From Candidatus Micrarchaeota archaeon (GTDB taxonomy: Archaea; Micrarchaeota; Micrarchaeia; Norongarragalinales; SBBD01): a stretch of 46,015 nucleotides of DNA. How positions within the stretch are numbered: position 1 is the stretch's first letter; each line of letters opens with the position of its first letter. Location: contig JBBSVW010000067.1 in NCBI GenBank assembly GCA_038046605.1, positions 1-46,015 on the forward strand, read 5' to 3'. Below the pieces are notes generated by a model. It worked only from the letters and a program-made list of their open reading frames with translations. It made no database searches and had not been told where the DNA came from. Below, piece after piece: positions 1 to 46,015 of the stretch. Made by a program: the position numbers and the translations under genes.

Positions 1-645
1 CCCTCGCCCGTTCCTGCCGGATCCCTTCAAGTCTCATCAACTCCGGTTGGAGCATTGGTTTACATCAACGGAGCCTTTTATGCCGATGCTCCCTTTACAA
101 TCAGCAGCATTGCACCCGGCACCTACAATTTAAGGTTTAGCCTGACCGGTTACAATGATGAGTATCGGACGGCAACGATAGTTTCGGGCCAAGTGACGGC
201 CGTATCTGTTACGATGACGCCTCTTCCTCCAATTATATCCGGACTTAGCCCGTCGGGTCTGATTTCATCCCAGACCTATGCCAATGTTATTTGGAATACC
301 AATGTTGCAACGGTAAATAACAGCATCAGATATAAGGAAACGGATTTGCAAGCATACGGCAATTACATGGCATGCGGCCTTTCATCTACAACGATGCACC
401 AATGCACAATTTCGAATCTGTTGGCTGGAGTGGCATATGATCTTAATGTAATAAGCTGCATAAACTCCAATCCCTCAAGCTGCTCAGAAGCCACTTCGTC
501 ATTTACAACCGCGCCCGCTTCTCAGGGTTGCAGCTGCTCCCCAACCCAGTGCATATATGATAGAAAACCCGGTCCCGAATGCGTGTGCAACTGCGCTCCT
601 GCGGGGGATGCAAGATGTGTATCACCCGATAATGATTGCAGTTGA
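1..645 (+). CDS. Surface/secreted protein, 5'-truncated: PEGA domain + FN3-like domain + Cys-rich tail
   Basis: Frame is open from base 1 (PSPVPAGSLQVSSTPVGALVYING...), a PEGA-like signature (GsLxVxSxPxGAxVYING; PGTYNLRFSLTGY). An FN3-like segment (WNTN...NLLAGVAYDLNV) and a Cys-rich C-terminus follow. Confidence 0.65.
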   Translation, partial: PSPVPAGSLQVSSTPVGALVYINGAFYADAPFTISSIAPGTYNLRFSLTGYNDEYRTATIVSGQVTAVSVTMTPLPPIISGLSPSGLISSQTYANVIWNTNVATVNNSIRYKETDLQAYGNYMACGLSSTTMHQCTISNLLAGVAYDLNVISCINSNPSSCSEATSSFTTAPASQGCSCSPTQCIYDRKPGPECVCNCAPAGDARCVSPDNDCS

Positions 646-680
646 TGGGGGTTTTTCAATGCCATCAATCTCTTTTTATT
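642..680 (+). terminator. Inverted repeat plus T-tract after the PEGA gene
   Basis: TTGATGG (642-648) / CCATCAA (662-668), followed by TCTCTTTTTATT. Confidence 0.35.
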
Positions 681-712
681 CCTTTACCGGTTAGTTTAGG
701 AAGGGTAAATTC

Positions 713-820
713 GTGGCATCAGAGTACACCAAGCTTATAGATAACCTTGCAAATCCGCAGGTGCAGCAGAAGGTTTCCGTGCCTAAAGTGCTGGGAAATC
801 AGCCGCCTTATTCGCTATAA
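713..820 (+). pseudogene. Orphan 5' fragment of the DUF4011 helicase gene (35-codon mini-ORF)
   Basis: GTG-started MASEYTKLIDNLANPQVQQKVSVPKVL-GNQPPYSL* versus the helicase start MASEYTTLIENLANPQIQEKVSVPKVL-EV. Bases 768-794 are identical to 2729-2755. Confidence 0.85.
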
Positions 821-967
821 TCAAGCTGCCTGAGCACTGCTGCAGCAACTTGCCTTGAAATCGGGCCAATATCCGCCTTGAGGGGGGTTTGCAGCGGCTA
901 TTTTGAAGAGTTTGCAAAACTCGTATATTTATACTTTTATATAGTTGAAATTATCATTTTAGATAAC

Positions 968-977
968 TTTATAAATA
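968..977 (+). promoter_or_regulatory. Archaeal TATA box of the abiE operon
   Basis: TTTATAAATA ~27 bp upstream of ATG 1004 with no SD, consistent with a leaderless transcript. Confidence 0.5.
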
Positions 978-1003
978 CAAAAGTAGAACTTACTGGGATT
1001 ATT

Positions 1004-1705
1004 ATGCGCTTTGAGCAATTTCGGGAGGTGTTGGAAAAGCAGCAAATAGTGGTTTTCAGTCTCAAGGATGCGTGCAGGATAATCGGGAAGCAGGAAGGAT
1101 ACGGCCGGCTTTTTTTGAGCAGGCTCGCTAGGCAGGGAAAGATAATCCGCATCGAGAGGGGGAAATATTGCCTTCCAGGAAAGGATGAATACGCGATAGC
1201 ATCCAACCTGGTTTTTCCTTCGTACATTTCCTTTTTTTCGGCGCTTGCGTTTCACCATCTTACCACGCAAATTCCGGTTGTGCTGCAAATCGCCTGCATG
1301 AAACAAAAGAAAACCATTTTTTTCAGGAATTTTCGCATCGAATTCATTAAGTTAAAGAAAAATGCATTTTTGGGTTTCCGGCGGTATGGCGATGCTTTCG
1401 TTGCAGAACCGGAGAAAGCCATAATCGATTCGCTTTACCTGCCTGAAAAAATACTAATCTCGGAAATTTACGCGGTATTGAAGCAAAATCCGCTTGATTT
1501 GCGAAAACTTAAGGATTATGCGGAAAGGATGGGTTCTTCGGTGCTTAAAAGGAGGCTGGGGCATTTGCTCGATATTAGCAGTTTAAAACAAAATACGGAT
1601 TTGGAGATGAAATCTACCCGTTATTTGCCCCTGAATCCCCTGTTGCCAATGCGCGGATTGAAGGCAAAGAAATGGATGCTTCTGATTAATGAGGTGCTGG
1701 CATGA
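1004..1705 (+). CDS. abiEi: Type IV TA antitoxin / transcriptional regulator, AbiEi family
   Basis: N-terminal wHTH (LSRLARQGKIIRIERGKY), PSYISFFSALAFHHLTTQIP and AEPEKAIIDSL motifs. ATGA overlap with the downstream toxin. ATG 1004 preferred over TTG 878. Confidence 0.85.
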   Translation: MRFEQFREVLEKQQIVVFSLKDACRIIGKQEGYGRLFLSRLARQGKIIRIERGKYCLPGKDEYAIASNLVFPSYISFFSALAFHHLTTQIPVVLQIACMKQKKTIFFRNFRIEFIKLKKNAFLGFRRYGDAFVAEPEKAIIDSLYLPEKILISEIYAVLKQNPLDLRKLKDYAERMGSSVLKRRLGHLLDISSLKQNTDLEMKSTRYLPLNPLLPMRGLKAKKWMLLINEVLA

Positions 1706-2472
1706 TCGATGGGAAAGAGTTAGCGTCAATGGCGATATCATTGGGGCTCAACAGCTATCAGGCGGAAAAGGATTACCTTCAGCACGCCTTTTTGGCATCG
1801 CTTTATGCCGTCTCTTCCAGCGAATTCATTTTCAAGGGCGGCACTGCGCTTCAGAAGGCCTATGCGCTCGATAGGTTTTCAGAGGACCTTGATTTCACCT
1901 TTTCCTCCCACAAGGAGCCTTCAGAAATAATCGAAAAGGCAGTCGCAGAGCTAGGCAAATTTGCCCTGTGCGCGATTAGTAAAAAAGAGCAAAAACCAAA
2001 TTCGATTTCCGCCAAATTGAAGGTAAACGGGCCTCTTTACCAAGGAAATGAAATAAGCGTTCAAACGATAGTGCTGGAAATCAGCATGAGGGAAGAAGTA
2101 TTGAGGAAAGCCCTTGCAGTTCGGATTGTGCCGCCCTACCTCGATTTGAGGCCTTATGTCGCATTATGCATGGATTTGAACGAGATGCTCGCGGAAAAAG
2201 TGAGGGCAATTATTGCGAGGGACAAGCCAAGGGATGTTTATGATGCGTGGTTCATGACAAAAAAGAACGCCAAATTCGATTTAGGGGAAATAAACCAAAA
2301 GCTCGGTTATTACGGTAAGAAATTCGAATTTTCCGAATTCAAGCAGGCAATCGCGCGGAAGGAGCGGATTTGGAAAACAGAGCTAAGCAAGCTGATGCGA
2401 AATCCGCCCGATTTCGATGAAGTTTCGGCCGGACTATTGCTATCAATCAAAGCGCAACTGGGTTCTGCTTAA
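1702..2472 (+). CDS. abiEii: Type IV TA toxin, AbiEii nucleotidyltransferase
   Basis: EKDY, FKGGTAL, RFSEDLDF and AEKVRAIIARDKPRDVYD motifs. Confidence 0.9.
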   Translation: MIDGKELASMAISLGLNSYQAEKDYLQHAFLASLYAVSSSEFIFKGGTALQKAYALDRFSEDLDFTFSSHKEPSEIIEKAVAELGKFALCAISKKEQKPNSISAKLKVNGPLYQGNEISVQTIVLEISMREEVLRKALAVRIVPPYLDLRPYVALCMDLNEMLAEKVRAIIARDKPRDVYDAWFMTKKNAKFDLGEINQKLGYYGKKFEFSEFKQAIARKERIWKTELSKLMRNPPDFDEVSAGLLLSIKAQLGSA

Positions 2473-2673
2473 CCATCTGATTGTTATCGTTATTGATAAC
2501 AAACCCCTCAAAAAGCCGCTTTTTACATAATGTGGAGCGGTAATTACTTTTGCTGAAAACAAAAAGTTACCACAATATGCTGGCGAACATTTATTGCCGC
2601 ACAATATTGATGACAATAAGCCCATTTCCAAATCCTTTATAATCTTTCACGCCTATCTTTGAAAGGGGAAAAT

Positions 2674-5600
2674 GTGGCATCCGAATATACAACACTTATT
2701 GAAAATTTAGCGAATCCGCAGATCCAGGAGAAGGTTTCCGTGCCTAAAGTGCTGGAGGTATTGCGTGACCAGCTGACGGATGTCAGCAAGAAGAACCGCT
2801 CCCTCCATCTGGCAAGGCTTAACATGAAGCTCCACTTCGACCTATTTGAGCTATTCGATGAAAACAAGGCGGAAGCAAAAAAACTGGCGGAAAAAATCAC
2901 CAATCAAAAGCCCCTGCGCCTCGTCAAAGTCATCACCCCAAAAGAAGATGAGATGGCTGCTAGCTATAGGTTGACTCACCTCCAGCGCGAGGCTGATTTC
3001 ATAGAAAAGGAAACCGGAAATTACGATGTTTTCATCGGCTATCCGTTCGTTGAAGGCAAATTCGGCGATGGCACCCATTTCAAATGCCCTCTTGTGCTAT
3101 TCCCGGTTTCAATTGAAAAGGATTATAAAAAGCTCGAATTTGCCGCAAAGCCCGATCTCGACCGCTTGCCCATCCTGAACAAGACCTTCATCATAGCCTA
3201 CCAGAAATTCAACCGCATTAAATTCGACCCGGAATACGATTTTGAAATAGAGGAAGGAAAGGAAGGCTTCATCGAATCCGCAATGGAAAAATGCGAGGGG
3301 CTTGGCATAAGGTTTGATGGAAAGCCCGTGCTAAAGGAAGGGATAATCCAATATGAAACAACAAAGGGCGGCAAGATGGACCCCGGCTCCAAAACTAAAC
3401 TTAGGAATTTTGCAGTCCTTGGCTTATTCCCCCAAACCTCCTCAACTTTGCTTTCCGATTATGAATCCCTCATTAAGGAATCCCCCAAATCGGGCCTTCT
3501 TTTTGATTTCTTCAATGGGGAGGCGCCCGATAAAAGCGAATGGTTAAAGCCCGACGACCAATTGAGGCGCACTTATGGCGTCACCTCCCTTGATGGATCA
3601 CAGGAGCGGGCCCTACTCTCATTGGAAAAGCTAGGCGGGATTGCAGTCCATGGCCCTCCCGGAACCGGTAAATCACAACTTATTGTGAATGTAATTGCAG
3701 ACAATGTCGCGAAGGGAAAGCGCGTCCTTCTGGTATGCGAAAAAAGGGCCGCCCTAGACGTAGTATACAACCGGCTATCCGCAATCGGCCTTGGCGACAT
3801 GGTTGCCCTTGTGCACGATTATGGCAAGGACCGCCGCTCAATCTACACCAAAGCCTCGCGCGTGATTGATAATTTCAACTCTTCAGAGGAGCTTCCACAA
3901 ATTTCAATTGACGACAAGGGCGAAAGGAGCGAGGAGCTGCTTGGGCAGATTGTTGCCTACCATCAGGCACTTAACACCAAATTATCCTCAGGCTCAACTC
4001 CAAAAGAACTCTACTCATTAGACAAGGATCCTCTTCTAGCGAGCATCGATTTGAATGGGCTAGAGGGCAAATTCTCATTGCAGCAGCTCCATGAGACCTT
4101 AGAAAAATTCTCCGAAATCCTCCCCATGATGAAGGTTTCCCAGAAAACCTCCTTCAAAACGATTTCGCAGGATAAGATTTCATCCCTAAGCGAGGAAAAA
4201 CTTAGGGAGGCGGAAATTCATTTGAGGGAGCTTTCCAGGATACATGAAACCCTCACCGAATTATTCCAATCCCCCTATTGGGCATCCCTTGCATTGGTGA
4301 AAAAAGGCACACCCTATCCCAAATCCCTCGTGCTGGAATCGCAAATCCTCTCGCTTCCGAAAAAATCAAAAGCGCTCCTCAAATTTGCAGATGCGAAATG
4401 GAGGGAATCCAAATCCTACATTGAAGCAATCAAAGGATCCCTCAAGGAGGAAAAATTTCCATTCGAGCTGATTCTCCGTGAGCTTTCAGGCGAGCAGCTC
4501 AAATTCCAAACCAAAACATATGGCGCGATCATCAAGCTTGGGGAGTACAACAAATTAATGCAGCGATTCCAGGCCGAAGCTTCTGCACTCGAATCCATCC
4601 TTGGCCTTGATTTTGCCTCCGATCTCACAAGGCAAGAATCAGTATCCTCAGAGACAGCCGGCGCAATAATGCTTCAGCTTGAAATGAATGTCAAGAACAA
4701 GGAAAAGAGCAAAATCGTCCAATCTCAGCTCGAGGACCTATCGGCAAATGAGAAAAAGCTCCTCGATATTGCGCTTGATGCCTTCGAAACTGAAAAAAGC
4801 GCAACCGGGGCGATATCCGCAATCCGGCACACTTTCTATTACAAATGGATTTTTTCCGCTGAAAACGATTTTCCGATCCTCAAAAAGCTAGACCGCAAAA
4901 CTTATGACCGCTATCGGAGGGAAGCCCAATCCCTGCTGGATAAGCGCAAGCACAAATCAAGGCAGGAGGTCCGCCGCGCATGGCATGAAAACATTTCCAA
5001 GCAAAAATACTCAAATCTTAAGGAGATGAAATTCCAATGCGAAAAGGACAAGCAGCCCTGGTCAATAAGGAAGTTCCTTCGCGAATTTGATTCAAAGGGC
5101 GCTTTTGACCTCTTTCCCGTATGGCTAGCTTCGCCTGAAACCGTCTCCTCCATTTTCCCACTTAAGCAGGGCTTATTCGATACGGTGATTTTTGATGAGG
5201 CCTCGCAATGCCCACTTGAGCATGCGATCCCATCCCTTTTCAGGGGAAAATCGGTCCTGGTTGCCGGCGATGAAAAGCAGCTCCCGCCATTTGATTTGTT
5301 CGAATCCTACCTTGATTCAGAGGATGGGGATGAGGATGATTCAAAAAGCGCATCGGAATTAAGGGAGGTTATGGGAATCAAAAGTTTCCTGCAACTCTCC
5401 AAACGCAGGTATCCCGAGCTCCTGCTTAATTGGCATTACCGATCCAGGCGAGAAGAATTGATCTCCTTCTCAAACTTCGCATTTTACGGCGGAAAGATCC
5501 ATACCATTGCATCTGCTGAGCATCCCAAGAAATCCCCTGCAATTGAATGGGTCAAGGTGGATGGTACATGGGATAAGAGGCGTAATCGTGCCGAGGCGCA

Positions 5601-6474
5601 GGCAATAGTCAATTTTGTTGCAAAAGAAATTGCAAAACCAAGCCCGCCATCAATTGGCATAGTCACATTCAATTCCGCCCAGCGCGACCTAATTGAAAAC
5701 CTCTTTGAAAAGCGTGCAATGGCGGATTACAAATTCTACATCAACTATAAGCGCGAAAAAGAGCGCGTGCAAAATGAGGAGATCCAATCCCTCTTCGTGA
5801 AAAACATTGAAAATGTGCAGGGGGATGAGCGCGACATGATCATTTTCTCAATTGGGTATGCTCCTTCAGCGGAAGATGGAAAAGTCCTCACGCAATTCGG
5901 GACGCTTTCAATGGAGGGCGGTGAAAACCGGCTAAATGTTGCAATCACGCGGGCAAGGGAGAAAATTTTCGTGTTTTCCTCCATTGAGCCACAACAGCTA
6001 AAAATCACCGATGAATCCAATGTCGGGGGCCAATTGCTTCGCAAATACCTCGAATACGCTAAATTCGTGTCCGAAGCAAACACCGAGCAAGTTTCCAGCA
6101 TCCTGCGCACTCTTGATCCCCAACTCTACGAAAAATCCCTCCAAAAGCAGCACACTCTAGCCGATTCGCTATCGCTTGCAATTTCCGAAAGCCTGCGCAA
6201 AACCGGCCTGGAGGTTACGGAAGGCATCGGACTATCAAACTATTCGCTTGACCTTGCCATCGTGGACAAGGATGACAAGCACCGTTTCTCCCTGGGCATA
6301 GAAATCGACAAGCATCCCTATTCCGGCCTTCTTGATGCAAAGGAGCGCGATGTCTACCGGCAGAACCTGCTTGAAAGCAAGGGCTGGAAGATCTACCGGA
6401 TCTCTCCGCGCGATTGGTGGAGCGATAGTGATGGCATCATCCGGGAGATAAAGCAGGAATTGAAATCCTCGTGA
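2674..6474 (+). CDS. DUF4011 + SF1 (Upf1-like) helicase + C-terminal Vsr/MTES_1575-like nuclease (Hhe-like defence protein)
   Basis: LTDVSKKNRSL and PLVLFPV (DUF4011-like); GPPGTGKS, EKRAALDVV, FDEASQ, GDEKQLPP, HYRSRREELISFSN, VQGDERD, NRLNVAITRAR; C-terminal GIEID...ERDVYRQNLLESKGWKIYRI. GTG 2674 follows an AGGGG SD-like motif. Confidence 0.85.
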   Translation: MASEYTTLIENLANPQIQEKVSVPKVLEVLRDQLTDVSKKNRSLHLARLNMKLHFDLFELFDENKAEAKKLAEKITNQKPLRLVKVITPKEDEMAASYRLTHLQREADFIEKETGNYDVFIGYPFVEGKFGDGTHFKCPLVLFPVSIEKDYKKLEFAAKPDLDRLPILNKTFIIAYQKFNRIKFDPEYDFEIEEGKEGFIESAMEKCEGLGIRFDGKPVLKEGIIQYETTKGGKMDPGSKTKLRNFAVLGLFPQTSSTLLSDYESLIKESPKSGLLFDFFNGEAPDKSEWLKPDDQLRRTYGVTSLDGSQERALLSLEKLGGIAVHGPPGTGKSQLIVNVIADNVAKGKRVLLVCEKRAALDVVYNRLSAIGLGDMVALVHDYGKDRRSIYTKASRVIDNFNSSEELPQISIDDKGERSEELLGQIVAYHQALNTKLSSGSTPKELYSLDKDPLLASIDLNGLEGKFSLQQLHETLEKFSEILPMMKVSQKTSFKTISQDKISSLSEEKLREAEIHLRELSRIHETLTELFQSPYWASLALVKKGTPYPKSLVLESQILSLPKKSKALLKFADAKWRESKSYIEAIKGSLKEEKFPFELILRELSGEQLKFQTKTYGAIIKLGEYNKLMQRFQAEASALESILGLDFASDLTRQESVSSETAGAIMLQLEMNVKNKEKSKIVQSQLEDLSANEKKLLDIALDAFETEKSATGAISAIRHTFYYKWIFSAENDFPILKKLDRKTYDRYRREAQSLLDKRKHKSRQEVRRAWHENISKQKYSNLKEMKFQCEKDKQPWSIRKFLREFDSKGAFDLFPVWLASPETVSSIFPLKQGLFDTVIFDEASQCPLEHAIPSLFRGKSVLVAGDEKQLPPFDLFESYLDSEDGDEDDSKSASELREVMGIKSFLQLSKRRYPELLLNWHYRSRREELISFSNFAFYGGKIHTIASAEHPKKSPAIEWVKVDGTWDKRRNRAEAQAIVNFVAKEIAKPSPPSIGIVTFNSAQRDLIENLFEKRAMADYKFYINYKREKERVQNEEIQSLFVKNIENVQGDERDMIIFSIGYAPSAEDGKVLTQFGTLSMEGGENRLNVAITRAREKIFVFSSIEPQQLKITDESNVGGQLLRKYLEYAKFVSEANTEQVSSILRTLDPQLYEKSLQKQHTLADSLSLAISESLRKTGLEVTEGIGLSNYSLDLAIVDKDDKHRFSLGIEIDKHPYSGLLDAKERDVYRQNLLESKGWKIYRISPRDWWSDSDGIIREIKQELKSS

Positions 6475-6564
6475 TCATTTGCCTTCTGGAAAACACCATG
6501 CAATCGGATTGCAATTTTCGGTCCCCTAGGGCATGAATAAAAATCCGCTTGGCATTCTAATTCC

Positions 6565-7044
6565 ATGTCCAAAGTGCCCCTCCATAGGGAAACAATCAAG
6601 GAAATTATTGAGTGCAATAGGCAAATCGAGCCCATCCTCGTTTCTTCTGGTTATATCACTCCTTCCCAAATAGATGAATTCAAGGTCGCATACACGCGCA
6701 TGCTAGGTCTGCATTACCGGAACGAATTCCGATCCCCGGTGCCGCCACTATCTGAAATGAAGGATCTAGACCTCAAGACCCCTAAAGGCAGGGAAAGGGC
6801 TTTCGAACATATCGCGGACCATATTGTGCAAGGCCATGAGCTGCGCTCGAAAAACAAAGGTCATGCGGCGGATTTCCTTTCTGAGCTGGAGGAAAAAATG
6901 CCTCCAGAAATGATCAATGATGCTCGCAAATTGGTGAATGGCCACCTAGGAGTAATGGCCCAGCTTGCAATCCGGCATAGGCTTAAGGAGGATATCTTGC
7001 AATTTAGAAAAAGGCTTGACGGTTCAGATTCGCCCTCAAAATGA
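6565..7044 (+). CDS. Hypothetical protein, possibly a degenerate Fic/Doc fold
   Basis: 159-aa ORF filling the gap between two genes. IVQGHELRSKNKGHA loosely parallels the Doc motif HPFxDGNKRxA. Confidence 0.45.
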   Translation: MSKVPLHRETIKEIIECNRQIEPILVSSGYITPSQIDEFKVAYTRMLGLHYRNEFRSPVPPLSEMKDLDLKTPKGRERAFEHIADHIVQGHELRSKNKGHAADFLSELEEKMPPEMINDARKLVNGHLGVMAQLAIRHRLKEDILQFRKRLDGSDSPSK

Positions 7045-7070
7045 CTCGGAAATCTGTTTCCCTAAATCGG

Positions 7071-9302
7071 CTATCCATTCAAATTTCCAAGCTTCACTTG
7101 ATGGTATCCGATAGTCGCATCCGGATCCTTGAGGAGATTGCCCGTAAGTATGCAAACGATCTTTTCCCCTTCCTTAATGATTCCGGCCATAACCAGTTTT
7201 TTCACTCCTGCAATGGTTGCGGCGGAAGCCGGCTCGCAGCCAATCCCCGCGCCATCAATTACGGCCTTTGCATCCATTATCTCCCCATCCGTAACCTGCT
7301 CCACCACTCCGTTGGTGTACTCAATTGCCCGGATCGCTTTTGGCCAGCTAATGGGGTTTCCAATGCGGATTGCGGTTGCAATGGTTTCGGGTTTGGTTTC
7401 TGCAACAAGCGCTTTTCCCTTATTTTTCCACATTCTATAAAATGGCGCGGCTCCTTGAGCCTGCACAGATAGCAGCCGTGGGATCTTTTCAATCAATCCC
7501 AGATCCTTTGCCTCCCTTAGCGCTTTCCCAAAAGCCGATGTATTTCCCAAATTCCCAGCAGGAACTGCAATCCAATCCGGCGATTCCCAATCAAGCTGCA
7601 TTAGCATCTCGAAAATAATAGTTTTTTGCCCCTCGATTCTCCAGGGGTTGATTGAATTAAGAAGGTGCATCCCCCCCTCCTTGCTTTTCACCTGCACTTT
7701 TTCCATTGCCGAATCGAAATTACCCTTTATCTGCTCGATTTTGGCGCCATATGCCAGCGATTGCGATAGCTTTCCTGTTGCAATTTTGCCTTCAGGAATG
7801 AAAACCACGCTTTCAATTCCCCCAAGGGAGGCATATGCGGACATGGAGGCGGAGGTGTTTCCGGTTGAGGCGCAGGCAACCTTTTTTGCACCCACTTTTG
7901 CCGCCTGCGAAATGGCAACGGTCATTCCCCGATCCTTGAACGAACCGGTTGGGTTTTCCCCCTCATGCTTGAGCAGGATCCCCTTAATTCCGGCGTATTC
8001 ATCCACTTTTTTATGGGTGTAAAGGAAGGTATTTCCCTCATCCCTCGAGATGATGAATTTTTCCTCCAGGGATGGATGTATCAGCTCCTTGAAGCGCCAA
8101 ACCCCAGAACCAGTGCGTGATTCGAATAGTTTTTTTGAAATCCCCGCAATTTTTGAAAAATCATGCAAAATCTCAAGCAGCCCGCCGCATATTGGGCACC
8201 TGTTTGCATCCCCCATTTCGACATTCCTGCATTCGATGCATTGAACTTTTGAGATATTGTTATTTCCCGTCATTTTCACATTCCAATCCGATGATTCATC
8301 ATTTCCCATTATTTTCCCATTCCAATCCGATGAATTATTTCCTTTGGCATCAATGATTTCAGCGCCTTTAGGGGAAATTTGCGTCCAGATAAGCGAAACG
8401 GCAACCTTCTTGGATTTGAAATAGGCAGAAACATCCTTTTCCATCCGCCCCTTATTCGCATTATCCTTTTTGCATGCCGCAATAACAGCCGGCCCCGCCC
8501 CGCTGGCAAACACCCCAAAGCCGTATTTATCGCCAAGCGCTTGAATTGCCGGAAGATGATCAAGCGCCGGTACTTGGGCTCTGGCCTTTTCCACAATTTG
8601 GTCCTTTCCATGCACCGCCTCAATGAATTTTTCCGGATTCGACTCTATTGCTGATGCAAATAATGCCGATTGCGCCATCAAATTGCCCCTTGCCTTATTC
8701 CATTCCACCATTTCGGGTATTGCCCCCCGCATTTTTTTTGTGGAGCCTTTCTCCTTATCCGGAAGAACCACTAAAAGATCGAGTTCTATTGGCGGGAAAT
8801 TGACAAATCCAACCCCACTTGATGATTCTGATGAAAAAACAATCCCCCCCAAAATCCCAGGCGAGACATTATCCGTATGCGCAAAGCCCGCCGCGACTTT
8901 TTCCCCAAGGGCAGCGTAATCGATTAATTGCTTTTTGGTAAGCTGCAGCCCGTAAAGCGCATTCAAGGCAACTGCAGCGCCTACCGCAGTCGATGCGCTG
9001 CTTCCCAAACCGGATGCGGGCTTGATGTTTTTTACAATTGTGATTTTGAAGCCATTTAAAATCCCGTACTCCCTGCATATACTTTCAATCACCGGCCCCA
9101 AAGTGTTTTCAGGGGGGTTTTCCGGAACGGAGTATTTTCCCTCATTGGCAATTGTTGTCCCCCCTCCTTGCGCCACCTCGAATTCCATTACATCATATGG
9201 CTCAAGCAGTGCCATCCCGGCTACATCAAAGCCCGGCCCCAAATTGGCGGATGTTGCTAGGCACCTAACCTTGACTGATTTCAGAATTGCGTTCCTTGCC
9301 AT
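7071..9302 (-). CDS. thrBC: Fused homoserine kinase / threonine synthase (ThrB-ThrC)
   Basis: N-half GHMP kinase motifs (ATSANLGPGFD, PASGLGSSAS, HTDNVSP, SGAGP). C-half CxxC..CxxC, then ENPTGSFKDRG (PLP Lys), CASTGNTSAS and PAGNLGN. One uninterrupted frame; start ATG 9302 (alternative TTG 9323). Confidence 0.9.
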   Translation of the reverse strand: MARNAILKSVKVRCLATSANLGPGFDVAGMALLEPYDVMEFEVAQGGGTTIANEGKYSVPENPPENTLGPVIESICREYGILNGFKITIVKNIKPASGLGSSASTAVGAAVALNALYGLQLTKKQLIDYAALGEKVAAGFAHTDNVSPGILGGIVFSSESSSGVGFVNFPPIELDLLVVLPDKEKGSTKKMRGAIPEMVEWNKARGNLMAQSALFASAIESNPEKFIEAVHGKDQIVEKARAQVPALDHLPAIQALGDKYGFGVFASGAGPAVIAACKKDNANKGRMEKDVSAYFKSKKVAVSLIWTQISPKGAEIIDAKGNNSSDWNGKIMGNDESSDWNVKMTGNNNISKVQCIECRNVEMGDANRCPICGGLLEILHDFSKIAGISKKLFESRTGSGVWRFKELIHPSLEEKFIISRDEGNTFLYTHKKVDEYAGIKGILLKHEGENPTGSFKDRGMTVAISQAAKVGAKKVACASTGNTSASMSAYASLGGIESVVFIPEGKIATGKLSQSLAYGAKIEQIKGNFDSAMEKVQVKSKEGGMHLLNSINPWRIEGQKTIIFEMLMQLDWESPDWIAVPAGNLGNTSAFGKALREAKDLGLIEKIPRLLSVQAQGAAPFYRMWKNKGKALVAETKPETIATAIRIGNPISWPKAIRAIEYTNGVVEQVTDGEIMDAKAVIDGAGIGCEPASAATIAGVKKLVMAGIIKEGEKIVCILTGNLLKDPDATIGYHQVKLGNLNG
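8262..8339. repeat. 39-bp imperfect tandem duplication in the ThrB-ThrC linker
   Basis: Units 8262-8300 and 8301-8339 encode DESSDWNVKMTGN and NNSSDWNGKIMGN. Confidence 0.85.
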
Positions 9303-9323
9303 GTTGATCTTGCCTTTTCTCAA

Positions 9324-10511
9324 TTAGATTTTCGCAAGCGCCTGGTCAAGGTCAGCGATAATGTCCTCTGGCGCTTCTAACCCAACTGAAAGCCGGATGA
9401 AGCTTTCGCTGATTCCAGCGCTCTTCAATGCCGCCTCATCCAGCTCCGAGTGCGTTGTTGAAGCGTTATGCACAATTGTTGTGATGTTCTGCCCCAAATT
9501 GATCAGCCTCTCGCAAACATGCGTGCTATCCACAACCTTTTGCGCCGCCAGCTTATCCCCCTTCACTTCAAATGCCAAAATCCCGCCAAATCCCCTCATC
9601 TGCTTTTTGGCAATTTCGTGCTGCGGATGGCTCGTTAAGCCCGGATAGTGCACCCTTGCAACCTTTGGGTGGGATTCCAAATGCTTTGCCACAATCATTG
9701 CGCTTTCACAGTGCCTATTCATGCGAACGGCAAGGCTTTGCAGGCTCATAAGCAGCATTCCCGCATCAAATGCGCCAAGTGTTGCGCCAAATGTCCAAAA
9801 TGTCCTATCGTAAATTTTTCTCATCAGCCCCTTATTTCCAACCGCAATCCCGGCAACCAAACTGGCATTCCCATTCATATATTTTGTTGCGCTATGGATC
9901 ACAATATCCGCCCCAAGGGCAATTGGGTTTTGCAAAATCGGTGTGCAAAAAGTGTTATCCACAACCATGGGAATATTATGCTTTTTTGCAATTTTGGCAA
10001 CCACTGCAATATCCACTATCCCAAGCGTTGGATTGGATGGCGTTTCCACGAAAATTACCGCTGTTTTCGGATCGATTAATTTTTCAACCTGCTCCGGATG
10101 CGCATTCTCAAACCTCCTTGCCGTAATGCCAAACCGTGGCATCTCGTCATTGATCAGCTTGTGCGTCCCCCCATAAACCGTCTGGTTCACAATCACATTA
10201 TTCCCTGAATTGCAAAGCGAAAGGAAAACATTTGTGATTGCGGACATCCCGGTTGAAAAGCAAAGGCCCGATTCCGCCCCCTCAAGCGCTGCAACCTTCA
10301 TCCCAAGCGCCCTTGTTGTGGGGTTGTTAAGCCGGCTGTAAATCATCCCATCATCCTCGCCTCTGAACCTTTTTGCGATGATTTCCGCGTTGGGGTAGTG
10401 ATAGGTCGTTGTGAGGCAAATTGGGAAGTTGTCGCTTTCCAAAAGATCCTGCGTGAGCTCATGCGCCTTGATGTTTTTCACTACCCTAGTCTCTAACTTG
10501 TGATTTGCCAT
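9324..10511 (-). CDS. PLP-dependent trans-sulfuration enzyme (cystathionine gamma-synthase / methionine gamma-lyase / sulfhydrylase family)
   Basis: YSRLNNPT, FSTGMSAI, YGGT, ETPSNPT, VVDNTF, HSATKY, RLSVGLE. ATG 10511 follows an AGGTG SD. Abuts thrBC. Confidence 0.85.
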   Translation of the reverse strand: MANHKLETRVVKNIKAHELTQDLLESDNFPICLTTTYHYPNAEIIAKRFRGEDDGMIYSRLNNPTTRALGMKVAALEGAESGLCFSTGMSAITNVFLSLCNSGNNVIVNQTVYGGTHKLINDEMPRFGITARRFENAHPEQVEKLIDPKTAVIFVETPSNPTLGIVDIAVVAKIAKKHNIPMVVDNTFCTPILQNPIALGADIVIHSATKYMNGNASLVAGIAVGNKGLMRKIYDRTFWTFGATLGAFDAGMLLMSLQSLAVRMNRHCESAMIVAKHLESHPKVARVHYPGLTSHPQHEIAKKQMRGFGGILAFEVKGDKLAAQKVVDSTHVCERLINLGQNITTIVHNASTTHSELDEAALKSAGISESFIRLSVGLEAPEDIIADLDQALAKI

Positions 10512-10735
10512 TTTTCCCACCTAGTTCGTTTGCTTAATTGTTAACCATATGGACTTGAATTAGGCTTAAAAACCATGGGATATCTTTTTCATACCGGTGC
10601 TTATTCGACATATGTCGGAGATTGATTTTTTCCCCCTTTTCCCTCGTAAAACAGCCGGTATATTTTCCATACTTGTGGAGTTTTATATTTGAATAACAAT
10701 TTTTTAAGTGCAAAAGCTGATGTTGGGGTGGGTTC

Positions 10736-12781
10736 ATGGCATACGGAGGAAAGCTGTTTTGGCTAATGGTAACCTCGCTTGTACTTATAGGCTATTTCCT
10801 TAGGGGAGATCTTGAATTAGCAAGGGTGCCTGCATCCCGAGCTGTTGTCCTCTCAGAGCAGTATGGGCTCGCAGGCTATTGGATGATGGACGAAGGAACC
10901 GGAATTGCCGCCTTTGATTCTTCTGGAAATGGCAACACCGGCCAGCTTCGAAATACGCCTCTTTGGGTTGGGGGAAAATTTGGCAGTTCGCTCCAGTTCG
11001 ATGGAAATGGCATCAATTATAAGAATGTGTACATACCCCATTCGACATCCCTCGCAACCCCAAATGCGGTAACCGTCTCCGCCTGGGTCTATCCCCTCGG
11101 GATTTCCGGAGATCACCAAGTTGTCCTCGCGAAATGGTATGATGAAAACAGCAATTTCATTGGTTCCTTTGTGCTGGAATTGCAGCCAAATGGGGTTACC
11201 CCGCAATTCGTTGTGAGAAGGGCCGGGGATCTATTGGTCCAAACAGCAGTTTCCAATGTAAATATCCCAGTTGGCCAATGGTATTATGTAACCGGGACTT
11301 ACGATGGCACAACCATCAAAATTTATGTTAATGGCGCCCTTACCGGAACTGTATCCATGTCGGGAACCATAAATCAGGGAAACCAACCGGTAATTATTGG
11401 CGCGCATTCATACAGCTCAATTGAGGATGTGAACATTTTCAACGGAATAATCGACGATGTAAAGCTCTTCAACCGTGCGCTGTCATTCGAGGAGGTTAAT
11501 GCCGAATTCATAAAGGGCGCAATTAGCTGCACCGTCCCAACCGCCGGTTTGGTGGTTTCAACCGACACCGTTCTTTGCCCCGGCACCTTCATCCTTCCTT
11601 TTGGAATCAATATCACCGCCTCCAACATCAAAGTCATATGCCACAATACCGTTTTGCAAAGGCAAGAACTTTCCGATCCAAGCTCGGCCATTTACATCCA
11701 CCCGGGCCTTTCCAACATTCTAGTTTATGGCTGTGAATTTAAGGATTTCAGCTCTGGAATCTATGCAAGCGGGGCAGGCAGCGGGCAAAACAACATTCGC
11801 ATACTTGACAATAAAATGAGCAATGTTGCCCAGGGTGTATATTTCAGGAATGCGGATAACATTGAGGTTGGATATAATATTGTCGGAGCATTTGCGGTAG
11901 GCTTTGGCTTTTACAATACCCGGGATTCCACTTGGAGCTCCGCCCTAAACATCCACGATAATTCCATTGCCGTATCTGGTTCGGGAGCGGGGATAAATGT
12001 CGAATTCACTGGAAGCAGTTACATTGAGCGCAACACAATAGCCGGGGGCGATTATGGCATCAACCTCTACATGAGCTCGGAAAATTTTGTGAGAAGGAAT
12101 TCAGTGGATTACACTCGCAGTGGCGGTAGTGGTCTTAGCCTTATAGGTGCATCCTCATACAACATCATCGAGGCGAATAATTTCAGGCACAACAACTACG
12201 GAATTTATGCGGTGAACATCCAGTTTCCCCCAAGTCCGGTCTTTTACATCTCCGATTACAACAATTTTTCCGAAAATAACATCACTGACAACTGGTTTGG
12301 GGCGGAAATTGCCAGGAGCTCCTTGCCCGGTACAATAAACAACAAGGCGTGGTACAACAATTTCGAGCGCAACACCAACTGGCAAGCTTCAAGCCTAGGG
12401 CCCTTCAATACCACAATAGCAGGTAAAGGCAGGGGGAATTATTATGATGACATTGGCGGCCTTTGCATCTTTGATGGCAATGGGGATGGATATGGTGACT
12501 ACGGCCCCCAATATCCATATAGGCAGTCAAACGGCGCCCGTGCTGATGTAGTGGACTACGCGCCCAAAACCAGCAAAACGCCAATCTGCGGCGACAACTG
12601 CTGCTATGGGGGCGAAACATGCACCTCCTGCCCGGGTGATTGCGGATCATGCGGGCCAGTTTGCGGGGATGGCCTTTGCAACAACGGGGAGTCCTGTAGC
12701 AGCTGCTCATCCGATTGCGGAAGCTGCGGCCCTCCTTCTTGCCGCTATTACAAGAAAATAAGGGGCTACATTTGCTCATAG
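10736..12781 (+). CDS. Secreted protein: LamG-like domain + right-handed beta-helix (NosD-like) + Cys-rich repeats
   Basis: Hydrophobic N-terminus; GYWMMDEGTG...DSSGNGNTG, WYYVTGTYDG and FNGIIDDVKLFNRALS (LamG-like); repeated NxIxxN/GIY beta-helix motifs; CGDxxC..GETCxSCPxDCG twice. Confidence 0.8.
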   Translation: MAYGGKLFWLMVTSLVLIGYFLRGDLELARVPASRAVVLSEQYGLAGYWMMDEGTGIAAFDSSGNGNTGQLRNTPLWVGGKFGSSLQFDGNGINYKNVYIPHSTSLATPNAVTVSAWVYPLGISGDHQVVLAKWYDENSNFIGSFVLELQPNGVTPQFVVRRAGDLLVQTAVSNVNIPVGQWYYVTGTYDGTTIKIYVNGALTGTVSMSGTINQGNQPVIIGAHSYSSIEDVNIFNGIIDDVKLFNRALSFEEVNAEFIKGAISCTVPTAGLVVSTDTVLCPGTFILPFGINITASNIKVICHNTVLQRQELSDPSSAIYIHPGLSNILVYGCEFKDFSSGIYASGAGSGQNNIRILDNKMSNVAQGVYFRNADNIEVGYNIVGAFAVGFGFYNTRDSTWSSALNIHDNSIAVSGSGAGINVEFTGSSYIERNTIAGGDYGINLYMSSENFVRRNSVDYTRSGGSGLSLIGASSYNIIEANNFRHNNYGIYAVNIQFPPSPVFYISDYNNFSENNITDNWFGAEIARSSLPGTINNKAWYNNFERNTNWQASSLGPFNTTIAGKGRGNYYDDIGGLCIFDGNGDGYGDYGPQYPYRQSNGARADVVDYAPKTSKTPICGDNCCYGGETCTSCPGDCGSCGPVCGDGLCNNGESCSSCSSDCGSCGPPSCRYYKKIRGYICS

Positions 12782-12819
12782 CGCAAGCAAATTAAAGGGA
12801 AAGGCAGGATATTTACTTC

Positions 12820-13635
12820 ATGCCCAAAATCCTTTCGGTTAAATTGAATTCTGGCTTTAGTTTGCCTACTCTTGGCCTTGGCACCTACAAATCTGCGCCC
12901 GGAAGCGAAACGGAAAATGCAGTTAAATGGGCGCTTGTTGCAGGTTACCGGCTAATTGATACGGCAGCATATTATGGTAATGAGGGCAGTGTAGGTAAAG
13001 CAGTCCGCGAATCCTCAATTCCACGCCATGAAATTTTTATCACCACCAAATTATGGAATTCCGACCATGCAATTGTGGAAAAAGCATTTGAGGGGAGCCT
13101 TTCGCTTCTGAACTCCGGCTACATTGACCTCTACCTTATCCACTGGCCAATTGTTCGCGTTCGCGTGCAGACCTGGAAAAGGATGGAAAAGCTTATTGCA
13201 GGTGGAAAAATAAAATCAATTGGGGTTGCGAATTTCATGATTCGACATTTGGAGGATCTCCTTGCTAACACGGAAATAATTCCCGCCGTAAACCAGGTCG
13301 AATTCTCGCCATACGTTTACAACAAGGAATTATTGGATTATTGCAAAAAGAAGGGGATTCAATTGCAAGCCTACTCCCCCCTAACTCGCGGAAATAAGCT
13401 AAGTGATGAAAAACTCCTTGCGCTTTCAAAAAAATACTCCAAATCGCCAGCCCAAATCCTCCTAAGGTGGTGCATCCAACACGATGTTGCCGTGATCCCC
13501 AAATCGGTGCACGAGGGCAGGATAATTGAGAATTCACAAATATTTGATTTTGAGCTCTCCAAACAAGATATGGATCTCATGGATTCCTGGAACGAGGGCT
13601 TTAGGGTTGCGCCGGATCCGAATCAGTACCGGTAA
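12820..13635 (+). CDS. Aldo/keto reductase
   Basis: LGLGTY, GYRLIDTAAYYGNE, DLYLIHWP, NQVEFSP, VIPKS. Confidence 0.92.
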   Translation: MPKILSVKLNSGFSLPTLGLGTYKSAPGSETENAVKWALVAGYRLIDTAAYYGNEGSVGKAVRESSIPRHEIFITTKLWNSDHAIVEKAFEGSLSLLNSGYIDLYLIHWPIVRVRVQTWKRMEKLIAGGKIKSIGVANFMIRHLEDLLANTEIIPAVNQVEFSPYVYNKELLDYCKKKGIQLQAYSPLTRGNKLSDEKLLALSKKYSKSPAQILLRWCIQHDVAVIPKSVHEGRIIENSQIFDFELSKQDMDLMDSWNEGFRVAPDPNQYR

Positions 13636-13694
13636 ATAAAGGCGTGCAAAACTTAGCAATAAACTAGTAATTTTCAGGCGGTTGCAAAACTAAG

Positions 13695-13720
13695 CAAAAA
13701 AAAGAAAAAAAGAGGGGAAA
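13695..13720 (-). terminator. Oligo-T terminator after the small ORF
   Basis: Long T-rich tract on the minus strand immediately after the stop at 13721. Confidence 0.45.
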
Positions 13721-13867
13721 TCAATTTGCCTTCTTTAGCTCCTTTATCCTCTCCTCCACTCCCTTTGATTCCAGCTGCAGGCTTTTGTGGTACTCCTCCA
13801 GCATCTCCAGTTTCTCCTCCTTTGTAAGGAAGCTGCGTCCTTCCGGGCCGCAATTCATTCCGCACAT
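13721..13867 (-). CDS. Small coiled-coil protein, DUF5320-like (48 aa; absent from the ORF track)
   Basis: MCGMNCGPEGRSFLTKEEKLEMLEEYHKSLQLESKGVEERIKELKKAN*, with a GAGGTG SD upstream and a T-tract downstream. Confidence 0.75.
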   Translation of the reverse strand: MCGMNCGPEGRSFLTKEEKLEMLEEYHKSLQLESKGVEERIKELKKAN

Positions 13868-13897
13868 AACATGCACCTCTTCCGGTTAAATCCGGAT

Positions 13898-13955
13898 TAT
13901 CGGATATACGATATATGAACCAACTTAAGTATATAAACATATCGTACAACCGATA
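13898..13955. promoter_or_regulatory. Two TATCG-N6-CGATA palindromes flanking a central TATA element (putative PadR operators)
   Basis: TATCGgatataCGATA at 13898-13913 and TATCGtacaacCGATA at 13940-13955, with TTAAGTATATAAA between them, located between divergent genes. Confidence 0.65.
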
Positions 13956-14011
13956 CGTATTTATGGGCGCATGGGCAAGTTTAATATGTTCCGGAATGCC
14001 AAGCTTAGTGC

Positions 14012-14326
14012 GTGATCAAATTGGGAAAAAAGGAAGATTGTGAAAGCTACTGCGACATGAGGGGGATGCTCTCATTCCTGGTGCTTTTTTTGCTCTCGAA
14101 AAAAAAGATGCATGGCCAGGAGCTTGCTAAGGAGATTGGCAAACGAAAGGGAAGCAGGCCGTCTCCGGGCACAATTTATCCTGCATTGAAGGCAATGAAC
14201 GAAGCGGGGCTCATCAAGGAAAAGAAGGAGGGCAAAAATATATATTATTCCCTGACCGATGATGGCAAGCGCGCCCTAAAGTACGCAAAGGTGCAGTTCT
14301 GCCGCACGTTCATGGGAATATATTGA
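14012..14326 (+). CDS. PadR-family transcriptional regulator
   Basis: MHGQELAKEI...PSPGTIYPALKAM...YYSLTDDG. Confidence 0.9.
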   Translation: MIKLGKKEDCESYCDMRGMLSFLVLFLLSKKKMHGQELAKEIGKRKGSRPSPGTIYPALKAMNEAGLIKEKKEGKNIYYSLTDDGKRALKYAKVQFCRTFMGIY

Positions 14327-14355
14327 TTTTTTTTAAAAATGGGGGTGGAAATAAT

Positions 14356-14964
14356 ATGGCTAATTGGGATAAACTCGCGGAAAAAGGAATCGTGGAAAAA
14401 ACAATGGAGGCACTGAAGGCAAATGGAATCAGTGCGGAATATGTGGAAACCGGATCCGATGCAAAAAAGCGCGTTCTGGACCTAATTCCCGAAGGCGCCG
14501 AAGTGATGACCATGACCTCAACGACTGATGATGCAATAGGCGCCGCGAGGGAAATCAACGAATCCGGAAAATACGATGATGTGCGAAAAGTGCTCTGGGA
14601 CAAGGACGCTGATCCTAAGCTCAAAAGGAGATTGGGTGCAGCTGCGGATTACGCCACGGGCTCCGTGCATGCGGCCACCCAAGACGGCCATTTGGTAATT
14701 GCGTCCGCAAGCGGCTCCCAGCTTCCCGCATGCGCTTATTCCGGAGGAAAGGTAATCTGGGTCGTGGGCACGCAGAAAATCGTGAAAAATCTGGATGATG
14801 CGATGAAACGGATTTATGAGTATGTGCTCCCGCTGGAATCCGAGAGGGCGAGGAAGGCGTACGGCGTTCCCGGCAGTGCGGTCAACAAACTCCTCATCAT
14901 AAATAAGGAAATCAACCCGGAAAGGCTGCACCTGATTTTCGTGAATGAGAAGCTGGGTTTCTAG
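14356..14964 (+). CDS. LUD-domain (LutC/YkgG-like) protein
   Basis: SVHAATQDGHLVIASASGSQ and VVGTQKIVKNLDDAMKRI motifs. ATG 14356 follows a GGGGGTG SD. Confidence 0.75.
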   Translation: MANWDKLAEKGIVEKTMEALKANGISAEYVETGSDAKKRVLDLIPEGAEVMTMTSTTDDAIGAAREINESGKYDDVRKVLWDKDADPKLKRRLGAAADYATGSVHAATQDGHLVIASASGSQLPACAYSGGKVIWVVGTQKIVKNLDDAMKRIYEYVLPLESERARKAYGVPGSAVNKLLIINKEINPERLHLIFVNEKLGF

Positions 14965-15053
14965 AATCGGCTCGCCTCTCAGAATCAAAGCTCGTTTTGA
15001 AAACATTAATATACCGCCCAAATGTTAACATATGGATATTGGGCGATATCTTT

Positions 15054-18000
15054 ATGCGGATAGGTGCAGGAGCAATTGCTTTCTTGTTTGCCCTTAGTAT
15101 TTCAGTTCTAATCAGCTCCCCCGAAGTCAGCGCCCTCACGTTGCTATCCAATTGCACAACCTTGAACAATGCGAGCGAGGCCTACCAACTAACGCAGAAC
15201 GTCTCCTCAACGGGCACGTGCTTTACTATTTCCGCAAACGGAATCATATTGGATTTGAAAGGCTTCGCAATAAAATTCGGGAACACTTCCGACAGCTCGA
15301 GCGGCGTGTACATTTTCCAGTATAACAATACCGTCATCAGGAACGGAGCGATAACCCATGCGGGTTACAACACAAATCCAAGGGGAATCTACATCGCGGG
15401 CGTAGCCATCAATAACACCGCGGACAATCTGACGATAGTAGTCAATTCCTCGAACTCCGGCGGCTACGGCATCAAACTTGAGGATTTCCTCTCTAACGCA
15501 CCCAGCAATAACACCATCAAGAATACCAACATCACCGCTTTATCGATAAACAGCTCCTCTTACGGCAACGCGATCTACCTGCGGCCCAACGCCAGCTACA
15601 ACCAGATAATCAATGTGACGGGTATTTCCTATGTTGTGCAAGCCTTGGTTATTCAGAGCGGCGTTGGAAATATCGTTCAGAACTCCAATTTCTCCTCAGC
15701 CGCTCATTTTGGAATTGAGTTATCGAGTGCAATTGACACACAAGTGCTCAACTCAATCATTTCAACTGGCGAAACCTATTATACCACGGCGGGGCTTTCA
15801 TTGCACGGAGCTCAAGGTAGCATCATACGCAATAATAACATAACTGGCGTGTATGGCCTCACCATGAGGGAATCGTCATCGAGTTCATTTGAAAATAATA
15901 CATTCAATACCAATCAAAGCTATTCCAATGCTGCAGGGATAAGGCTCCAATTCAACAATTTTGACAATAACTTCTCCAATAATATTATTTATGGTGCCTA
16001 TACGGCTATAAGAATCGGGGAAAGCGGTTCCCTTGGCGGCAACAACACTAATACCCGCTTTACCAATGATATTCTTATTCCTTGCAACTTGCAATGCCCC
16101 AGTCCGGATTATGATGTATATACTCAAGGCGGAAACGAGGGCCCCCATCTTAACACCGTATTGTTGAATGTTTCATTCAGGAACAAGAGCATGATAGGCT
16201 GGGGCAGCACTAATAGCAACATTACAATTCAATGGTACGTGCGGGTCAACGTTACCAATCGCACCGATTCATCCGCAATATCGGGGGCTAATGTCAATAT
16301 TACGAATTCATCTGCGGCAATAGCTGAAGCAAACCTCACTTCCGCTTCCTCAGGCTTAACGCCTTACGCGATCGTAACCGAATTCATCGGCAACAATACG
16401 GCGAACCTTAGCTTTACGCCGCACATTTTCACCGCGAACAAAGCGGGTTTTGTCACAAGGCAAATCAATTCAAGCATCACTTCGACAACTACTTTGGCCA
16501 TCTCATTGAGCGATAATTATGATTATAATTTGCATAATGTCACGGTTATTGTTACTGGCGTATCGGGCAAGCCATCCTCCGCGGTAAATATATCCGCCTA
16601 TAATAATAGCGCGGGTTCCTGGAATTTCGTGGCATCCCAGCTTACCAATTCAACAGGCGGAACCGTTTTCGTGAATCTGCCAAGCGAGAATTACTTTTTC
16701 AACGCCTCAAGGGGCGGGGGCGTGCTGGCTTCAAACAATACGGCAATCAATGGCACTCAACCTGTATTGCTAATGCAATTTGCCGGTTTTGTTTCGGGTG
16801 CAATCAGGGGAATAAACATGACTCCCCTCGCTCCCTCCAACACTTCCGGAGGAACTTTCACATTCACGGTTGCAGGCGTTGATTCCGACGGAAATTTGAA
16901 TGATACCGGCGGATTCAATTGGACTTCAAGCAGCGCTTTTGTCTCCGCTTACCAGTCCGGAAACGGTTCCACAACCGGCGTTTTCAATGCCACATTAACT
17001 GGCACCGCAACGATCGCCGTCATTAGCAATGCCAATACCAGCGTGACCAACACCACTACTGTTACAGTCACCCCCTCCACAGTCGCTTCCGTGCAAGCGC
17101 ACTTCTATTCAGTTTCAGCTGCTGCGGGTGCAAACATCGTCGGAAACTTCACCGCGAAAGACAGGTTCGGCAACCTGGTGCCCGAAACATTCAACTACTC
17201 CTCCTCTGATTCCTCCGGCACCATGCCAGCAAACGGAACTGCCAACAACACTAACGCTACCTTCGTGTTAAGGGCCTCGGGCAGCAAGACGATCACCGTA
17301 AGCGCCCTCACCAACGGCTCCGCCTCCAACACAACGACTTTTACGATCATTCCCGGCACTCCAGCATACATCACTTTCTTCCAAGTCCCCCCCTCCGCAA
17401 TTGCTGGCACCAACTTCACCGTTAACCTGACCGTCACCGACGCGTTTGGCAACCTCGCCAATTCGCTTTTCAGCTTCGGTTCATCCGATTTGCAATCTGC
17501 GCTTCCAACCAACGGTTCAGTTCCGAACGGCACTGGAGTGGGAAGCTTCCAGCTCAGGACTGCCGGCACGAAAACAATTACCGCATTCTCCGCCTCCAAC
17601 GCTTCCGCTGTGAACGTCTCGGCATCGATCACTATCTCCCCCGCAGGGGTTGCGACCGTACAAAACTTCTTCAGCTCCACTTCAGCCACAGCCGGAACGC
17701 AATTCACCGGCAACTTCACCAGCAAGGACGCATTCGGAAATCCCGTCCCGGACACATACAATTATTCTTCCTCAGATTCCAGCGCGACGCTTCCCACGAA
17801 CGGCACTGCAAACAACACGAACGCAAACTTCACCCTGGCGGCTGCGGGCAGCAAGACTATTGCGGTCACGAGCGGTTCCAACGCTTCCTCAACGAATGCT
17901 ACCACATTCACTGTCAGTTCCGGGAACGTGGCATCCGTCCAATATTATTTATCGGCAACATCCGCAGTCGCTGGAATTAATATTACGGTCAATTTCACCA

Positions 18001-19103
18001 GCAAGGACAAGTTCGGAAATCTGGCGGGCGATACTTACAATTTATCGAGCGACGATGCCCAGGCGGTAATGCCAAGCAACGGCTCTGCCAACAACACGAA
18101 TCTAGGCATCCAGCTTAGGACTGCAGGAACCGCGACACTGAATTTCCTAAGCGCCAGCAATTCATCAGCAACGAACAGCACCACGATTTTGGTCAATGCT
18201 TCGACCGTATCGCAAGTGCGCTTGACTCCACAAGCACCAACGGTCACCCTCGGAGGTACGCAGCAGTTTGCGGTAACCATCAAGGATGCGTTCGGTAACA
18301 CCAATTATACTGTGAACGCGACGTACAATGTGACGGCGCTTACTGGGAACGGCACCATAAATGCAACGACCGGCCTGTTCACTTCTACAGCAACTGGCAT
18401 TATCACCGCCTCCGCCAATTATTCGACCGTTTGGAATTCAACCAATATTACCATCAGTGCAGCTCCCACCCCAACGCCGACACCGGCCCCCTCGAGTTCG
18501 ATTACAGGCGGAAATGTGGGCCCTTCTGGAGCGTCCTCTCCAACCCCGACCTCTGCTGCCCCACCTTCCCCCACTCCAGTTATTCCTGATGTTCCGAAGA
18601 CGATAATAACTGACGAGCATTCCTCCGTAACCGGAACATTTTCCTCCGATTCATCCTCGTTCACTCTTTCATACTCCGCAGGCGCTTCGGGCTTCGCTGG
18701 CATGCTTGCTTACACGCTTCCCCTGAGCTACAAGGATTATTTAGGCGGGTTGATTGAGATCCTGCCCAAACCCTCGAGGGTGAAGGAAGGCAGCCTTGTT
18801 GCCGAATGGGAGGTTGATTTGAAACCGAATGAGCTATTCAAAGCCAAGGTGGAGGTAAAGAAATTCGTCGACCCCGGCGTGCTTTCCAATTTCAAGGCGC
18901 CTGCCGCGAAGCCGAGAACCACCTCGACGCCCCCTGCGTTCCCATCCGTCACGGCATCCGCCATTCCCTCCTTGCCTGTGTCCACGCCACAAACTGCTGG
19001 GAGGGACAACGCCTTCATTTTCATCGCAATTGGAGTGCTCGTGCTTGTAGGCTTGTACTTTGCGCTCGTCCAGAAACACGCAGGCAGGCGTAAGGGCCTC
19101 TGA
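15054..19103 (+). CDS. Large membrane-anchored surface glycoprotein (beta-helix + Ig-like repeats + Pro/Thr linker + C-terminal TM)
   Basis: Signal peptide, many N-x-S/T sequons, repeated DxFGN Ig-like units, PTPTPTP linker, hydrophobic anchor with basic tail (GRRKGL). Confidence 0.8.
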   Translation: MRIGAGAIAFLFALSISVLISSPEVSALTLLSNCTTLNNASEAYQLTQNVSSTGTCFTISANGIILDLKGFAIKFGNTSDSSSGVYIFQYNNTVIRNGAITHAGYNTNPRGIYIAGVAINNTADNLTIVVNSSNSGGYGIKLEDFLSNAPSNNTIKNTNITALSINSSSYGNAIYLRPNASYNQIINVTGISYVVQALVIQSGVGNIVQNSNFSSAAHFGIELSSAIDTQVLNSIISTGETYYTTAGLSLHGAQGSIIRNNNITGVYGLTMRESSSSSFENNTFNTNQSYSNAAGIRLQFNNFDNNFSNNIIYGAYTAIRIGESGSLGGNNTNTRFTNDILIPCNLQCPSPDYDVYTQGGNEGPHLNTVLLNVSFRNKSMIGWGSTNSNITIQWYVRVNVTNRTDSSAISGANVNITNSSAAIAEANLTSASSGLTPYAIVTEFIGNNTANLSFTPHIFTANKAGFVTRQINSSITSTTTLAISLSDNYDYNLHNVTVIVTGVSGKPSSAVNISAYNNSAGSWNFVASQLTNSTGGTVFVNLPSENYFFNASRGGGVLASNNTAINGTQPVLLMQFAGFVSGAIRGINMTPLAPSNTSGGTFTFTVAGVDSDGNLNDTGGFNWTSSSAFVSAYQSGNGSTTGVFNATLTGTATIAVISNANTSVTNTTTVTVTPSTVASVQAHFYSVSAAAGANIVGNFTAKDRFGNLVPETFNYSSSDSSGTMPANGTANNTNATFVLRASGSKTITVSALTNGSASNTTTFTIIPGTPAYITFFQVPPSAIAGTNFTVNLTVTDAFGNLANSLFSFGSSDLQSALPTNGSVPNGTGVGSFQLRTAGTKTITAFSASNASAVNVSASITISPAGVATVQNFFSSTSATAGTQFTGNFTSKDAFGNPVPDTYNYSSSDSSATLPTNGTANNTNANFTLAAAGSKTIAVTSGSNASSTNATTFTVSSGNVASVQYYLSATSAVAGINITVNFTSKDKFGNLAGDTYNLSSDDAQAVMPSNGSANNTNLGIQLRTAGTATLNFLSASNSSATNSTTILVNASTVSQVRLTPQAPTVTLGGTQQFAVTIKDAFGNTNYTVNATYNVTALTGNGTINATTGLFTSTATGIITASANYSTVWNSTNITISAAPTPTPTPAPSSSITGGNVGPSGASSPTPTSAAPPSPTPVIPDVPKTIITDEHSSVTGTFSSDSSSFTLSYSAGASGFAGMLAYTLPLSYKDYLGGLIEILPKPSRVKEGSLVAEWEVDLKPNELFKAKVEVKKFVDPGVLSNFKAPAAKPRTTSTPPAFPSVTASAIPSLPVSTPQTAGRDNAFIFIAIGVLVLVGLYFALVQKHAGRRKGL

Positions 19104-19169
19104 TCTTCCGTTGTATTCGCGACAATTCTAGTCCCCATCATTGCATCCTGTCCGATTTCCGTAATTTTC

Positions 19170-20867
19170 TTAGCATGCGCCCTGCCAATCCTGCCCGTTC
19201 AAAGAATTCCCAGAAAATTCCCCCCTCATCTTCATCTCCCTCCTCTTCTTATTGTAGGCAATTGAGAACCGATGCGTTTCATCCCTAATTCTACGGAGAA
19301 GAAGCATCATCCGGCTCATTTTGTCGAATTTCCGGGGGATGGTTTCATCCGGAAGGTAGATCTCCTCGTATTTCTTGGCAAGCCCGATTAGAGGAATTTG
19401 CAAACCAAGGGATTTGAGGGCGCTTGTGGCTGCAGATATCTGTCCAGGCCCACCATCGATTATTATAAGATCGGGCATTTGGATATTAATGATTGCCGAT
19501 CCCTTCGATTGGATGCCTGCGCCCTCCATCCTCTTATTATTCGCTACTCCCTCCATTAGCCCCCTATACCTCCTCCCCACCACTTCATTCATGCTCGCAA
19601 AATCATCCTGCCCTTCCACAGTTTTAATTTTGAATTTCCGGTAATTGCCCTTATCCGGCTTTCCATCTGCAAATCTCACCATTCCGGAAACCACGTGCTC
19701 CCTTCCCAAATTTGAAATGTCAAAGCATTCAATGATACGGGGAAGCGTTGGCAAATTAAGCGCCGTTTGCAGATCCACTAGCGCAAAATCCTCCTCCAAA
19801 TTAACCTCAATGTTCTTTTCCGCAAGCTTTACAAGGGCCAATTTATCTGCACGTTCTGGAACCACTAAATGGACCGGCCCTCCCCTGTTTTTGGAGAAGA
19901 ACTCTTCAAGCGCACCTTTTTCCGCGTTGTCCATCCAGCACTCCTTGTTCAGGAGGATTTCCTTAGGGATTTGGTTTGATGCATAGAACGCTTTTAGGAA
20001 CTCCTGCTCAATTCCGGCTTGCAAATCTACCTCAAATTCCTTCTTCCCAAGCAAAACCCCTCTCCGGATGCCCATTTGCACAATTAGCATTTTCTCCCCA
20101 AGCCGGCGGAATGCCATCACGTCCTGGTCGAAATCCCTATCCTTGTCAACAATTTGCTTTTGCGTCAGCAGGTTGATTGAGGAAATTTGATTGCGTATTT
20201 CAAGCGCCCTCTCATAATGCAGATCATGCGTGGCAATATCCATCAGGTCTTCCAATTGCGTCAAAGTTCCCTCGTAATTACCCTTCAAAAACGCTCTGGC
20301 AGACTCCACCTGCTTCCCATACTCTTCCCGTGTAACATTTCCTATGCATGGCGCCGTGCAAAGCCCGATGTGGAAATTGAGGCAGGCGCGCTTCGGGAGG
20401 GTTTTGCAAACGCGCAATTTGAAAACCTTGACCGCCGCCTCCTTTAGGTTCATCCGCATGTATCCGTCTGTGAAAGGGCCAAATGCCTCCAGTTTAGAGC
20501 TTAATTTCCTTGTTGTGATGATCCTTGGGAAGTCTTCCTTTGTCAGTGCAATGTAAGCGAATGTTTTTGAATCCTTGAGGTTGATGTTATATTTTGGAAG
20601 GTGCTGCTTTACCAGCTTGTTTTCCAAAAGGAGCGCCTCCACCTCATTTCCAACAACAATCCAGTCAATCGACCTGATTTTGGAAACCAGCATCTGTGTT
20701 TTAGCCGGCTGCTCCGAATTGGAAAAGTAGCTCCTAACCCTAGAGCGCAGGCTCTTTGCCTTCCCGATGTAGATGATTTCGCCAGCGTCATCGCGGTAAA
20801 TGTACACTCCAGTGCCGATTGGAATGCTATCCGAGGAAAAATCGGATTTGGATGCGATTTGTTGCAT
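19170..20867 (-). CDS. uvrC: Excinuclease ABC subunit C, lacking the C-terminal HhH domain
   Basis: GVY..IYIGKAKSLRSRVRSYF (GIY-YIG), Cys cluster, IECFDISN, PDLIIIDGGPGQ, RIRDETHRF. Confidence 0.95.
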   Translation of the reverse strand: MQQIASKSDFSSDSIPIGTGVYIYRDDAGEIIYIGKAKSLRSRVRSYFSNSEQPAKTQMLVSKIRSIDWIVVGNEVEALLLENKLVKQHLPKYNINLKDSKTFAYIALTKEDFPRIITTRKLSSKLEAFGPFTDGYMRMNLKEAAVKVFKLRVCKTLPKRACLNFHIGLCTAPCIGNVTREEYGKQVESARAFLKGNYEGTLTQLEDLMDIATHDLHYERALEIRNQISSINLLTQKQIVDKDRDFDQDVMAFRRLGEKMLIVQMGIRRGVLLGKKEFEVDLQAGIEQEFLKAFYASNQIPKEILLNKECWMDNAEKGALEEFFSKNRGGPVHLVVPERADKLALVKLAEKNIEVNLEEDFALVDLQTALNLPTLPRIIECFDISNLGREHVVSGMVRFADGKPDKGNYRKFKIKTVEGQDDFASMNEVVGRRYRGLMEGVANNKRMEGAGIQSKGSAIINIQMPDLIIIDGGPGQISAATSALKSLGLQIPLIGLAKKYEEIYLPDETIPRKFDKMSRMMLLLRRIRDETHRFSIAYNKKRREMKMRGEFSGNSLNGQDWQGAC

Positions 20868-20907
20868 TAGCGCACCTGTAGGCTTGTCTTCAATATTTTG
20901 TGTTGAC

Positions 20908-23805
20908 TCATTTTAACATATGTTTGAGGAACTTTCCTGTGTACGATTTCTCATTCCCCACAATTTCCTCCGGCGTCCCTTTGGCAATAACTTCCCCGCC
21001 GGCCCTTCCGCCTTCCGGCCCCAAATCAATGAGGTAATCGCAGCTTTTCACAACATCCAAATTATGCTCAATTACAAAGACCGAATTCCCCTTCTCCACC
21101 AAATTGTTCAGCACTTTAATCAGGCGCTTCGTGTCATCAAAATGAAGCCCCACAGTTGGCTCATCAAGCATGTAGATGATGTGCCCGGATTTATTCTTGC
21201 TAAGTTCCCGCGTGATTTTGATGCGCTGGCTCTCCCCTCCGGAAAGTGTGGTGGAGCTTTGCCCCAATTTGATGTATCCAAGGCCCACATCAAGAAGCGT
21301 TTGCAGCCGCCTTTTGATGGAGTACATGTTGTCGAAAAACACGGCAGCCTCGCTTACCTCCATATCAAGAACTTCTGAAATATTCTTTCCCTTATACACA
21401 ATGCTAAGCGTTTCCTTGTTATAGCGCTTCCCCTTGCAATCGCTGCACTCCACATAAACATCCGGAAGGAAATTCATCTCTATGCGCAAAACCCCATCCC
21501 CCTGGCATGTTTCGCACCTCCCGCCCTTCACATTGAAAGAAAACCTCCCCTCATCATACCCCCTCATCCTTGCCTCCTTTGTTTGCGCATAGATTTTCCT
21601 GATCTCATCGAACAATTTGGTGTAAGTTGCAGGATTGCTCCTTGGCGTCCGTCCAATGGGGTCCTGATCAATCACAATTACGTTGGAAACGATCCTGGGA
21701 ACCTCAAGAGCCTCATGCTTCCCAACCCGATCCACTTGCTCCCCAAATCCCTTACGGAGCGCGGGCATGATGGTTTGATTCATGAGGGAGCTTTTCCCTG
21801 AGCCGGAAACTCCGGTGATTCCGCAAAGAACTCCAAGTGGAAGGTCTATTGTCAGGTTGCGCAGATTGTTTTCTGATGCACCCTTGATCCGGATAAATTC
21901 ATTTGCTTTTTTCCTGATTTTAGGAAGCTCGATTGCAAGTTCTCCAGATAGATATTTCCCAGTCAAGCTCTTCTTGTTTGCCATGATTTCTTTTGGAGTT
22001 CCCTGCGCCACAATGTGACCTCCATGCACACCGGCGCCTGGGCCCATATCTATGATATAATCAGCATTGCGAATGGTGTCCTCATCGTGCTCAACTACAA
22101 TTAGGGTATTGCCCAAATCCCTTAGCCGATGGAGCGTATTAATGAGCTTTTCATTATCCCGCTGATGCAATCCAATTGAGGGCTCATCCAGAATGTAGAG
22201 GACTCCCATCAAATTCGAGCCAATCTGAGTTGCCAACCTGATACGTTGCGCTTCCCCTCCGGAAAGCGTGCGCGCCGCCCTGGAGAGGGATAAGTAACCA
22301 AGCCCCACATTCTTGAGGAATCCTAGCCGTTCATTTACTTCCTTAAGCACTTGTTTGGCAATTACCAATTCCTTTTCTCCCAACTGGCTGGGCATTTTCA
22401 GGAAAAAATCAACCGCCTGCTCAATTGATAGGTCCGTTACATCGATGATGCTCCTCCCCTGAATTTTCACCGCAAGCACAACCGGCTGCAATTTCCTTCC
22501 CATGCAAGCTTCGCAAATTTTTGAGGTCATGAATTTTTCAATATCCTCCTTGCGCCATTCGCTTTCGGTTTGCTTATACAATCTCATGGTCTGTGGGATG
22601 ATCCCTTCCCATCCTTCCTTCATCCACATGTTTGCCCCATTTGACCATTTGCCGGAAACAGGCTCTTGATTCCCATACAAAAGCACTTCCAGCTGCTTTT
22701 TTGTGAATTTCTCAAGTGGGGTGAATATATCAAAGCCATATTTCTTTCCAACCGCCGAAATCTGTTGCGCCCTCCAGGTGAGGTCGATTTTGCCATAAAC
22801 CGCAATGCCTCCGTCCATTATTGATTTGGTTTTATCCGGAACAACAAGTTCCTGGGAAATTTCTGTTATCTCCCCAAGCCCATGGCATGTTTGGCAAGCA
22901 CCGAAGGGCGAATTGAACGAGAACATGCGCGGCTCCAGGCTCTCGAATACCACTTCCGGATGGTTTAAGCAAGCGCCAAATGTTGAATATATCGTTTCAC
23001 CCTCTCCCCTGCCTAGTTCCTTGAGTTTTACTTCATTCCCCTTTCCCTTTGCAGGTCCTTTTCCGCCATTCCTCCCATCCTCCTTTGCATCAACCACAAA
23101 AATTGTTCCCCTCCCCAAAATCAGCGCCTGCTCAACTGCCTCTGTAATCCTAGAACGCTCCTCATCGCTGATTTTTACCGTATCAATGACCGCCTCAATC
23201 CAGTGCTTTTCATAGCGCACCATTTTCGCTTCTTTCCAGGCGGCTTCGATCTCGTAAATTTTTTGATCAATTCTGATTTTTGCAAATCCCTGCTTTTTGA
23301 CATCCTCAATTACCTGCTCGTGCGTTCCTTTAATTCCCCGGATGATAGGTGCGACAAAAGTGAGCGATTTTCCCTTATCCGCCATCACAAGCCCCACGAT
23401 ATTCTCCGCGCTTTGCGGACGGATTGCCCCGTTGCACTTTGGGCAGTGGTGCGTTCCTACCCGTGCGAATAGCAGCCGCAGATAATCATAAATTTCAGTT
23501 ACCGTCCCCACCGTGGATCTGGGATTCTTGCTCGTGGATTTTTGCTCAATTGAAATCGCAGGCGAAAGCCCCTCAATTGAATCAACATCCGGCTTATCCA
23601 TTAATCCCAGGAACTGGCGAGCATAGGCGGAAAGCGATTCCACATACCTTCGCTGCCCCTCCGCATAAATCGTATCAAATGCAAGCGTGGATTTCCCAGA
23701 TCCGGATAGCCCGGTTATCACGATGAGCTTATTCCGCGGAAGCTCCACATCTATATTTTTCAAATTGTGCTCCCGCGCCCCCTTTACTATTATACTATCT
23801 CTCAT
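20908..23805 (-). CDS. uvrA: Excinuclease ABC subunit A
   Basis: GAREHNLKN, GLSGSGKS, LSGGEAQRIRLA, GVSGSGKS, LSGGESQR, zinc fingers. Confidence 0.98.
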   Translation of the reverse strand: MRDSIIVKGAREHNLKNIDVELPRNKLIVITGLSGSGKSTLAFDTIYAEGQRRYVESLSAYARQFLGLMDKPDVDSIEGLSPAISIEQKSTSKNPRSTVGTVTEIYDYLRLLFARVGTHHCPKCNGAIRPQSAENIVGLVMADKGKSLTFVAPIIRGIKGTHEQVIEDVKKQGFAKIRIDQKIYEIEAAWKEAKMVRYEKHWIEAVIDTVKISDEERSRITEAVEQALILGRGTIFVVDAKEDGRNGGKGPAKGKGNEVKLKELGRGEGETIYSTFGACLNHPEVVFESLEPRMFSFNSPFGACQTCHGLGEITEISQELVVPDKTKSIMDGGIAVYGKIDLTWRAQQISAVGKKYGFDIFTPLEKFTKKQLEVLLYGNQEPVSGKWSNGANMWMKEGWEGIIPQTMRLYKQTESEWRKEDIEKFMTSKICEACMGRKLQPVVLAVKIQGRSIIDVTDLSIEQAVDFFLKMPSQLGEKELVIAKQVLKEVNERLGFLKNVGLGYLSLSRAARTLSGGEAQRIRLATQIGSNLMGVLYILDEPSIGLHQRDNEKLINTLHRLRDLGNTLIVVEHDEDTIRNADYIIDMGPGAGVHGGHIVAQGTPKEIMANKKSLTGKYLSGELAIELPKIRKKANEFIRIKGASENNLRNLTIDLPLGVLCGITGVSGSGKSSLMNQTIMPALRKGFGEQVDRVGKHEALEVPRIVSNVIVIDQDPIGRTPRSNPATYTKLFDEIRKIYAQTKEARMRGYDEGRFSFNVKGGRCETCQGDGVLRIEMNFLPDVYVECSDCKGKRYNKETLSIVYKGKNISEVLDMEVSEAAVFFDNMYSIKRRLQTLLDVGLGYIKLGQSSTTLSGGESQRIKITRELSKNKSGHIIYMLDEPTVGLHFDDTKRLIKVLNNLVEKGNSVFVIEHNLDVVKSCDYLIDLGPEGGRAGGEVIAKGTPEEIVGNEKSYTGKFLKHMLK

Positions 23806-23910
23806 GAAATTTTACACCAAATCAAAAAATGAAATATATATTTTTCAGGCTACGGTAAATTTGCCATTAATCTCCACTTTTACTTAATATTCGCCTCTAC
23901 AAATTATCAA

Positions 23911-25965
23911 TTATTTTTTCAATTTTTTCGAATCCTGCCACTCCCTCTCCTTTACTTTGTTGATTGCAGCTACTTTCATGCTCTCTAGCGCGTCCCTGAG
24001 TTCGATTGCCTTCTCAAACTCCAGCTTTTCAGCAGCCTCCCTCATCCTGGCATCCAAATCTATGATTTGCCGCTGGAGTTCGGATTTCCCAAGGTGCTTT
24101 ACCCCCTTGATATGCCCCTCCTTTTGCGAAACCGACTTGATGATGGTTTTTGGCGTGATGCGCCATTTCTTGTTGAACCTTATCTGGAACATCCTGCGGC
24201 GCCCTGTTACCTCCATTGCCCTTCTAATTGATTGCGTATGCGCATCCGCATACAAAATCACCCTGCCCTCCACATTCCGGGCTGCCCTTCCAATGGTTTG
24301 GATCAAGCTGCGCTCATCACGAAGGAACCCCTCCTTATCCGCATCCAAAATGAAGATTGTTGCAACCTCCGGAAGATCCAGCCCCTCCCGGAGCAAATTA
24401 ATCCCCACCAATATATCAAATTCTCCAATGCGAAATTGCCTAATCAGCTCAATCCGATCAAGGCTGTCGATATCCGAATGCATATACCTGACTTTTAGCC
24501 CCTCCTTCACCAAATAATCCGTCAAATCCTCCGCCATTCTTTTTGTAAGCGTTGTGATTAGCACCCGGTTGCCCTTCCCTATTGTCTCCCGGGCCTTTGC
24601 CATCAAGTGCTTCATCTGCCCTGCGATTGGGTGCAATTCCACAATTGGATCCAAAAGGCCTGTAGGCCGTGTGATCAAATCCACAGTCTGTGAACTCTTT
24701 TGCAATTCATACTCCGCAGGAGTTGCAGAAACAAACAGCGTTTGGGGCATCTTGTTCTCAAACTCCTCGAATTTCAAAGGGCGATTGTCAAATGCGCAAG
24801 GGAGCCTAAAGCCAAAGTCCACCAAATTCTTCTTGCGGGCAAAATCCCCATTGAACATTGCCCTTGCCTGCGGAATTGACTGGTGGCTCTCATCAATTAT
24901 TAAAAGAAAATCTTTCGGGAAATAATCGAGAAGCACATAAGGCGGCTCTCCAACCTTCCTTCCATCGAAATGGCGCGTGTAATTTTCTATTCCGGAGCAA
25001 TAGCCCAGCTCTTCAATCATCTCCAAATCATATTTCACGCGCTGTGAAAGTCGCTGCGCTTCAAGTGGGGGCAAATGGGGGAGCCGTTCCTCAAGCTCTT
25101 GCTTGATTTGCACCATCCCCCTCTTCTTCATCTCCTCCGGTACAACATATTGCTCTGCCGGATAAATCATGGTTTCCTCCAAGGGGTTTTTCACATCCAT
25201 TGTGATGGCATCCAGCTCTTTCAAGGATTTTATTTTCCCATCTGAGAGCTCGATCCGCAGGATGTCCTTCTCATAAACCGGAACAACATCAATTACATCC
25301 CCCCTAACCCGAAACCTGCCGCCTTCCAACGCCTGATCATTGCGTTCGTATTGTATGGCGAGCAGTGATTGCAAAAGCGATTGCCTGGTAATTGCCATCC
25401 CTTTCTTTAATTCAATTGAAAGCTCCTTGAAATAGGCAGGGTTCCCAAGCCCGTAAATGCAGCTGATGCTTGCAACCACTATCACATCATTGCGTGAAAT
25501 GAGGCTTGATACTGCATGCATCCTCATCCGTTCAATTTCATCATTCCTGCTCGAATCCTTCTCAATGTAAGTATCCGTTGTGGGAATGTAGGATTCCGGC
25601 TGGTAATAGTCGTAGAATGAGATGAAATATTCCACCCGGTTTTTCGGGAAAAGCTCCTTAAGTTCGGTGTAAAGCTGCGCTGCAAGCGTTTTGTTGTGCG
25701 CTAAAATCAGGGTTGGCTTTTGCAGCCTTTGGATCATGTTTGCCATTACGAAGGTTTTCCCGCTTCCGGTTATTCCAAGGAGGGTTTGCTTTATCCCATT
25801 TGCGGGTGTTACTTGCTTTTGAAATGGCGATTTGCCTTGAATTGAAATTCGTTTATCCCCCTTGGCTTTTGCCGAATCATTAATTCCAAAGCCTTTGGCC
25901 AGCTTTTCAATTGCCTCCAGTTGCCCCGGGGATGGTTTGTATGGTGCGCTAAGCTGGAATTGCAT
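23911..25965 (-). CDS. uvrB: Excinuclease ABC subunit B
   Basis: LLGITGSGKT, HNKTLAAQL, YYQPESY, DESH, NLLREGLD, IQTIGRAARN, C-terminal UVR motif. Confidence 0.98.
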   Translation of the reverse strand: MQFQLSAPYKPSPGQLEAIEKLAKGFGINDSAKAKGDKRISIQGKSPFQKQVTPANGIKQTLLGITGSGKTFVMANMIQRLQKPTLILAHNKTLAAQLYTELKELFPKNRVEYFISFYDYYQPESYIPTTDTYIEKDSSRNDEIERMRMHAVSSLISRNDVIVVASISCIYGLGNPAYFKELSIELKKGMAITRQSLLQSLLAIQYERNDQALEGGRFRVRGDVIDVVPVYEKDILRIELSDGKIKSLKELDAITMDVKNPLEETMIYPAEQYVVPEEMKKRGMVQIKQELEERLPHLPPLEAQRLSQRVKYDLEMIEELGYCSGIENYTRHFDGRKVGEPPYVLLDYFPKDFLLIIDESHQSIPQARAMFNGDFARKKNLVDFGFRLPCAFDNRPLKFEEFENKMPQTLFVSATPAEYELQKSSQTVDLITRPTGLLDPIVELHPIAGQMKHLMAKARETIGKGNRVLITTLTKRMAEDLTDYLVKEGLKVRYMHSDIDSLDRIELIRQFRIGEFDILVGINLLREGLDLPEVATIFILDADKEGFLRDERSLIQTIGRAARNVEGRVILYADAHTQSIRRAMEVTGRRRMFQIRFNKKWRITPKTIIKSVSQKEGHIKGVKHLGKSELQRQIIDLDARMREAAEKLEFEKAIELRDALESMKVAAINKVKEREWQDSKKLKK

Positions 25966-26151
25966 AACTTAAGCCTCCTGAAATAGTATCCTAAAACGAC
26001 CGGTAATTCTTTCAAAAACGAGCCTTATAAGGCTAATTGGGGGTGGCTTCCATTGGGTAAACTTTATTGAATTGGTGGAAGATCAAATCACTTATGGAAT
26101 TTTCCTTCTCCACTCATTTTTTTGAATCCCAACTCATCAAATCCTTCCCAT

Positions 26152-26838
26152 TTACTTTCCCATTTCAATCTTGAAATTGAACATTGGCGTTTTAAGCACT
26201 CCCCACAAATTGATCCAAAGAGGCAGGATCATTTCTGCGCCTCTTGAGCTCTTGATATCGCCCAAATCCACAATATTTTCCCAACCATATTCGTTTTTTA
26301 AAAATGAAATAACTTCCTCCTTTGCATTTTGGTCATTCCCACCAACGAAAATATGGTGATTCCCATCCGCTAGCATTCGGGGATCAACTTGCACTGGCGC
26401 GCTTAATGTATTTAACGATTTCACAATTTTTGCCTTCGGGAACGCTTTTTGAATCTGCTCCCCAAGCGAATCCGTGTTGCAAACCGTAAGGGAAGGCGGC
26501 ATCCCCTTGGAAAAATCAAGCGGATTGGAAATATCGATTATGATTTTCCCATCAATTTCCGATCCTGCCGCCCTTAGGGCATCTATGGAATGCAGCCCCA
26601 GCGTTGCGTTTATGAGGATTTCCCCATGCCTTGCGCAATCCGCAAATGTCCCCACCTTCACTTTCCGATTGTTTTCATACCACGTGCCAAACGAATCCCT
26701 TCCCATGGCGTCCTTTTCCTTGTTTGCAATCGTTTTATGGGTATTCCTTGTCCCAATCATCACATCATGCCCCATGGAAAGCAATTTTGCAGCGTGCGCC
26801 TGGCCCACAGTTCCAGTCCCAAGTATTCCTATTTTCAT
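26152..26838 (-). CDS. F420-dependent NADP oxidoreductase family (Rossmann-fold) protein
   Basis: MKIGILGTGTVG, IIDISNPLDF, SLGEQIQKAFPKAKIVKSLNT. Confidence 0.8.
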   Translation of the reverse strand: MKIGILGTGTVGQAHAAKLLSMGHDVMIGTRNTHKTIANKEKDAMGRDSFGTWYENNRKVKVGTFADCARHGEILINATLGLHSIDALRAAGSEIDGKIIIDISNPLDFSKGMPPSLTVCNTDSLGEQIQKAFPKAKIVKSLNTLSAPVQVDPRMLADGNHHIFVGGNDQNAKEEVISFLKNEYGWENIVDLGDIKSSRGAEMILPLWINLWGVLKTPMFNFKIEMGK

Positions 26839-27039
26839 ATGAACCACCTTTTAAATAGTTTAATCGGTAGGCAAAACGCCAATTTAAGGATAAGGTTTAA
26901 GCCTTCTGAAGTCCTACCTGTTAATAATTGCCTGGCAAAGAAGGCAGGCCGGCTTCATATCCTGGTCCAAAATTTGCCCGCAAAGCTCTCCGGCCCAGTA
27001 TTTCCTCCTGTTTTGCGATTCCTTCGGTACAAAAAATAT

Positions 27040-28020
27040 TCAGATTAGCAGTTCAGCCAATACCGAAATCACATACCCGCAAATCAATGCAATGCCGCCC
27101 AATTTTGTGATTTTTCCAAAGCGGGAGATGTAAACGAATAGTAGTGTTATCAGCACAATTGCCGGGATTGTCACCATTTGGACTTTTGGCTCAATTGTAA
27201 TTGGGGTCAAAATGGCTATTGCCCCAACGCTTACCAGTAGAGTGAAAATATTCGAACCGACGGTTTCAGTTACGGCAAGATCGGTATGCCCCCGCCTGGT
27301 TGCCTGGAGCGCCGCTGCTAGATTTGGTATGCTCGGCCCAAGCGCCCCTAGGGTAATGCCAATGACAATTTCCGATACCCCGAATATTTTGGAATAAACA
27401 ACAAGCATATCCGTGAAAAACAGTGCGCCAAGGATCATCATTAACCCGCCGGCTAGGAAATATCCAAATCCCCTATGTTTGCGAAGCCTATCGCCGGTTT
27501 TTCCAACGAGCATCAAGGCTTCCTGTGCATCCTTTGCCTCCTTAACGGATTCCTTTTTGGTGATGTATCTTTCCTGCTGGTAAACATTCAGCACATATGG
27601 GATGAAAATCAGAAGCAAAATTATTCCATCAAATCTATTTAGCTCGCCTTTGGCGATTATGAACAGGGAAACAATTATTGTGGCGACGAGCATAAAGCCC
27701 AAATCCCTAAGCATGGTTATTTTCGAAATTTTCAAATCCGAAATCAATGCACTGGCCCCAACAATAAGGCCAAGGTTAATGATGACCGAACCAAGAATTG
27801 TTCCAAGGCCAATAAGCGGATAGCCCTTCAAAATGCTTGAAACCGCAACAACTACCTCGGGAAGGCTAAGCAGCGCCGAAACAAGGATAAGGCCGATTGC
27901 CGAATGGCTTATGGCAAGCGCCCTTGCTAGATGGGCAATTGAATCCGTCAGCCAATCCGCCCCCTTAACAATTAGGATGATGCCTGCGATGCCTAAAATT
28001 GAGCTTAAAAGCATGTCCAT
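27040..28020 (-). CDS. Na+/Ca2+ exchanger family (YrbG-like) antiporter
   Basis: About 10 TM segments; alpha-repeats SLPE...GSVIIN and PSIPN...GSNIFT. Confidence 0.85.
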   Translation of the reverse strand: MDMLLSSILGIAGIILIVKGADWLTDSIAHLARALAISHSAIGLILVSALLSLPEVVVAVSSILKGYPLIGLGTILGSVIINLGLIVGASALISDLKISKITMLRDLGFMLVATIIVSLFIIAKGELNRFDGIILLLIFIPYVLNVYQQERYITKKESVKEAKDAQEALMLVGKTGDRLRKHRGFGYFLAGGLMMILGALFFTDMLVVYSKIFGVSEIVIGITLGALGPSIPNLAAALQATRRGHTDLAVTETVGSNIFTLLVSVGAIAILTPITIEPKVQMVTIPAIVLITLLFVYISRFGKITKLGGIALICGYVISVLAELLI

Positions 28021-28150
28021 ATCCTATTTTTTCCCCTAGTGCCAAGATAAGTTGGCTTGGGAGAATTATGCTAGGCCATATTAATATTGCGCTGTGGGGG
28101 GCTTTTTTTGAATTCCCCCTTCCCCGATTATAAAAATAGTTGAAAAGCGC

Positions 28151-28224
28151 CTTGGCCGAGCAGGGGGGGGTTTCAAGCGAAGTGCCTTGGAAAAACCAAC
28201 TTTCAAGTGTTGCTAAACAGCTAC
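28151..28224 (+). repeat. Dispersed non-coding repeat, copy 1
   Basis: Aligns with 32324-32395 at about 58/74 positions (hand count). Confidence 0.8.
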
Positions 28225-28291
28225 TGATTTGTAGATGATCGATACCGACGAAGAATGATGCAAGGGTTAAAAAGCAAGAGAATTGTTTTTA

Positions 28292-30106
28292 ATGCCGCCA
28301 CGGATAATGATTGTCATGAAGCCTCCGCAACAACCCAATAAAATCCCGGAAGTGCCCCTGCCCGCCCTGGTAATTTTTCTGCTGATAGTGTTCGCAGTCG
28401 GGATTTACAAGTACGGCAGCCCGTTTGACAATTTTTTGCCTTCTGCTTCTCCGGCTGCTGATCCGACGATTGCCCCGACCGCCACGCCCGGCCCTTTTGG
28501 GGGCGGCATTCTTGCCGGCGCGTTTTTCTACAAGGGCCCAAGGCCTTCGCCCAAGATGATCCCATATTACGACGAGCAGGGGAATAACCGCACGGCCTTT
28601 GCGCTTCCCGGGGAATTGATGGTGCGCGCGCCCGCAAAGGCCACCCGCGCTGAAGTTGAAAAAAAACTTGCCGCAGTCGGAGTCAACCATAAATTGCTTG
28701 GCGCCATCCCCGCAATAGGAAGCTATCTTGTCGAGGTGCCGCAGGGCCAGGAAGCGTATTTCATTTCCGCCCTTCGCGCGCTTACCATTTTACGGGCAGC
28801 GGATGGGAATTATTCTGCTATACCCAATTTCGTGCTGTCTGCCGACGATACTCCGGCCGCCGTTTCCGGTACGAGGATAATCAACTTTTCGGACGACGGC
28901 GTTCCGCTTTGCGGCGAAATGCTTTACACCCCGGCGTACCTAGGCACCCCCGACCCGTCTGCAAAAGTGATAGTGGCGCTGATTGACAGTTTTGCGCGGG
29001 ACAAGCCCGCTGTGCCAAGCCACGGCGATAACACTGAGGCCGCGCTTCGCTCGACCTGCCAGGGTTGCCCGTTGCAGAAAATCGACGTTGGCAAAGGCAG
29101 CGTGGGATTTGACGTCATAGAACGCGCCTTTGCTTTTGCAATTGCCGGAGCCGAAATCAACTGCCAGGACGTTGTCGTCAGTCTCTCCTTCAACCCCTTC
29201 AGGTACTACAATTTGGCCAACCACTATGAAAACCTGTCGTTTTACGACGAAGAAATCCGCAACTTGGACTCGAATTACGACTACGGGGAGTTCATGAAGA
29301 TGCTGCTTGGCGTCATGGCGAATTCCAAGTGGGCGCTTGCAGGGCATGTCAAGCTGCACAACTCCGCAGGAAACGGTGTGCTGCTGTGCGCTCCGGCTGC
29401 GCCCGGGGAAACGCTGTGCAGCGTCAAAGAGAAAGTTATGCGCGTTGTTGGCATTGACCTGACGCAGGCAATGGATTATTTGCGGGTTCATCCTGCTTAC
29501 GGCAGCCTCATGCGTAGCTACGTCGAAGTCTGGTGCGCCTACGAGCACGGCATGGTCCAGCTTGCAAGCTACAGCAACTACGGCCCCAAAATCGACTGCA
29601 AAGAGCCCTATGGCGGGCTGTTGGGCACTTCTTTCAGCGCGCCGCTTGGCGCGGGCGAGGACTATGTGGCAATTAAAAAACGCATTGCAGGCGAAGGCCA
29701 GGACTGCAATCCTTCGTGGTCGCTTCCCATGCCGACCTGTCCGCCAGGCGAAATCATGCCCACTCCTGTAATTGTAACGCCTAGGCCTACGGCAATTCCG
29801 GACACAGCGTGCACTAGCGATGCGCAATGCACTTCTGACTATGCAGCGAAGTACTGCAAGAGCGGGGACGAAGAGTGCAGGACACTGAGCACTTATTGGC
29901 GCTGCGGCTTCGACAAAGTCTGCCACATGTGCCTATACAAACGGGGAATGTCAATCGAAGGCGAACAGGGCGACTACCTGGGATGCATGAGTTGCCAGGA
30001 AGGCTTGGACGCAGGGCTTAGGGGTGATGGCTGTCCCGAGCAATTTTACTGCGAACGCGGGACATGCGTGCTGCAATCCGGAACGAAAAGCATAACAACC
30101 AGCTGA
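28292..30106 (+). CDS. Membrane-anchored subtilisin-like (S8) protease with Cys-rich tail
   Basis: N-terminal TM, prodomain-like region, catalytic motifs VALIDS, SHGD, SAGN, ASYSNYG and GTSFSAP. Visibly higher GC than its neighbours. Exact start uncertain (28283-28316). Confidence 0.7.
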   Translation: MPPRIMIVMKPPQQPNKIPEVPLPALVIFLLIVFAVGIYKYGSPFDNFLPSASPAADPTIAPTATPGPFGGGILAGAFFYKGPRPSPKMIPYYDEQGNNRTAFALPGELMVRAPAKATRAEVEKKLAAVGVNHKLLGAIPAIGSYLVEVPQGQEAYFISALRALTILRAADGNYSAIPNFVLSADDTPAAVSGTRIINFSDDGVPLCGEMLYTPAYLGTPDPSAKVIVALIDSFARDKPAVPSHGDNTEAALRSTCQGCPLQKIDVGKGSVGFDVIERAFAFAIAGAEINCQDVVVSLSFNPFRYYNLANHYENLSFYDEEIRNLDSNYDYGEFMKMLLGVMANSKWALAGHVKLHNSAGNGVLLCAPAAPGETLCSVKEKVMRVVGIDLTQAMDYLRVHPAYGSLMRSYVEVWCAYEHGMVQLASYSNYGPKIDCKEPYGGLLGTSFSAPLGAGEDYVAIKKRIAGEGQDCNPSWSLPMPTCPPGEIMPTPVIVTPRPTAIPDTACTSDAQCTSDYAAKYCKSGDEECRTLSTYWRCGFDKVCHMCLYKRGMSIEGEQGDYLGCMSCQEGLDAGLRGDGCPEQFYCERGTCVLQSGTKSITTS

Positions 30107-30264
30107 GCAAGACAGCAGGAAACTAATTGGAATAAAGAAAAGCGCCTTAAACTCAAGTTTTCTAAGCGCCGGGGGCTTCAACCCGCAGGATAATGGCTTT
30201 TCCTGCACGATCTTGGTGCGCTGGTCGAGCTGTTTTAGCTCCTCGAACCGTTCGGCTGGTGTGA

Positions 30265-30473
30265 TGATAAAAAGGTTTAAGGGAGATAATTTCGCCGAAT
30301 TGCGTTTTATGCCAGCTGGTTATGTTACCCGTTTGACTCCAAATATTTATGGCGATAAGGTATTGCTGGCGATATGGATGGAAAAGCCTGCTGCCGTATT
30401 AATAAAAAGTAAAGCTGTCGCAGACAGCTTAAGGGAATATTTTGAAATTATGTGGAAATCTGCAAAAAAATAA
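30265..30473 (+). pseudogene. C-terminal fragment of a TrmB-like regulator
   Basis: ELRFMP...NIYGDKVLLAIW.EKPAAVLIKSKAVADSLREYFEIMWKSAKK resembles TrmB-family C-termini; the N-terminal HTH is absent. Confidence 0.6.
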
Positions 30474-30483
30474 AAATCACCTC

Positions 30484-30599
30484 TTATTTCCTCCTCCTCT
30501 TCAATTCCTCCAACACCATTTGCAGATCAATTCCCCTATTCTCCAGCCCAACCAGCGTGAAAAACAGCAGGTCAGCAGCTTCTCAAACGACCTCCTTAT
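30484..30599 (-). pseudogene. Orphan 3' fragment of hisIE
   Basis: KEVV*EAADLLFFTLVGLENRGIDLQMVLEELKRRRK*. 30491-30599 matches 34185-34293 at 96/109 nt; a Trp codon has become TGA. Confidence 0.9.
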
Positions 30600-30602
30600 A
30601 GA

Positions 30603-30646
30603 ATCACTTTTAGCAAAGTTTATATACTTACTTTGCGTAAATTGAT
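30603..30646 (+). promoter_or_regulatory. TATA box enclosed by a 17-bp imperfect inverted repeat (putative autoregulatory operator)
   Basis: ATCACTTTTAGCAAAGT (30603-30619) / ACTTTGCGTAAATTGAT (30630-30646), 14/17 complementary, around TTTATATA. ATG at 30650. Confidence 0.6.
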
Positions 30647-30649
30647 ACT

Positions 30650-31645
30650 ATGGACATCCAATTAAACCAGGCCGAGATCTGGCTTTTTGCCCTATTTATT
30701 GCAAAAAGGGACCTCTCCTTGGAAGAAGTTGCAACGGAAAGTAGAATCAGCCATTCCCAGGCTTCACGGTTAGCCACATCGCTTGAAGAAAAGGGTTTTT
30801 TGATTTCGACAGCTAAAGGAAGGAAGAAAATTGTTTCTCTTTCAACAAGCGCCCATTCACTTGCTTTGAAAGACCTTTTGGAAAGCAGCCCCCATATGAA
30901 ATTCGATCAAATTCTCGGTAATTCTACTTTAAGGGTTCTAATGGGTTTTTCCGAAAGCGGAAGTACAGCTGAGCAAATAGCCCAAATGGCTGCAACTCCC
31001 GAAATAACCGTAAAAAGGACATTGGCAAAATTAATGATGAAGGGAGTGGTGCTTCAGCCAAAAAGGGGCATCTACGCTTTATCCTTGCCCGGCATCTGGA
31101 AATTCCTGGATGCTTACAGATTATTCTTTGCAGAGGAATTAAGGAAAGGAATAGGCGGTTCTCTTATCGTAAGCAAGAATTGGGGCATTTTGCGAACCAG
31201 CCACACCAATCTGCCCGCCAATTTCATTAAAACCGGGATTTCCTTATTCAGGGACTTCGGCGTTCCCCTCAATCTGACGGATTTCCATGATTATTATTAC
31301 TCGATTCTGGGCAAAACCAAAAAGCCTTCAAGGGAGGAAATCCTGGTTCATGCAATTTTGCGTTCCACCTTGTTAAATAGTTCAAGGGAAATTTCCTACG
31401 TGCTTTTAGCGATGGAAAAGAACCTTAAAAAGCTCAATAAAGGTAAATTTATGGAAGCAGCAAAACGTTTCGGGGTTGAACGCGTTGCAGAGGAATGTTG
31501 GGAATATTTGGAAAATTTCGATAAACCAGAAAGCAAAAGGGTAATGGTCGAACTTCTGTCACATCCTCTTGTATTTTCAAAGGTTCAAGGTCCGGTATTC
31601 CCGAGTAAGGAAGAATTTCGGGATTTGGTGAAACAATATGGTTGA
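30650..31645 (+). CDS. Double winged-HTH protein (putative antitoxin/regulator)
   Basis: LSLEEVATESRISHSQASRLATSLEEKG and TAEQIAQMAATPEITVKRTLAKLMMKG HTH motifs. Overlaps the next gene. Confidence 0.7.
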   Translation: MDIQLNQAEIWLFALFIAKRDLSLEEVATESRISHSQASRLATSLEEKGFLISTAKGRKKIVSLSTSAHSLALKDLLESSPHMKFDQILGNSTLRVLMGFSESGSTAEQIAQMAATPEITVKRTLAKLMMKGVVLQPKRGIYALSLPGIWKFLDAYRLFFAEELRKGIGGSLIVSKNWGILRTSHTNLPANFIKTGISLFRDFGVPLNLTDFHDYYYSILGKTKKPSREEILVHAILRSTLLNSSREISYVLLAMEKNLKKLNKGKFMEAAKRFGVERVAEECWEYLENFDKPESKRVMVELLSHPLVFSKVQGPVFPSKEEFRDLVKQYG

Positions 31646-32249
31646 ACAATTTTCAAGGCATGATATAGAGAAGGAGTTGAAGCTGGCCAGTGATAAACTC
31701 CAAAACGAAGTCAAGACCTACCTGATCGGAGGCTGCGCCATGACCTTCCGCAACCTGAAACCTTCAACCAAGGACGCCGATTTGTTATTTGAGGACGAAT
31801 TGCAGGAGCACCATTTTTACAAAGCATTAAAGGAAATCGGTTTCGAGGATCTATTCGAAGGCGCCGAATACGTCGATTTGAAGGCAAAGGATATTCTGAT
31901 CAGGGGGAAACTCCAATTCGATTTGTTTGCAAAGCAGGTAATGGGCGGTCTTACCCTGAATTCGGGAATGATCAAAAGAGCGGAGAAATACTTTGAATTT
32001 GGAAACCTGAAAGTATACCTAATGGCGAAGGAGGACATTTACTTGTTTAAGGCGATTACGAACAGGCCCTTTCCAAGGGATTTTGAGGATCTGATAACCT
32101 TGCAGCAAAGCGGGCTTGATTGGGATGTGATAATTGCAGAATACAAGAAGCAGGTCAAGGGAAAGGAAATTGAAACAAAACTTAAAATCAAGATGGCCGA
32201 ACTACGGAAGAAGGGTTTTGTTGTGCCGCTGCAGAAAGAATTGAAATAA
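31638..32249 (+). CDS. Nucleotidyltransferase, DUF6036 / AbiEii-like
   Basis: YLIGGCAM...STKDADL, QFDLF, EDIYLFK...R...RDFEDL. Confidence 0.75.
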   Translation: MVEQFSRHDIEKELKLASDKLQNEVKTYLIGGCAMTFRNLKPSTKDADLLFEDELQEHHFYKALKEIGFEDLFEGAEYVDLKAKDILIRGKLQFDLFAKQVMGGLTLNSGMIKRAEKYFEFGNLKVYLMAKEDIYLFKAITNRPFPRDFEDLITLQQSGLDWDVIIAEYKKQVKGKEIETKLKIKMAELRKKGFVVPLQKELK

Positions 32250-32282
32250 GCGTTAATGTGAATTTTTGGAGCTTTCGGTTTT

Positions 32283-32316
32283 TTACCACACATTTTACTT
32301 CTAGGATGTGTGGTAA
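32283..32316. other. Perfect 11-bp inverted repeat / hairpin
   Basis: TTACCACACAT-N12-ATGTGTGGTAA, extendable with G-U pairs to a CUUC loop. Confidence 0.7.
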
Positions 32317-32323
32317 GTCAAAT

Positions 32324-32395
32324 CTTGGCCGAGCACGGGGGTCTGAAGCACAGCGCCTTGGAAAACCTGACTCTCAAGTGTTACCAGATAGCTAC
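32324..32395 (+). repeat. Dispersed non-coding repeat, copy 2
   Basis: Homologous to 28151-28224. Confidence 0.8.
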
Positions 32396-32468
32396 AAATT
32401 AGGAACAGATTGGTAACACGACTTTTTCACGGAATTTACCCATTCAATTAATAAATTTCAATTCCACA

Positions 32469-33152
32469 ATGAAAAGCATGGAATATTCTTATTACCGTGC
32501 ACCGAAATCCCATAAGCATCCGAAGGTCGTGCCGATTTTCGCTTTGGGGCACCATAAACCTATGGGCGAAGGGGAAGACGAGTTCACGAAAACAGTAATC
32601 AATTTTTACAAATACGGAAATAGGAAGGAAACGGAATATCTGATGCAGCGAACTTTGGAACTATTCGAAAAGCGGTTCAAGGGGGATCTGCAATACGATC
32701 TTGTCTGCATTATTCCAACCCATGCGGAGAAAGTGCTCAACCCCAATATGCTCAAATTTGCACAGGAATTTGCCGGGAAAGTTGGTATCAAATTCGACCA
32801 AGTGCTTGAACGGACTAGGACTATCAAAGGGCAGCACGAACAGGAGTCCATTGAGGCCAGAAAGGAAAACGTCAAGGACTCCTTGGCAATCAAAGGGGAT
32901 GTAAGAGGCAAGAGCATCCTCGTTTTCGACAATTACAGCATCAGCGGTTCTAATTGCATCGACGCGTTTGATACCCTTATCTCAGCCGGAGCTGCTAATG
33001 TCGTCTTCATCTGCTTTGGGGTCGGTTTCAAAGGCAAAGAGGGCGATTTTGACCTCAATCCGAATATGGGCAAAAAAGTATCCGAAATAATCAAGATGTT
33101 CCACTGGCCAAAGCTTTCCAAGGAGAAAATAGCAGAATTCAAGGCGAAGTGA
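32469..33152 (+). CDS. ComF-like phosphoribosyltransferase-fold protein
   Basis: IIPTH, LERTRTIKGQH...EARKENVKDS, GKSILVFDNYSISGSN (PRPP-loop position), LISAGAANV. Confidence 0.7.
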   Translation: MKSMEYSYYRAPKSHKHPKVVPIFALGHHKPMGEGEDEFTKTVINFYKYGNRKETEYLMQRTLELFEKRFKGDLQYDLVCIIPTHAEKVLNPNMLKFAQEFAGKVGIKFDQVLERTRTIKGQHEQESIEARKENVKDSLAIKGDVRGKSILVFDNYSISGSNCIDAFDTLISAGAANVVFICFGVGFKGKEGDFDLNPNMGKKVSEIIKMFHWPKLSKEKIAEFKAK

Positions 33153-33223
33153 GGCCTAGTAACGTTTAAATAGGTCCAATTAATGCATTATATTGTAAAA
33201 AATGCAATATAGTGGTTTTCAAA

Positions 33224-34162
33224 ATGAACGGACAGCTTACTGAAAAAGAGCTGGTAAATTGGCTTAAACTAACTAATATCAAATACTTGGGGCCACAAAA
33301 ATTACTTCGACTTTTCACTACTTACAAATCGATTGATGCGGTATTCTTGGCTTCGGATGAGGAGTTATTGGCTACCCGCATTTTCAATCATGCCATGCTT
33401 GAAGAATTAAAGCATCAGAAAGGCATTCCTGATGAACGATATAGCAAAGTAATTGATTTCTGCAAGGGCTGTGGAATCAAGCTTTTACCCCTCATTCAGG
33501 ACGACTATCCGCAACGATTGAAGAAGATCAGCAACCCTCCCCTAACCCTCTTCTTATGGGGAAATGAGGAATTGCTTAATTCGACTAAGACCTTCGCTAT
33601 TGTAGGCTCCCGTGAAGTAAGCGAAAAAGCAGTCGATTTCGCTTATTCTGCTGGTAAAGCACTTGCAGGAGAAGGCTATATCATCATTAGCGGAGGCGCC
33701 AAAGGAACAGATACCGCTGCTCATAAGGGCGCTTTGGCATCAAATGGCAAAACCATTGCAGTATTAGGTTCCGGCTTTTCAAACATGTATCCTGAAGAAA
33801 ACATTCCTCTTTTTGATCAAATAAGGAAAGATGGTGGCTTGCTGGTAAGTGAGCATTCTCCTAACTTTTCAGGTTCTAGGATCTCTTACTTACAAAGAAA
33901 CAGGATCACTTCTGCGCTATCCGACGGTTTGCTATTATGTGCCAACGAACGAAAAGACGGAGGGGCCATGACGCAAGTGAAATTGGCGCATTCTCAAGGA
34001 GTTCCGTTATTCTGCCCTGCTTTGATCCTGAACGTGTTGCCCAATGAAGGAATTGATGCGGTTATCCGTGACTTTAAGGCTAAAGAAATCAAAGGAGCAG
34101 ATGAAATCCTTGACATACTATCCAGAAAGAAGGATAAGATCACGCTGGAAGCTTTTGCTTAG
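33224..34162 (+). CDS. dprA: DprA/Smf family DNA-processing protein
   Basis: YPQRLKKISNPPLTLF, AIVGSRE, ISGGAKGTDTAAHKGAL, TIAVLGSG, QRNRITSALS. Confidence 0.9.
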   Translation: MNGQLTEKELVNWLKLTNIKYLGPQKLLRLFTTYKSIDAVFLASDEELLATRIFNHAMLEELKHQKGIPDERYSKVIDFCKGCGIKLLPLIQDDYPQRLKKISNPPLTLFLWGNEELLNSTKTFAIVGSREVSEKAVDFAYSAGKALAGEGYIIISGGAKGTDTAAHKGALASNGKTIAVLGSGFSNMYPEENIPLFDQIRKDGGLLVSEHSPNFSGSRISYLQRNRITSALSDGLLLCANERKDGGAMTQVKLAHSQGVPLFCPALILNVLPNEGIDAVIRDFKAKEIKGADEILDILSRKKDKITLEAFA

Positions 34163-34174
34163 TTTGCCTTTAGT

Positions 34175-34753
34175 TTAAATCTTACTCCTCCTCTTCAATT
34201 CCTCCAACACTTTTTGCAGATCGATCCCCCTATTCTCAAGCCCAACCAGTGTGAAAAACAACAGATCAGCCGTCTCCCAGACGACCTCCTTATCCTGCTT
34301 TTGCAATATCGCTTCTTCCAGTTCTCCCGCTTCCTCAATCAGTTTATCCCCGATTTCTTCCGGTTTATTGATAATCGATGAAACATATGATTTCTTCTTC
34401 GGATTTTTCTTCCGATCTTCAATAACTGCAATCAATTCTTCAAGTACGCCCCAACTTTTCTCCTTCTCTTTTCCAAAACAACTCCATTTTCCCGTGTGGC
34501 ATGCCCCATCTCCCATCTGTTCGACTCTTGCAAGTAGGGCATCCTTGTCGCAATCATATTTCAGGTCAACTATTTTCTGGAAATTGCCCGAGGATTCCCC
34601 TTTCTTCATCAATTTGCCGTACCTGCGGCTAAACCTCCAGACATAACCCGTCTTCTTCATCCTTGCGATTGCCTCTTTGTTGCAATAGAATAACGATAGC
34701 ACCTGCTTCGTCTCATAATCCTGCACAATAAGCGGAATCAATTTTTCTTTCAT
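34175..34753 (-). CDS. hisIE: Bifunctional phosphoribosyl-AMP cyclohydrolase / phosphoribosyl-ATP pyrophosphatase
   Basis: KGESSGNFQ, DCDKDALL, ACHTGKWSCF; KLIEEAGE, WETADLLF. Confidence 0.93.
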   Translation of the reverse strand: MKEKLIPLIVQDYETKQVLSLFYCNKEAIARMKKTGYVWRFSRRYGKLMKKGESSGNFQKIVDLKYDCDKDALLARVEQMGDGACHTGKWSCFGKEKEKSWGVLEELIAVIEDRKKNPKKKSYVSSIINKPEEIGDKLIEEAGELEEAILQKQDKEVVWETADLLFFTLVGLENRGIDLQKVLEELKRRSKI

Positions 34754-35512
34754 CTAACTCAACCTCACGTTTACTCCGTTTTTGTCCAAATATTCCTTAA
34801 CCTCTCGAATCGAAAGCTCCTTGTAGTGGAAAAGTCCGGCGGCCAAAGCAGCATCTGCCTTCCCTTTCTTGAAAACATCCGAAAAATCAGATAATTTGCC
34901 AGCTCCTCCGGAAGCAATAATCGGAATCCTTACTGTTTGAGCTACCTTCTTCGTCAATTCCAGATCAAATCCCGTTCTAGTGCCATCGGAATCGATGCTC
35001 GTAAGCAATATTTCCCCGGCTCCCCTTTCTTCGCACTCCTTTGCCCATTCAATTACATCCTTTCCGGTTGGTTTCTTCCCCCCATTTGAATAAACTTCCC
35101 AACTCCTTCCCTTCTTTTTGGCATCAATAGCAACAACTATGCATTGTGAGCCAAACATTTTGGAACCAGAATTTATCAAATCCGGATTTGCAATTGCCGC
35201 AGAATTGATCGCTACCTTGTCGGCTCCATTTTGGAGCACTTTTCTCATCTGATCAGAACTCGAAATTCCTCCTCCAACCGTAAACGGAATATTTATCCTT
35301 CTTGCAACATCCCTCATCCATCTGGAGTTTGTTTTCCTGTCCTGGTTTGTCGCCGTAATATCCAGAAATACCAGCTCATCTGCTCCTTCATTCGAGTAGA
35401 GCTCGGCTAACGCTGCGGGTTCTCCTGCATATTTGAGATTTTCAAACTTTGTTCCCTTCACTACCTTATTGTCCTTCACATCAAGGCAGGGGATTATCCT
35501 TTTACTTAACAT
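34754..35512 (-). CDS. hisF: Imidazole glycerol phosphate synthase, cyclase subunit
   Basis: [32 protein letters not shown]. Confidence 0.97.
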
Positions 35513-36218
35513 TTTTCATCATCTTTGTTAATTCCTTAACTGAAATCTTGTTTTCATAAATCGCTTTTCCAACAATTGCTCCATTAAAACCTATTTTCTT
35601 AAGTTGGACTACATCCTCAACAGAAGATATTCCTCCGCTGGCGATAATTGGCAGGTCGATTGCTGATTTTGCTTCCCTGAAAAAGTCCATTGAAGCTCCC
35701 TTAAGCATTCCATCGCCCGAAATATCCGTTAAAACGACTCCGCCAATTCCTAATCCGTCCAATTCAGAAAGAAAATCAATAACTTTCACCTCAGTTTTCT
35801 CTTTCCATCCTTTCGCATATACTATTCCGTCTTTCACGTCGCAAGCAACCCAAACCTTTTCTCCAAATTCCAAGGCAAAATCCCAAAGTTTTTCTAGATC
35901 CAGGGCTGTAGTACCGATTATTATCCTGTCAACTCCCGATGCAGATAATTTTTCTCCATCCTTAATCGTCCTTATACCTCCACCAACCTGAATTCTTCCT
36001 CCGGCCTGTTTGGCAATACCCTTAATCACCTCCAAATTATTCCCAGTCCCGAAAGCGGCATCCAAATCCACAATGTGCAGCCTATCTGCTTCTTCATTGA
36101 GGAACTTTTTCGCAATTTCAATCGGTTTATCCGAGTACACTTTAGCGCTTTCCCGCTTCCCTTGGGAAAGTCTTACCACTTTTCCTTCAAGCAAATCAAT
36201 CGCAGGTATGATTTCCAT
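35502..36218 (-). CDS. hisA: ProFAR isomerase
   Basis: IIPAIDL..GKVVRL.QG, LHIVDLDAA, QVGGGIR, TDISGDGML. Confidence 0.95.
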   Translation of the reverse strand: MEIIPAIDLLEGKVVRLSQGKRESAKVYSDKPIEIAKKFLNEEADRLHIVDLDAAFGTGNNLEVIKGIAKQAGGRIQVGGGIRTIKDGEKLSASGVDRIIIGTTALDLEKLWDFALEFGEKVWVACDVKDGIVYAKGWKEKTEVKVIDFLSELDGLGIGGVVLTDISGDGMLKGASMDFFREAKSAIDLPIIASGGISSVEDVVQLKKIGFNGAIVGKAIYENKISVKELTKMMKNVK

Positions 36219-36818
36219 TCAAATCAACTCAATGAAGTTTTTCAGAATCAATTCTCCAACCTTTCCGCTTTTTTCAGGGTGAAACTGGAGACCGTAGATA
36301 TTGGCATCTACAACACCGGCACAGAATTTCTCCCCATATTCGCTTTCCAGAAGTTTAATTTCAGAAACAAGTGGCCTTGGGTAATACGAGTGGACGAAAT
36401 ATACCGATGAATCGTTTGGGATTCCATTGAGAAGGGGGTTTAGCTTATTCCTTTTGATAGTATTCCATCCTATTTGAGGTACTTTATCCGCAAATCTAAA
36501 TTTCACAACCTTTCCGAGAAGGAAACTTAATCCCTTAACGCCAGGCGACTCCTCACTTTCCTCAAAAAGCACCTGCAATCCAAGGCAAATCCCTAAAATC
36601 GGCTTTCCGGATGTAACAAAATCCCCCAATTCCTTCTTTTTTACTTCGATTTTCTGCATGGCCGCTCCAAATGATCCAACTCCGGGAATTACTAGCGCAT
36701 CAAACTCTTGAAAATTGCCACCTTTAGTTATCACTGCTTCGGCTCCCTGCTTTTTCAGCGCAAAGGAGATGCTAAACAAATTCCCCATCCCGTAATTCAG
36801 GATTCCGATTTTCTTCAT
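36219..36818 (-). CDS. hisH: Imidazole glycerol phosphate synthase, glutaminase subunit
   Basis: YGMGNL, PGVGSF, LGICLGLQ, YFVHSY, QFHPEKS. ATG 36818 overlaps the hisB stop. Confidence 0.96.
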   Translation of the reverse strand: MKKIGILNYGMGNLFSISFALKKQGAEAVITKGGNFQEFDALVIPGVGSFGAAMQKIEVKKKELGDFVTSGKPILGICLGLQVLFEESEESPGVKGLSFLLGKVVKFRFADKVPQIGWNTIKRNKLNPLLNGIPNDSSVYFVHSYYPRPLVSEIKLLESEYGEKFCAGVVDANIYGLQFHPEKSGKVGELILKNFIELI

Positions 36819-37402
36819 AAAACTCCCTTTGTACTGGCTACCGCTCCGGCTAGCCGTTCGTCCATTTCGCAAGCAATCCTCATCGCTCTTCCGAAAGCTT
36901 TGAACAAAGCTTCCGCTTTGTGGTGTTCGTTTCTTCCGTACTCTAAGTTTAAGTGCAAATTCATTTGACAGTTCTGAGCGAAAGCTCCGAAGAAATCCTC
37001 AATCAACTCGGTTGGCAAATCTCCTATTTTCTCCCTCTCAAATTTCACGTTATAGACGAATGCATACCTGCCGCTGAGATCAACTGCAGCTGATGCTAGG
37101 GATTCGTCCATCGGCAAGAGAAAGAAACCGTATCTTCGAATTCCTTTCTTTTCCCCGAGTGCCTTCTTGAACGCACTACCTAGAACTATTCCAATATCCT
37201 CGGTCAAGTGGTGTTCGTCGACATTCAGATCTCCCATTGCTTCAACCTCCAAATCGAATAATCCTTGCTTTGCAAACAGCGAAAGCATGTGCTCCAGGAA
37301 GCCGATCCCGCAATTACCTGAATACTTTCCTGACCCATCGATATTCAACTTCACTTTCACTTCCGTTTCGTTTGTTTTCCTTTCAATTTCTGCGGTTCTC
37401 AT
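36815..37402 (-). CDS. hisB: Imidazoleglycerol-phosphate dehydratase (monofunctional)
   Basis: RKTNETEV, GFLEHML, DEHHLTEDIGI, NEHHKAEALFKA, STKGVL. Confidence 0.96.
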   Translation of the reverse strand: MRTAEIERKTNETEVKVKLNIDGSGKYSGNCGIGFLEHMLSLFAKQGLFDLEVEAMGDLNVDEHHLTEDIGIVLGSAFKKALGEKKGIRRYGFFLLPMDESLASAAVDLSGRYAFVYNVKFEREKIGDLPTELIEDFFGAFAQNCQMNLHLNLEYGRNEHHKAEALFKAFGRAMRIACEMDERLAGAVASTKGVL

Positions 37403-38127
37403 AAATTTCCCCTCTTTTCAGCCTCATCATTTACGATTTTCATCAATTTTCCGAAATCAGGTTCTGATTGAACATATTGTGGCTTGGCAAAACGGATCAA
37501 TTCGGCATTTTTCCGGACGACGATCCCAACTCCCCCTTTCTGGACCGCCTCACCGATAAAGTATTTGTCACTTTCAGAATCTCCGAAGGCGAATATGCAT
37601 GAATACGCAAATCCCCTCTTGGCAATTTGTCTTAATGCTATTAATTTCTTCTTCGATTCCATTACCGGGCCCTTGAAACCGACCATTTTTCTCCTCTCAA
37701 TTTTCAATTCCGTGCAAAAAATGTTATTTTCTGGAACGCCTAACCGCTTAGCTATCGATTCAGAAATGGGTCGATACTCCGAAGTAATAAAAAATACCTC
37801 AAATTGTCTGTTTTTCGTAAAATATTGGAAAAACTCTTTTGCACCTTTGGCTAAACGGGCACTTTCACCGATTTGTTCAAAAAACTCAACTGGAATCTCT
37901 CCCTTCTCATTGAGAATTTCCTTCAAAATCAGTTCGACATCAATTGAAGGGTAGATTTTGCTTCTTGGAATACCAAATTCCTTACTGATTCTTCCGGGAT
38001 TGCTTTTCACCCACTCGTAAATTTTCTCCGCTTCCTTTCTTTTTCCAAATACTTCGAAAAATTGGAATATCGCATCCTCCTTTGTTATGGTTTCGTCCAC
38101 ATCGAAAACCAATGCTATTTTTTCCAT
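37399..38127 (-). CDS. HAD-superfamily phosphatase, candidate histidinol-phosphate phosphatase
   Basis: FDVDET (motif I), ITS (II), K (III), GDSESD (IV). Overlaps both hisC and hisB. Confidence 0.7.
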   Translation of the reverse strand: MEKIALVFDVDETITKEDAIFQFFEVFGKRKEAEKIYEWVKSNPGRISKEFGIPRSKIYPSIDVELILKEILNEKGEIPVEFFEQIGESARLAKGAKEFFQYFTKNRQFEVFFITSEYRPISESIAKRLGVPENNIFCTELKIERRKMVGFKGPVMESKKKLIALRQIAKRGFAYSCIFAFGDSESDKYFIGEAVQKGGVGIVVRKNAELIRFAKPQYVQSEPDFGKLMKIVNDEAEKRGNL

Positions 38128-39179
38128 ATTCGGATTACCTCCCTTAGTGCTTTGATGAATCTCTCGTTCTCACTCTTTGTTCCAACCGTGACTCTGATGC
38201 AATTTTCCATTAACGAGAGTGAGGATCGGTCCCTTACGACAATTCCCTTTTCCGCAATTGCCTTCGAAACCAGCTTTGAATCGAATTCTTTCGGAATCCT
38301 GAAAACTGAAAAATTTGTTACTGTGGGGAAGACCTCCAAATTCGAATTTCTCAATTGCTTCTCCAGCCATTCCTTTTCCAGCATCATTTCATTAACCCAA
38401 TTTTCCATCCGGGCCTTGTTTTCCAGCGCTTTCAAAGCCAGATAGTTGGGAATCGCTCCCACATTGTAAGGCGCCTTGATTTTCCGCAAATTTTCGATGA
38501 TTTTCTTGTTCGCAATGGCATAACCGACTCGCAAGGCAGCCAGCCCCCAGGCTTTTGAAAGTGTTTTGCTTACGATCAGGTTTTCATATTCCAAAACCAG
38601 CGGAGCAAGCGTCTTTCCTGCGAATTCCCCATACGCTTCATCGACGAAAACAACGCAATTTGCCTTTTCTGCTATTTCCTTAATCCTTTCAAGCTCAACG
38701 ACATTCCCAAGAGGTGAATTTGGCGAAATAATCACTATCATTTTCGTATTTTCATCGATTTTGGCAAGAACTTTATCGACATTCGGCTGGAAATCATCCT
38801 CCACAAGAACCGCTCTAATCTTAACTCCCGATATTTCAGCGCAGACATTGAACATTGAATAGCCGGGCTCCACTGTAATGATGTTATCCCCTTTCTCAGC
38901 GAATGTTCGGATCGCCAGGTCAATAATCTCGTCCGATCCGTTACCAACCATAACGTTCTCAGAAGTTAGCCCTCCTCCCACATACTCTGCCAATTTACCT
39001 CGCAATTCAAGCAGATCCGAATCAGGATAGCGGTTTAGGTCCACTCCTTCAAACTGGGCGGTGCTGCCGAATGCATTTTCATTCGCATCCATGAAAATCT
39101 CCGCTTTTTTATATAAGTCGCGGGCACAAACGTATGGCGAAAGCCGCCTAACTGTTTCCCTTGCTTTAATTTTTCTCAT
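38115..39179 (-). CDS. hisC: Histidinol-phosphate aminotransferase
   Basis: DANEN, NRYPD, GNGSDEII, VDEAYGEF, KTLSKAWGLAALRVGY. Confidence 0.95.
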   Translation of the reverse strand: MRKIKARETVRRLSPYVCARDLYKKAEIFMDANENAFGSTAQFEGVDLNRYPDSDLLELRGKLAEYVGGGLTSENVMVGNGSDEIIDLAIRTFAEKGDNIITVEPGYSMFNVCAEISGVKIRAVLVEDDFQPNVDKVLAKIDENTKMIVIISPNSPLGNVVELERIKEIAEKANCVVFVDEAYGEFAGKTLAPLVLEYENLIVSKTLSKAWGLAALRVGYAIANKKIIENLRKIKAPYNVGAIPNYLALKALENKARMENWVNEMMLEKEWLEKQLRNSNLEVFPTVTNFSVFRIPKEFDSKLVSKAIAEKGIVVRDRSSLSLMENCIRVTVGTKSENERFIKALREVIRIWKK

Positions 39180-41084
39180 ATTTCTCCCTCCAATCTCCTC
39201 CTTACCGAATTAGCGTGTGCTTCAAGCCCCTCAGCTTCTGCTACCGCTACAATAGCATCCGAAATATTCTCCAAACCCTTTTGCTCCAATTTCAGGAAGT
39301 TCATTTCCCGAACAAAATCCTTAGCTGAAAGCCCGGAATAGCTCCTTGCAAACCCTCCGGTAGGCAAAATGTGATTGGGCCCGGCTCCATAATCCCCAGC
39401 TGCTTCGCAGGAGTAGTTGCCTATGAAAATCGCTCCCGCAGTTGTGACGCTTTTCATCCACGCAAAGGGCCTTTCAATAACCAGCTCTAAGTGCTCGGGA
39501 GCATACTTGTTGGCAAAATCGATTGCTTGCTGGATGTTTCTTGCCAACAATAAAGCTCCATTATTCTCAAACGCTTTCTTGACAATCTGCTTTCTTGGAA
39601 GCATTATCGCTTGCTTTTTGATCTCCTCAATAGTGTTTTTGATTATCACCTCGCTTGTGGAAACCAAAATCGGACAGGCATTCGCATCGTGTTCAGCCTG
39701 CGCCAGCAAATCCGCAGCAATAAACCTCGGATTTGCAGTTTCATCCGCAATAATCATCACTTCCGATGGTCCAGCAGGCGAATCAATTGCAATTCCGTAG
39801 CTTTGGGCTTCCAGTTTGGCTGCCGCCACATAAGCATTTCCGGGTCCCACGATTTTATTGACCCTTGGCACTTTGTACGTTCCAAAACCCATTGCAGCAA
39901 TTGCCTGAGCTCCTCCCAACCTGAAAACCCGATCCGCTCCGGCAATATCCGCAGCCACCAGAATCGCAGGATTGCATTCTTTTAGTGAATTGCAGGGAGA
40001 ACATAGTATTACCTCCCCTACACCCGCTACTTTTGCAGGTACGATCCCCATCAAAACCGAAGAAGGATAAGCGGCAGTTCCTCCAGGGGCATAAACCCCA
40101 ACCCGTTCAAGCGGCCTTATTTCCTTTCCCATGCTTCCCCCATCGACTTTCATCTCCCATCTTTGCGGAAGCTCCCTTTTGCTGAACTCCTCGATATTCC
40201 GTTTCATCAATTTTAGGGAATCGATCAGTTTCTGTGGCACTTTGGCATAGGCGGCCATTATTTCCTCTCTGGAAACCTCGGATTCCGATGGTTTCAACTC
40301 AACCTTATCATAACGCAGCTGGTATTCGGCAACCGCCTCATCCTTTCTCTTGAGCACGTTTTCAAATACCTGGCGAACGGTTTGCTTTATCTCCGGAGAA
40401 CGCTCCTTTCCCCTGAAAAAGAAACGTTTCAACTCTGTATCTGAAAGCTCCTCCAGCTTCCTTACTTCGAATTTCCAATCGTTTTGGATTTTTGAAACCA
40501 ATTCCGCAACTTGGAAGCCTTTTGTGACTACCAACCCCTTATTGGCAATTAAAATCGCACTTGTTTCCAGAATTTCCTCTTTTATGATGAGCCCATTCTC
40601 CCTCAATGTTTTACCCGTTGCAGTCAGGTCGATAACCGCGTCCGCGATCCCTGCATTGACGCTGGCTTCAACTGCCCCATCCAAGATTACCAGTTCGGCG
40701 TCAATTCCTTTGCTGATTAGATATTTTCTGGCGATATTCGGGAAAGAGGTGGCTACTCTATTGATTTTCTTCCCGTTTTGCTCTGGGGCCGCATAAACTA
40801 AAGTGCATCCTCCAAAAGGCAAGTCCAAAATAAGTTCACAATCGCTTTCCTTTTCCGTTATGATGTCTTTTCCGGTAATGCCAACATCCGCTAGACCCGA
40901 AGAAACATAGTTAGGGATATCCCTAGCTCTTGCAAATAGTACTTTGATTTCAGAATCTTCAGAATTAGTGAAATAGGCGCGGTCGGATCCGTTAAGTGTT
41001 ATCCCTAGTGCAGCTAAAAGCTTCCTTGAAGGCGCACTCAAAGCGCCCTTGTTTGGTATTGCCAATGTGAAGAGAACCGCCCAT
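39176..41084 (-). CDS. hisGD: Fused short-form ATP phosphoribosyltransferase / histidinol dehydrogenase (HisG-HisD); start codon out of frame
   Basis: AIPNKG, RARDIP, DVGITGKD, ATSFPNI, GAVEA, TGKTLRENGL (HisG); GVYAPGG, GGAQAIAA, GPGNAYV, PAGPSE, AQAEH, YAPEHL, GPNHILPT (HisD). The main frame is closed upstream by TAA at 41092-41090 and has only TTG 41065; the SD-led ATG 41084 is one base out of frame. Confidence 0.9.
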
Positions 41085-41130
41085 TTTCCTTAGACCTCAT
41101 TTGATTGATGCAAAAGTATGCACTAGCTAG

Positions 41131-41159
41131 TATTTAAATGTTTCCCACAAAAGTGGGAA
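41131..41159 (-). promoter_or_regulatory. his operon TATA box with an adjacent perfect palindrome TTCCCAC-N4-GTGGGAA
   Basis: Minus-strand TTTAAATA at 41138-41131; palindrome at 41142-41159. Confidence 0.6.
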
Positions 41160-41164
41160 TTCAA

Positions 41165-41557
41165 TCAGATAGGCTTGAAACTGATTTTCACAGCGCCTTC
41201 CTTCAGTAGTTTCCTTTTCAGCTCCTCCTTATCCTTGATTGAAGACGGCTCGCAGATAACCTGCCATTCGGCCTCCTTTCCTCTTGAAATTGATCTTGAT
41301 TCTGTTGAAACCAGATCGACACCATTCTCGGCCATCACTTTGGCCATCCTTGCAAGGGAGCCGGGCGCATCAGACATAGCAATAATTATCATAAGTAGCG
41401 ATTTTTCGGTGGTGTTTGTAAGAATTAGTCGCTGGTTTACTTCATCCAGATTGACCAGGACTTCCGAATCCTCCTTTATTCGAAGCGTTTGCCTGAAGGA
41501 AGAAGGAATCTGAAGCCTACCCTTTGAATCCACCTTGGAGATCTCGGATTTGCCCAT
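41165..41557 (-). CDS. AbrB/MraZ-type DNA-binding domain + ACT domain regulator
   Basis: SKVDSKGRLQIPSSFRQTLRI (swapped hairpin); MSDAPGSLARMAKVMAENGVDL (ACT). Confidence 0.8.
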   Translation of the reverse strand: MGKSEISKVDSKGRLQIPSSFRQTLRIKEDSEVLVNLDEVNQRLILTNTTEKSLLMIIIAMSDAPGSLARMAKVMAENGVDLVSTESRSISRGKEAEWQVICEPSSIKDKEELKRKLLKEGAVKISFKPI

Positions 41558-41678
41558 GGAAAGAATAGGGTTGGGCGGTTTAAATGGGTTTTGAAAACGT
41601 ATTCAAAAAGTGCGAAAATAGGGGATGGGGCGGATGAACGCTTAAGCTAGGCGAACATTCAATTTTGGGAAAATACAA

Positions 41679-41864
41679 CTATTTCCCTTTTGCGGCAGTT
41701 GCTAGAGTCGAAACACCTTCAGCTATTTGATGTGCTTGCTGTGGATTTGTCGAATATATGAAAACAAACAAAACAAAAAGGATCAGCATTATTGTCCCGA
41801 ATCCCAAGTATATGTGGATAGACCCTTTCAACTGCTTATGCCTAGAGTTAAGCATGCCCATCAC
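41679..41864 (-). CDS. Small single-TM hypothetical protein
   Basis: 61 aa with a central hydrophobic helix after KG. Minus-strand GGGGTG immediately upstream. Confidence 0.5.
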   Translation of the reverse strand: MMGMLNSRHKQLKGSIHIYLGFGTIMLILFVLFVFIYSTNPQQAHQIAEGVSTLATAAKGK

Positions 41865-41946
41865 CCCGCTCTACTTTTATTTTTAATTAAAAGATTACTT
41901 AATATTGCAGGTAATGTTTATATATCTTTCTTTCATAAACTATATC

Positions 41947-42288
41947 ATGGACGCAAGGCTGCCATCACTTATTCGGGAGGCTGGATCCATAAATTCCAAA
42001 ATAATGTCCATGCCCAGATTGCTGATTTTGGTATCACTGGAACAACTTGGGGAAGATGGTGCAACATTTCGGGAGTTAAAAGCAGGGTTGGAATTGCCGG
42101 ATGGGGTGCTTTTTTCCAATCTCAAAGTTCTCATGAAAATGGGATATCTGATCGGGCGTGATGTAATAGTTGAAGGCAAAAGCATGAGCGCTTATTCCAT
42201 TACTGCAGAAGGGATGCATGCGCTTTCATCGGTTAAAATATGGCTTAGCAAATGGCTGAAAGGTGATGTAAGTGGAAAGATTGGATAA
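41947..42288 (+). CDS. Winged-helix (ArsR/MarR-like) regulator
   Basis: PRLLILVSL...TFRELKAGLELPDGVLFSNLKVLMKMGY...YSITAEG. TTTATATA upstream. Confidence 0.8.
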   Translation: MDARLPSLIREAGSINSKIMSMPRLLILVSLEQLGEDGATFRELKAGLELPDGVLFSNLKVLMKMGYLIGRDVIVEGKSMSAYSITAEGMHALSSVKIWLSKWLKGDVSGKIG

Positions 42289-42802
42289 ACTCATAGCTTA
42301 CCTGAAGGAATTCGGTCTCAAGCCAAAGGTCGATAATTTCGAGTCCAAGCTCATTATTCAAAAAGCGGTTTGCCTGCTTGAATTGCAAGGCGCGCAATTA
42401 GGGTATGGGTATTCGCTTTATGTCCGGGGTCCCTATTCCCCCGAATTAACGCAGGAGATGTATGCGAATAAGCAAAAAATCCAAAACCTCGAGACAGGCA
42501 GTTCCCTTACCTCGAAGGAGGAAAACATGGCAAAGAAAATAAAGGAATTCACAGACCTTATTCCCTCGATGCTTGAAATTGTCGCTACTTATGCCTATTT
42601 GGTAAAATCCGGATTAAATCCAAGTGAAGCAACAACCCGGCTAAGGAAACTCAAGCCGTTCTATTCAGCTTCGCAAATCATAATGGGCATCAATAGGGCC
42701 AAGGAACTCTTTCCACCCTCCGCAAAGGAAGTTGATGACATGCTCAAGGAATTTCGGGAATGGGATTTGGCAACCTCAACCGACCTCTCAAAGTGGGATT
42801 GA
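42272..42802 (+). CDS. YwgA / SocA-Panacea-like protein, putative antitoxin
   Basis: IQKAVCLL...YSLYVRGPYSPELT and LEIVAT signature. Lies directly upstream of a MazF-like toxin. Confidence 0.55.
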   Translation: MERLDKLIAYLKEFGLKPKVDNFESKLIIQKAVCLLELQGAQLGYGYSLYVRGPYSPELTQEMYANKQKIQNLETGSSLTSKEENMAKKIKEFTDLIPSMLEIVATYAYLVKSGLNPSEATTRLRKLKPFYSASQIIMGINRAKELFPPSAKEVDDMLKEFREWDLATSTDLSKWD

Positions 42803-42804
42803 AT

Positions 42805-43149
42805 ATGCCTTATCCTACAAAAGTTGAAGTATGGGAAGCCGATCTACGGGGTTCTTCAGGGCACGAGCAGAAGGGTAACAGGCCGGTTTTGCTTTGGCGG
42901 GATCTTGATCATGTCAAATTGGCAATCATAATTCCCCTTACTTCGAATCTGCTTACGGAAGCAATAGCCCACACCTATCTTATATCCGCAACCTCAAAAA
43001 ACGGACTTCGAAAGGATAGCATTGCACTTCTTTTCCAGATCAAGGCATTGGATAAAAGCCAATTGAAGAACAAGATCGGGGAGCTTGAAGTGCACGACAT
43101 TGGCGAAATTGCCCATTTGCTTGCTGAAATGTTGAGAGTTCAAAAGTAG
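42805..43149 (+). CDS. PemK/MazF-family toxin
   Basis: VWEADL..SSGHEQKGNRPVL, IIPLTS, NGLRKDSIALLFQIKALDK. Confidence 0.88.
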   Translation: MPYPTKVEVWEADLRGSSGHEQKGNRPVLLWRDLDHVKLAIIIPLTSNLLTEAIAHTYLISATSKNGLRKDSIALLFQIKALDKSQLKNKIGELEVHDIGEIAHLLAEMLRVQK

Positions 43150-43202
43150 GTTAAAAACCATTCCTCCAATGCGTTCTTCAATGCGCCCTTAATTCTCAAC
43201 GC

Positions 43203-43406
43203 TCAATCCTCCCTCATTCTAGCATGCACCCTCCCATGATCACTCGGGCTTATCGTCCCCAGATTTTCCCGCTTAAAGTTCCCCTTGTCGCCATCCCTGT
43301 GATGGGTATGCATCCCTTCGGGAGTCCTATTCACGGTCCTATGGACAAGTTCGTTGCTGTCGTTCCAGCGCGGATATCCCTTCCCGTCATAATGGAATCT
43401 TCCCAT
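43203..43406 (-). CDS. Small HNH (HNH_3-like) protein
   Basis: VHR...HHRDGDKGNFKRENL...SDHGRVH. ATG 43406 has a GAGGTG SD and a TTAAATA box upstream. Confidence 0.7.
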   Translation of the reverse strand: MGRFHYDGKGYPRWNDSNELVHRTVNRTPEGMHTHHRDGDKGNFKRENLGTISPSDHGRVHARMRED

Positions 43407-43479
43407 GGCAACACACCTCAAATTAACTCTGCCCGGGCTGGTATTTAAGGAAAACGGGGGGTGGGCGCGGGTGACAAAG

Positions 43480-43863
43480 TCAAGGGTAATAATGATGGCA
43501 CTTCCTGCAGCCGGAATTACAGCGACATCCCTTACAACCGCAATCACATGCGTTGCAATACCTAGAAGATGTTTTAGCGCTTTTGGCCCTTTTCATTTCC
43601 ATTTGAATCTTTTGTTTATGACGAGCAACATGATAGTTGTAAAGTTTTTTTGACAACACATCAATTGTTGCTTCAATTTTGCCTTTTTGCTTATCCAATG
43701 ATACGATCGCATTGGCAAAATCCTTGGCTGAAATTTTACCCGAAATGTATTTTGCATTCAATACCTTCTTTTTCCGGGAAATGCCGCCTATTTTCTTCTC
43801 CGCTGCGTCCAGCTCTTTAAACAATACCTCACTTTGTTGGTAATTGTCTACCTCTCTTTTCAT
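43480..43863 (-). CDS. Hypothetical coiled-coil protein with a metallothionein-like Cys-rich tail
   Basis: Ends CNACDCGCKGCRCNSGCRKCHHYYP. ATG 43863 follows GGTGG. Confidence 0.55.
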   Translation of the reverse strand: MKREVDNYQQSEVLFKELDAAEKKIGGISRKKKVLNAKYISGKISAKDFANAIVSLDKQKGKIEATIDVLSKKLYNYHVARHKQKIQMEMKRAKSAKTSSRYCNACDCGCKGCRCNSGCRKCHHYYP

Positions 43864-44315
43864 TTCAACCACCCTTAAACGGAACAGTACCATACGTGTT
43901 TTCTTCGTATATTAGTCTTTGCTTTTTGCGTAAACTACAGTTTGTTATTCCCTTAAGTTTTCACTTAATTAAGGTAATTGAATGGCTAGAGATTCTTTAT
44001 CATTAACTTACATATCGTCGAAAATAAGTAATAATAGTAACAATATTTGGTTACCGTGCGAATATTAACGGGTTTGACTAAAAAATATCTCAATAATAGC
44101 CAAATCAAGCAGGCATAATACTTTCTTAATATATTCCCAATTTATAAGGAAAACGGGTACCGGACACGATCATAGACGGATTATCCTATGGGCGAACTAC
44201 TATAAAGAGGTGGATTCAGACTTTAATACGATATTTCAACTTATATTAAATAGTCAATTAAATATTTTAGGTATTTATCGATGTTAAAGGAAGCATGCTA
44301 ATATTGGGTGGATAA

Positions 44316-46015
44316 ATGGAAAAAATACAAAATTCGTTTCAAAGTCTTTGGGATCATGATTTCGAGGATATGAAATACAACGTAATCATTAAAGGAGTGG
44401 ATTTACAAAAAATCAATGACCTAATTTTATATGAAAATAAACTTATTGTGGAAAACCAAGAAACAAGCACGGCACCAGAATTAGCTATAGAAAAAAACTA
44501 TATTATCAGGTATGACGAGCTCCTTTCAAGATTAATTACAGAAAGCGGAAAGAGAGTCGAAATAGACGCCATAACCTACTCTAGCAATTTGAATGAAAAA
44601 ATATACGATATTTTATTCAAACCAAAAGCAGTAAAAAAGTTACGGATAATATGCGGGCTTCCCGAAATATCTGCCAAAACCGATGTTCTTGAAAAAATAA
44701 AAACGTTGGGTTCCAAAGTGGAGATCCGGGCAAATAAAGGGGGAGAACTCCGGGAGGAGCTTCATGCAAAAATTATATTTTTGAAATACAAAGATATCGG
44801 TCAAGAGGTCGTTATTTTTGGTTCATCTAATCTAAGCTTTTCCGGATGGCATAACAATATGGAATTAAACTCGGTATTTGTGCTTAAAGAGGGAGATTTT
44901 TCCCATAATTTTGAATGGCTTTGGGAAAAATTCCAAAATGTATCTATCTCAGATATAATTACCGAACAGAAAAAAGAATTCGAAACGCAGGAATGCAAAG
45001 ATTTGATTTTGAAAGAACCATTCACACTTTTAGGTTATCAAAATAGGGTATTGAAAAGTATCGAACAGTGGGCTTCGAAAATCAAAGAAAATGAAGAATC
45101 TGTATCCAGAAAAAGGTTTCTGGTTTCCCTCCCGACCGGAACCGGAAAAACGACCATTTTAAGCAAATTTATCCTAAACCAATTTAAAGCAAAACAAGAC
45201 TTGCCCCCAAAAATACTGGTGCTTGTACAGCGCAGGGAAATGGTTAAGCATTTTTATGACGAACTTCATCGCTTAATGGATATTTCAGAATTGCGCAGTT
45301 TCTATCCTTATGAAGAAATCCCCGATGATAGACACAATAGTTCTAAGGTGTTAAGCCCATTCTATCATAATCCTCTTAAAATTTTTCAAATGTATGAATC
45401 CTTAAATCCTCGAGCGGATACATTCGAGGAAAATAACATAATAATCGCTACTTCAGCAAAATTTTACTTCTACTTAAAGAAACGGAATAGACCCTACTTT
45501 GATTACATCATTGTTGATGAGGTGCATCACTACGATCCCGATAAGGTAAACAATTCGAATATGTTGCAAAACATCATGGATGGTGGAGGCTACAAAAACA
45601 AGCCACAAATTGGCCTATCCGCAACTCCCTACCGAGCTAAAGGTAAAAACTGGAGGGACGGGTGGGAAGAGGCGGTAAATACTGAATTTTACGGAGGAGT
45701 GACGCCGAAGATCTTTTTCGAGAAGGAGGAAATAAGATCAAAACAAGTCTACGAACCTGTTGAAATTGATTTTGGACTGCCTAAAATGACATTTAAGGAA
45801 GATGATATTAAGTACGAGGGAAGAGTAAATGACCTTTTCAAAGCAAACCCTGAGTTCAATAAAAAAATTGCTAATTTGTGTTTTCAATCAAAAGAGAAGT
45901 GTAAAGAAGAAAAAGAAACACCAAAAATCCTAGTCTTTACAATGAGCATCGACCAGGCAAAATATGTGGGAACTATAATAGATGAGCAAAATATATCCAA
46001 ATCGGAGGATGATAA
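44316..46015 (+). CDS. PLD nuclease + SF2 (ResIII-like, DEVH) helicase fusion, 3'-truncated by the window (absent from the ORF track)
   Basis: Manual translation from ATG 44316 (GGGTGG SD): LHAKIIFL...GSSNLS...NMELN, YQ, SLPTGTGKT, IIVDEVHH, GLSATPYR, KILVFT. No stop seen before the window end. Confidence 0.85.
   Translation, partial: MEKIQNSFQSLWDHDFEDMKYNVIIKGVDLQKINDLILYENKLIVENQETSTAPELAIEKNYIIRYDELLSRLITESGKRVEIDAITYSSNLNEKIYDILFKPKAVKKLRIICGLPEISAKTDVLEKIKTLGSKVEIRANKGGELREELHAKIIFLKYKDIGQEVVIFGSSNLSFSGWHNNMELNSVFVLKEGDFSHNFEWLWEKFQNVSISDIITEQKKEFETQECKDLILKEPFTLLGYQNRVLKSIEQWASKIKENEESVSRKRFLVSLPTGTGKTTILSKFILNQFKAKQDLPPKILVLVQRREMVKHFYDELHRLMDISELRSFYPYEEIPDDRHNSSKVLSPFYHNPLKIFQMYESLNPRADTFEENNIIIATSAKFYFYLKKRNRPYFDYIIVDEVHHYDPDKVNNSNMLQNIMDGGGYKNKPQIGLSATPYRAKGKNWRDGWEEAVNTEFYGGVTPKIFFEKEEIRSKQVYEPVEIDFGLPKMTFKEDDIKYEGRVNDLFKANPEFNKKIANLCFQSKEKCKEEKETPKILVFTMSIDQAKYVGTIIDEQNISKSEDD

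Follow-up and report, generated by a model that had tools for sequence, protein, structure and literature searches.

An AbiE toxin–antitoxin cassette between two divergent copies of a helicase gene start in a micrarchaeal genome

How a toxin–antitoxin pair without a recombinase gene comes to lie between two versions of the start of one helicase gene is the question raised by a locus in a tiny groundwater-dwelling Candidatus Micrarchaeota archaeon (assembly GCA_038046605.1, here G000). The locus is found in the window, the 46,015-nucleotide stretch of contig JBBSVW010000067.1 that was analyzed. The initial annotation, made from the letters alone, proposed that an abiEi-abiEii unit bringing a replacement promoter and 5' end had recombined into the helicase gene at a 27-bp identical core, leaving the gene whole. 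The analysis described below upholds the insertion and the intact gene, while the reading of the core as a special recombination site is not supported. Features are on the forward strand unless noted otherwise.

The target gene (2674–6474) encodes a 1266-residue DUF4011–SF1 helicase–MTES_1575 nuclease protein. This protein is Hhe/ProA-like, resembling the Hhe and ProA anti-phage helicases in domain order, and it misses the NCBIfam equivalog cut-offs of both (389 vs 2000 bits for Hhe, 604 vs 1500 bits for ProA). A stranded 5' stub at 713–794 corresponds in translation to codons 1–27 of this gene, without stop or frameshift, and its reading frame continues to a stop at 818–820. As first described, 768–794 is identical to 2729–2755 (27/27), and a search of the genome allowing up to 6 mismatches recovered these two copies only. 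The 15 differences in 713–767 fall mostly at third codon positions (11 third, 3 first, 1 second), with eight of the differing codons synonymous and four changing the amino acid. The repeat had been drawn too short, however, as it extends upstream over a TATA-like box and ribosome site (663–712 against 2631–2673) to a total of about 130 bp (663–794 against 2631–2755; 132 alignment columns, 74% identity). The left promoter and ribosome site occupy the resident position, and 663/667–797 shares 77–81% identity with the one helicase start region that each of two relatives, G005 and G001, possesses. The replacement promoter and first 18 helicase codons on the right (2631–2728) probably derive from a related donor lineage. 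The unit between the repeats measures 1961 bp. Its left neighbor is a gene for a PEGA-domain surface protein, of which the 3' part is in the window (1–645, PF08308); in G001 and G005 another surface-type gene directly precedes the helicase.

The cargo of the unit is as initially annotated. The abiEi antitoxin gene (1004–1705, 233 residues) matches PF13338 (E 1e-8) and the PADLOC AbiEi model (E 4e-45), while the abiEii nucleotidyltransferase toxin gene (1702–2472, 256 residues) matches PF08843 (E 1e-29) and PADLOC AbiEii. No other gene of at least 130 residues was found in the unit. Motifs I–IV of AbiEii (defined in PMC3985639) are present, and G46, G47, R58, D62, D64, K166, R173 and D181 are invariant in eight homologues. 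Judged by gene content, a wHTH antitoxin gene next to a DUF1814 toxin gene, these adjacent, intact-looking genes would constitute an AbiE type IV toxin–antitoxin system. The promoter region (924–988) is conserved upstream of abiE in G039, G008 and G003 and contains an imperfect inverted repeat at 924–979 (20-bp arms, 6 mismatches) that is likely a candidate AbiEi operator. Composition carries no foreign signal, as the GC3 values of abiEi and abiEii fall at the 42nd and 50th percentiles. Viral AbiEii loci were also retrieved (31), with 25–33% identity over most of the length.

The helicase gene is found in 6/6 genus relatives and 9/10 family relatives. All ten relatives that have the gene, all of them other species, have a single helicase start with no AbiE there, which supplies the empty site that the initial annotation called for; neither alternative cargo nor a second element was found at this site in the ten. 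When 794 is fused to 2756 in silico, an uninterrupted frame of 1266 residues results, which bears out the idea that excision would restore a full gene. Reads or a circle showing such excision had also been sought, and none was seen: contigs from four runs contain neither the empty (794–2756) nor a circular joint, although at their low depth this is not evidence of absence. The short-read origin of the assembly (depth ~6–9) and the variant abiE contigs in the same runs raise the question of whether two strains were joined at the shared 27 bp; one low-depth abiE variant, in run X2, has another flank before 846. Read-derived contigs (from 4/7 listed runs) cross the left junction in three runs of two studies (X1, X2 and X4), with at least 64 letters on each side; in X1 and X2 they cross the right junction as well. 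X1 and X2 belong to one study, which is possibly the source of the assembly, and X4 belongs to a second; the X4 contig has 5 differing letters and 16 unplaced letters. The same 5'-stub form also occurs at a CYTH gene in a single-contig chromosome record (L218). Consequently, a chimera is barely credible.

Comparison with relatives offers insight into which copy is resident. The left copy differs from G001 and G005 at 5/43 shared sites, in line with the gene-wide rate of 11%, while the right copy differs at 9/43 (gene body 11%, one-sided p 0.04), and this excess divergence stops at 2728. At three of the four amino-acid differences the stub carries the residue of the relatives; the fourth is mixed. 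The stub is undecayed and its differences lie at third positions, which was counted in favor of capture from a relative. Other results count against this assignment: the test on coding sites favors the left copy by 8 vs 3 (p 0.23, non-significant alone), the whole repeat with five relatives gives 13 vs 15, and in two sister cassettes of this genome (C58, C69) it is the gene copy that resembles relatives, next to a decayed stub. Taken together, these comparisons weakly indicate that the right helicase head comes from a donor. The repeats could instead have arisen by exact long target duplication in this lineage followed by drift of both copies. Near-perfect sister repeats do exist (L204, 99%; L231, 98%), as in classical cases (PMC2853133, in the portion drawn on here), and a wobble T present in both copies (784/2745) and in 0/6 relatives fits common descent. 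A dead stub would be expected to gather the amino-acid changes, yet three of the four are in the working copy, and the stub differs from the relatives at the gene-wide rate. Duplication with drift is thus quite improbable.

Whether the 27-bp core is a recombination site was assessed from its conservation. It ranks 24th of 3802 windows among four relatives and 384th with six; 1/21 orthologue pairs is identical over it, and two other species agree with each other there at 27/27 positions. As few parts of the gene are better conserved, the core argues only weakly for an att site. No core is common to the sister cassettes, and the longest runs of 24 repeat pairs differ and vary in position. Integrative elements can carry a replacement 5' end, and the unit might be a CIME-like relic, a site-specific element with the 27 bp as att core, moved by a tyrosine recombinase acting in trans. 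Such a relic would account for three features: the perfect run lies precisely at the stub's inner end, the right-copy divergence stops at that run, and both copies have the private wobble base. Tyrosine recombinases (PF00589) are encoded in 9/10 family relatives, which also counts against an integrase-free route, and recombination by one archaeal integrase is of low sequence specificity (PMC8371274). Set against these points, the unit contains no integrase, as initially annotated, and PF00589, PF00239, PF07508 and Cas1 were not found in the 90.7% complete assembly. The core is conserved regardless of insertion, the 24 pairs share no run or position, the ten relatives offer no second element or other cargo, and the core pattern had 0 matches in viral contigs. 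A site-specific relic is therefore unlikely. Similarly, a casposon test found no Cas1-like casposase in the unit and no PF01867 in the genome. Among metagenome contigs the core pattern occurred at four loci (two of this contig, one G005-like empty site and one chance match). No donor carrying AbiE upstream of the helicase turned up among the genomes and metagenome contigs searched, and a single-protein scan of genomes gave no match.

At the left junction lies a truncated IS630-type miniature element. What is left of this 93-bp repeat is the end at 805–820, with its outer side towards abiE; the same exact 15 letters end 16 other places in the genome, 12 full copies have TATA at both start and end, and an IS630 element on contig C73 has the same terminal 11 letters. 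GAAATC, the six letters that follow the core, may belong to the miniature element or may represent two additional helicase codons containing a surplus G. DNA and protein profiles and shuffled local alignment detected no further helicase sequence in 795–1003. An integron attC or dif-like reading of 791–820 was dropped because the motif is the end of a dispersed element. No hairpin was supported at the junction (z +0.9 and -0.3), and the window gave 0 matches to known RNA families. Through this end, 10 bp away from the left core, an IS630-type transposase could have mobilized the cassette or cleaved the stub; the genome encodes an IS630 transposase whose element has the same terminal letters. 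Moreover, two element copies flank cargo on contig C86 and one lies at the edge of the C69 cassette. The orientation is, however, the reverse of a composite transposon, with the outer end facing abiE and the cut interior facing the stub; a composite transposon would have outward-facing element ends flanking the cargo on both sides, and here a single end faces the cargo. No partner end was found at 2470–2665, and the element profile matched none of the other archaeal AbiE loci searched. Movement by IS630 is accordingly very improbable. The C86 repeat pair, once taken for a gene-end case, is really two miniature-element copies.

The layout recurs. In this genome direct repeats surround 4/6 AbiEii genes vs 12/598 other genes, and among archaeal loci 13/40 AbiEii loci vs 5/67 side control segments (p 0.001), with controls that are not matched accessory genes. 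At the order level there are 6 clear cases among 29 AbiEii loci vs 0/29 Toprim loci, a weak control because the Toprim flanks lie mostly inside one long gene. Without any core in common, the same layout is found on contigs C58, C69, C42, C31 and C79 and at 30488/34182 in the window, where it involves the ends of unrelated genes or tRNAs; the genome holds at least 7 such cassettes at different gene ends. In the window case, a stranded copy of the hisIE 3' end (30488–30599, reverse strand; partner 34182–34293, 112 bp, 88%) marks one side of a repeat enclosing an HTH and nucleotidyltransferase pair and a ShosTA-like pair. Stubs of hisIE also occur in four relatives (G002–G005) where neither full hisIE nor hisF was found, and a stub therefore need not be the resident's own gene end.

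Of the mechanisms considered, integrase-free capture of DNA from a relative, through one homologous and one illegitimate joint and kept by toxin–antitoxin addiction, is judged reasonably probable. It is proposed that a passive AbiE cassette lay upstream of the helicase gene of a related archaeon, and that the incoming DNA brought abiEi-abiEii together with the donor helicase's promoter and first codons and, on the other side, one end of an IS630-type miniature element. Host RadA recombination would pair the donor and resident helicase heads, most easily in the conserved 27 bp, while the second end would be joined without homology, within the miniature element. A RadA-like gene is present in the genome. 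The simplest route would be circularization of the fragment followed by a single crossover, and a linear homology-facilitated illegitimate event would give the same layout. The resident start would become the stub, and the donor start would now drive the intact helicase. AbiE addiction would disfavor loss through recombination between the repeats; AbiE gave plasmid stabilization in the results cited from PMC3985639. In E. coli, single crossovers with re-circularized DNA gave partial-gene duplications in 56/60 clones, which measured 109–950 bp in 14 sequenced clones, according to the part of PMC3240628 used here. Counting against capture with regard to uptake, ComEC was not found in five genomes. 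DprA was rejected as a sign of competence, as it pairs with a ShosT-like gene.

The AbiE–helicase locus by itself is otherwise ordinary. A broader, doubtful but possible reading is that small archaea spread toxin–antitoxin pairs as recombinase-free gene-end cassettes, each of which brings a functional version of a core gene's end and exchanges it for the resident one, with stubs serving as reusable homology arms that cross species, even into genomes without the gene, as for hisIE in G002–G005. If so, about one third of the sampled archaeal AbiE loci would reflect a standing mobility route and not one-off scars, which bears on how ultra-small archaea with few mobile elements acquire defense genes. 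The data also suggest that toxin–antitoxin pairs are the usual survivors among such inserts. With at least 7 cassettes, related genomes for comparison and survivor counts, two ideas become testable: that the copies stem from different lineages, and that addiction retains repeat-flanked inserts. On the capture reading, the AbiE insertion would be a variant of insertion with long target duplication (PMC2853133, which cites Nobusato 2000).

Several known systems share parts of this arrangement. Cis-mobilizable and gene-integrated elements, as presented in the parts of PMC5704250 and PMC6563490 cited, are likewise integrase-less units between direct repeats with the target gene restored. These elements retain the attL/attR sites that belong to a site-specific recombinase, in the thaumarchaeal examples at 3' gene ends, whereas the AbiE unit has no common site and no parent element was found. 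In the sections of PMC3240628 and PMC5361080 relied on, homology-facilitated illegitimate recombination or single-crossover capture also combines one homologous with one illegitimate joint, yields duplications of ~100 bp or more from re-circularized DNA and leaves displaced gene ends as orphans. It was shown or proposed there in bacteria with known uptake routes, while in the present case ComEC was not found, and homologous pairing would have to rely on ~130 bp at 74–80% identity. The type IV AbiE system of Dy et al. 2014 (PMC3985639, as excerpted) has the same abiEi-abiEii operon, motifs I–IV and promoter-region inverted repeat; the present case is a 2-kb islet known from sequence, not a plasmid or conjugative element. 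The closest comparison is with the long target duplication of restriction–modification genes (Furuta, Abe and Kobayashi 2010, PMC2853133, in the passages considered), where addictive defense genes without a mobility gene lie between direct repeats >30 bp, often over a start or stop codon, with the gene whole and an empty site in relatives. The AbiE locus likewise has repeats >30 bp, an insert <20 kb, an empty site and no integrase or transposase gene; the only element trace within the insert is the 16-bp element end. By that paper's survey criterion the cargo was a restriction–modification system, and by its account no archaeal case survived selection; here the host is archaeal and the cargo is AbiE and, elsewhere, other toxin–antitoxin pairs. 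Identity between the two copies is 74% here, with differences at third positions, compared with ≥90% in the table rows consulted. The mechanism that produces long target duplications has gone without experimental proof since 2010 (discussion of PMC2853133). A scar-like pattern known for bacterial restriction genes is seen here at many archaeal toxin–antitoxin loci.

The same 27 codons of a helicase start occur at 713-794 and 2674-2755, with the final 27 bases (the core, 768-794 and 2729-2755) identical, and abiEi and abiEii lie between the two copies. The observation made in the initial annotation is therefore real, and its further proposal that excision would leave a whole gene is borne out in silico, as removal of the unit restores a 1266-aa frame. 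The stub and the working start differ at 15 positions (11 third, three first and one second codon positions). The repeat is longer than claimed, however, and includes the promoter (663-794 versus 2631-2755, 74% identity over 132 columns). The abiE pair retains the motifs reported as necessary for toxicity in PMC3985639, and the closest named AbiEii (60% identity) is found in a Norongarragalinales record, in keeping with a presumed Micrarchaeota host. The target gene encodes a DUF4011-helicase-nuclease that resembles Hhe and ProA, under the cut-off of each. This Hhe/ProA-like gene (2674-6474) is present in nine of ten family genomes, which is unusually steady for a defence gene. Elsewhere in the window, 7071-9323 encodes a threonine synthase (PALP) fused with a homoserine kinase (GHMP), with a short linker repeat at 8262-8338.

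Contiguity was probed with contigs from four of the seven sequencing runs listed (depth 2-9). The left junction is crossed by contigs from X1 (24-1030) and X2 (143-1641) and by one from a second study, X4 (731-887, five letters different), while the right junction is crossed by contigs from X1 (1666-3209) and X2 (2395-3013). Neither a 794-to-2756 joint nor a circular joint occurs among the contigs of these four runs at this depth. A second abiE variant, ~90% alike, is present in X1 and X2 (window 846, 1642-1860), and in one X2 contig of this variant the match begins at 846 with a different left flank. Positions 1736 and 1738 are A in every covering contig versus T in the window, and position 1710 is G in three runs.

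The helicase gene was found in 10 of 60 relatives (genus 6/6, family 9/10, one outside). The predicted empty site is seen in relatives, as all ten helicase loci lack a second start and DNA resembling this abiE; the alternative cargo also envisaged was found at none of them. A DNA search of the whole genomes of ten family relatives matched three, in single copy each. In the relatives G001 and G005, a surface-type gene lies directly 5' of the helicase, the same arrangement as ahead of the stub here.

Judged by sequence comparison, the core is less special than its appearance. Of its 27 bases, 26 are the same in G001, and G002 and G005 are identical to each other at all 27 positions, with 64% identity across the whole gene. 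The core is identical in one of 21 orthologue pairs, and its conservation ranks 24th of 3802 windows with four relatives and 384th with six. No other core copy was found in the genome under study (G000; 1.64 Mb, 106 contigs, with the window at the beginning of contig C67), tolerating up to six mismatches. Two features speak for the core: both copies carry a wobble T that is absent from all six relatives examined, and the excess of private changes in the right copy ends at 2728. Together these fit a crossover within the core or a conversion tract there. Recombination at the core thus fits, but a special recombination site is not supported, as the stretch is conserved anyway, and the core features do not require a site-specific enzyme. 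In G000 (90.7% complete), no match to PF00589, PF00239 or PF07508 was detected, nor to Cas1 or ComEC; a RadA-like gene is present. A tyrosine recombinase is encoded in nine of ten family relatives.

The polarity of the copies was assessed at positions with the same base in G001 and G005. From this shared base the left copy departs at 5/43 sites, equal to the gene-wide rate (315/2871), and the right copy at 9/43 (one-sided p 0.04); of the four residues that differ between the copies, three are private to the working one. These results weakly suggest that the stub is resident and the right head foreign, and a local duplicate followed by decay of one copy fits worse, but direct comparison of left with right is not significant (8 versus 3, p 0.23), and adding the promoter with five relatives gives an even result (13 versus 15).

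At the left junction, positions 805-820, starting ten bases past the core, match the terminus of a 93-bp dispersed element exactly, and the 15 terminal letters of this element recur at 16 further places in G000. The element is intergenic (C10:13374-13466 and 16 more places), with copies in G005 (L294) and G010 (L300-L308), and the 12 complete copies checked have TATA at both ends. It shares 11 end letters with an IS630 element (C73:21488-22562, L324). The element's termini form imperfect inverted repeats and it contains two hairpins, with a nested hairpin insert in some copies, and we take it to resemble Correia-type elements in kind. At the left junction it is cut in its interior with its outer end facing abiE, suggesting that the boundary arose by non-homologous joining or by a later deletion.

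Similar layouts recur. Comparing G000 with itself yielded 91 direct-repeat pairs; 29 were inspected, and in several of these a gene end is left stranded with accessory genes in between: TGS-GTPase around AbiE (C58), NAD(P)HX dehydratase around two AbiE pairs and an ATPase (C69), Nre around ParE (C31), hydrogenase around a small gene pair without Pfam match (C42) and, in the window, hisIE around an HTH-nucleotidyltransferase pair and a ShosTA-like pair; C79 holds an HTH pair. The picture is not uniform, as the C58 and C69 stubs are decayed. L218 mirrors the helicase layout, with a CYTH gene 5' stub and second start around AbiE. At C42:3878-5168 (L088), the hydrogenase 3' end occurs four times, two after a hairpin repeat and one after the small gene pair; because these copies adjoin both kinds of insert, hairpin and gene inserts appear to use one site. 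One pilin gene end has been duplicated in both G000 (C100:14756-15664) and G001 (L162:4128-5764), around different inserts, AbiE in G001. Inspection of 24 repeat pairs revealed no common core, the longest identical run lying at either end or mid-repeat.

Among 604 mid-sized ORFs with full flanks in G000, 16 are bracketed by a direct repeat no more than 1.5 kb away on each side, comprising four of six AbiEii genes versus 12 of 598 others (p 5e-6; p 1e-4 with the C69 pair counted once); a seventh AbiEii gene, with a short flank and no repeat, lies outside this count. Order-wide, 7/29 AbiEii loci are flanked, six clearly at gene or tRNA ends, versus 0/29 Toprim loci (one dropped). In G000, ARAGORN lists only seven tRNA genes over the 106 contigs, suggesting that many tRNAs are intron-bearing or unassembled. 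From 80 named AbiEii loci, 54 had full flanks and were grouped by hand from record titles: repeats flank 13/40 archaeal loci (11 clear) versus 5/67 side segments (p 0.001; clear 11, p 0.01), 8/21 DPANN loci versus 2/38 side segments, and 1/14 bacterial loci (archaea versus bacteria p 0.08). In all these comparisons, the counts include non-independent kin and the controls are not matched accessory genes.

The hisIE 3' stub repeat (30488-30599 and 34182-34293) recurs at five places in G002-G005 (L133-L137, L154-L158), mostly in other gene neighbourhoods and beside different accessory genes. Full hisIE was found in 0/5 and hisF in 0/6 genus relatives searched (84-91% complete), so stubs seem either to persist after loss of their gene or to move together with cargo. 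The histidine operon here (34175-41065) looks complete; hisF occurs in two of four other family genomes. Phosphoribosyltransferase-like and DprA-like genes (32469-34162) match ShosT/ShosA and PsyrT/PsyrA profiles, here in an archaeal host. A dispersed repeat of 75-95 bp that matches no Rfam family (28148-28237, 32324-32418; C77:4397, 8988) also lies near hisIE stubs in G002-G005.

On balance, a relative's DNA was probably captured through two joints, a homologous one in the helicase head and an illegitimate one. Capture may have involved RadA and a circular intermediate, with subsequent addiction to AbiE. In PMC3985639, AbiE stabilised a plasmid, which by analogy would explain the insert's survival. 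Precedent for such capture is offered by PMC3240628, where single crossover of re-circularised DNA gave partial-gene duplications in 56/60 clones; a linear version is proposed for Vibrio effector arrays in PMC5361080. No toxin-antitoxin or DPANN example of this footprint was found by title or abstract in a search that covered mostly open-access papers. The enrichment of archaeal AbiE at repeat-flanked loci and the possibly travelling stubs are new. The footprint itself is the 'insertion with long target duplication' of PMC2853133, described there for bacterial restriction genes, where the repeats often span a start or stop codon and no case from archaea was retained; here the cargo is AbiE and the host archaeal.

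Follow-up and report, generated by a model that had tools for sequence, protein, structure and literature searches.

A candidate programmed +1 ribosomal frameshift, probably set by His-tRNA supply, ahead of hisG in Micrarchaeota

How does a ribosome reach the reading frame of a gene when the only well-led start codon before it opens a different frame? This question is raised by a fused hisG-hisD gene, encoding the first and last enzymes of the histidine pathway, in a 46,015-nucleotide stretch of a Candidatus Micrarchaeota archaeon genome (contig JBBSVW010000067.1, hereafter "the window"). In the hisL leader, a ribosome on the His codons of a short open reading frame (ORF) senses His-tRNA and sets the expression of the his operon, and release factor 2 and antizyme are known cases of regulation by a +1 frameshift. 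To our knowledge, the translational sensing of amino-acid supply in archaea is largely unknown, and we know of no leader-peptide attenuation established in these organisms. Here, we propose from the sequences of this locus and its relatives that hisG is probably preceded by a programmed +1 ribosomal frameshift whose rate would be set by the supply of His-tRNA. The layout of the frames, its conservation and an SD-like element are seen in the sequences; that the shift takes place, for which comparison among genomes argues strongly, is our inference, as are the sensing of histidine, the direction of the regulation and the tRNA involved.

Reading frames at the start of hisG

On the minus strand of the window, TGAGGT (41099-41094) is followed, after a 9-nt spacer, by ATG (41084-41082) and GGC GGT TCT; CTT (41072-41070), CAC (41069-41067), A (41066) and TTG (41065-41063) then come in unbroken succession. 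The 3' end of the 16S rRNA in this genome is GATCACCTCA (complement TGAGGTGATC), and TGAGGT, matched to it, is the presumed Shine-Dalgarno (SD) sequence (41094..41099) of the ATG (41082..41084), which sequence, ORF listing and relatives all indicate as the initiation codon of the zero frame. The claim of a preliminary description that this SD-led ATG opens only a 30-amino acid ORF is confirmed by the minus-strand reading and by the ORF listing, in which this zero-frame dead end of 30 codons occupies 40992..41084. The same strand bears out the further statements that the HisG frame is +1 relative to ATG 41084, lacks an ATG of its own and has a stop at 41092-41090: it reads TAA (41092-41090) GGA AAA TGG GCG GTT CTC TTC ACA TTG and therefore contains neither ATG nor GTG. 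Its sole canonical in-frame start is the TTG (41063..41065), from which the listing opens a 629-amino acid ORF (39176..41065); the overlapping 20-amino acid ORF described in the third frame is listed as well (41038..41100). The putative shift site is CTT CAC A (41066..41072), with the Leu codon in the P site, the His codon in the A site and ACA (41068-41066) as the first +1 codon, and the HisG-HisD fusion in the +1 frame would extend over 39176..41071, with its stop at 39176.

Pfam assigns both parts of this one 629-amino acid ORF: HisG (PF01634) at residues 46-194 (E 9e-47) and Histidinol_dh (PF00815) at residues 219-625 (E 1e-157). The best PDB matches are ATP phosphoribosyltransferases. In a genome that is 90.7% complete, a Pfam profile search did not find HisG_C (PF08029), only one HisRS-like gene was found, and nothing pointed to an obvious means of allosteric feedback by histidine. 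HisG without HisG_C, joined to HisD in one ORF, is the composition of a short-form ATP phosphoribosyltransferase fused to histidinol dehydrogenase. When CTTC is read as one step, an unbroken HisG domain of 216 residues results. The alignment of its trans-frame N-terminus with those of solved HisG proteins begins at residue 2-5, and the junction (Leu, then Thr or Ile, then an A-[IVL]-P core) matches that of normally started relatives (MLTIAIPNKG in L108 and G087, MITIAIPNKG in G011), so that the slip product would have the canonical-looking HisG N-terminus first predicted for it.

In the pathway that we favor, initiation would occur at the SD-led ATG 41084, and the ribosome, having read Met-Gly-Gly-Ser-Leu, would pause: peptidyl-tRNA-Leu would sit on CUU in the P site while the His codon CAC waits in the A site. 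The GGCGGU that lies 3 nt upstream would pair with the 16S rRNA tail in a prfB-like manner and help tRNA-Leu to move forward by one base and pair anew with UUC; ACA would be read next and translation would run on into HisG-HisD. When His-tRNA is plentiful, CAC would be decoded fast and the ribosome would stop 25 codons on, having made only the 30-residue zero-frame peptide. When it is scarce, the pause would be longer and a larger share of the ribosomes would shift, and enzyme synthesis would therefore rise as histidine falls. The frameshift would gate HisG-HisD and probably, via tightly packed downstream genes, the whole his operon, whose remaining members (hisC, a HAD phosphatase gene, hisB, hisH, hisA, hisF and hisIE) abut or overlap at 34175..39179 on the minus strand; such a system would do in an archaeon, by a change of frame, what attenuation does for bacterial his operons. 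A +1 shift at a sense A-site codon is usually inefficient, and sensing through just one His codon may be weak.

Distribution and constraint of the arrangement

We define a device locus as one in which a start codon is followed by 3-13 codons and [C/G]TT-CAY, HisG lies in the +1 frame, and that frame is free of stops until the HisG core is reached. Relatives do carry, as the preliminary description had envisaged, an out-of-frame SD-led start with CTT-CAY rather than an in-frame ATG: the device is present in 21 of 71 HisG loci from Micrarchaeota genomes (all genomes in the comparison are metagenome-assembled). The shift codon is CTT in 19 of these and GTT in 2, each before C. The 14 CTT-CAY loci of the host's order all have an SD-led zero-frame start (11 ATG, 3 GTG). 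At least four separate HisG lineages carry the device; a tree of 69 rows needs seven changes, of which at least four are forced by well-supported branches. Among 60 metagenome HisG loci scanned, CTT-CAY in this layout occurs in three, all of Micrarchaeota type: the window's contig, that of G022, and L107, whose upstream HisG-frame residues are those of G025. It was not seen in the other 57, among which L112 carries GTT-CAC, nor was the layout seen in 30 non-Micrarchaeota genome loci read by eye, 28 of which have an in-frame ATG at most 11 codons from the HisG core. The GTT-CAC variants (G040, G325 and L112) re-pair less well after a slip, and G040 counts weakly because its hisG is broken further down.

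Could the ribosome simply begin in the HisG frame? HisG-HisD would then start without any frameshift at TTG 41065 (in relatives, at near-cognate or GTG/TTG codons), and the SD-led short ORF would be a regulatory upstream ORF in which a stall at the His codon alters downstream initiation. The TTG is in frame, and the G-rich GGCGGT lies 10 nt upstream of it and therefore could act as its SD. Some in-frame alternative start, GTG or TTG, occurs in 9 of the 21 device loci (the window having one TTG); from such a start, G016, G034, G316 and G318 gain a normal-looking N-terminus (MR[VL]GVPSKG, MTIAVPSKG), and in G316, G318 and G022 the stop overlaps an in-frame GTG as GTGA. The remaining 12 device loci, however, have no ATG, GTG or TTG in the HisG frame, compared with 0 of the 50 loci that lack the motif (Fisher p = 2e-8, a value that overstates the support because the relatives share ancestry and are not independent), and in G325 a TAG directly precedes TTC. 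At the position of TTG 41065 the relatives have TTG, GTG, GTC, ATC or ATA, which therefore looks like an ordinary Leu, Val or Ile codon of the first beta strand, and a start there would cut off residues that correspond, in alignment, to the first strand in solved HisG proteins. The zero frame, moreover, ends 15-50 residues on in relatives of the host's order, within HisG and at no conserved place, and the open +1 frame of the upstream copies described below, which reaches to the next start, would be left unexplained. We consider direct initiation improbable, although in the window's genome taken by itself TTG 41065 may serve as the start.

A frameshift, by comparison, would account for a site whose nucleotides are held while its surroundings vary. 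Across the device loci the HisG core lies anywhere from 10 to 88 nt from the site, and the site itself is fixed. The codon of the HisG frame into which the C of CTT falls specifies seven amino acids in the 14 CTT loci of the host's order and always ends in C; judged from these sequences, the constraint on the shift site is at the nucleotide level. CTT makes up only 32% of the Leu codons in the window's genome. In the 14 nt before the shift codon, the mean anti-SD pairing energy is -6.65 kcal/mol in the 21 device loci, as against -2.70 kcal/mol in 48 canonical HisG genes taken at the same geometry and -2.48 kcal/mol over 1713 coding windows. The device loci are significantly enriched in an SD-like hexamer at -9 to -4, which has the form RGNRRT in 18 of 21 (the other three being GGCGAC, AGTGAG and GGGTGT); in the window it is GGCGGT (41076..41081), separated from the shift codon by the 3-nt spacer TCT. 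The SD-to-CUU spacing of prfB is likewise 3 nt, and the likeness to prfB drawn in the preliminary description is thus closer than was claimed. A -2 shift onto CUC was ruled out, the codon before CTT being variable (TCT, TCA, TTA, TGT, TAT, TTG, CGC, TGC or CTG).

The histidine codon, upstream copies and the base count

The A-site codon is CAY in all 21 device loci (17 CAC, 4 CAT), and it is also a His codon in L112. The loci of the host's order have one His codon at the shift site, with a second directly after it in G021 and G022. A strict search for the motif across the 1.64-Mb genome gave three matches, of which the hisG copy alone has an SD and marks the beginning of a long +1 ORF. A looser scan added three CTT-CAY sites (contigs C28, C50 and C79) at which the +1 frame is long and no start in that frame lies upstream; an SD was absent at all three.

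Further copies of the motif lie upstream of hisG in several relatives and keep the +1 frame open for 33-89 codons. Their +1 frames enter relay ORFs that end on the hisG start, cross a tRNA-His gene, or enter an AbrB-like regulator. The upstream +1 ORFs end on, or at most 8 nt from, the next start in G009, G010, G011, G021, G022, G150, G316, G318, G342 and G377; the upstream copy of G302 ends 160 nt before hisG. An upstream match in G352 was judged to be due to chance, since it lacks an SD-like hexamer and its +1 ORF stops a long way from hisG. In the window, the corresponding regulator is encoded at 41165..41557 on the minus strand. Pfam indicates an AbrB/MazE-like protein with an ACT domain, a candidate amino-acid-sensing regulator (MazE_antitoxin 25.5 bits, cut-off 24.7; ACT 25.5 bits, just under its cut-off of 27), and the AbrB-like proteins related to it in G316, G318 and G377 likewise require this +1 shift. 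We lean slightly towards regarding these copies as a Micrarchaeia family of His-tRNA-sensing +1 switches, composed of an SD-like hexamer, 3 nt and [C/G]UU-CAY, that would gate HisG, relay ORFs whose stop overlaps the hisG start, the AbrB-type regulator or, in some genomes, a frame crossing the tRNA-His gene.

The shift might also be real and yet indifferent to histidine, serving a low fixed level of expression or being a tolerated, "corrected" indel. An SD-like stimulator alone could drive such a fixed level of shifting, and the first +1 codon (Thr or Ile) makes use of the A and Y of CAY as well. The C of CAY, on the other hand, is free of HisG coding constraint, and His nonetheless occupies the A site throughout, in the metagenome locus L112 as in the 21 genome loci. 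All the copies seen sit in his loci, beside hisG, tRNA-His or the adjacent regulator; the restriction of the SD and long +1 ORF to the hisG copy among the strict matches points the same way, and a neutral corrected indel would not persist on several HisG lineages. A constitutive shift thus appears unlikely.

As for the tRNAs that a histidine-responsive shift would involve, a single tRNA-His(GTG) gene adjoins hisG in five relatives. In the window's genome ARAGORN, Rfam and BLAST found no tRNA-His, which does not imply its absence from a 90.7%-complete bin whose tRNA genes have long introns; a tRNA-Leu(GAG) is a candidate at the level of BLAST and was not called by ARAGORN. His accounts for 1.45% of the codons in this genome.

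The base count of the site was compared in assembled contigs rather than raw reads. Contigs of four public runs from three studies span it with no inserted or deleted letters: three are identical to the window (X1 record 2, 40804-41500; X2 record 4, 40856-41235; X5 record 17, 41037-41139) and one has a single substitution and no gaps (X4 record 7, 41068-41218). X1 and X2 may be the source sample. The base count is thus the same in independent assemblies, which contradicts the one-base assembly error in ATGGGC that had been offered as an alternative. That the layout is an artefact of this kind or a recent inactivating mutation is extremely improbable, for although one additional G in ATGGGC would yield it and the source is a metagenome bin with about 7x coverage, the contigs of three studies agree without indels, the 629 codons form an unbroken frame whose Pfam matches are full-length, and 20 other genomes with differing sequences around the start share the layout. 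Transcriptional slippage was ruled out as well, there being no homopolymer at the shift site.

Relation to known systems and the hisG leader

The bacterial prfB frameshift, with its SD stimulator and CUU shift site, as described in a 2016 recoding review (PMC5009743), resembles the hisG locus by its short zero-frame ORF, its functional protein in the +1 frame, its CUU in the P site and its loss in some relatives, as in Micrarchaeota; its slow A-site codon, whose decoding rate reports what the gene helps make, would have a counterpart in CAY. The putative internal SD-like stimulator and its 3-nt spacer before CUU add to the likeness. The hisG site differs in that its A-site codon is the sense His codon CAY rather than UGA, so that charged tRNA and not a release factor would be sensed; in that re-pairing would be on UUC rather than UUU; in lying only 4-14 codons from the start; and in that the host is an archaeon and hisG is unrelated to the release factor gene. 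The shifts of yeast Ty1, ABP140 and EST3 (CUU-AGG-C, CUU-AGU-U), as described in the same review (PMC5009743), combine a P-site CUU with a slow sense codon at which tRNA-Leu slips +1, as would the hisG site. In yeast, however, the tRNA of the slow codon is permanently scarce and unconnected to the gene's pathway, and the eukaryotic sites have no SD-like stimulator.

Attenuation of the hisL type (mentioned in PMC10138114) would be comparable in that the reading of His codons in a short leader ORF serves as the sensor of His-tRNA. There, a run of His codons is coupled to alternative hairpins that halt transcription, whereas the hisG site has just one or two His codons and lacks a predicted structure, and its output would be a change of frame. 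The window's locus has neither a run of His codons nor predicted terminator and antiterminator hairpins; its 129-nt leader folds no better than shuffled sequences (z = 0.04), and no stimulatory or downstream RNA structure was predicted.

Gallant and colleagues reportedly observed in starved E. coli that when one aminoacyl-tRNA runs short, ribosomes shift by a single base at the starved codon. Such "hungry codon" shifting, unlike the arrangement proposed here, is known as an experimental error phenomenon, and the 2016 review cited above states that no trans-frame proteins are known to be made in this way for starvation conditions (PMC5009743). No prior description of hisG frameshifting was found in the literature searched, supplements lying outside the search. 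If our reading is true, it would provide the first case in nature of hungry-codon frameshifting that serves to control amino-acid biosynthesis, and the first SD-stimulated +1 frameshift in the Archaea: a short conserved cassette would tie charged tRNA-His to the synthesis of the first and last enzymes of the pathway, in hosts with tiny genomes and a HisG without the usual feedback domain. Gene callers would have reason to stop truncating such genes, and similar cassettes would be worth seeking in other amino-acid operons.

An inverted repeat, TTCCCAC-N4-GTGGGAA (41142..41159, minus strand), is a candidate transcription-factor site beside a TATA-like box, TTTAAATA (41131..41138, minus strand), and usual archaeal promoter spacing would place the transcript start near 41105-41108. 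GTGGGAAA is found 3 times in the window against 2.1 expected, a count not above chance, and the meaning that we would attach to it comes from where it lies in relatives. Of 18 loci in the host's order, 15 have a direct repeat, GTGGGAA-N4-GTGGGA[AT], upstream of hisG, and in 7 of 17 relatives' loci the repeat is adjoined by CTTAAATA or TTTAAATA.

Frame organization at the start of hisG

The long reading frame that encodes the HisG-HisD protein of the window (39176-41065, minus strand; 629 residues) follows a TAA in the same frame (41092-41090). Ahead of its conserved core it has neither ATG nor GTG, and a TTG at 41065 is the sole in-frame start. The 3' end of the 16S rRNA of this genome reads GATCACCTCA, which makes TGAGGT (41099-41094, minus strand) a good Shine-Dalgarno sequence for the ATG that follows it, after a nine-base spacer, at 41084. 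This ATG lies in the zero frame, one base behind that of HisG-HisD; it is followed by GGC GGT TCT and then by CTT (41072-41070), CAC (41069-41067) and an A (41066), and it opens a frame of just 30 codons that ends at 40992. Reading of the minus strand and a listing of its open frames thus confirm what the preliminary description had reported of this arrangement, including the existence of a 20-codon ORF in the third frame (41100-41038). When CTTC is taken as one step, an unbroken HisG domain of 216 residues results.

One alternative is initiation at the TTG at 41065, which is in frame. Such a start would, however, leave out the part of the protein that matches the first strand of solved HisG proteins. 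The predicted trans-frame product aligns from residues 2-5 on with the N-termini of these proteins, among them 5u99 (chain start GAMLRVAVPNKGALSEP). Moreover, the predicted junction, Leu-Thr-Ile-Ala-Ile-Pro, is the N-terminal sequence of relatives with a normal ATG that are nested among the carriers of the layout in the HisG tree (MLTIAIPNKG in L108 and G087, MITIAIPNKG in G011). The second alternative, a one-base assembly error, is ruled out by the indel-free contigs of other sequencing runs and, more strongly, by the comparison with relatives. Alignment of contigs (not raw reads) from four public runs, which belong to three studies, to 40700-41500 showed neither insertions nor deletions, and the base count at the site, which had been put in question, is the same in all four. 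X1 (40804-41500) and X2 (40856-41235) span the shift site without a difference, although both may be the source sample; X5, from the third study (41037-41139, depth 18), matches the window exactly, and the gap-free X4 (41068-41218) differs by one substitution. As a side observation, the 103-nt leader contig of X5 adjoins contigs of the same run that differ from the window by ~7-11%, and strains may vary less in the leader than on either side of it.

Conservation of the layout among Micrarchaeota

HisG was found in 18 of the 68 genomes of the window's order and in none of six genomes of the same genus (84-91% complete); the his operon therefore has a patchy distribution in the genus. At 14 of these 18 loci an SD-led start codon (11 ATG, 3 GTG) is followed after 3-12 codons by CTT-CAY, HisG occupying the +1 frame; the alignment of relatives therefore bears out the out-of-frame start and shift site that had been expected of them. 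A fifteenth locus, that of G040 (L013), has the same layout in a GTT-CAC form. About 55 codons in, its hisG is interrupted by stops and breaks of frame, and the gene may be decaying or badly assembled.

A sample of 401 genomes of the phylum, together with the entire order, yielded 71 HisG loci, all of which we classified by whether this layout lies no more than 150 nt from the HisG core. It does so in 21: the 15 of the order, five others (G143, G302, G318, G316 and G307) of family f19, and G325 of family f12. The +1 frame is free of stops between the site and the HisG core in all 21, and an in-frame ATG, GTG or TTG is absent in 12 of them versus none of the 50 other loci (Fisher p = 2e-8, a value that treats relatives as independent, which they are not). 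On this comparison of sequences, the +1 slip at CTT-CAC that the preliminary description had proposed ahead of HisG is strongly supported. By-eye inspection of 38 of 59 genome-contig loci, 30 of them from outside the Micrarchaeota, revealed no such layout in those 30. In 28 an in-frame ATG lies at most 11 codons from the core, typically as MIIAIPNKGRL, the exceptions being L042, with a TTG only, and L050, with far-upstream starts only. A scan of 60 of 80 metagenome loci, those with a match starting at query residue 1-6, found CTT-CAY in the right frame in three, all of Micrarchaeota type: the window's own contig, that of G022, and L107, whose upstream HisG-frame residues are identical to those of G025. 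A GTT-CAC variant is present in the metagenome contig L112.

The carriers do not form a single lineage. On a HisG tree of 69 rows, 7 label changes are needed, at least 4 of them forced by well-supported branches. The carriers comprise a main clade (support 96/86) with the window, families f1 and f2, G022, G368, G301 and L112; the pair G172 and G411; a long-form pair, G016 and G034; the f19 clade (support 100/99); G325; and the long-branch G307. The layout accompanies HisG-HisD fusions, short HisG and long HisG alike.

As read from these alignments, the constraint acts on nucleotides and not on the HisG protein. The shift codon in the 21 loci is CTT in 19 and GTT in 2, and the A-site codon is CAC in 17 and CAT in 4. 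The C of CTT is shared with a HisG-frame codon; across the order's 14 CTT loci this codon specifies Leu, His, Tyr, Val, Ile, Cys or Ala, and always ends in C. For the window's genome as a whole, CTT makes up 32% of Leu codons, C occupies 28% of third positions and His accounts for 1.45% of codons. Between 10 and 88 nt separate the site from the HisG core, so the N-terminal strand of HisG is not what fixes the site. Zero-frame ORFs in the loci of the order are 15-50 residues long with no conserved end point; in the f19 and f12 loci this frame stops 3-8 codons beyond the shift site.

An SD-like element resembling that of prfB lies ahead of the site. A codon pair of the form RGN-RRT occupies positions -9 to -4 and is separated from the shift codon by one spacer codon; the hexamer is GGCGGT in the window and AGGGAT, GAGGAT, GAGGGT, AGGGGT or GGTGGT, among others, in relatives. 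With one 16S tail assumed for all genomes, the pairing of the anti-SD with the 14 nt before the shift codon averages -6.65 kcal/mol over the 21 loci, compared with -2.70 at the equivalent distance from the ATG of 48 canonical HisG genes and -2.48 in 1713 coding windows, of which 3.2% are as low as -6.65. In prfB, the bacterial release factor 2 gene with its autoregulatory +1 frameshift, the SD-like stimulator is spaced 3 nt from CUU, and the hexamer of the hisG cassette likewise lies 3 nt ahead of its CUU. No downstream RNA structure was predicted.

Additional copies of the cassette upstream of hisG

hisG is immediately preceded, on its own strand, by a tRNA-His(GTG) gene in G009, G010, G021, G011, G033 (about 40-115 nt away in these five, L004 and L006-L009) and the metagenome contig L108. 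In the first four (L007, L009, L008 and L004), a second cassette, for example ATG GGC GGT TTA CTT CAC, follows the promoter-like region and precedes the tRNA, at ~190-230 nt ahead of the HisG core. Its zero frame stops after 3-10 codons and its +1 frame remains open for 57-63 codons, spanning the whole tRNA gene, and terminates at a TGA, which shares bases with the next start (as ATGA; G009, G010, G011) or falls 8 nt before it (G021). The next start in G011 is the normal hisG ATG, so the switch, though apparently lost at this gene, is still present farther upstream. In L108 an SD-like hexamer plus CTT-CAC precedes the tRNA, the start codon falling outside the stretch read; no upstream copy was found in G033.

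Similar relay ORFs exist elsewhere. In G342 and G150 (f12), ATG GAA AGG GGT, a TTG or TGC spacer and CTT CAC C lead into unconserved +1 ORFs of 45 and 35 codons that end on the normal hisG start, and in G022 one ends as GTGA on an in-frame GTG. In G316, G318 and G377, where no tRNA was found at the locus, AGG GAT, a TTG, TTT or CTT spacer and CTT CAT are followed by a +1 ORF for a small AbrB/SpoVT-like protein (L211 110-376, minus; L208 40-249, plus; L213 66-254, plus) that is readable only after a +1 shift at CTT-CAT. These proteins are related to the N-terminal domain of the window's upstream gene (41165-41557, minus strand; AbrB/MazE-like plus ACT domain, normal ATG) at a pairwise E of 4e-5, and all four could be aligned; Pfam MazE_antitoxin matches are weak and below cut-off in two of the three. 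Altogether, ten independent-looking upstream copies have a +1 frame open to the next start or to within 8 nt of it, which is hard to account for unless ribosomes enter that frame. The upstream copy of G302 ends far from any start or gene.

A putative histidine-responsive switch

The sequences establish the arrangement of frames, the conservation of this layout and the SD-like element, whereas we infer the occurrence of the slip, its dependence on histidine and the identity of the tRNA as follows. Initiation at the ATG at 41084 would bring peptidyl-tRNA-Leu onto CUU at codon 5 with CAC in the A site, and the SD-like hexamer, 3 nt behind the P site, would pair with the 16S tail. The tRNA-Leu could then re-pair on UUC, a GAG anticodon giving G-U, A-U and G-C pairs, and with ACA read next, HisG-HisD would be made. 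Quick decoding of CAC by His-tRNA would compete with the slip, and output would consequently rise when charged tRNA-His falls. Histidine sensing is the most economical interpretation.

The setting is a complete his operon, in which hisC, a HAD phosphatase, hisB, hisH, hisA, hisF and hisIE abut or overlap downstream of the fusion. The HAD-family hydrolase (37399-38127, minus strand), between hisC and hisB, is likely the histidinol-phosphate phosphatase. Pfam assigns residues 46-194 of the long ORF to HisG and 219-625 to a complete histidinol dehydrogenase, and the same fusion occurs in G009, G010, G011, G021, G022, G033 and G037 (open frames 580-676 aa). The C-terminal histidine-binding domain, HisG_C, was detected neither in the fused HisG nor genome-wide, and only a single HisRS-like gene was detected; a sensor acting at translation would close this gap in feedback.

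A second regulatory layer may exist, consisting of the upstream gene with AbrB/MazE-like and ACT domains and a promoter-like repeat with a TATA-like box. The repeat, GTGGGAA-N4-GTGGGA[AT] with 11-bp spacing, lies upstream of hisG in 15 of the 18 order loci (window 41142-41159; L002-L013, L079, L080, L099 and L103), with a TATA-like box beside it in seven. In the window, the inverted repeat TTCCCAC-N4-GTGGGAA (41159-41142, minus strand) adjoins the TATA-like box TTTAAATA (41138-41131, minus strand). The repeat probably serves the his operon as a transcription-factor site; it also precedes tRNA-His wherever this gene is present, so that tRNA-His and the operon may share one transcript.

A full-text literature search returned no report of frameshifting in hisG or in Micrarchaeota; among the hisG papers returned, a single one mentions frameshifting, and only in a reference to copA. 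The relevant passages of a 2016 recoding review cover prfB, with its SD stimulator and CUU shift site, Ty1 and hungry-codon shifting, and they record no known examples of trans-frame proteins made by hungry-codon shifting for starvation (PMC5009743). The search entry of a survey of frame transitions in prokaryotes (PMC3711429) shows no occurrence of "histidine". The hisG cassette would be a form of regulatory +1 frameshifting that works like prfB and lies outside that family.

As for the tRNAs of the window's genome, ARAGORN found tRNA-Leu(TAG) and, under relaxed settings on an excised stretch only, tRNA-Leu(CAG); a candidate GAG anticodon arm was recovered by BLAST only. No tRNA-His was found in this bin, which is 90.7% complete and has tRNA genes with long introns. 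ARAGORN counts 8 tRNAs without introns and 21 with introns allowed, and the long introns apparently also lie outside the anticodon loop (contigs C1, C23, C26, C43, C62 and C73). The 16S rRNA match of this genome spans ~2 kb for 640 model positions, which points to a large insertion in that gene.
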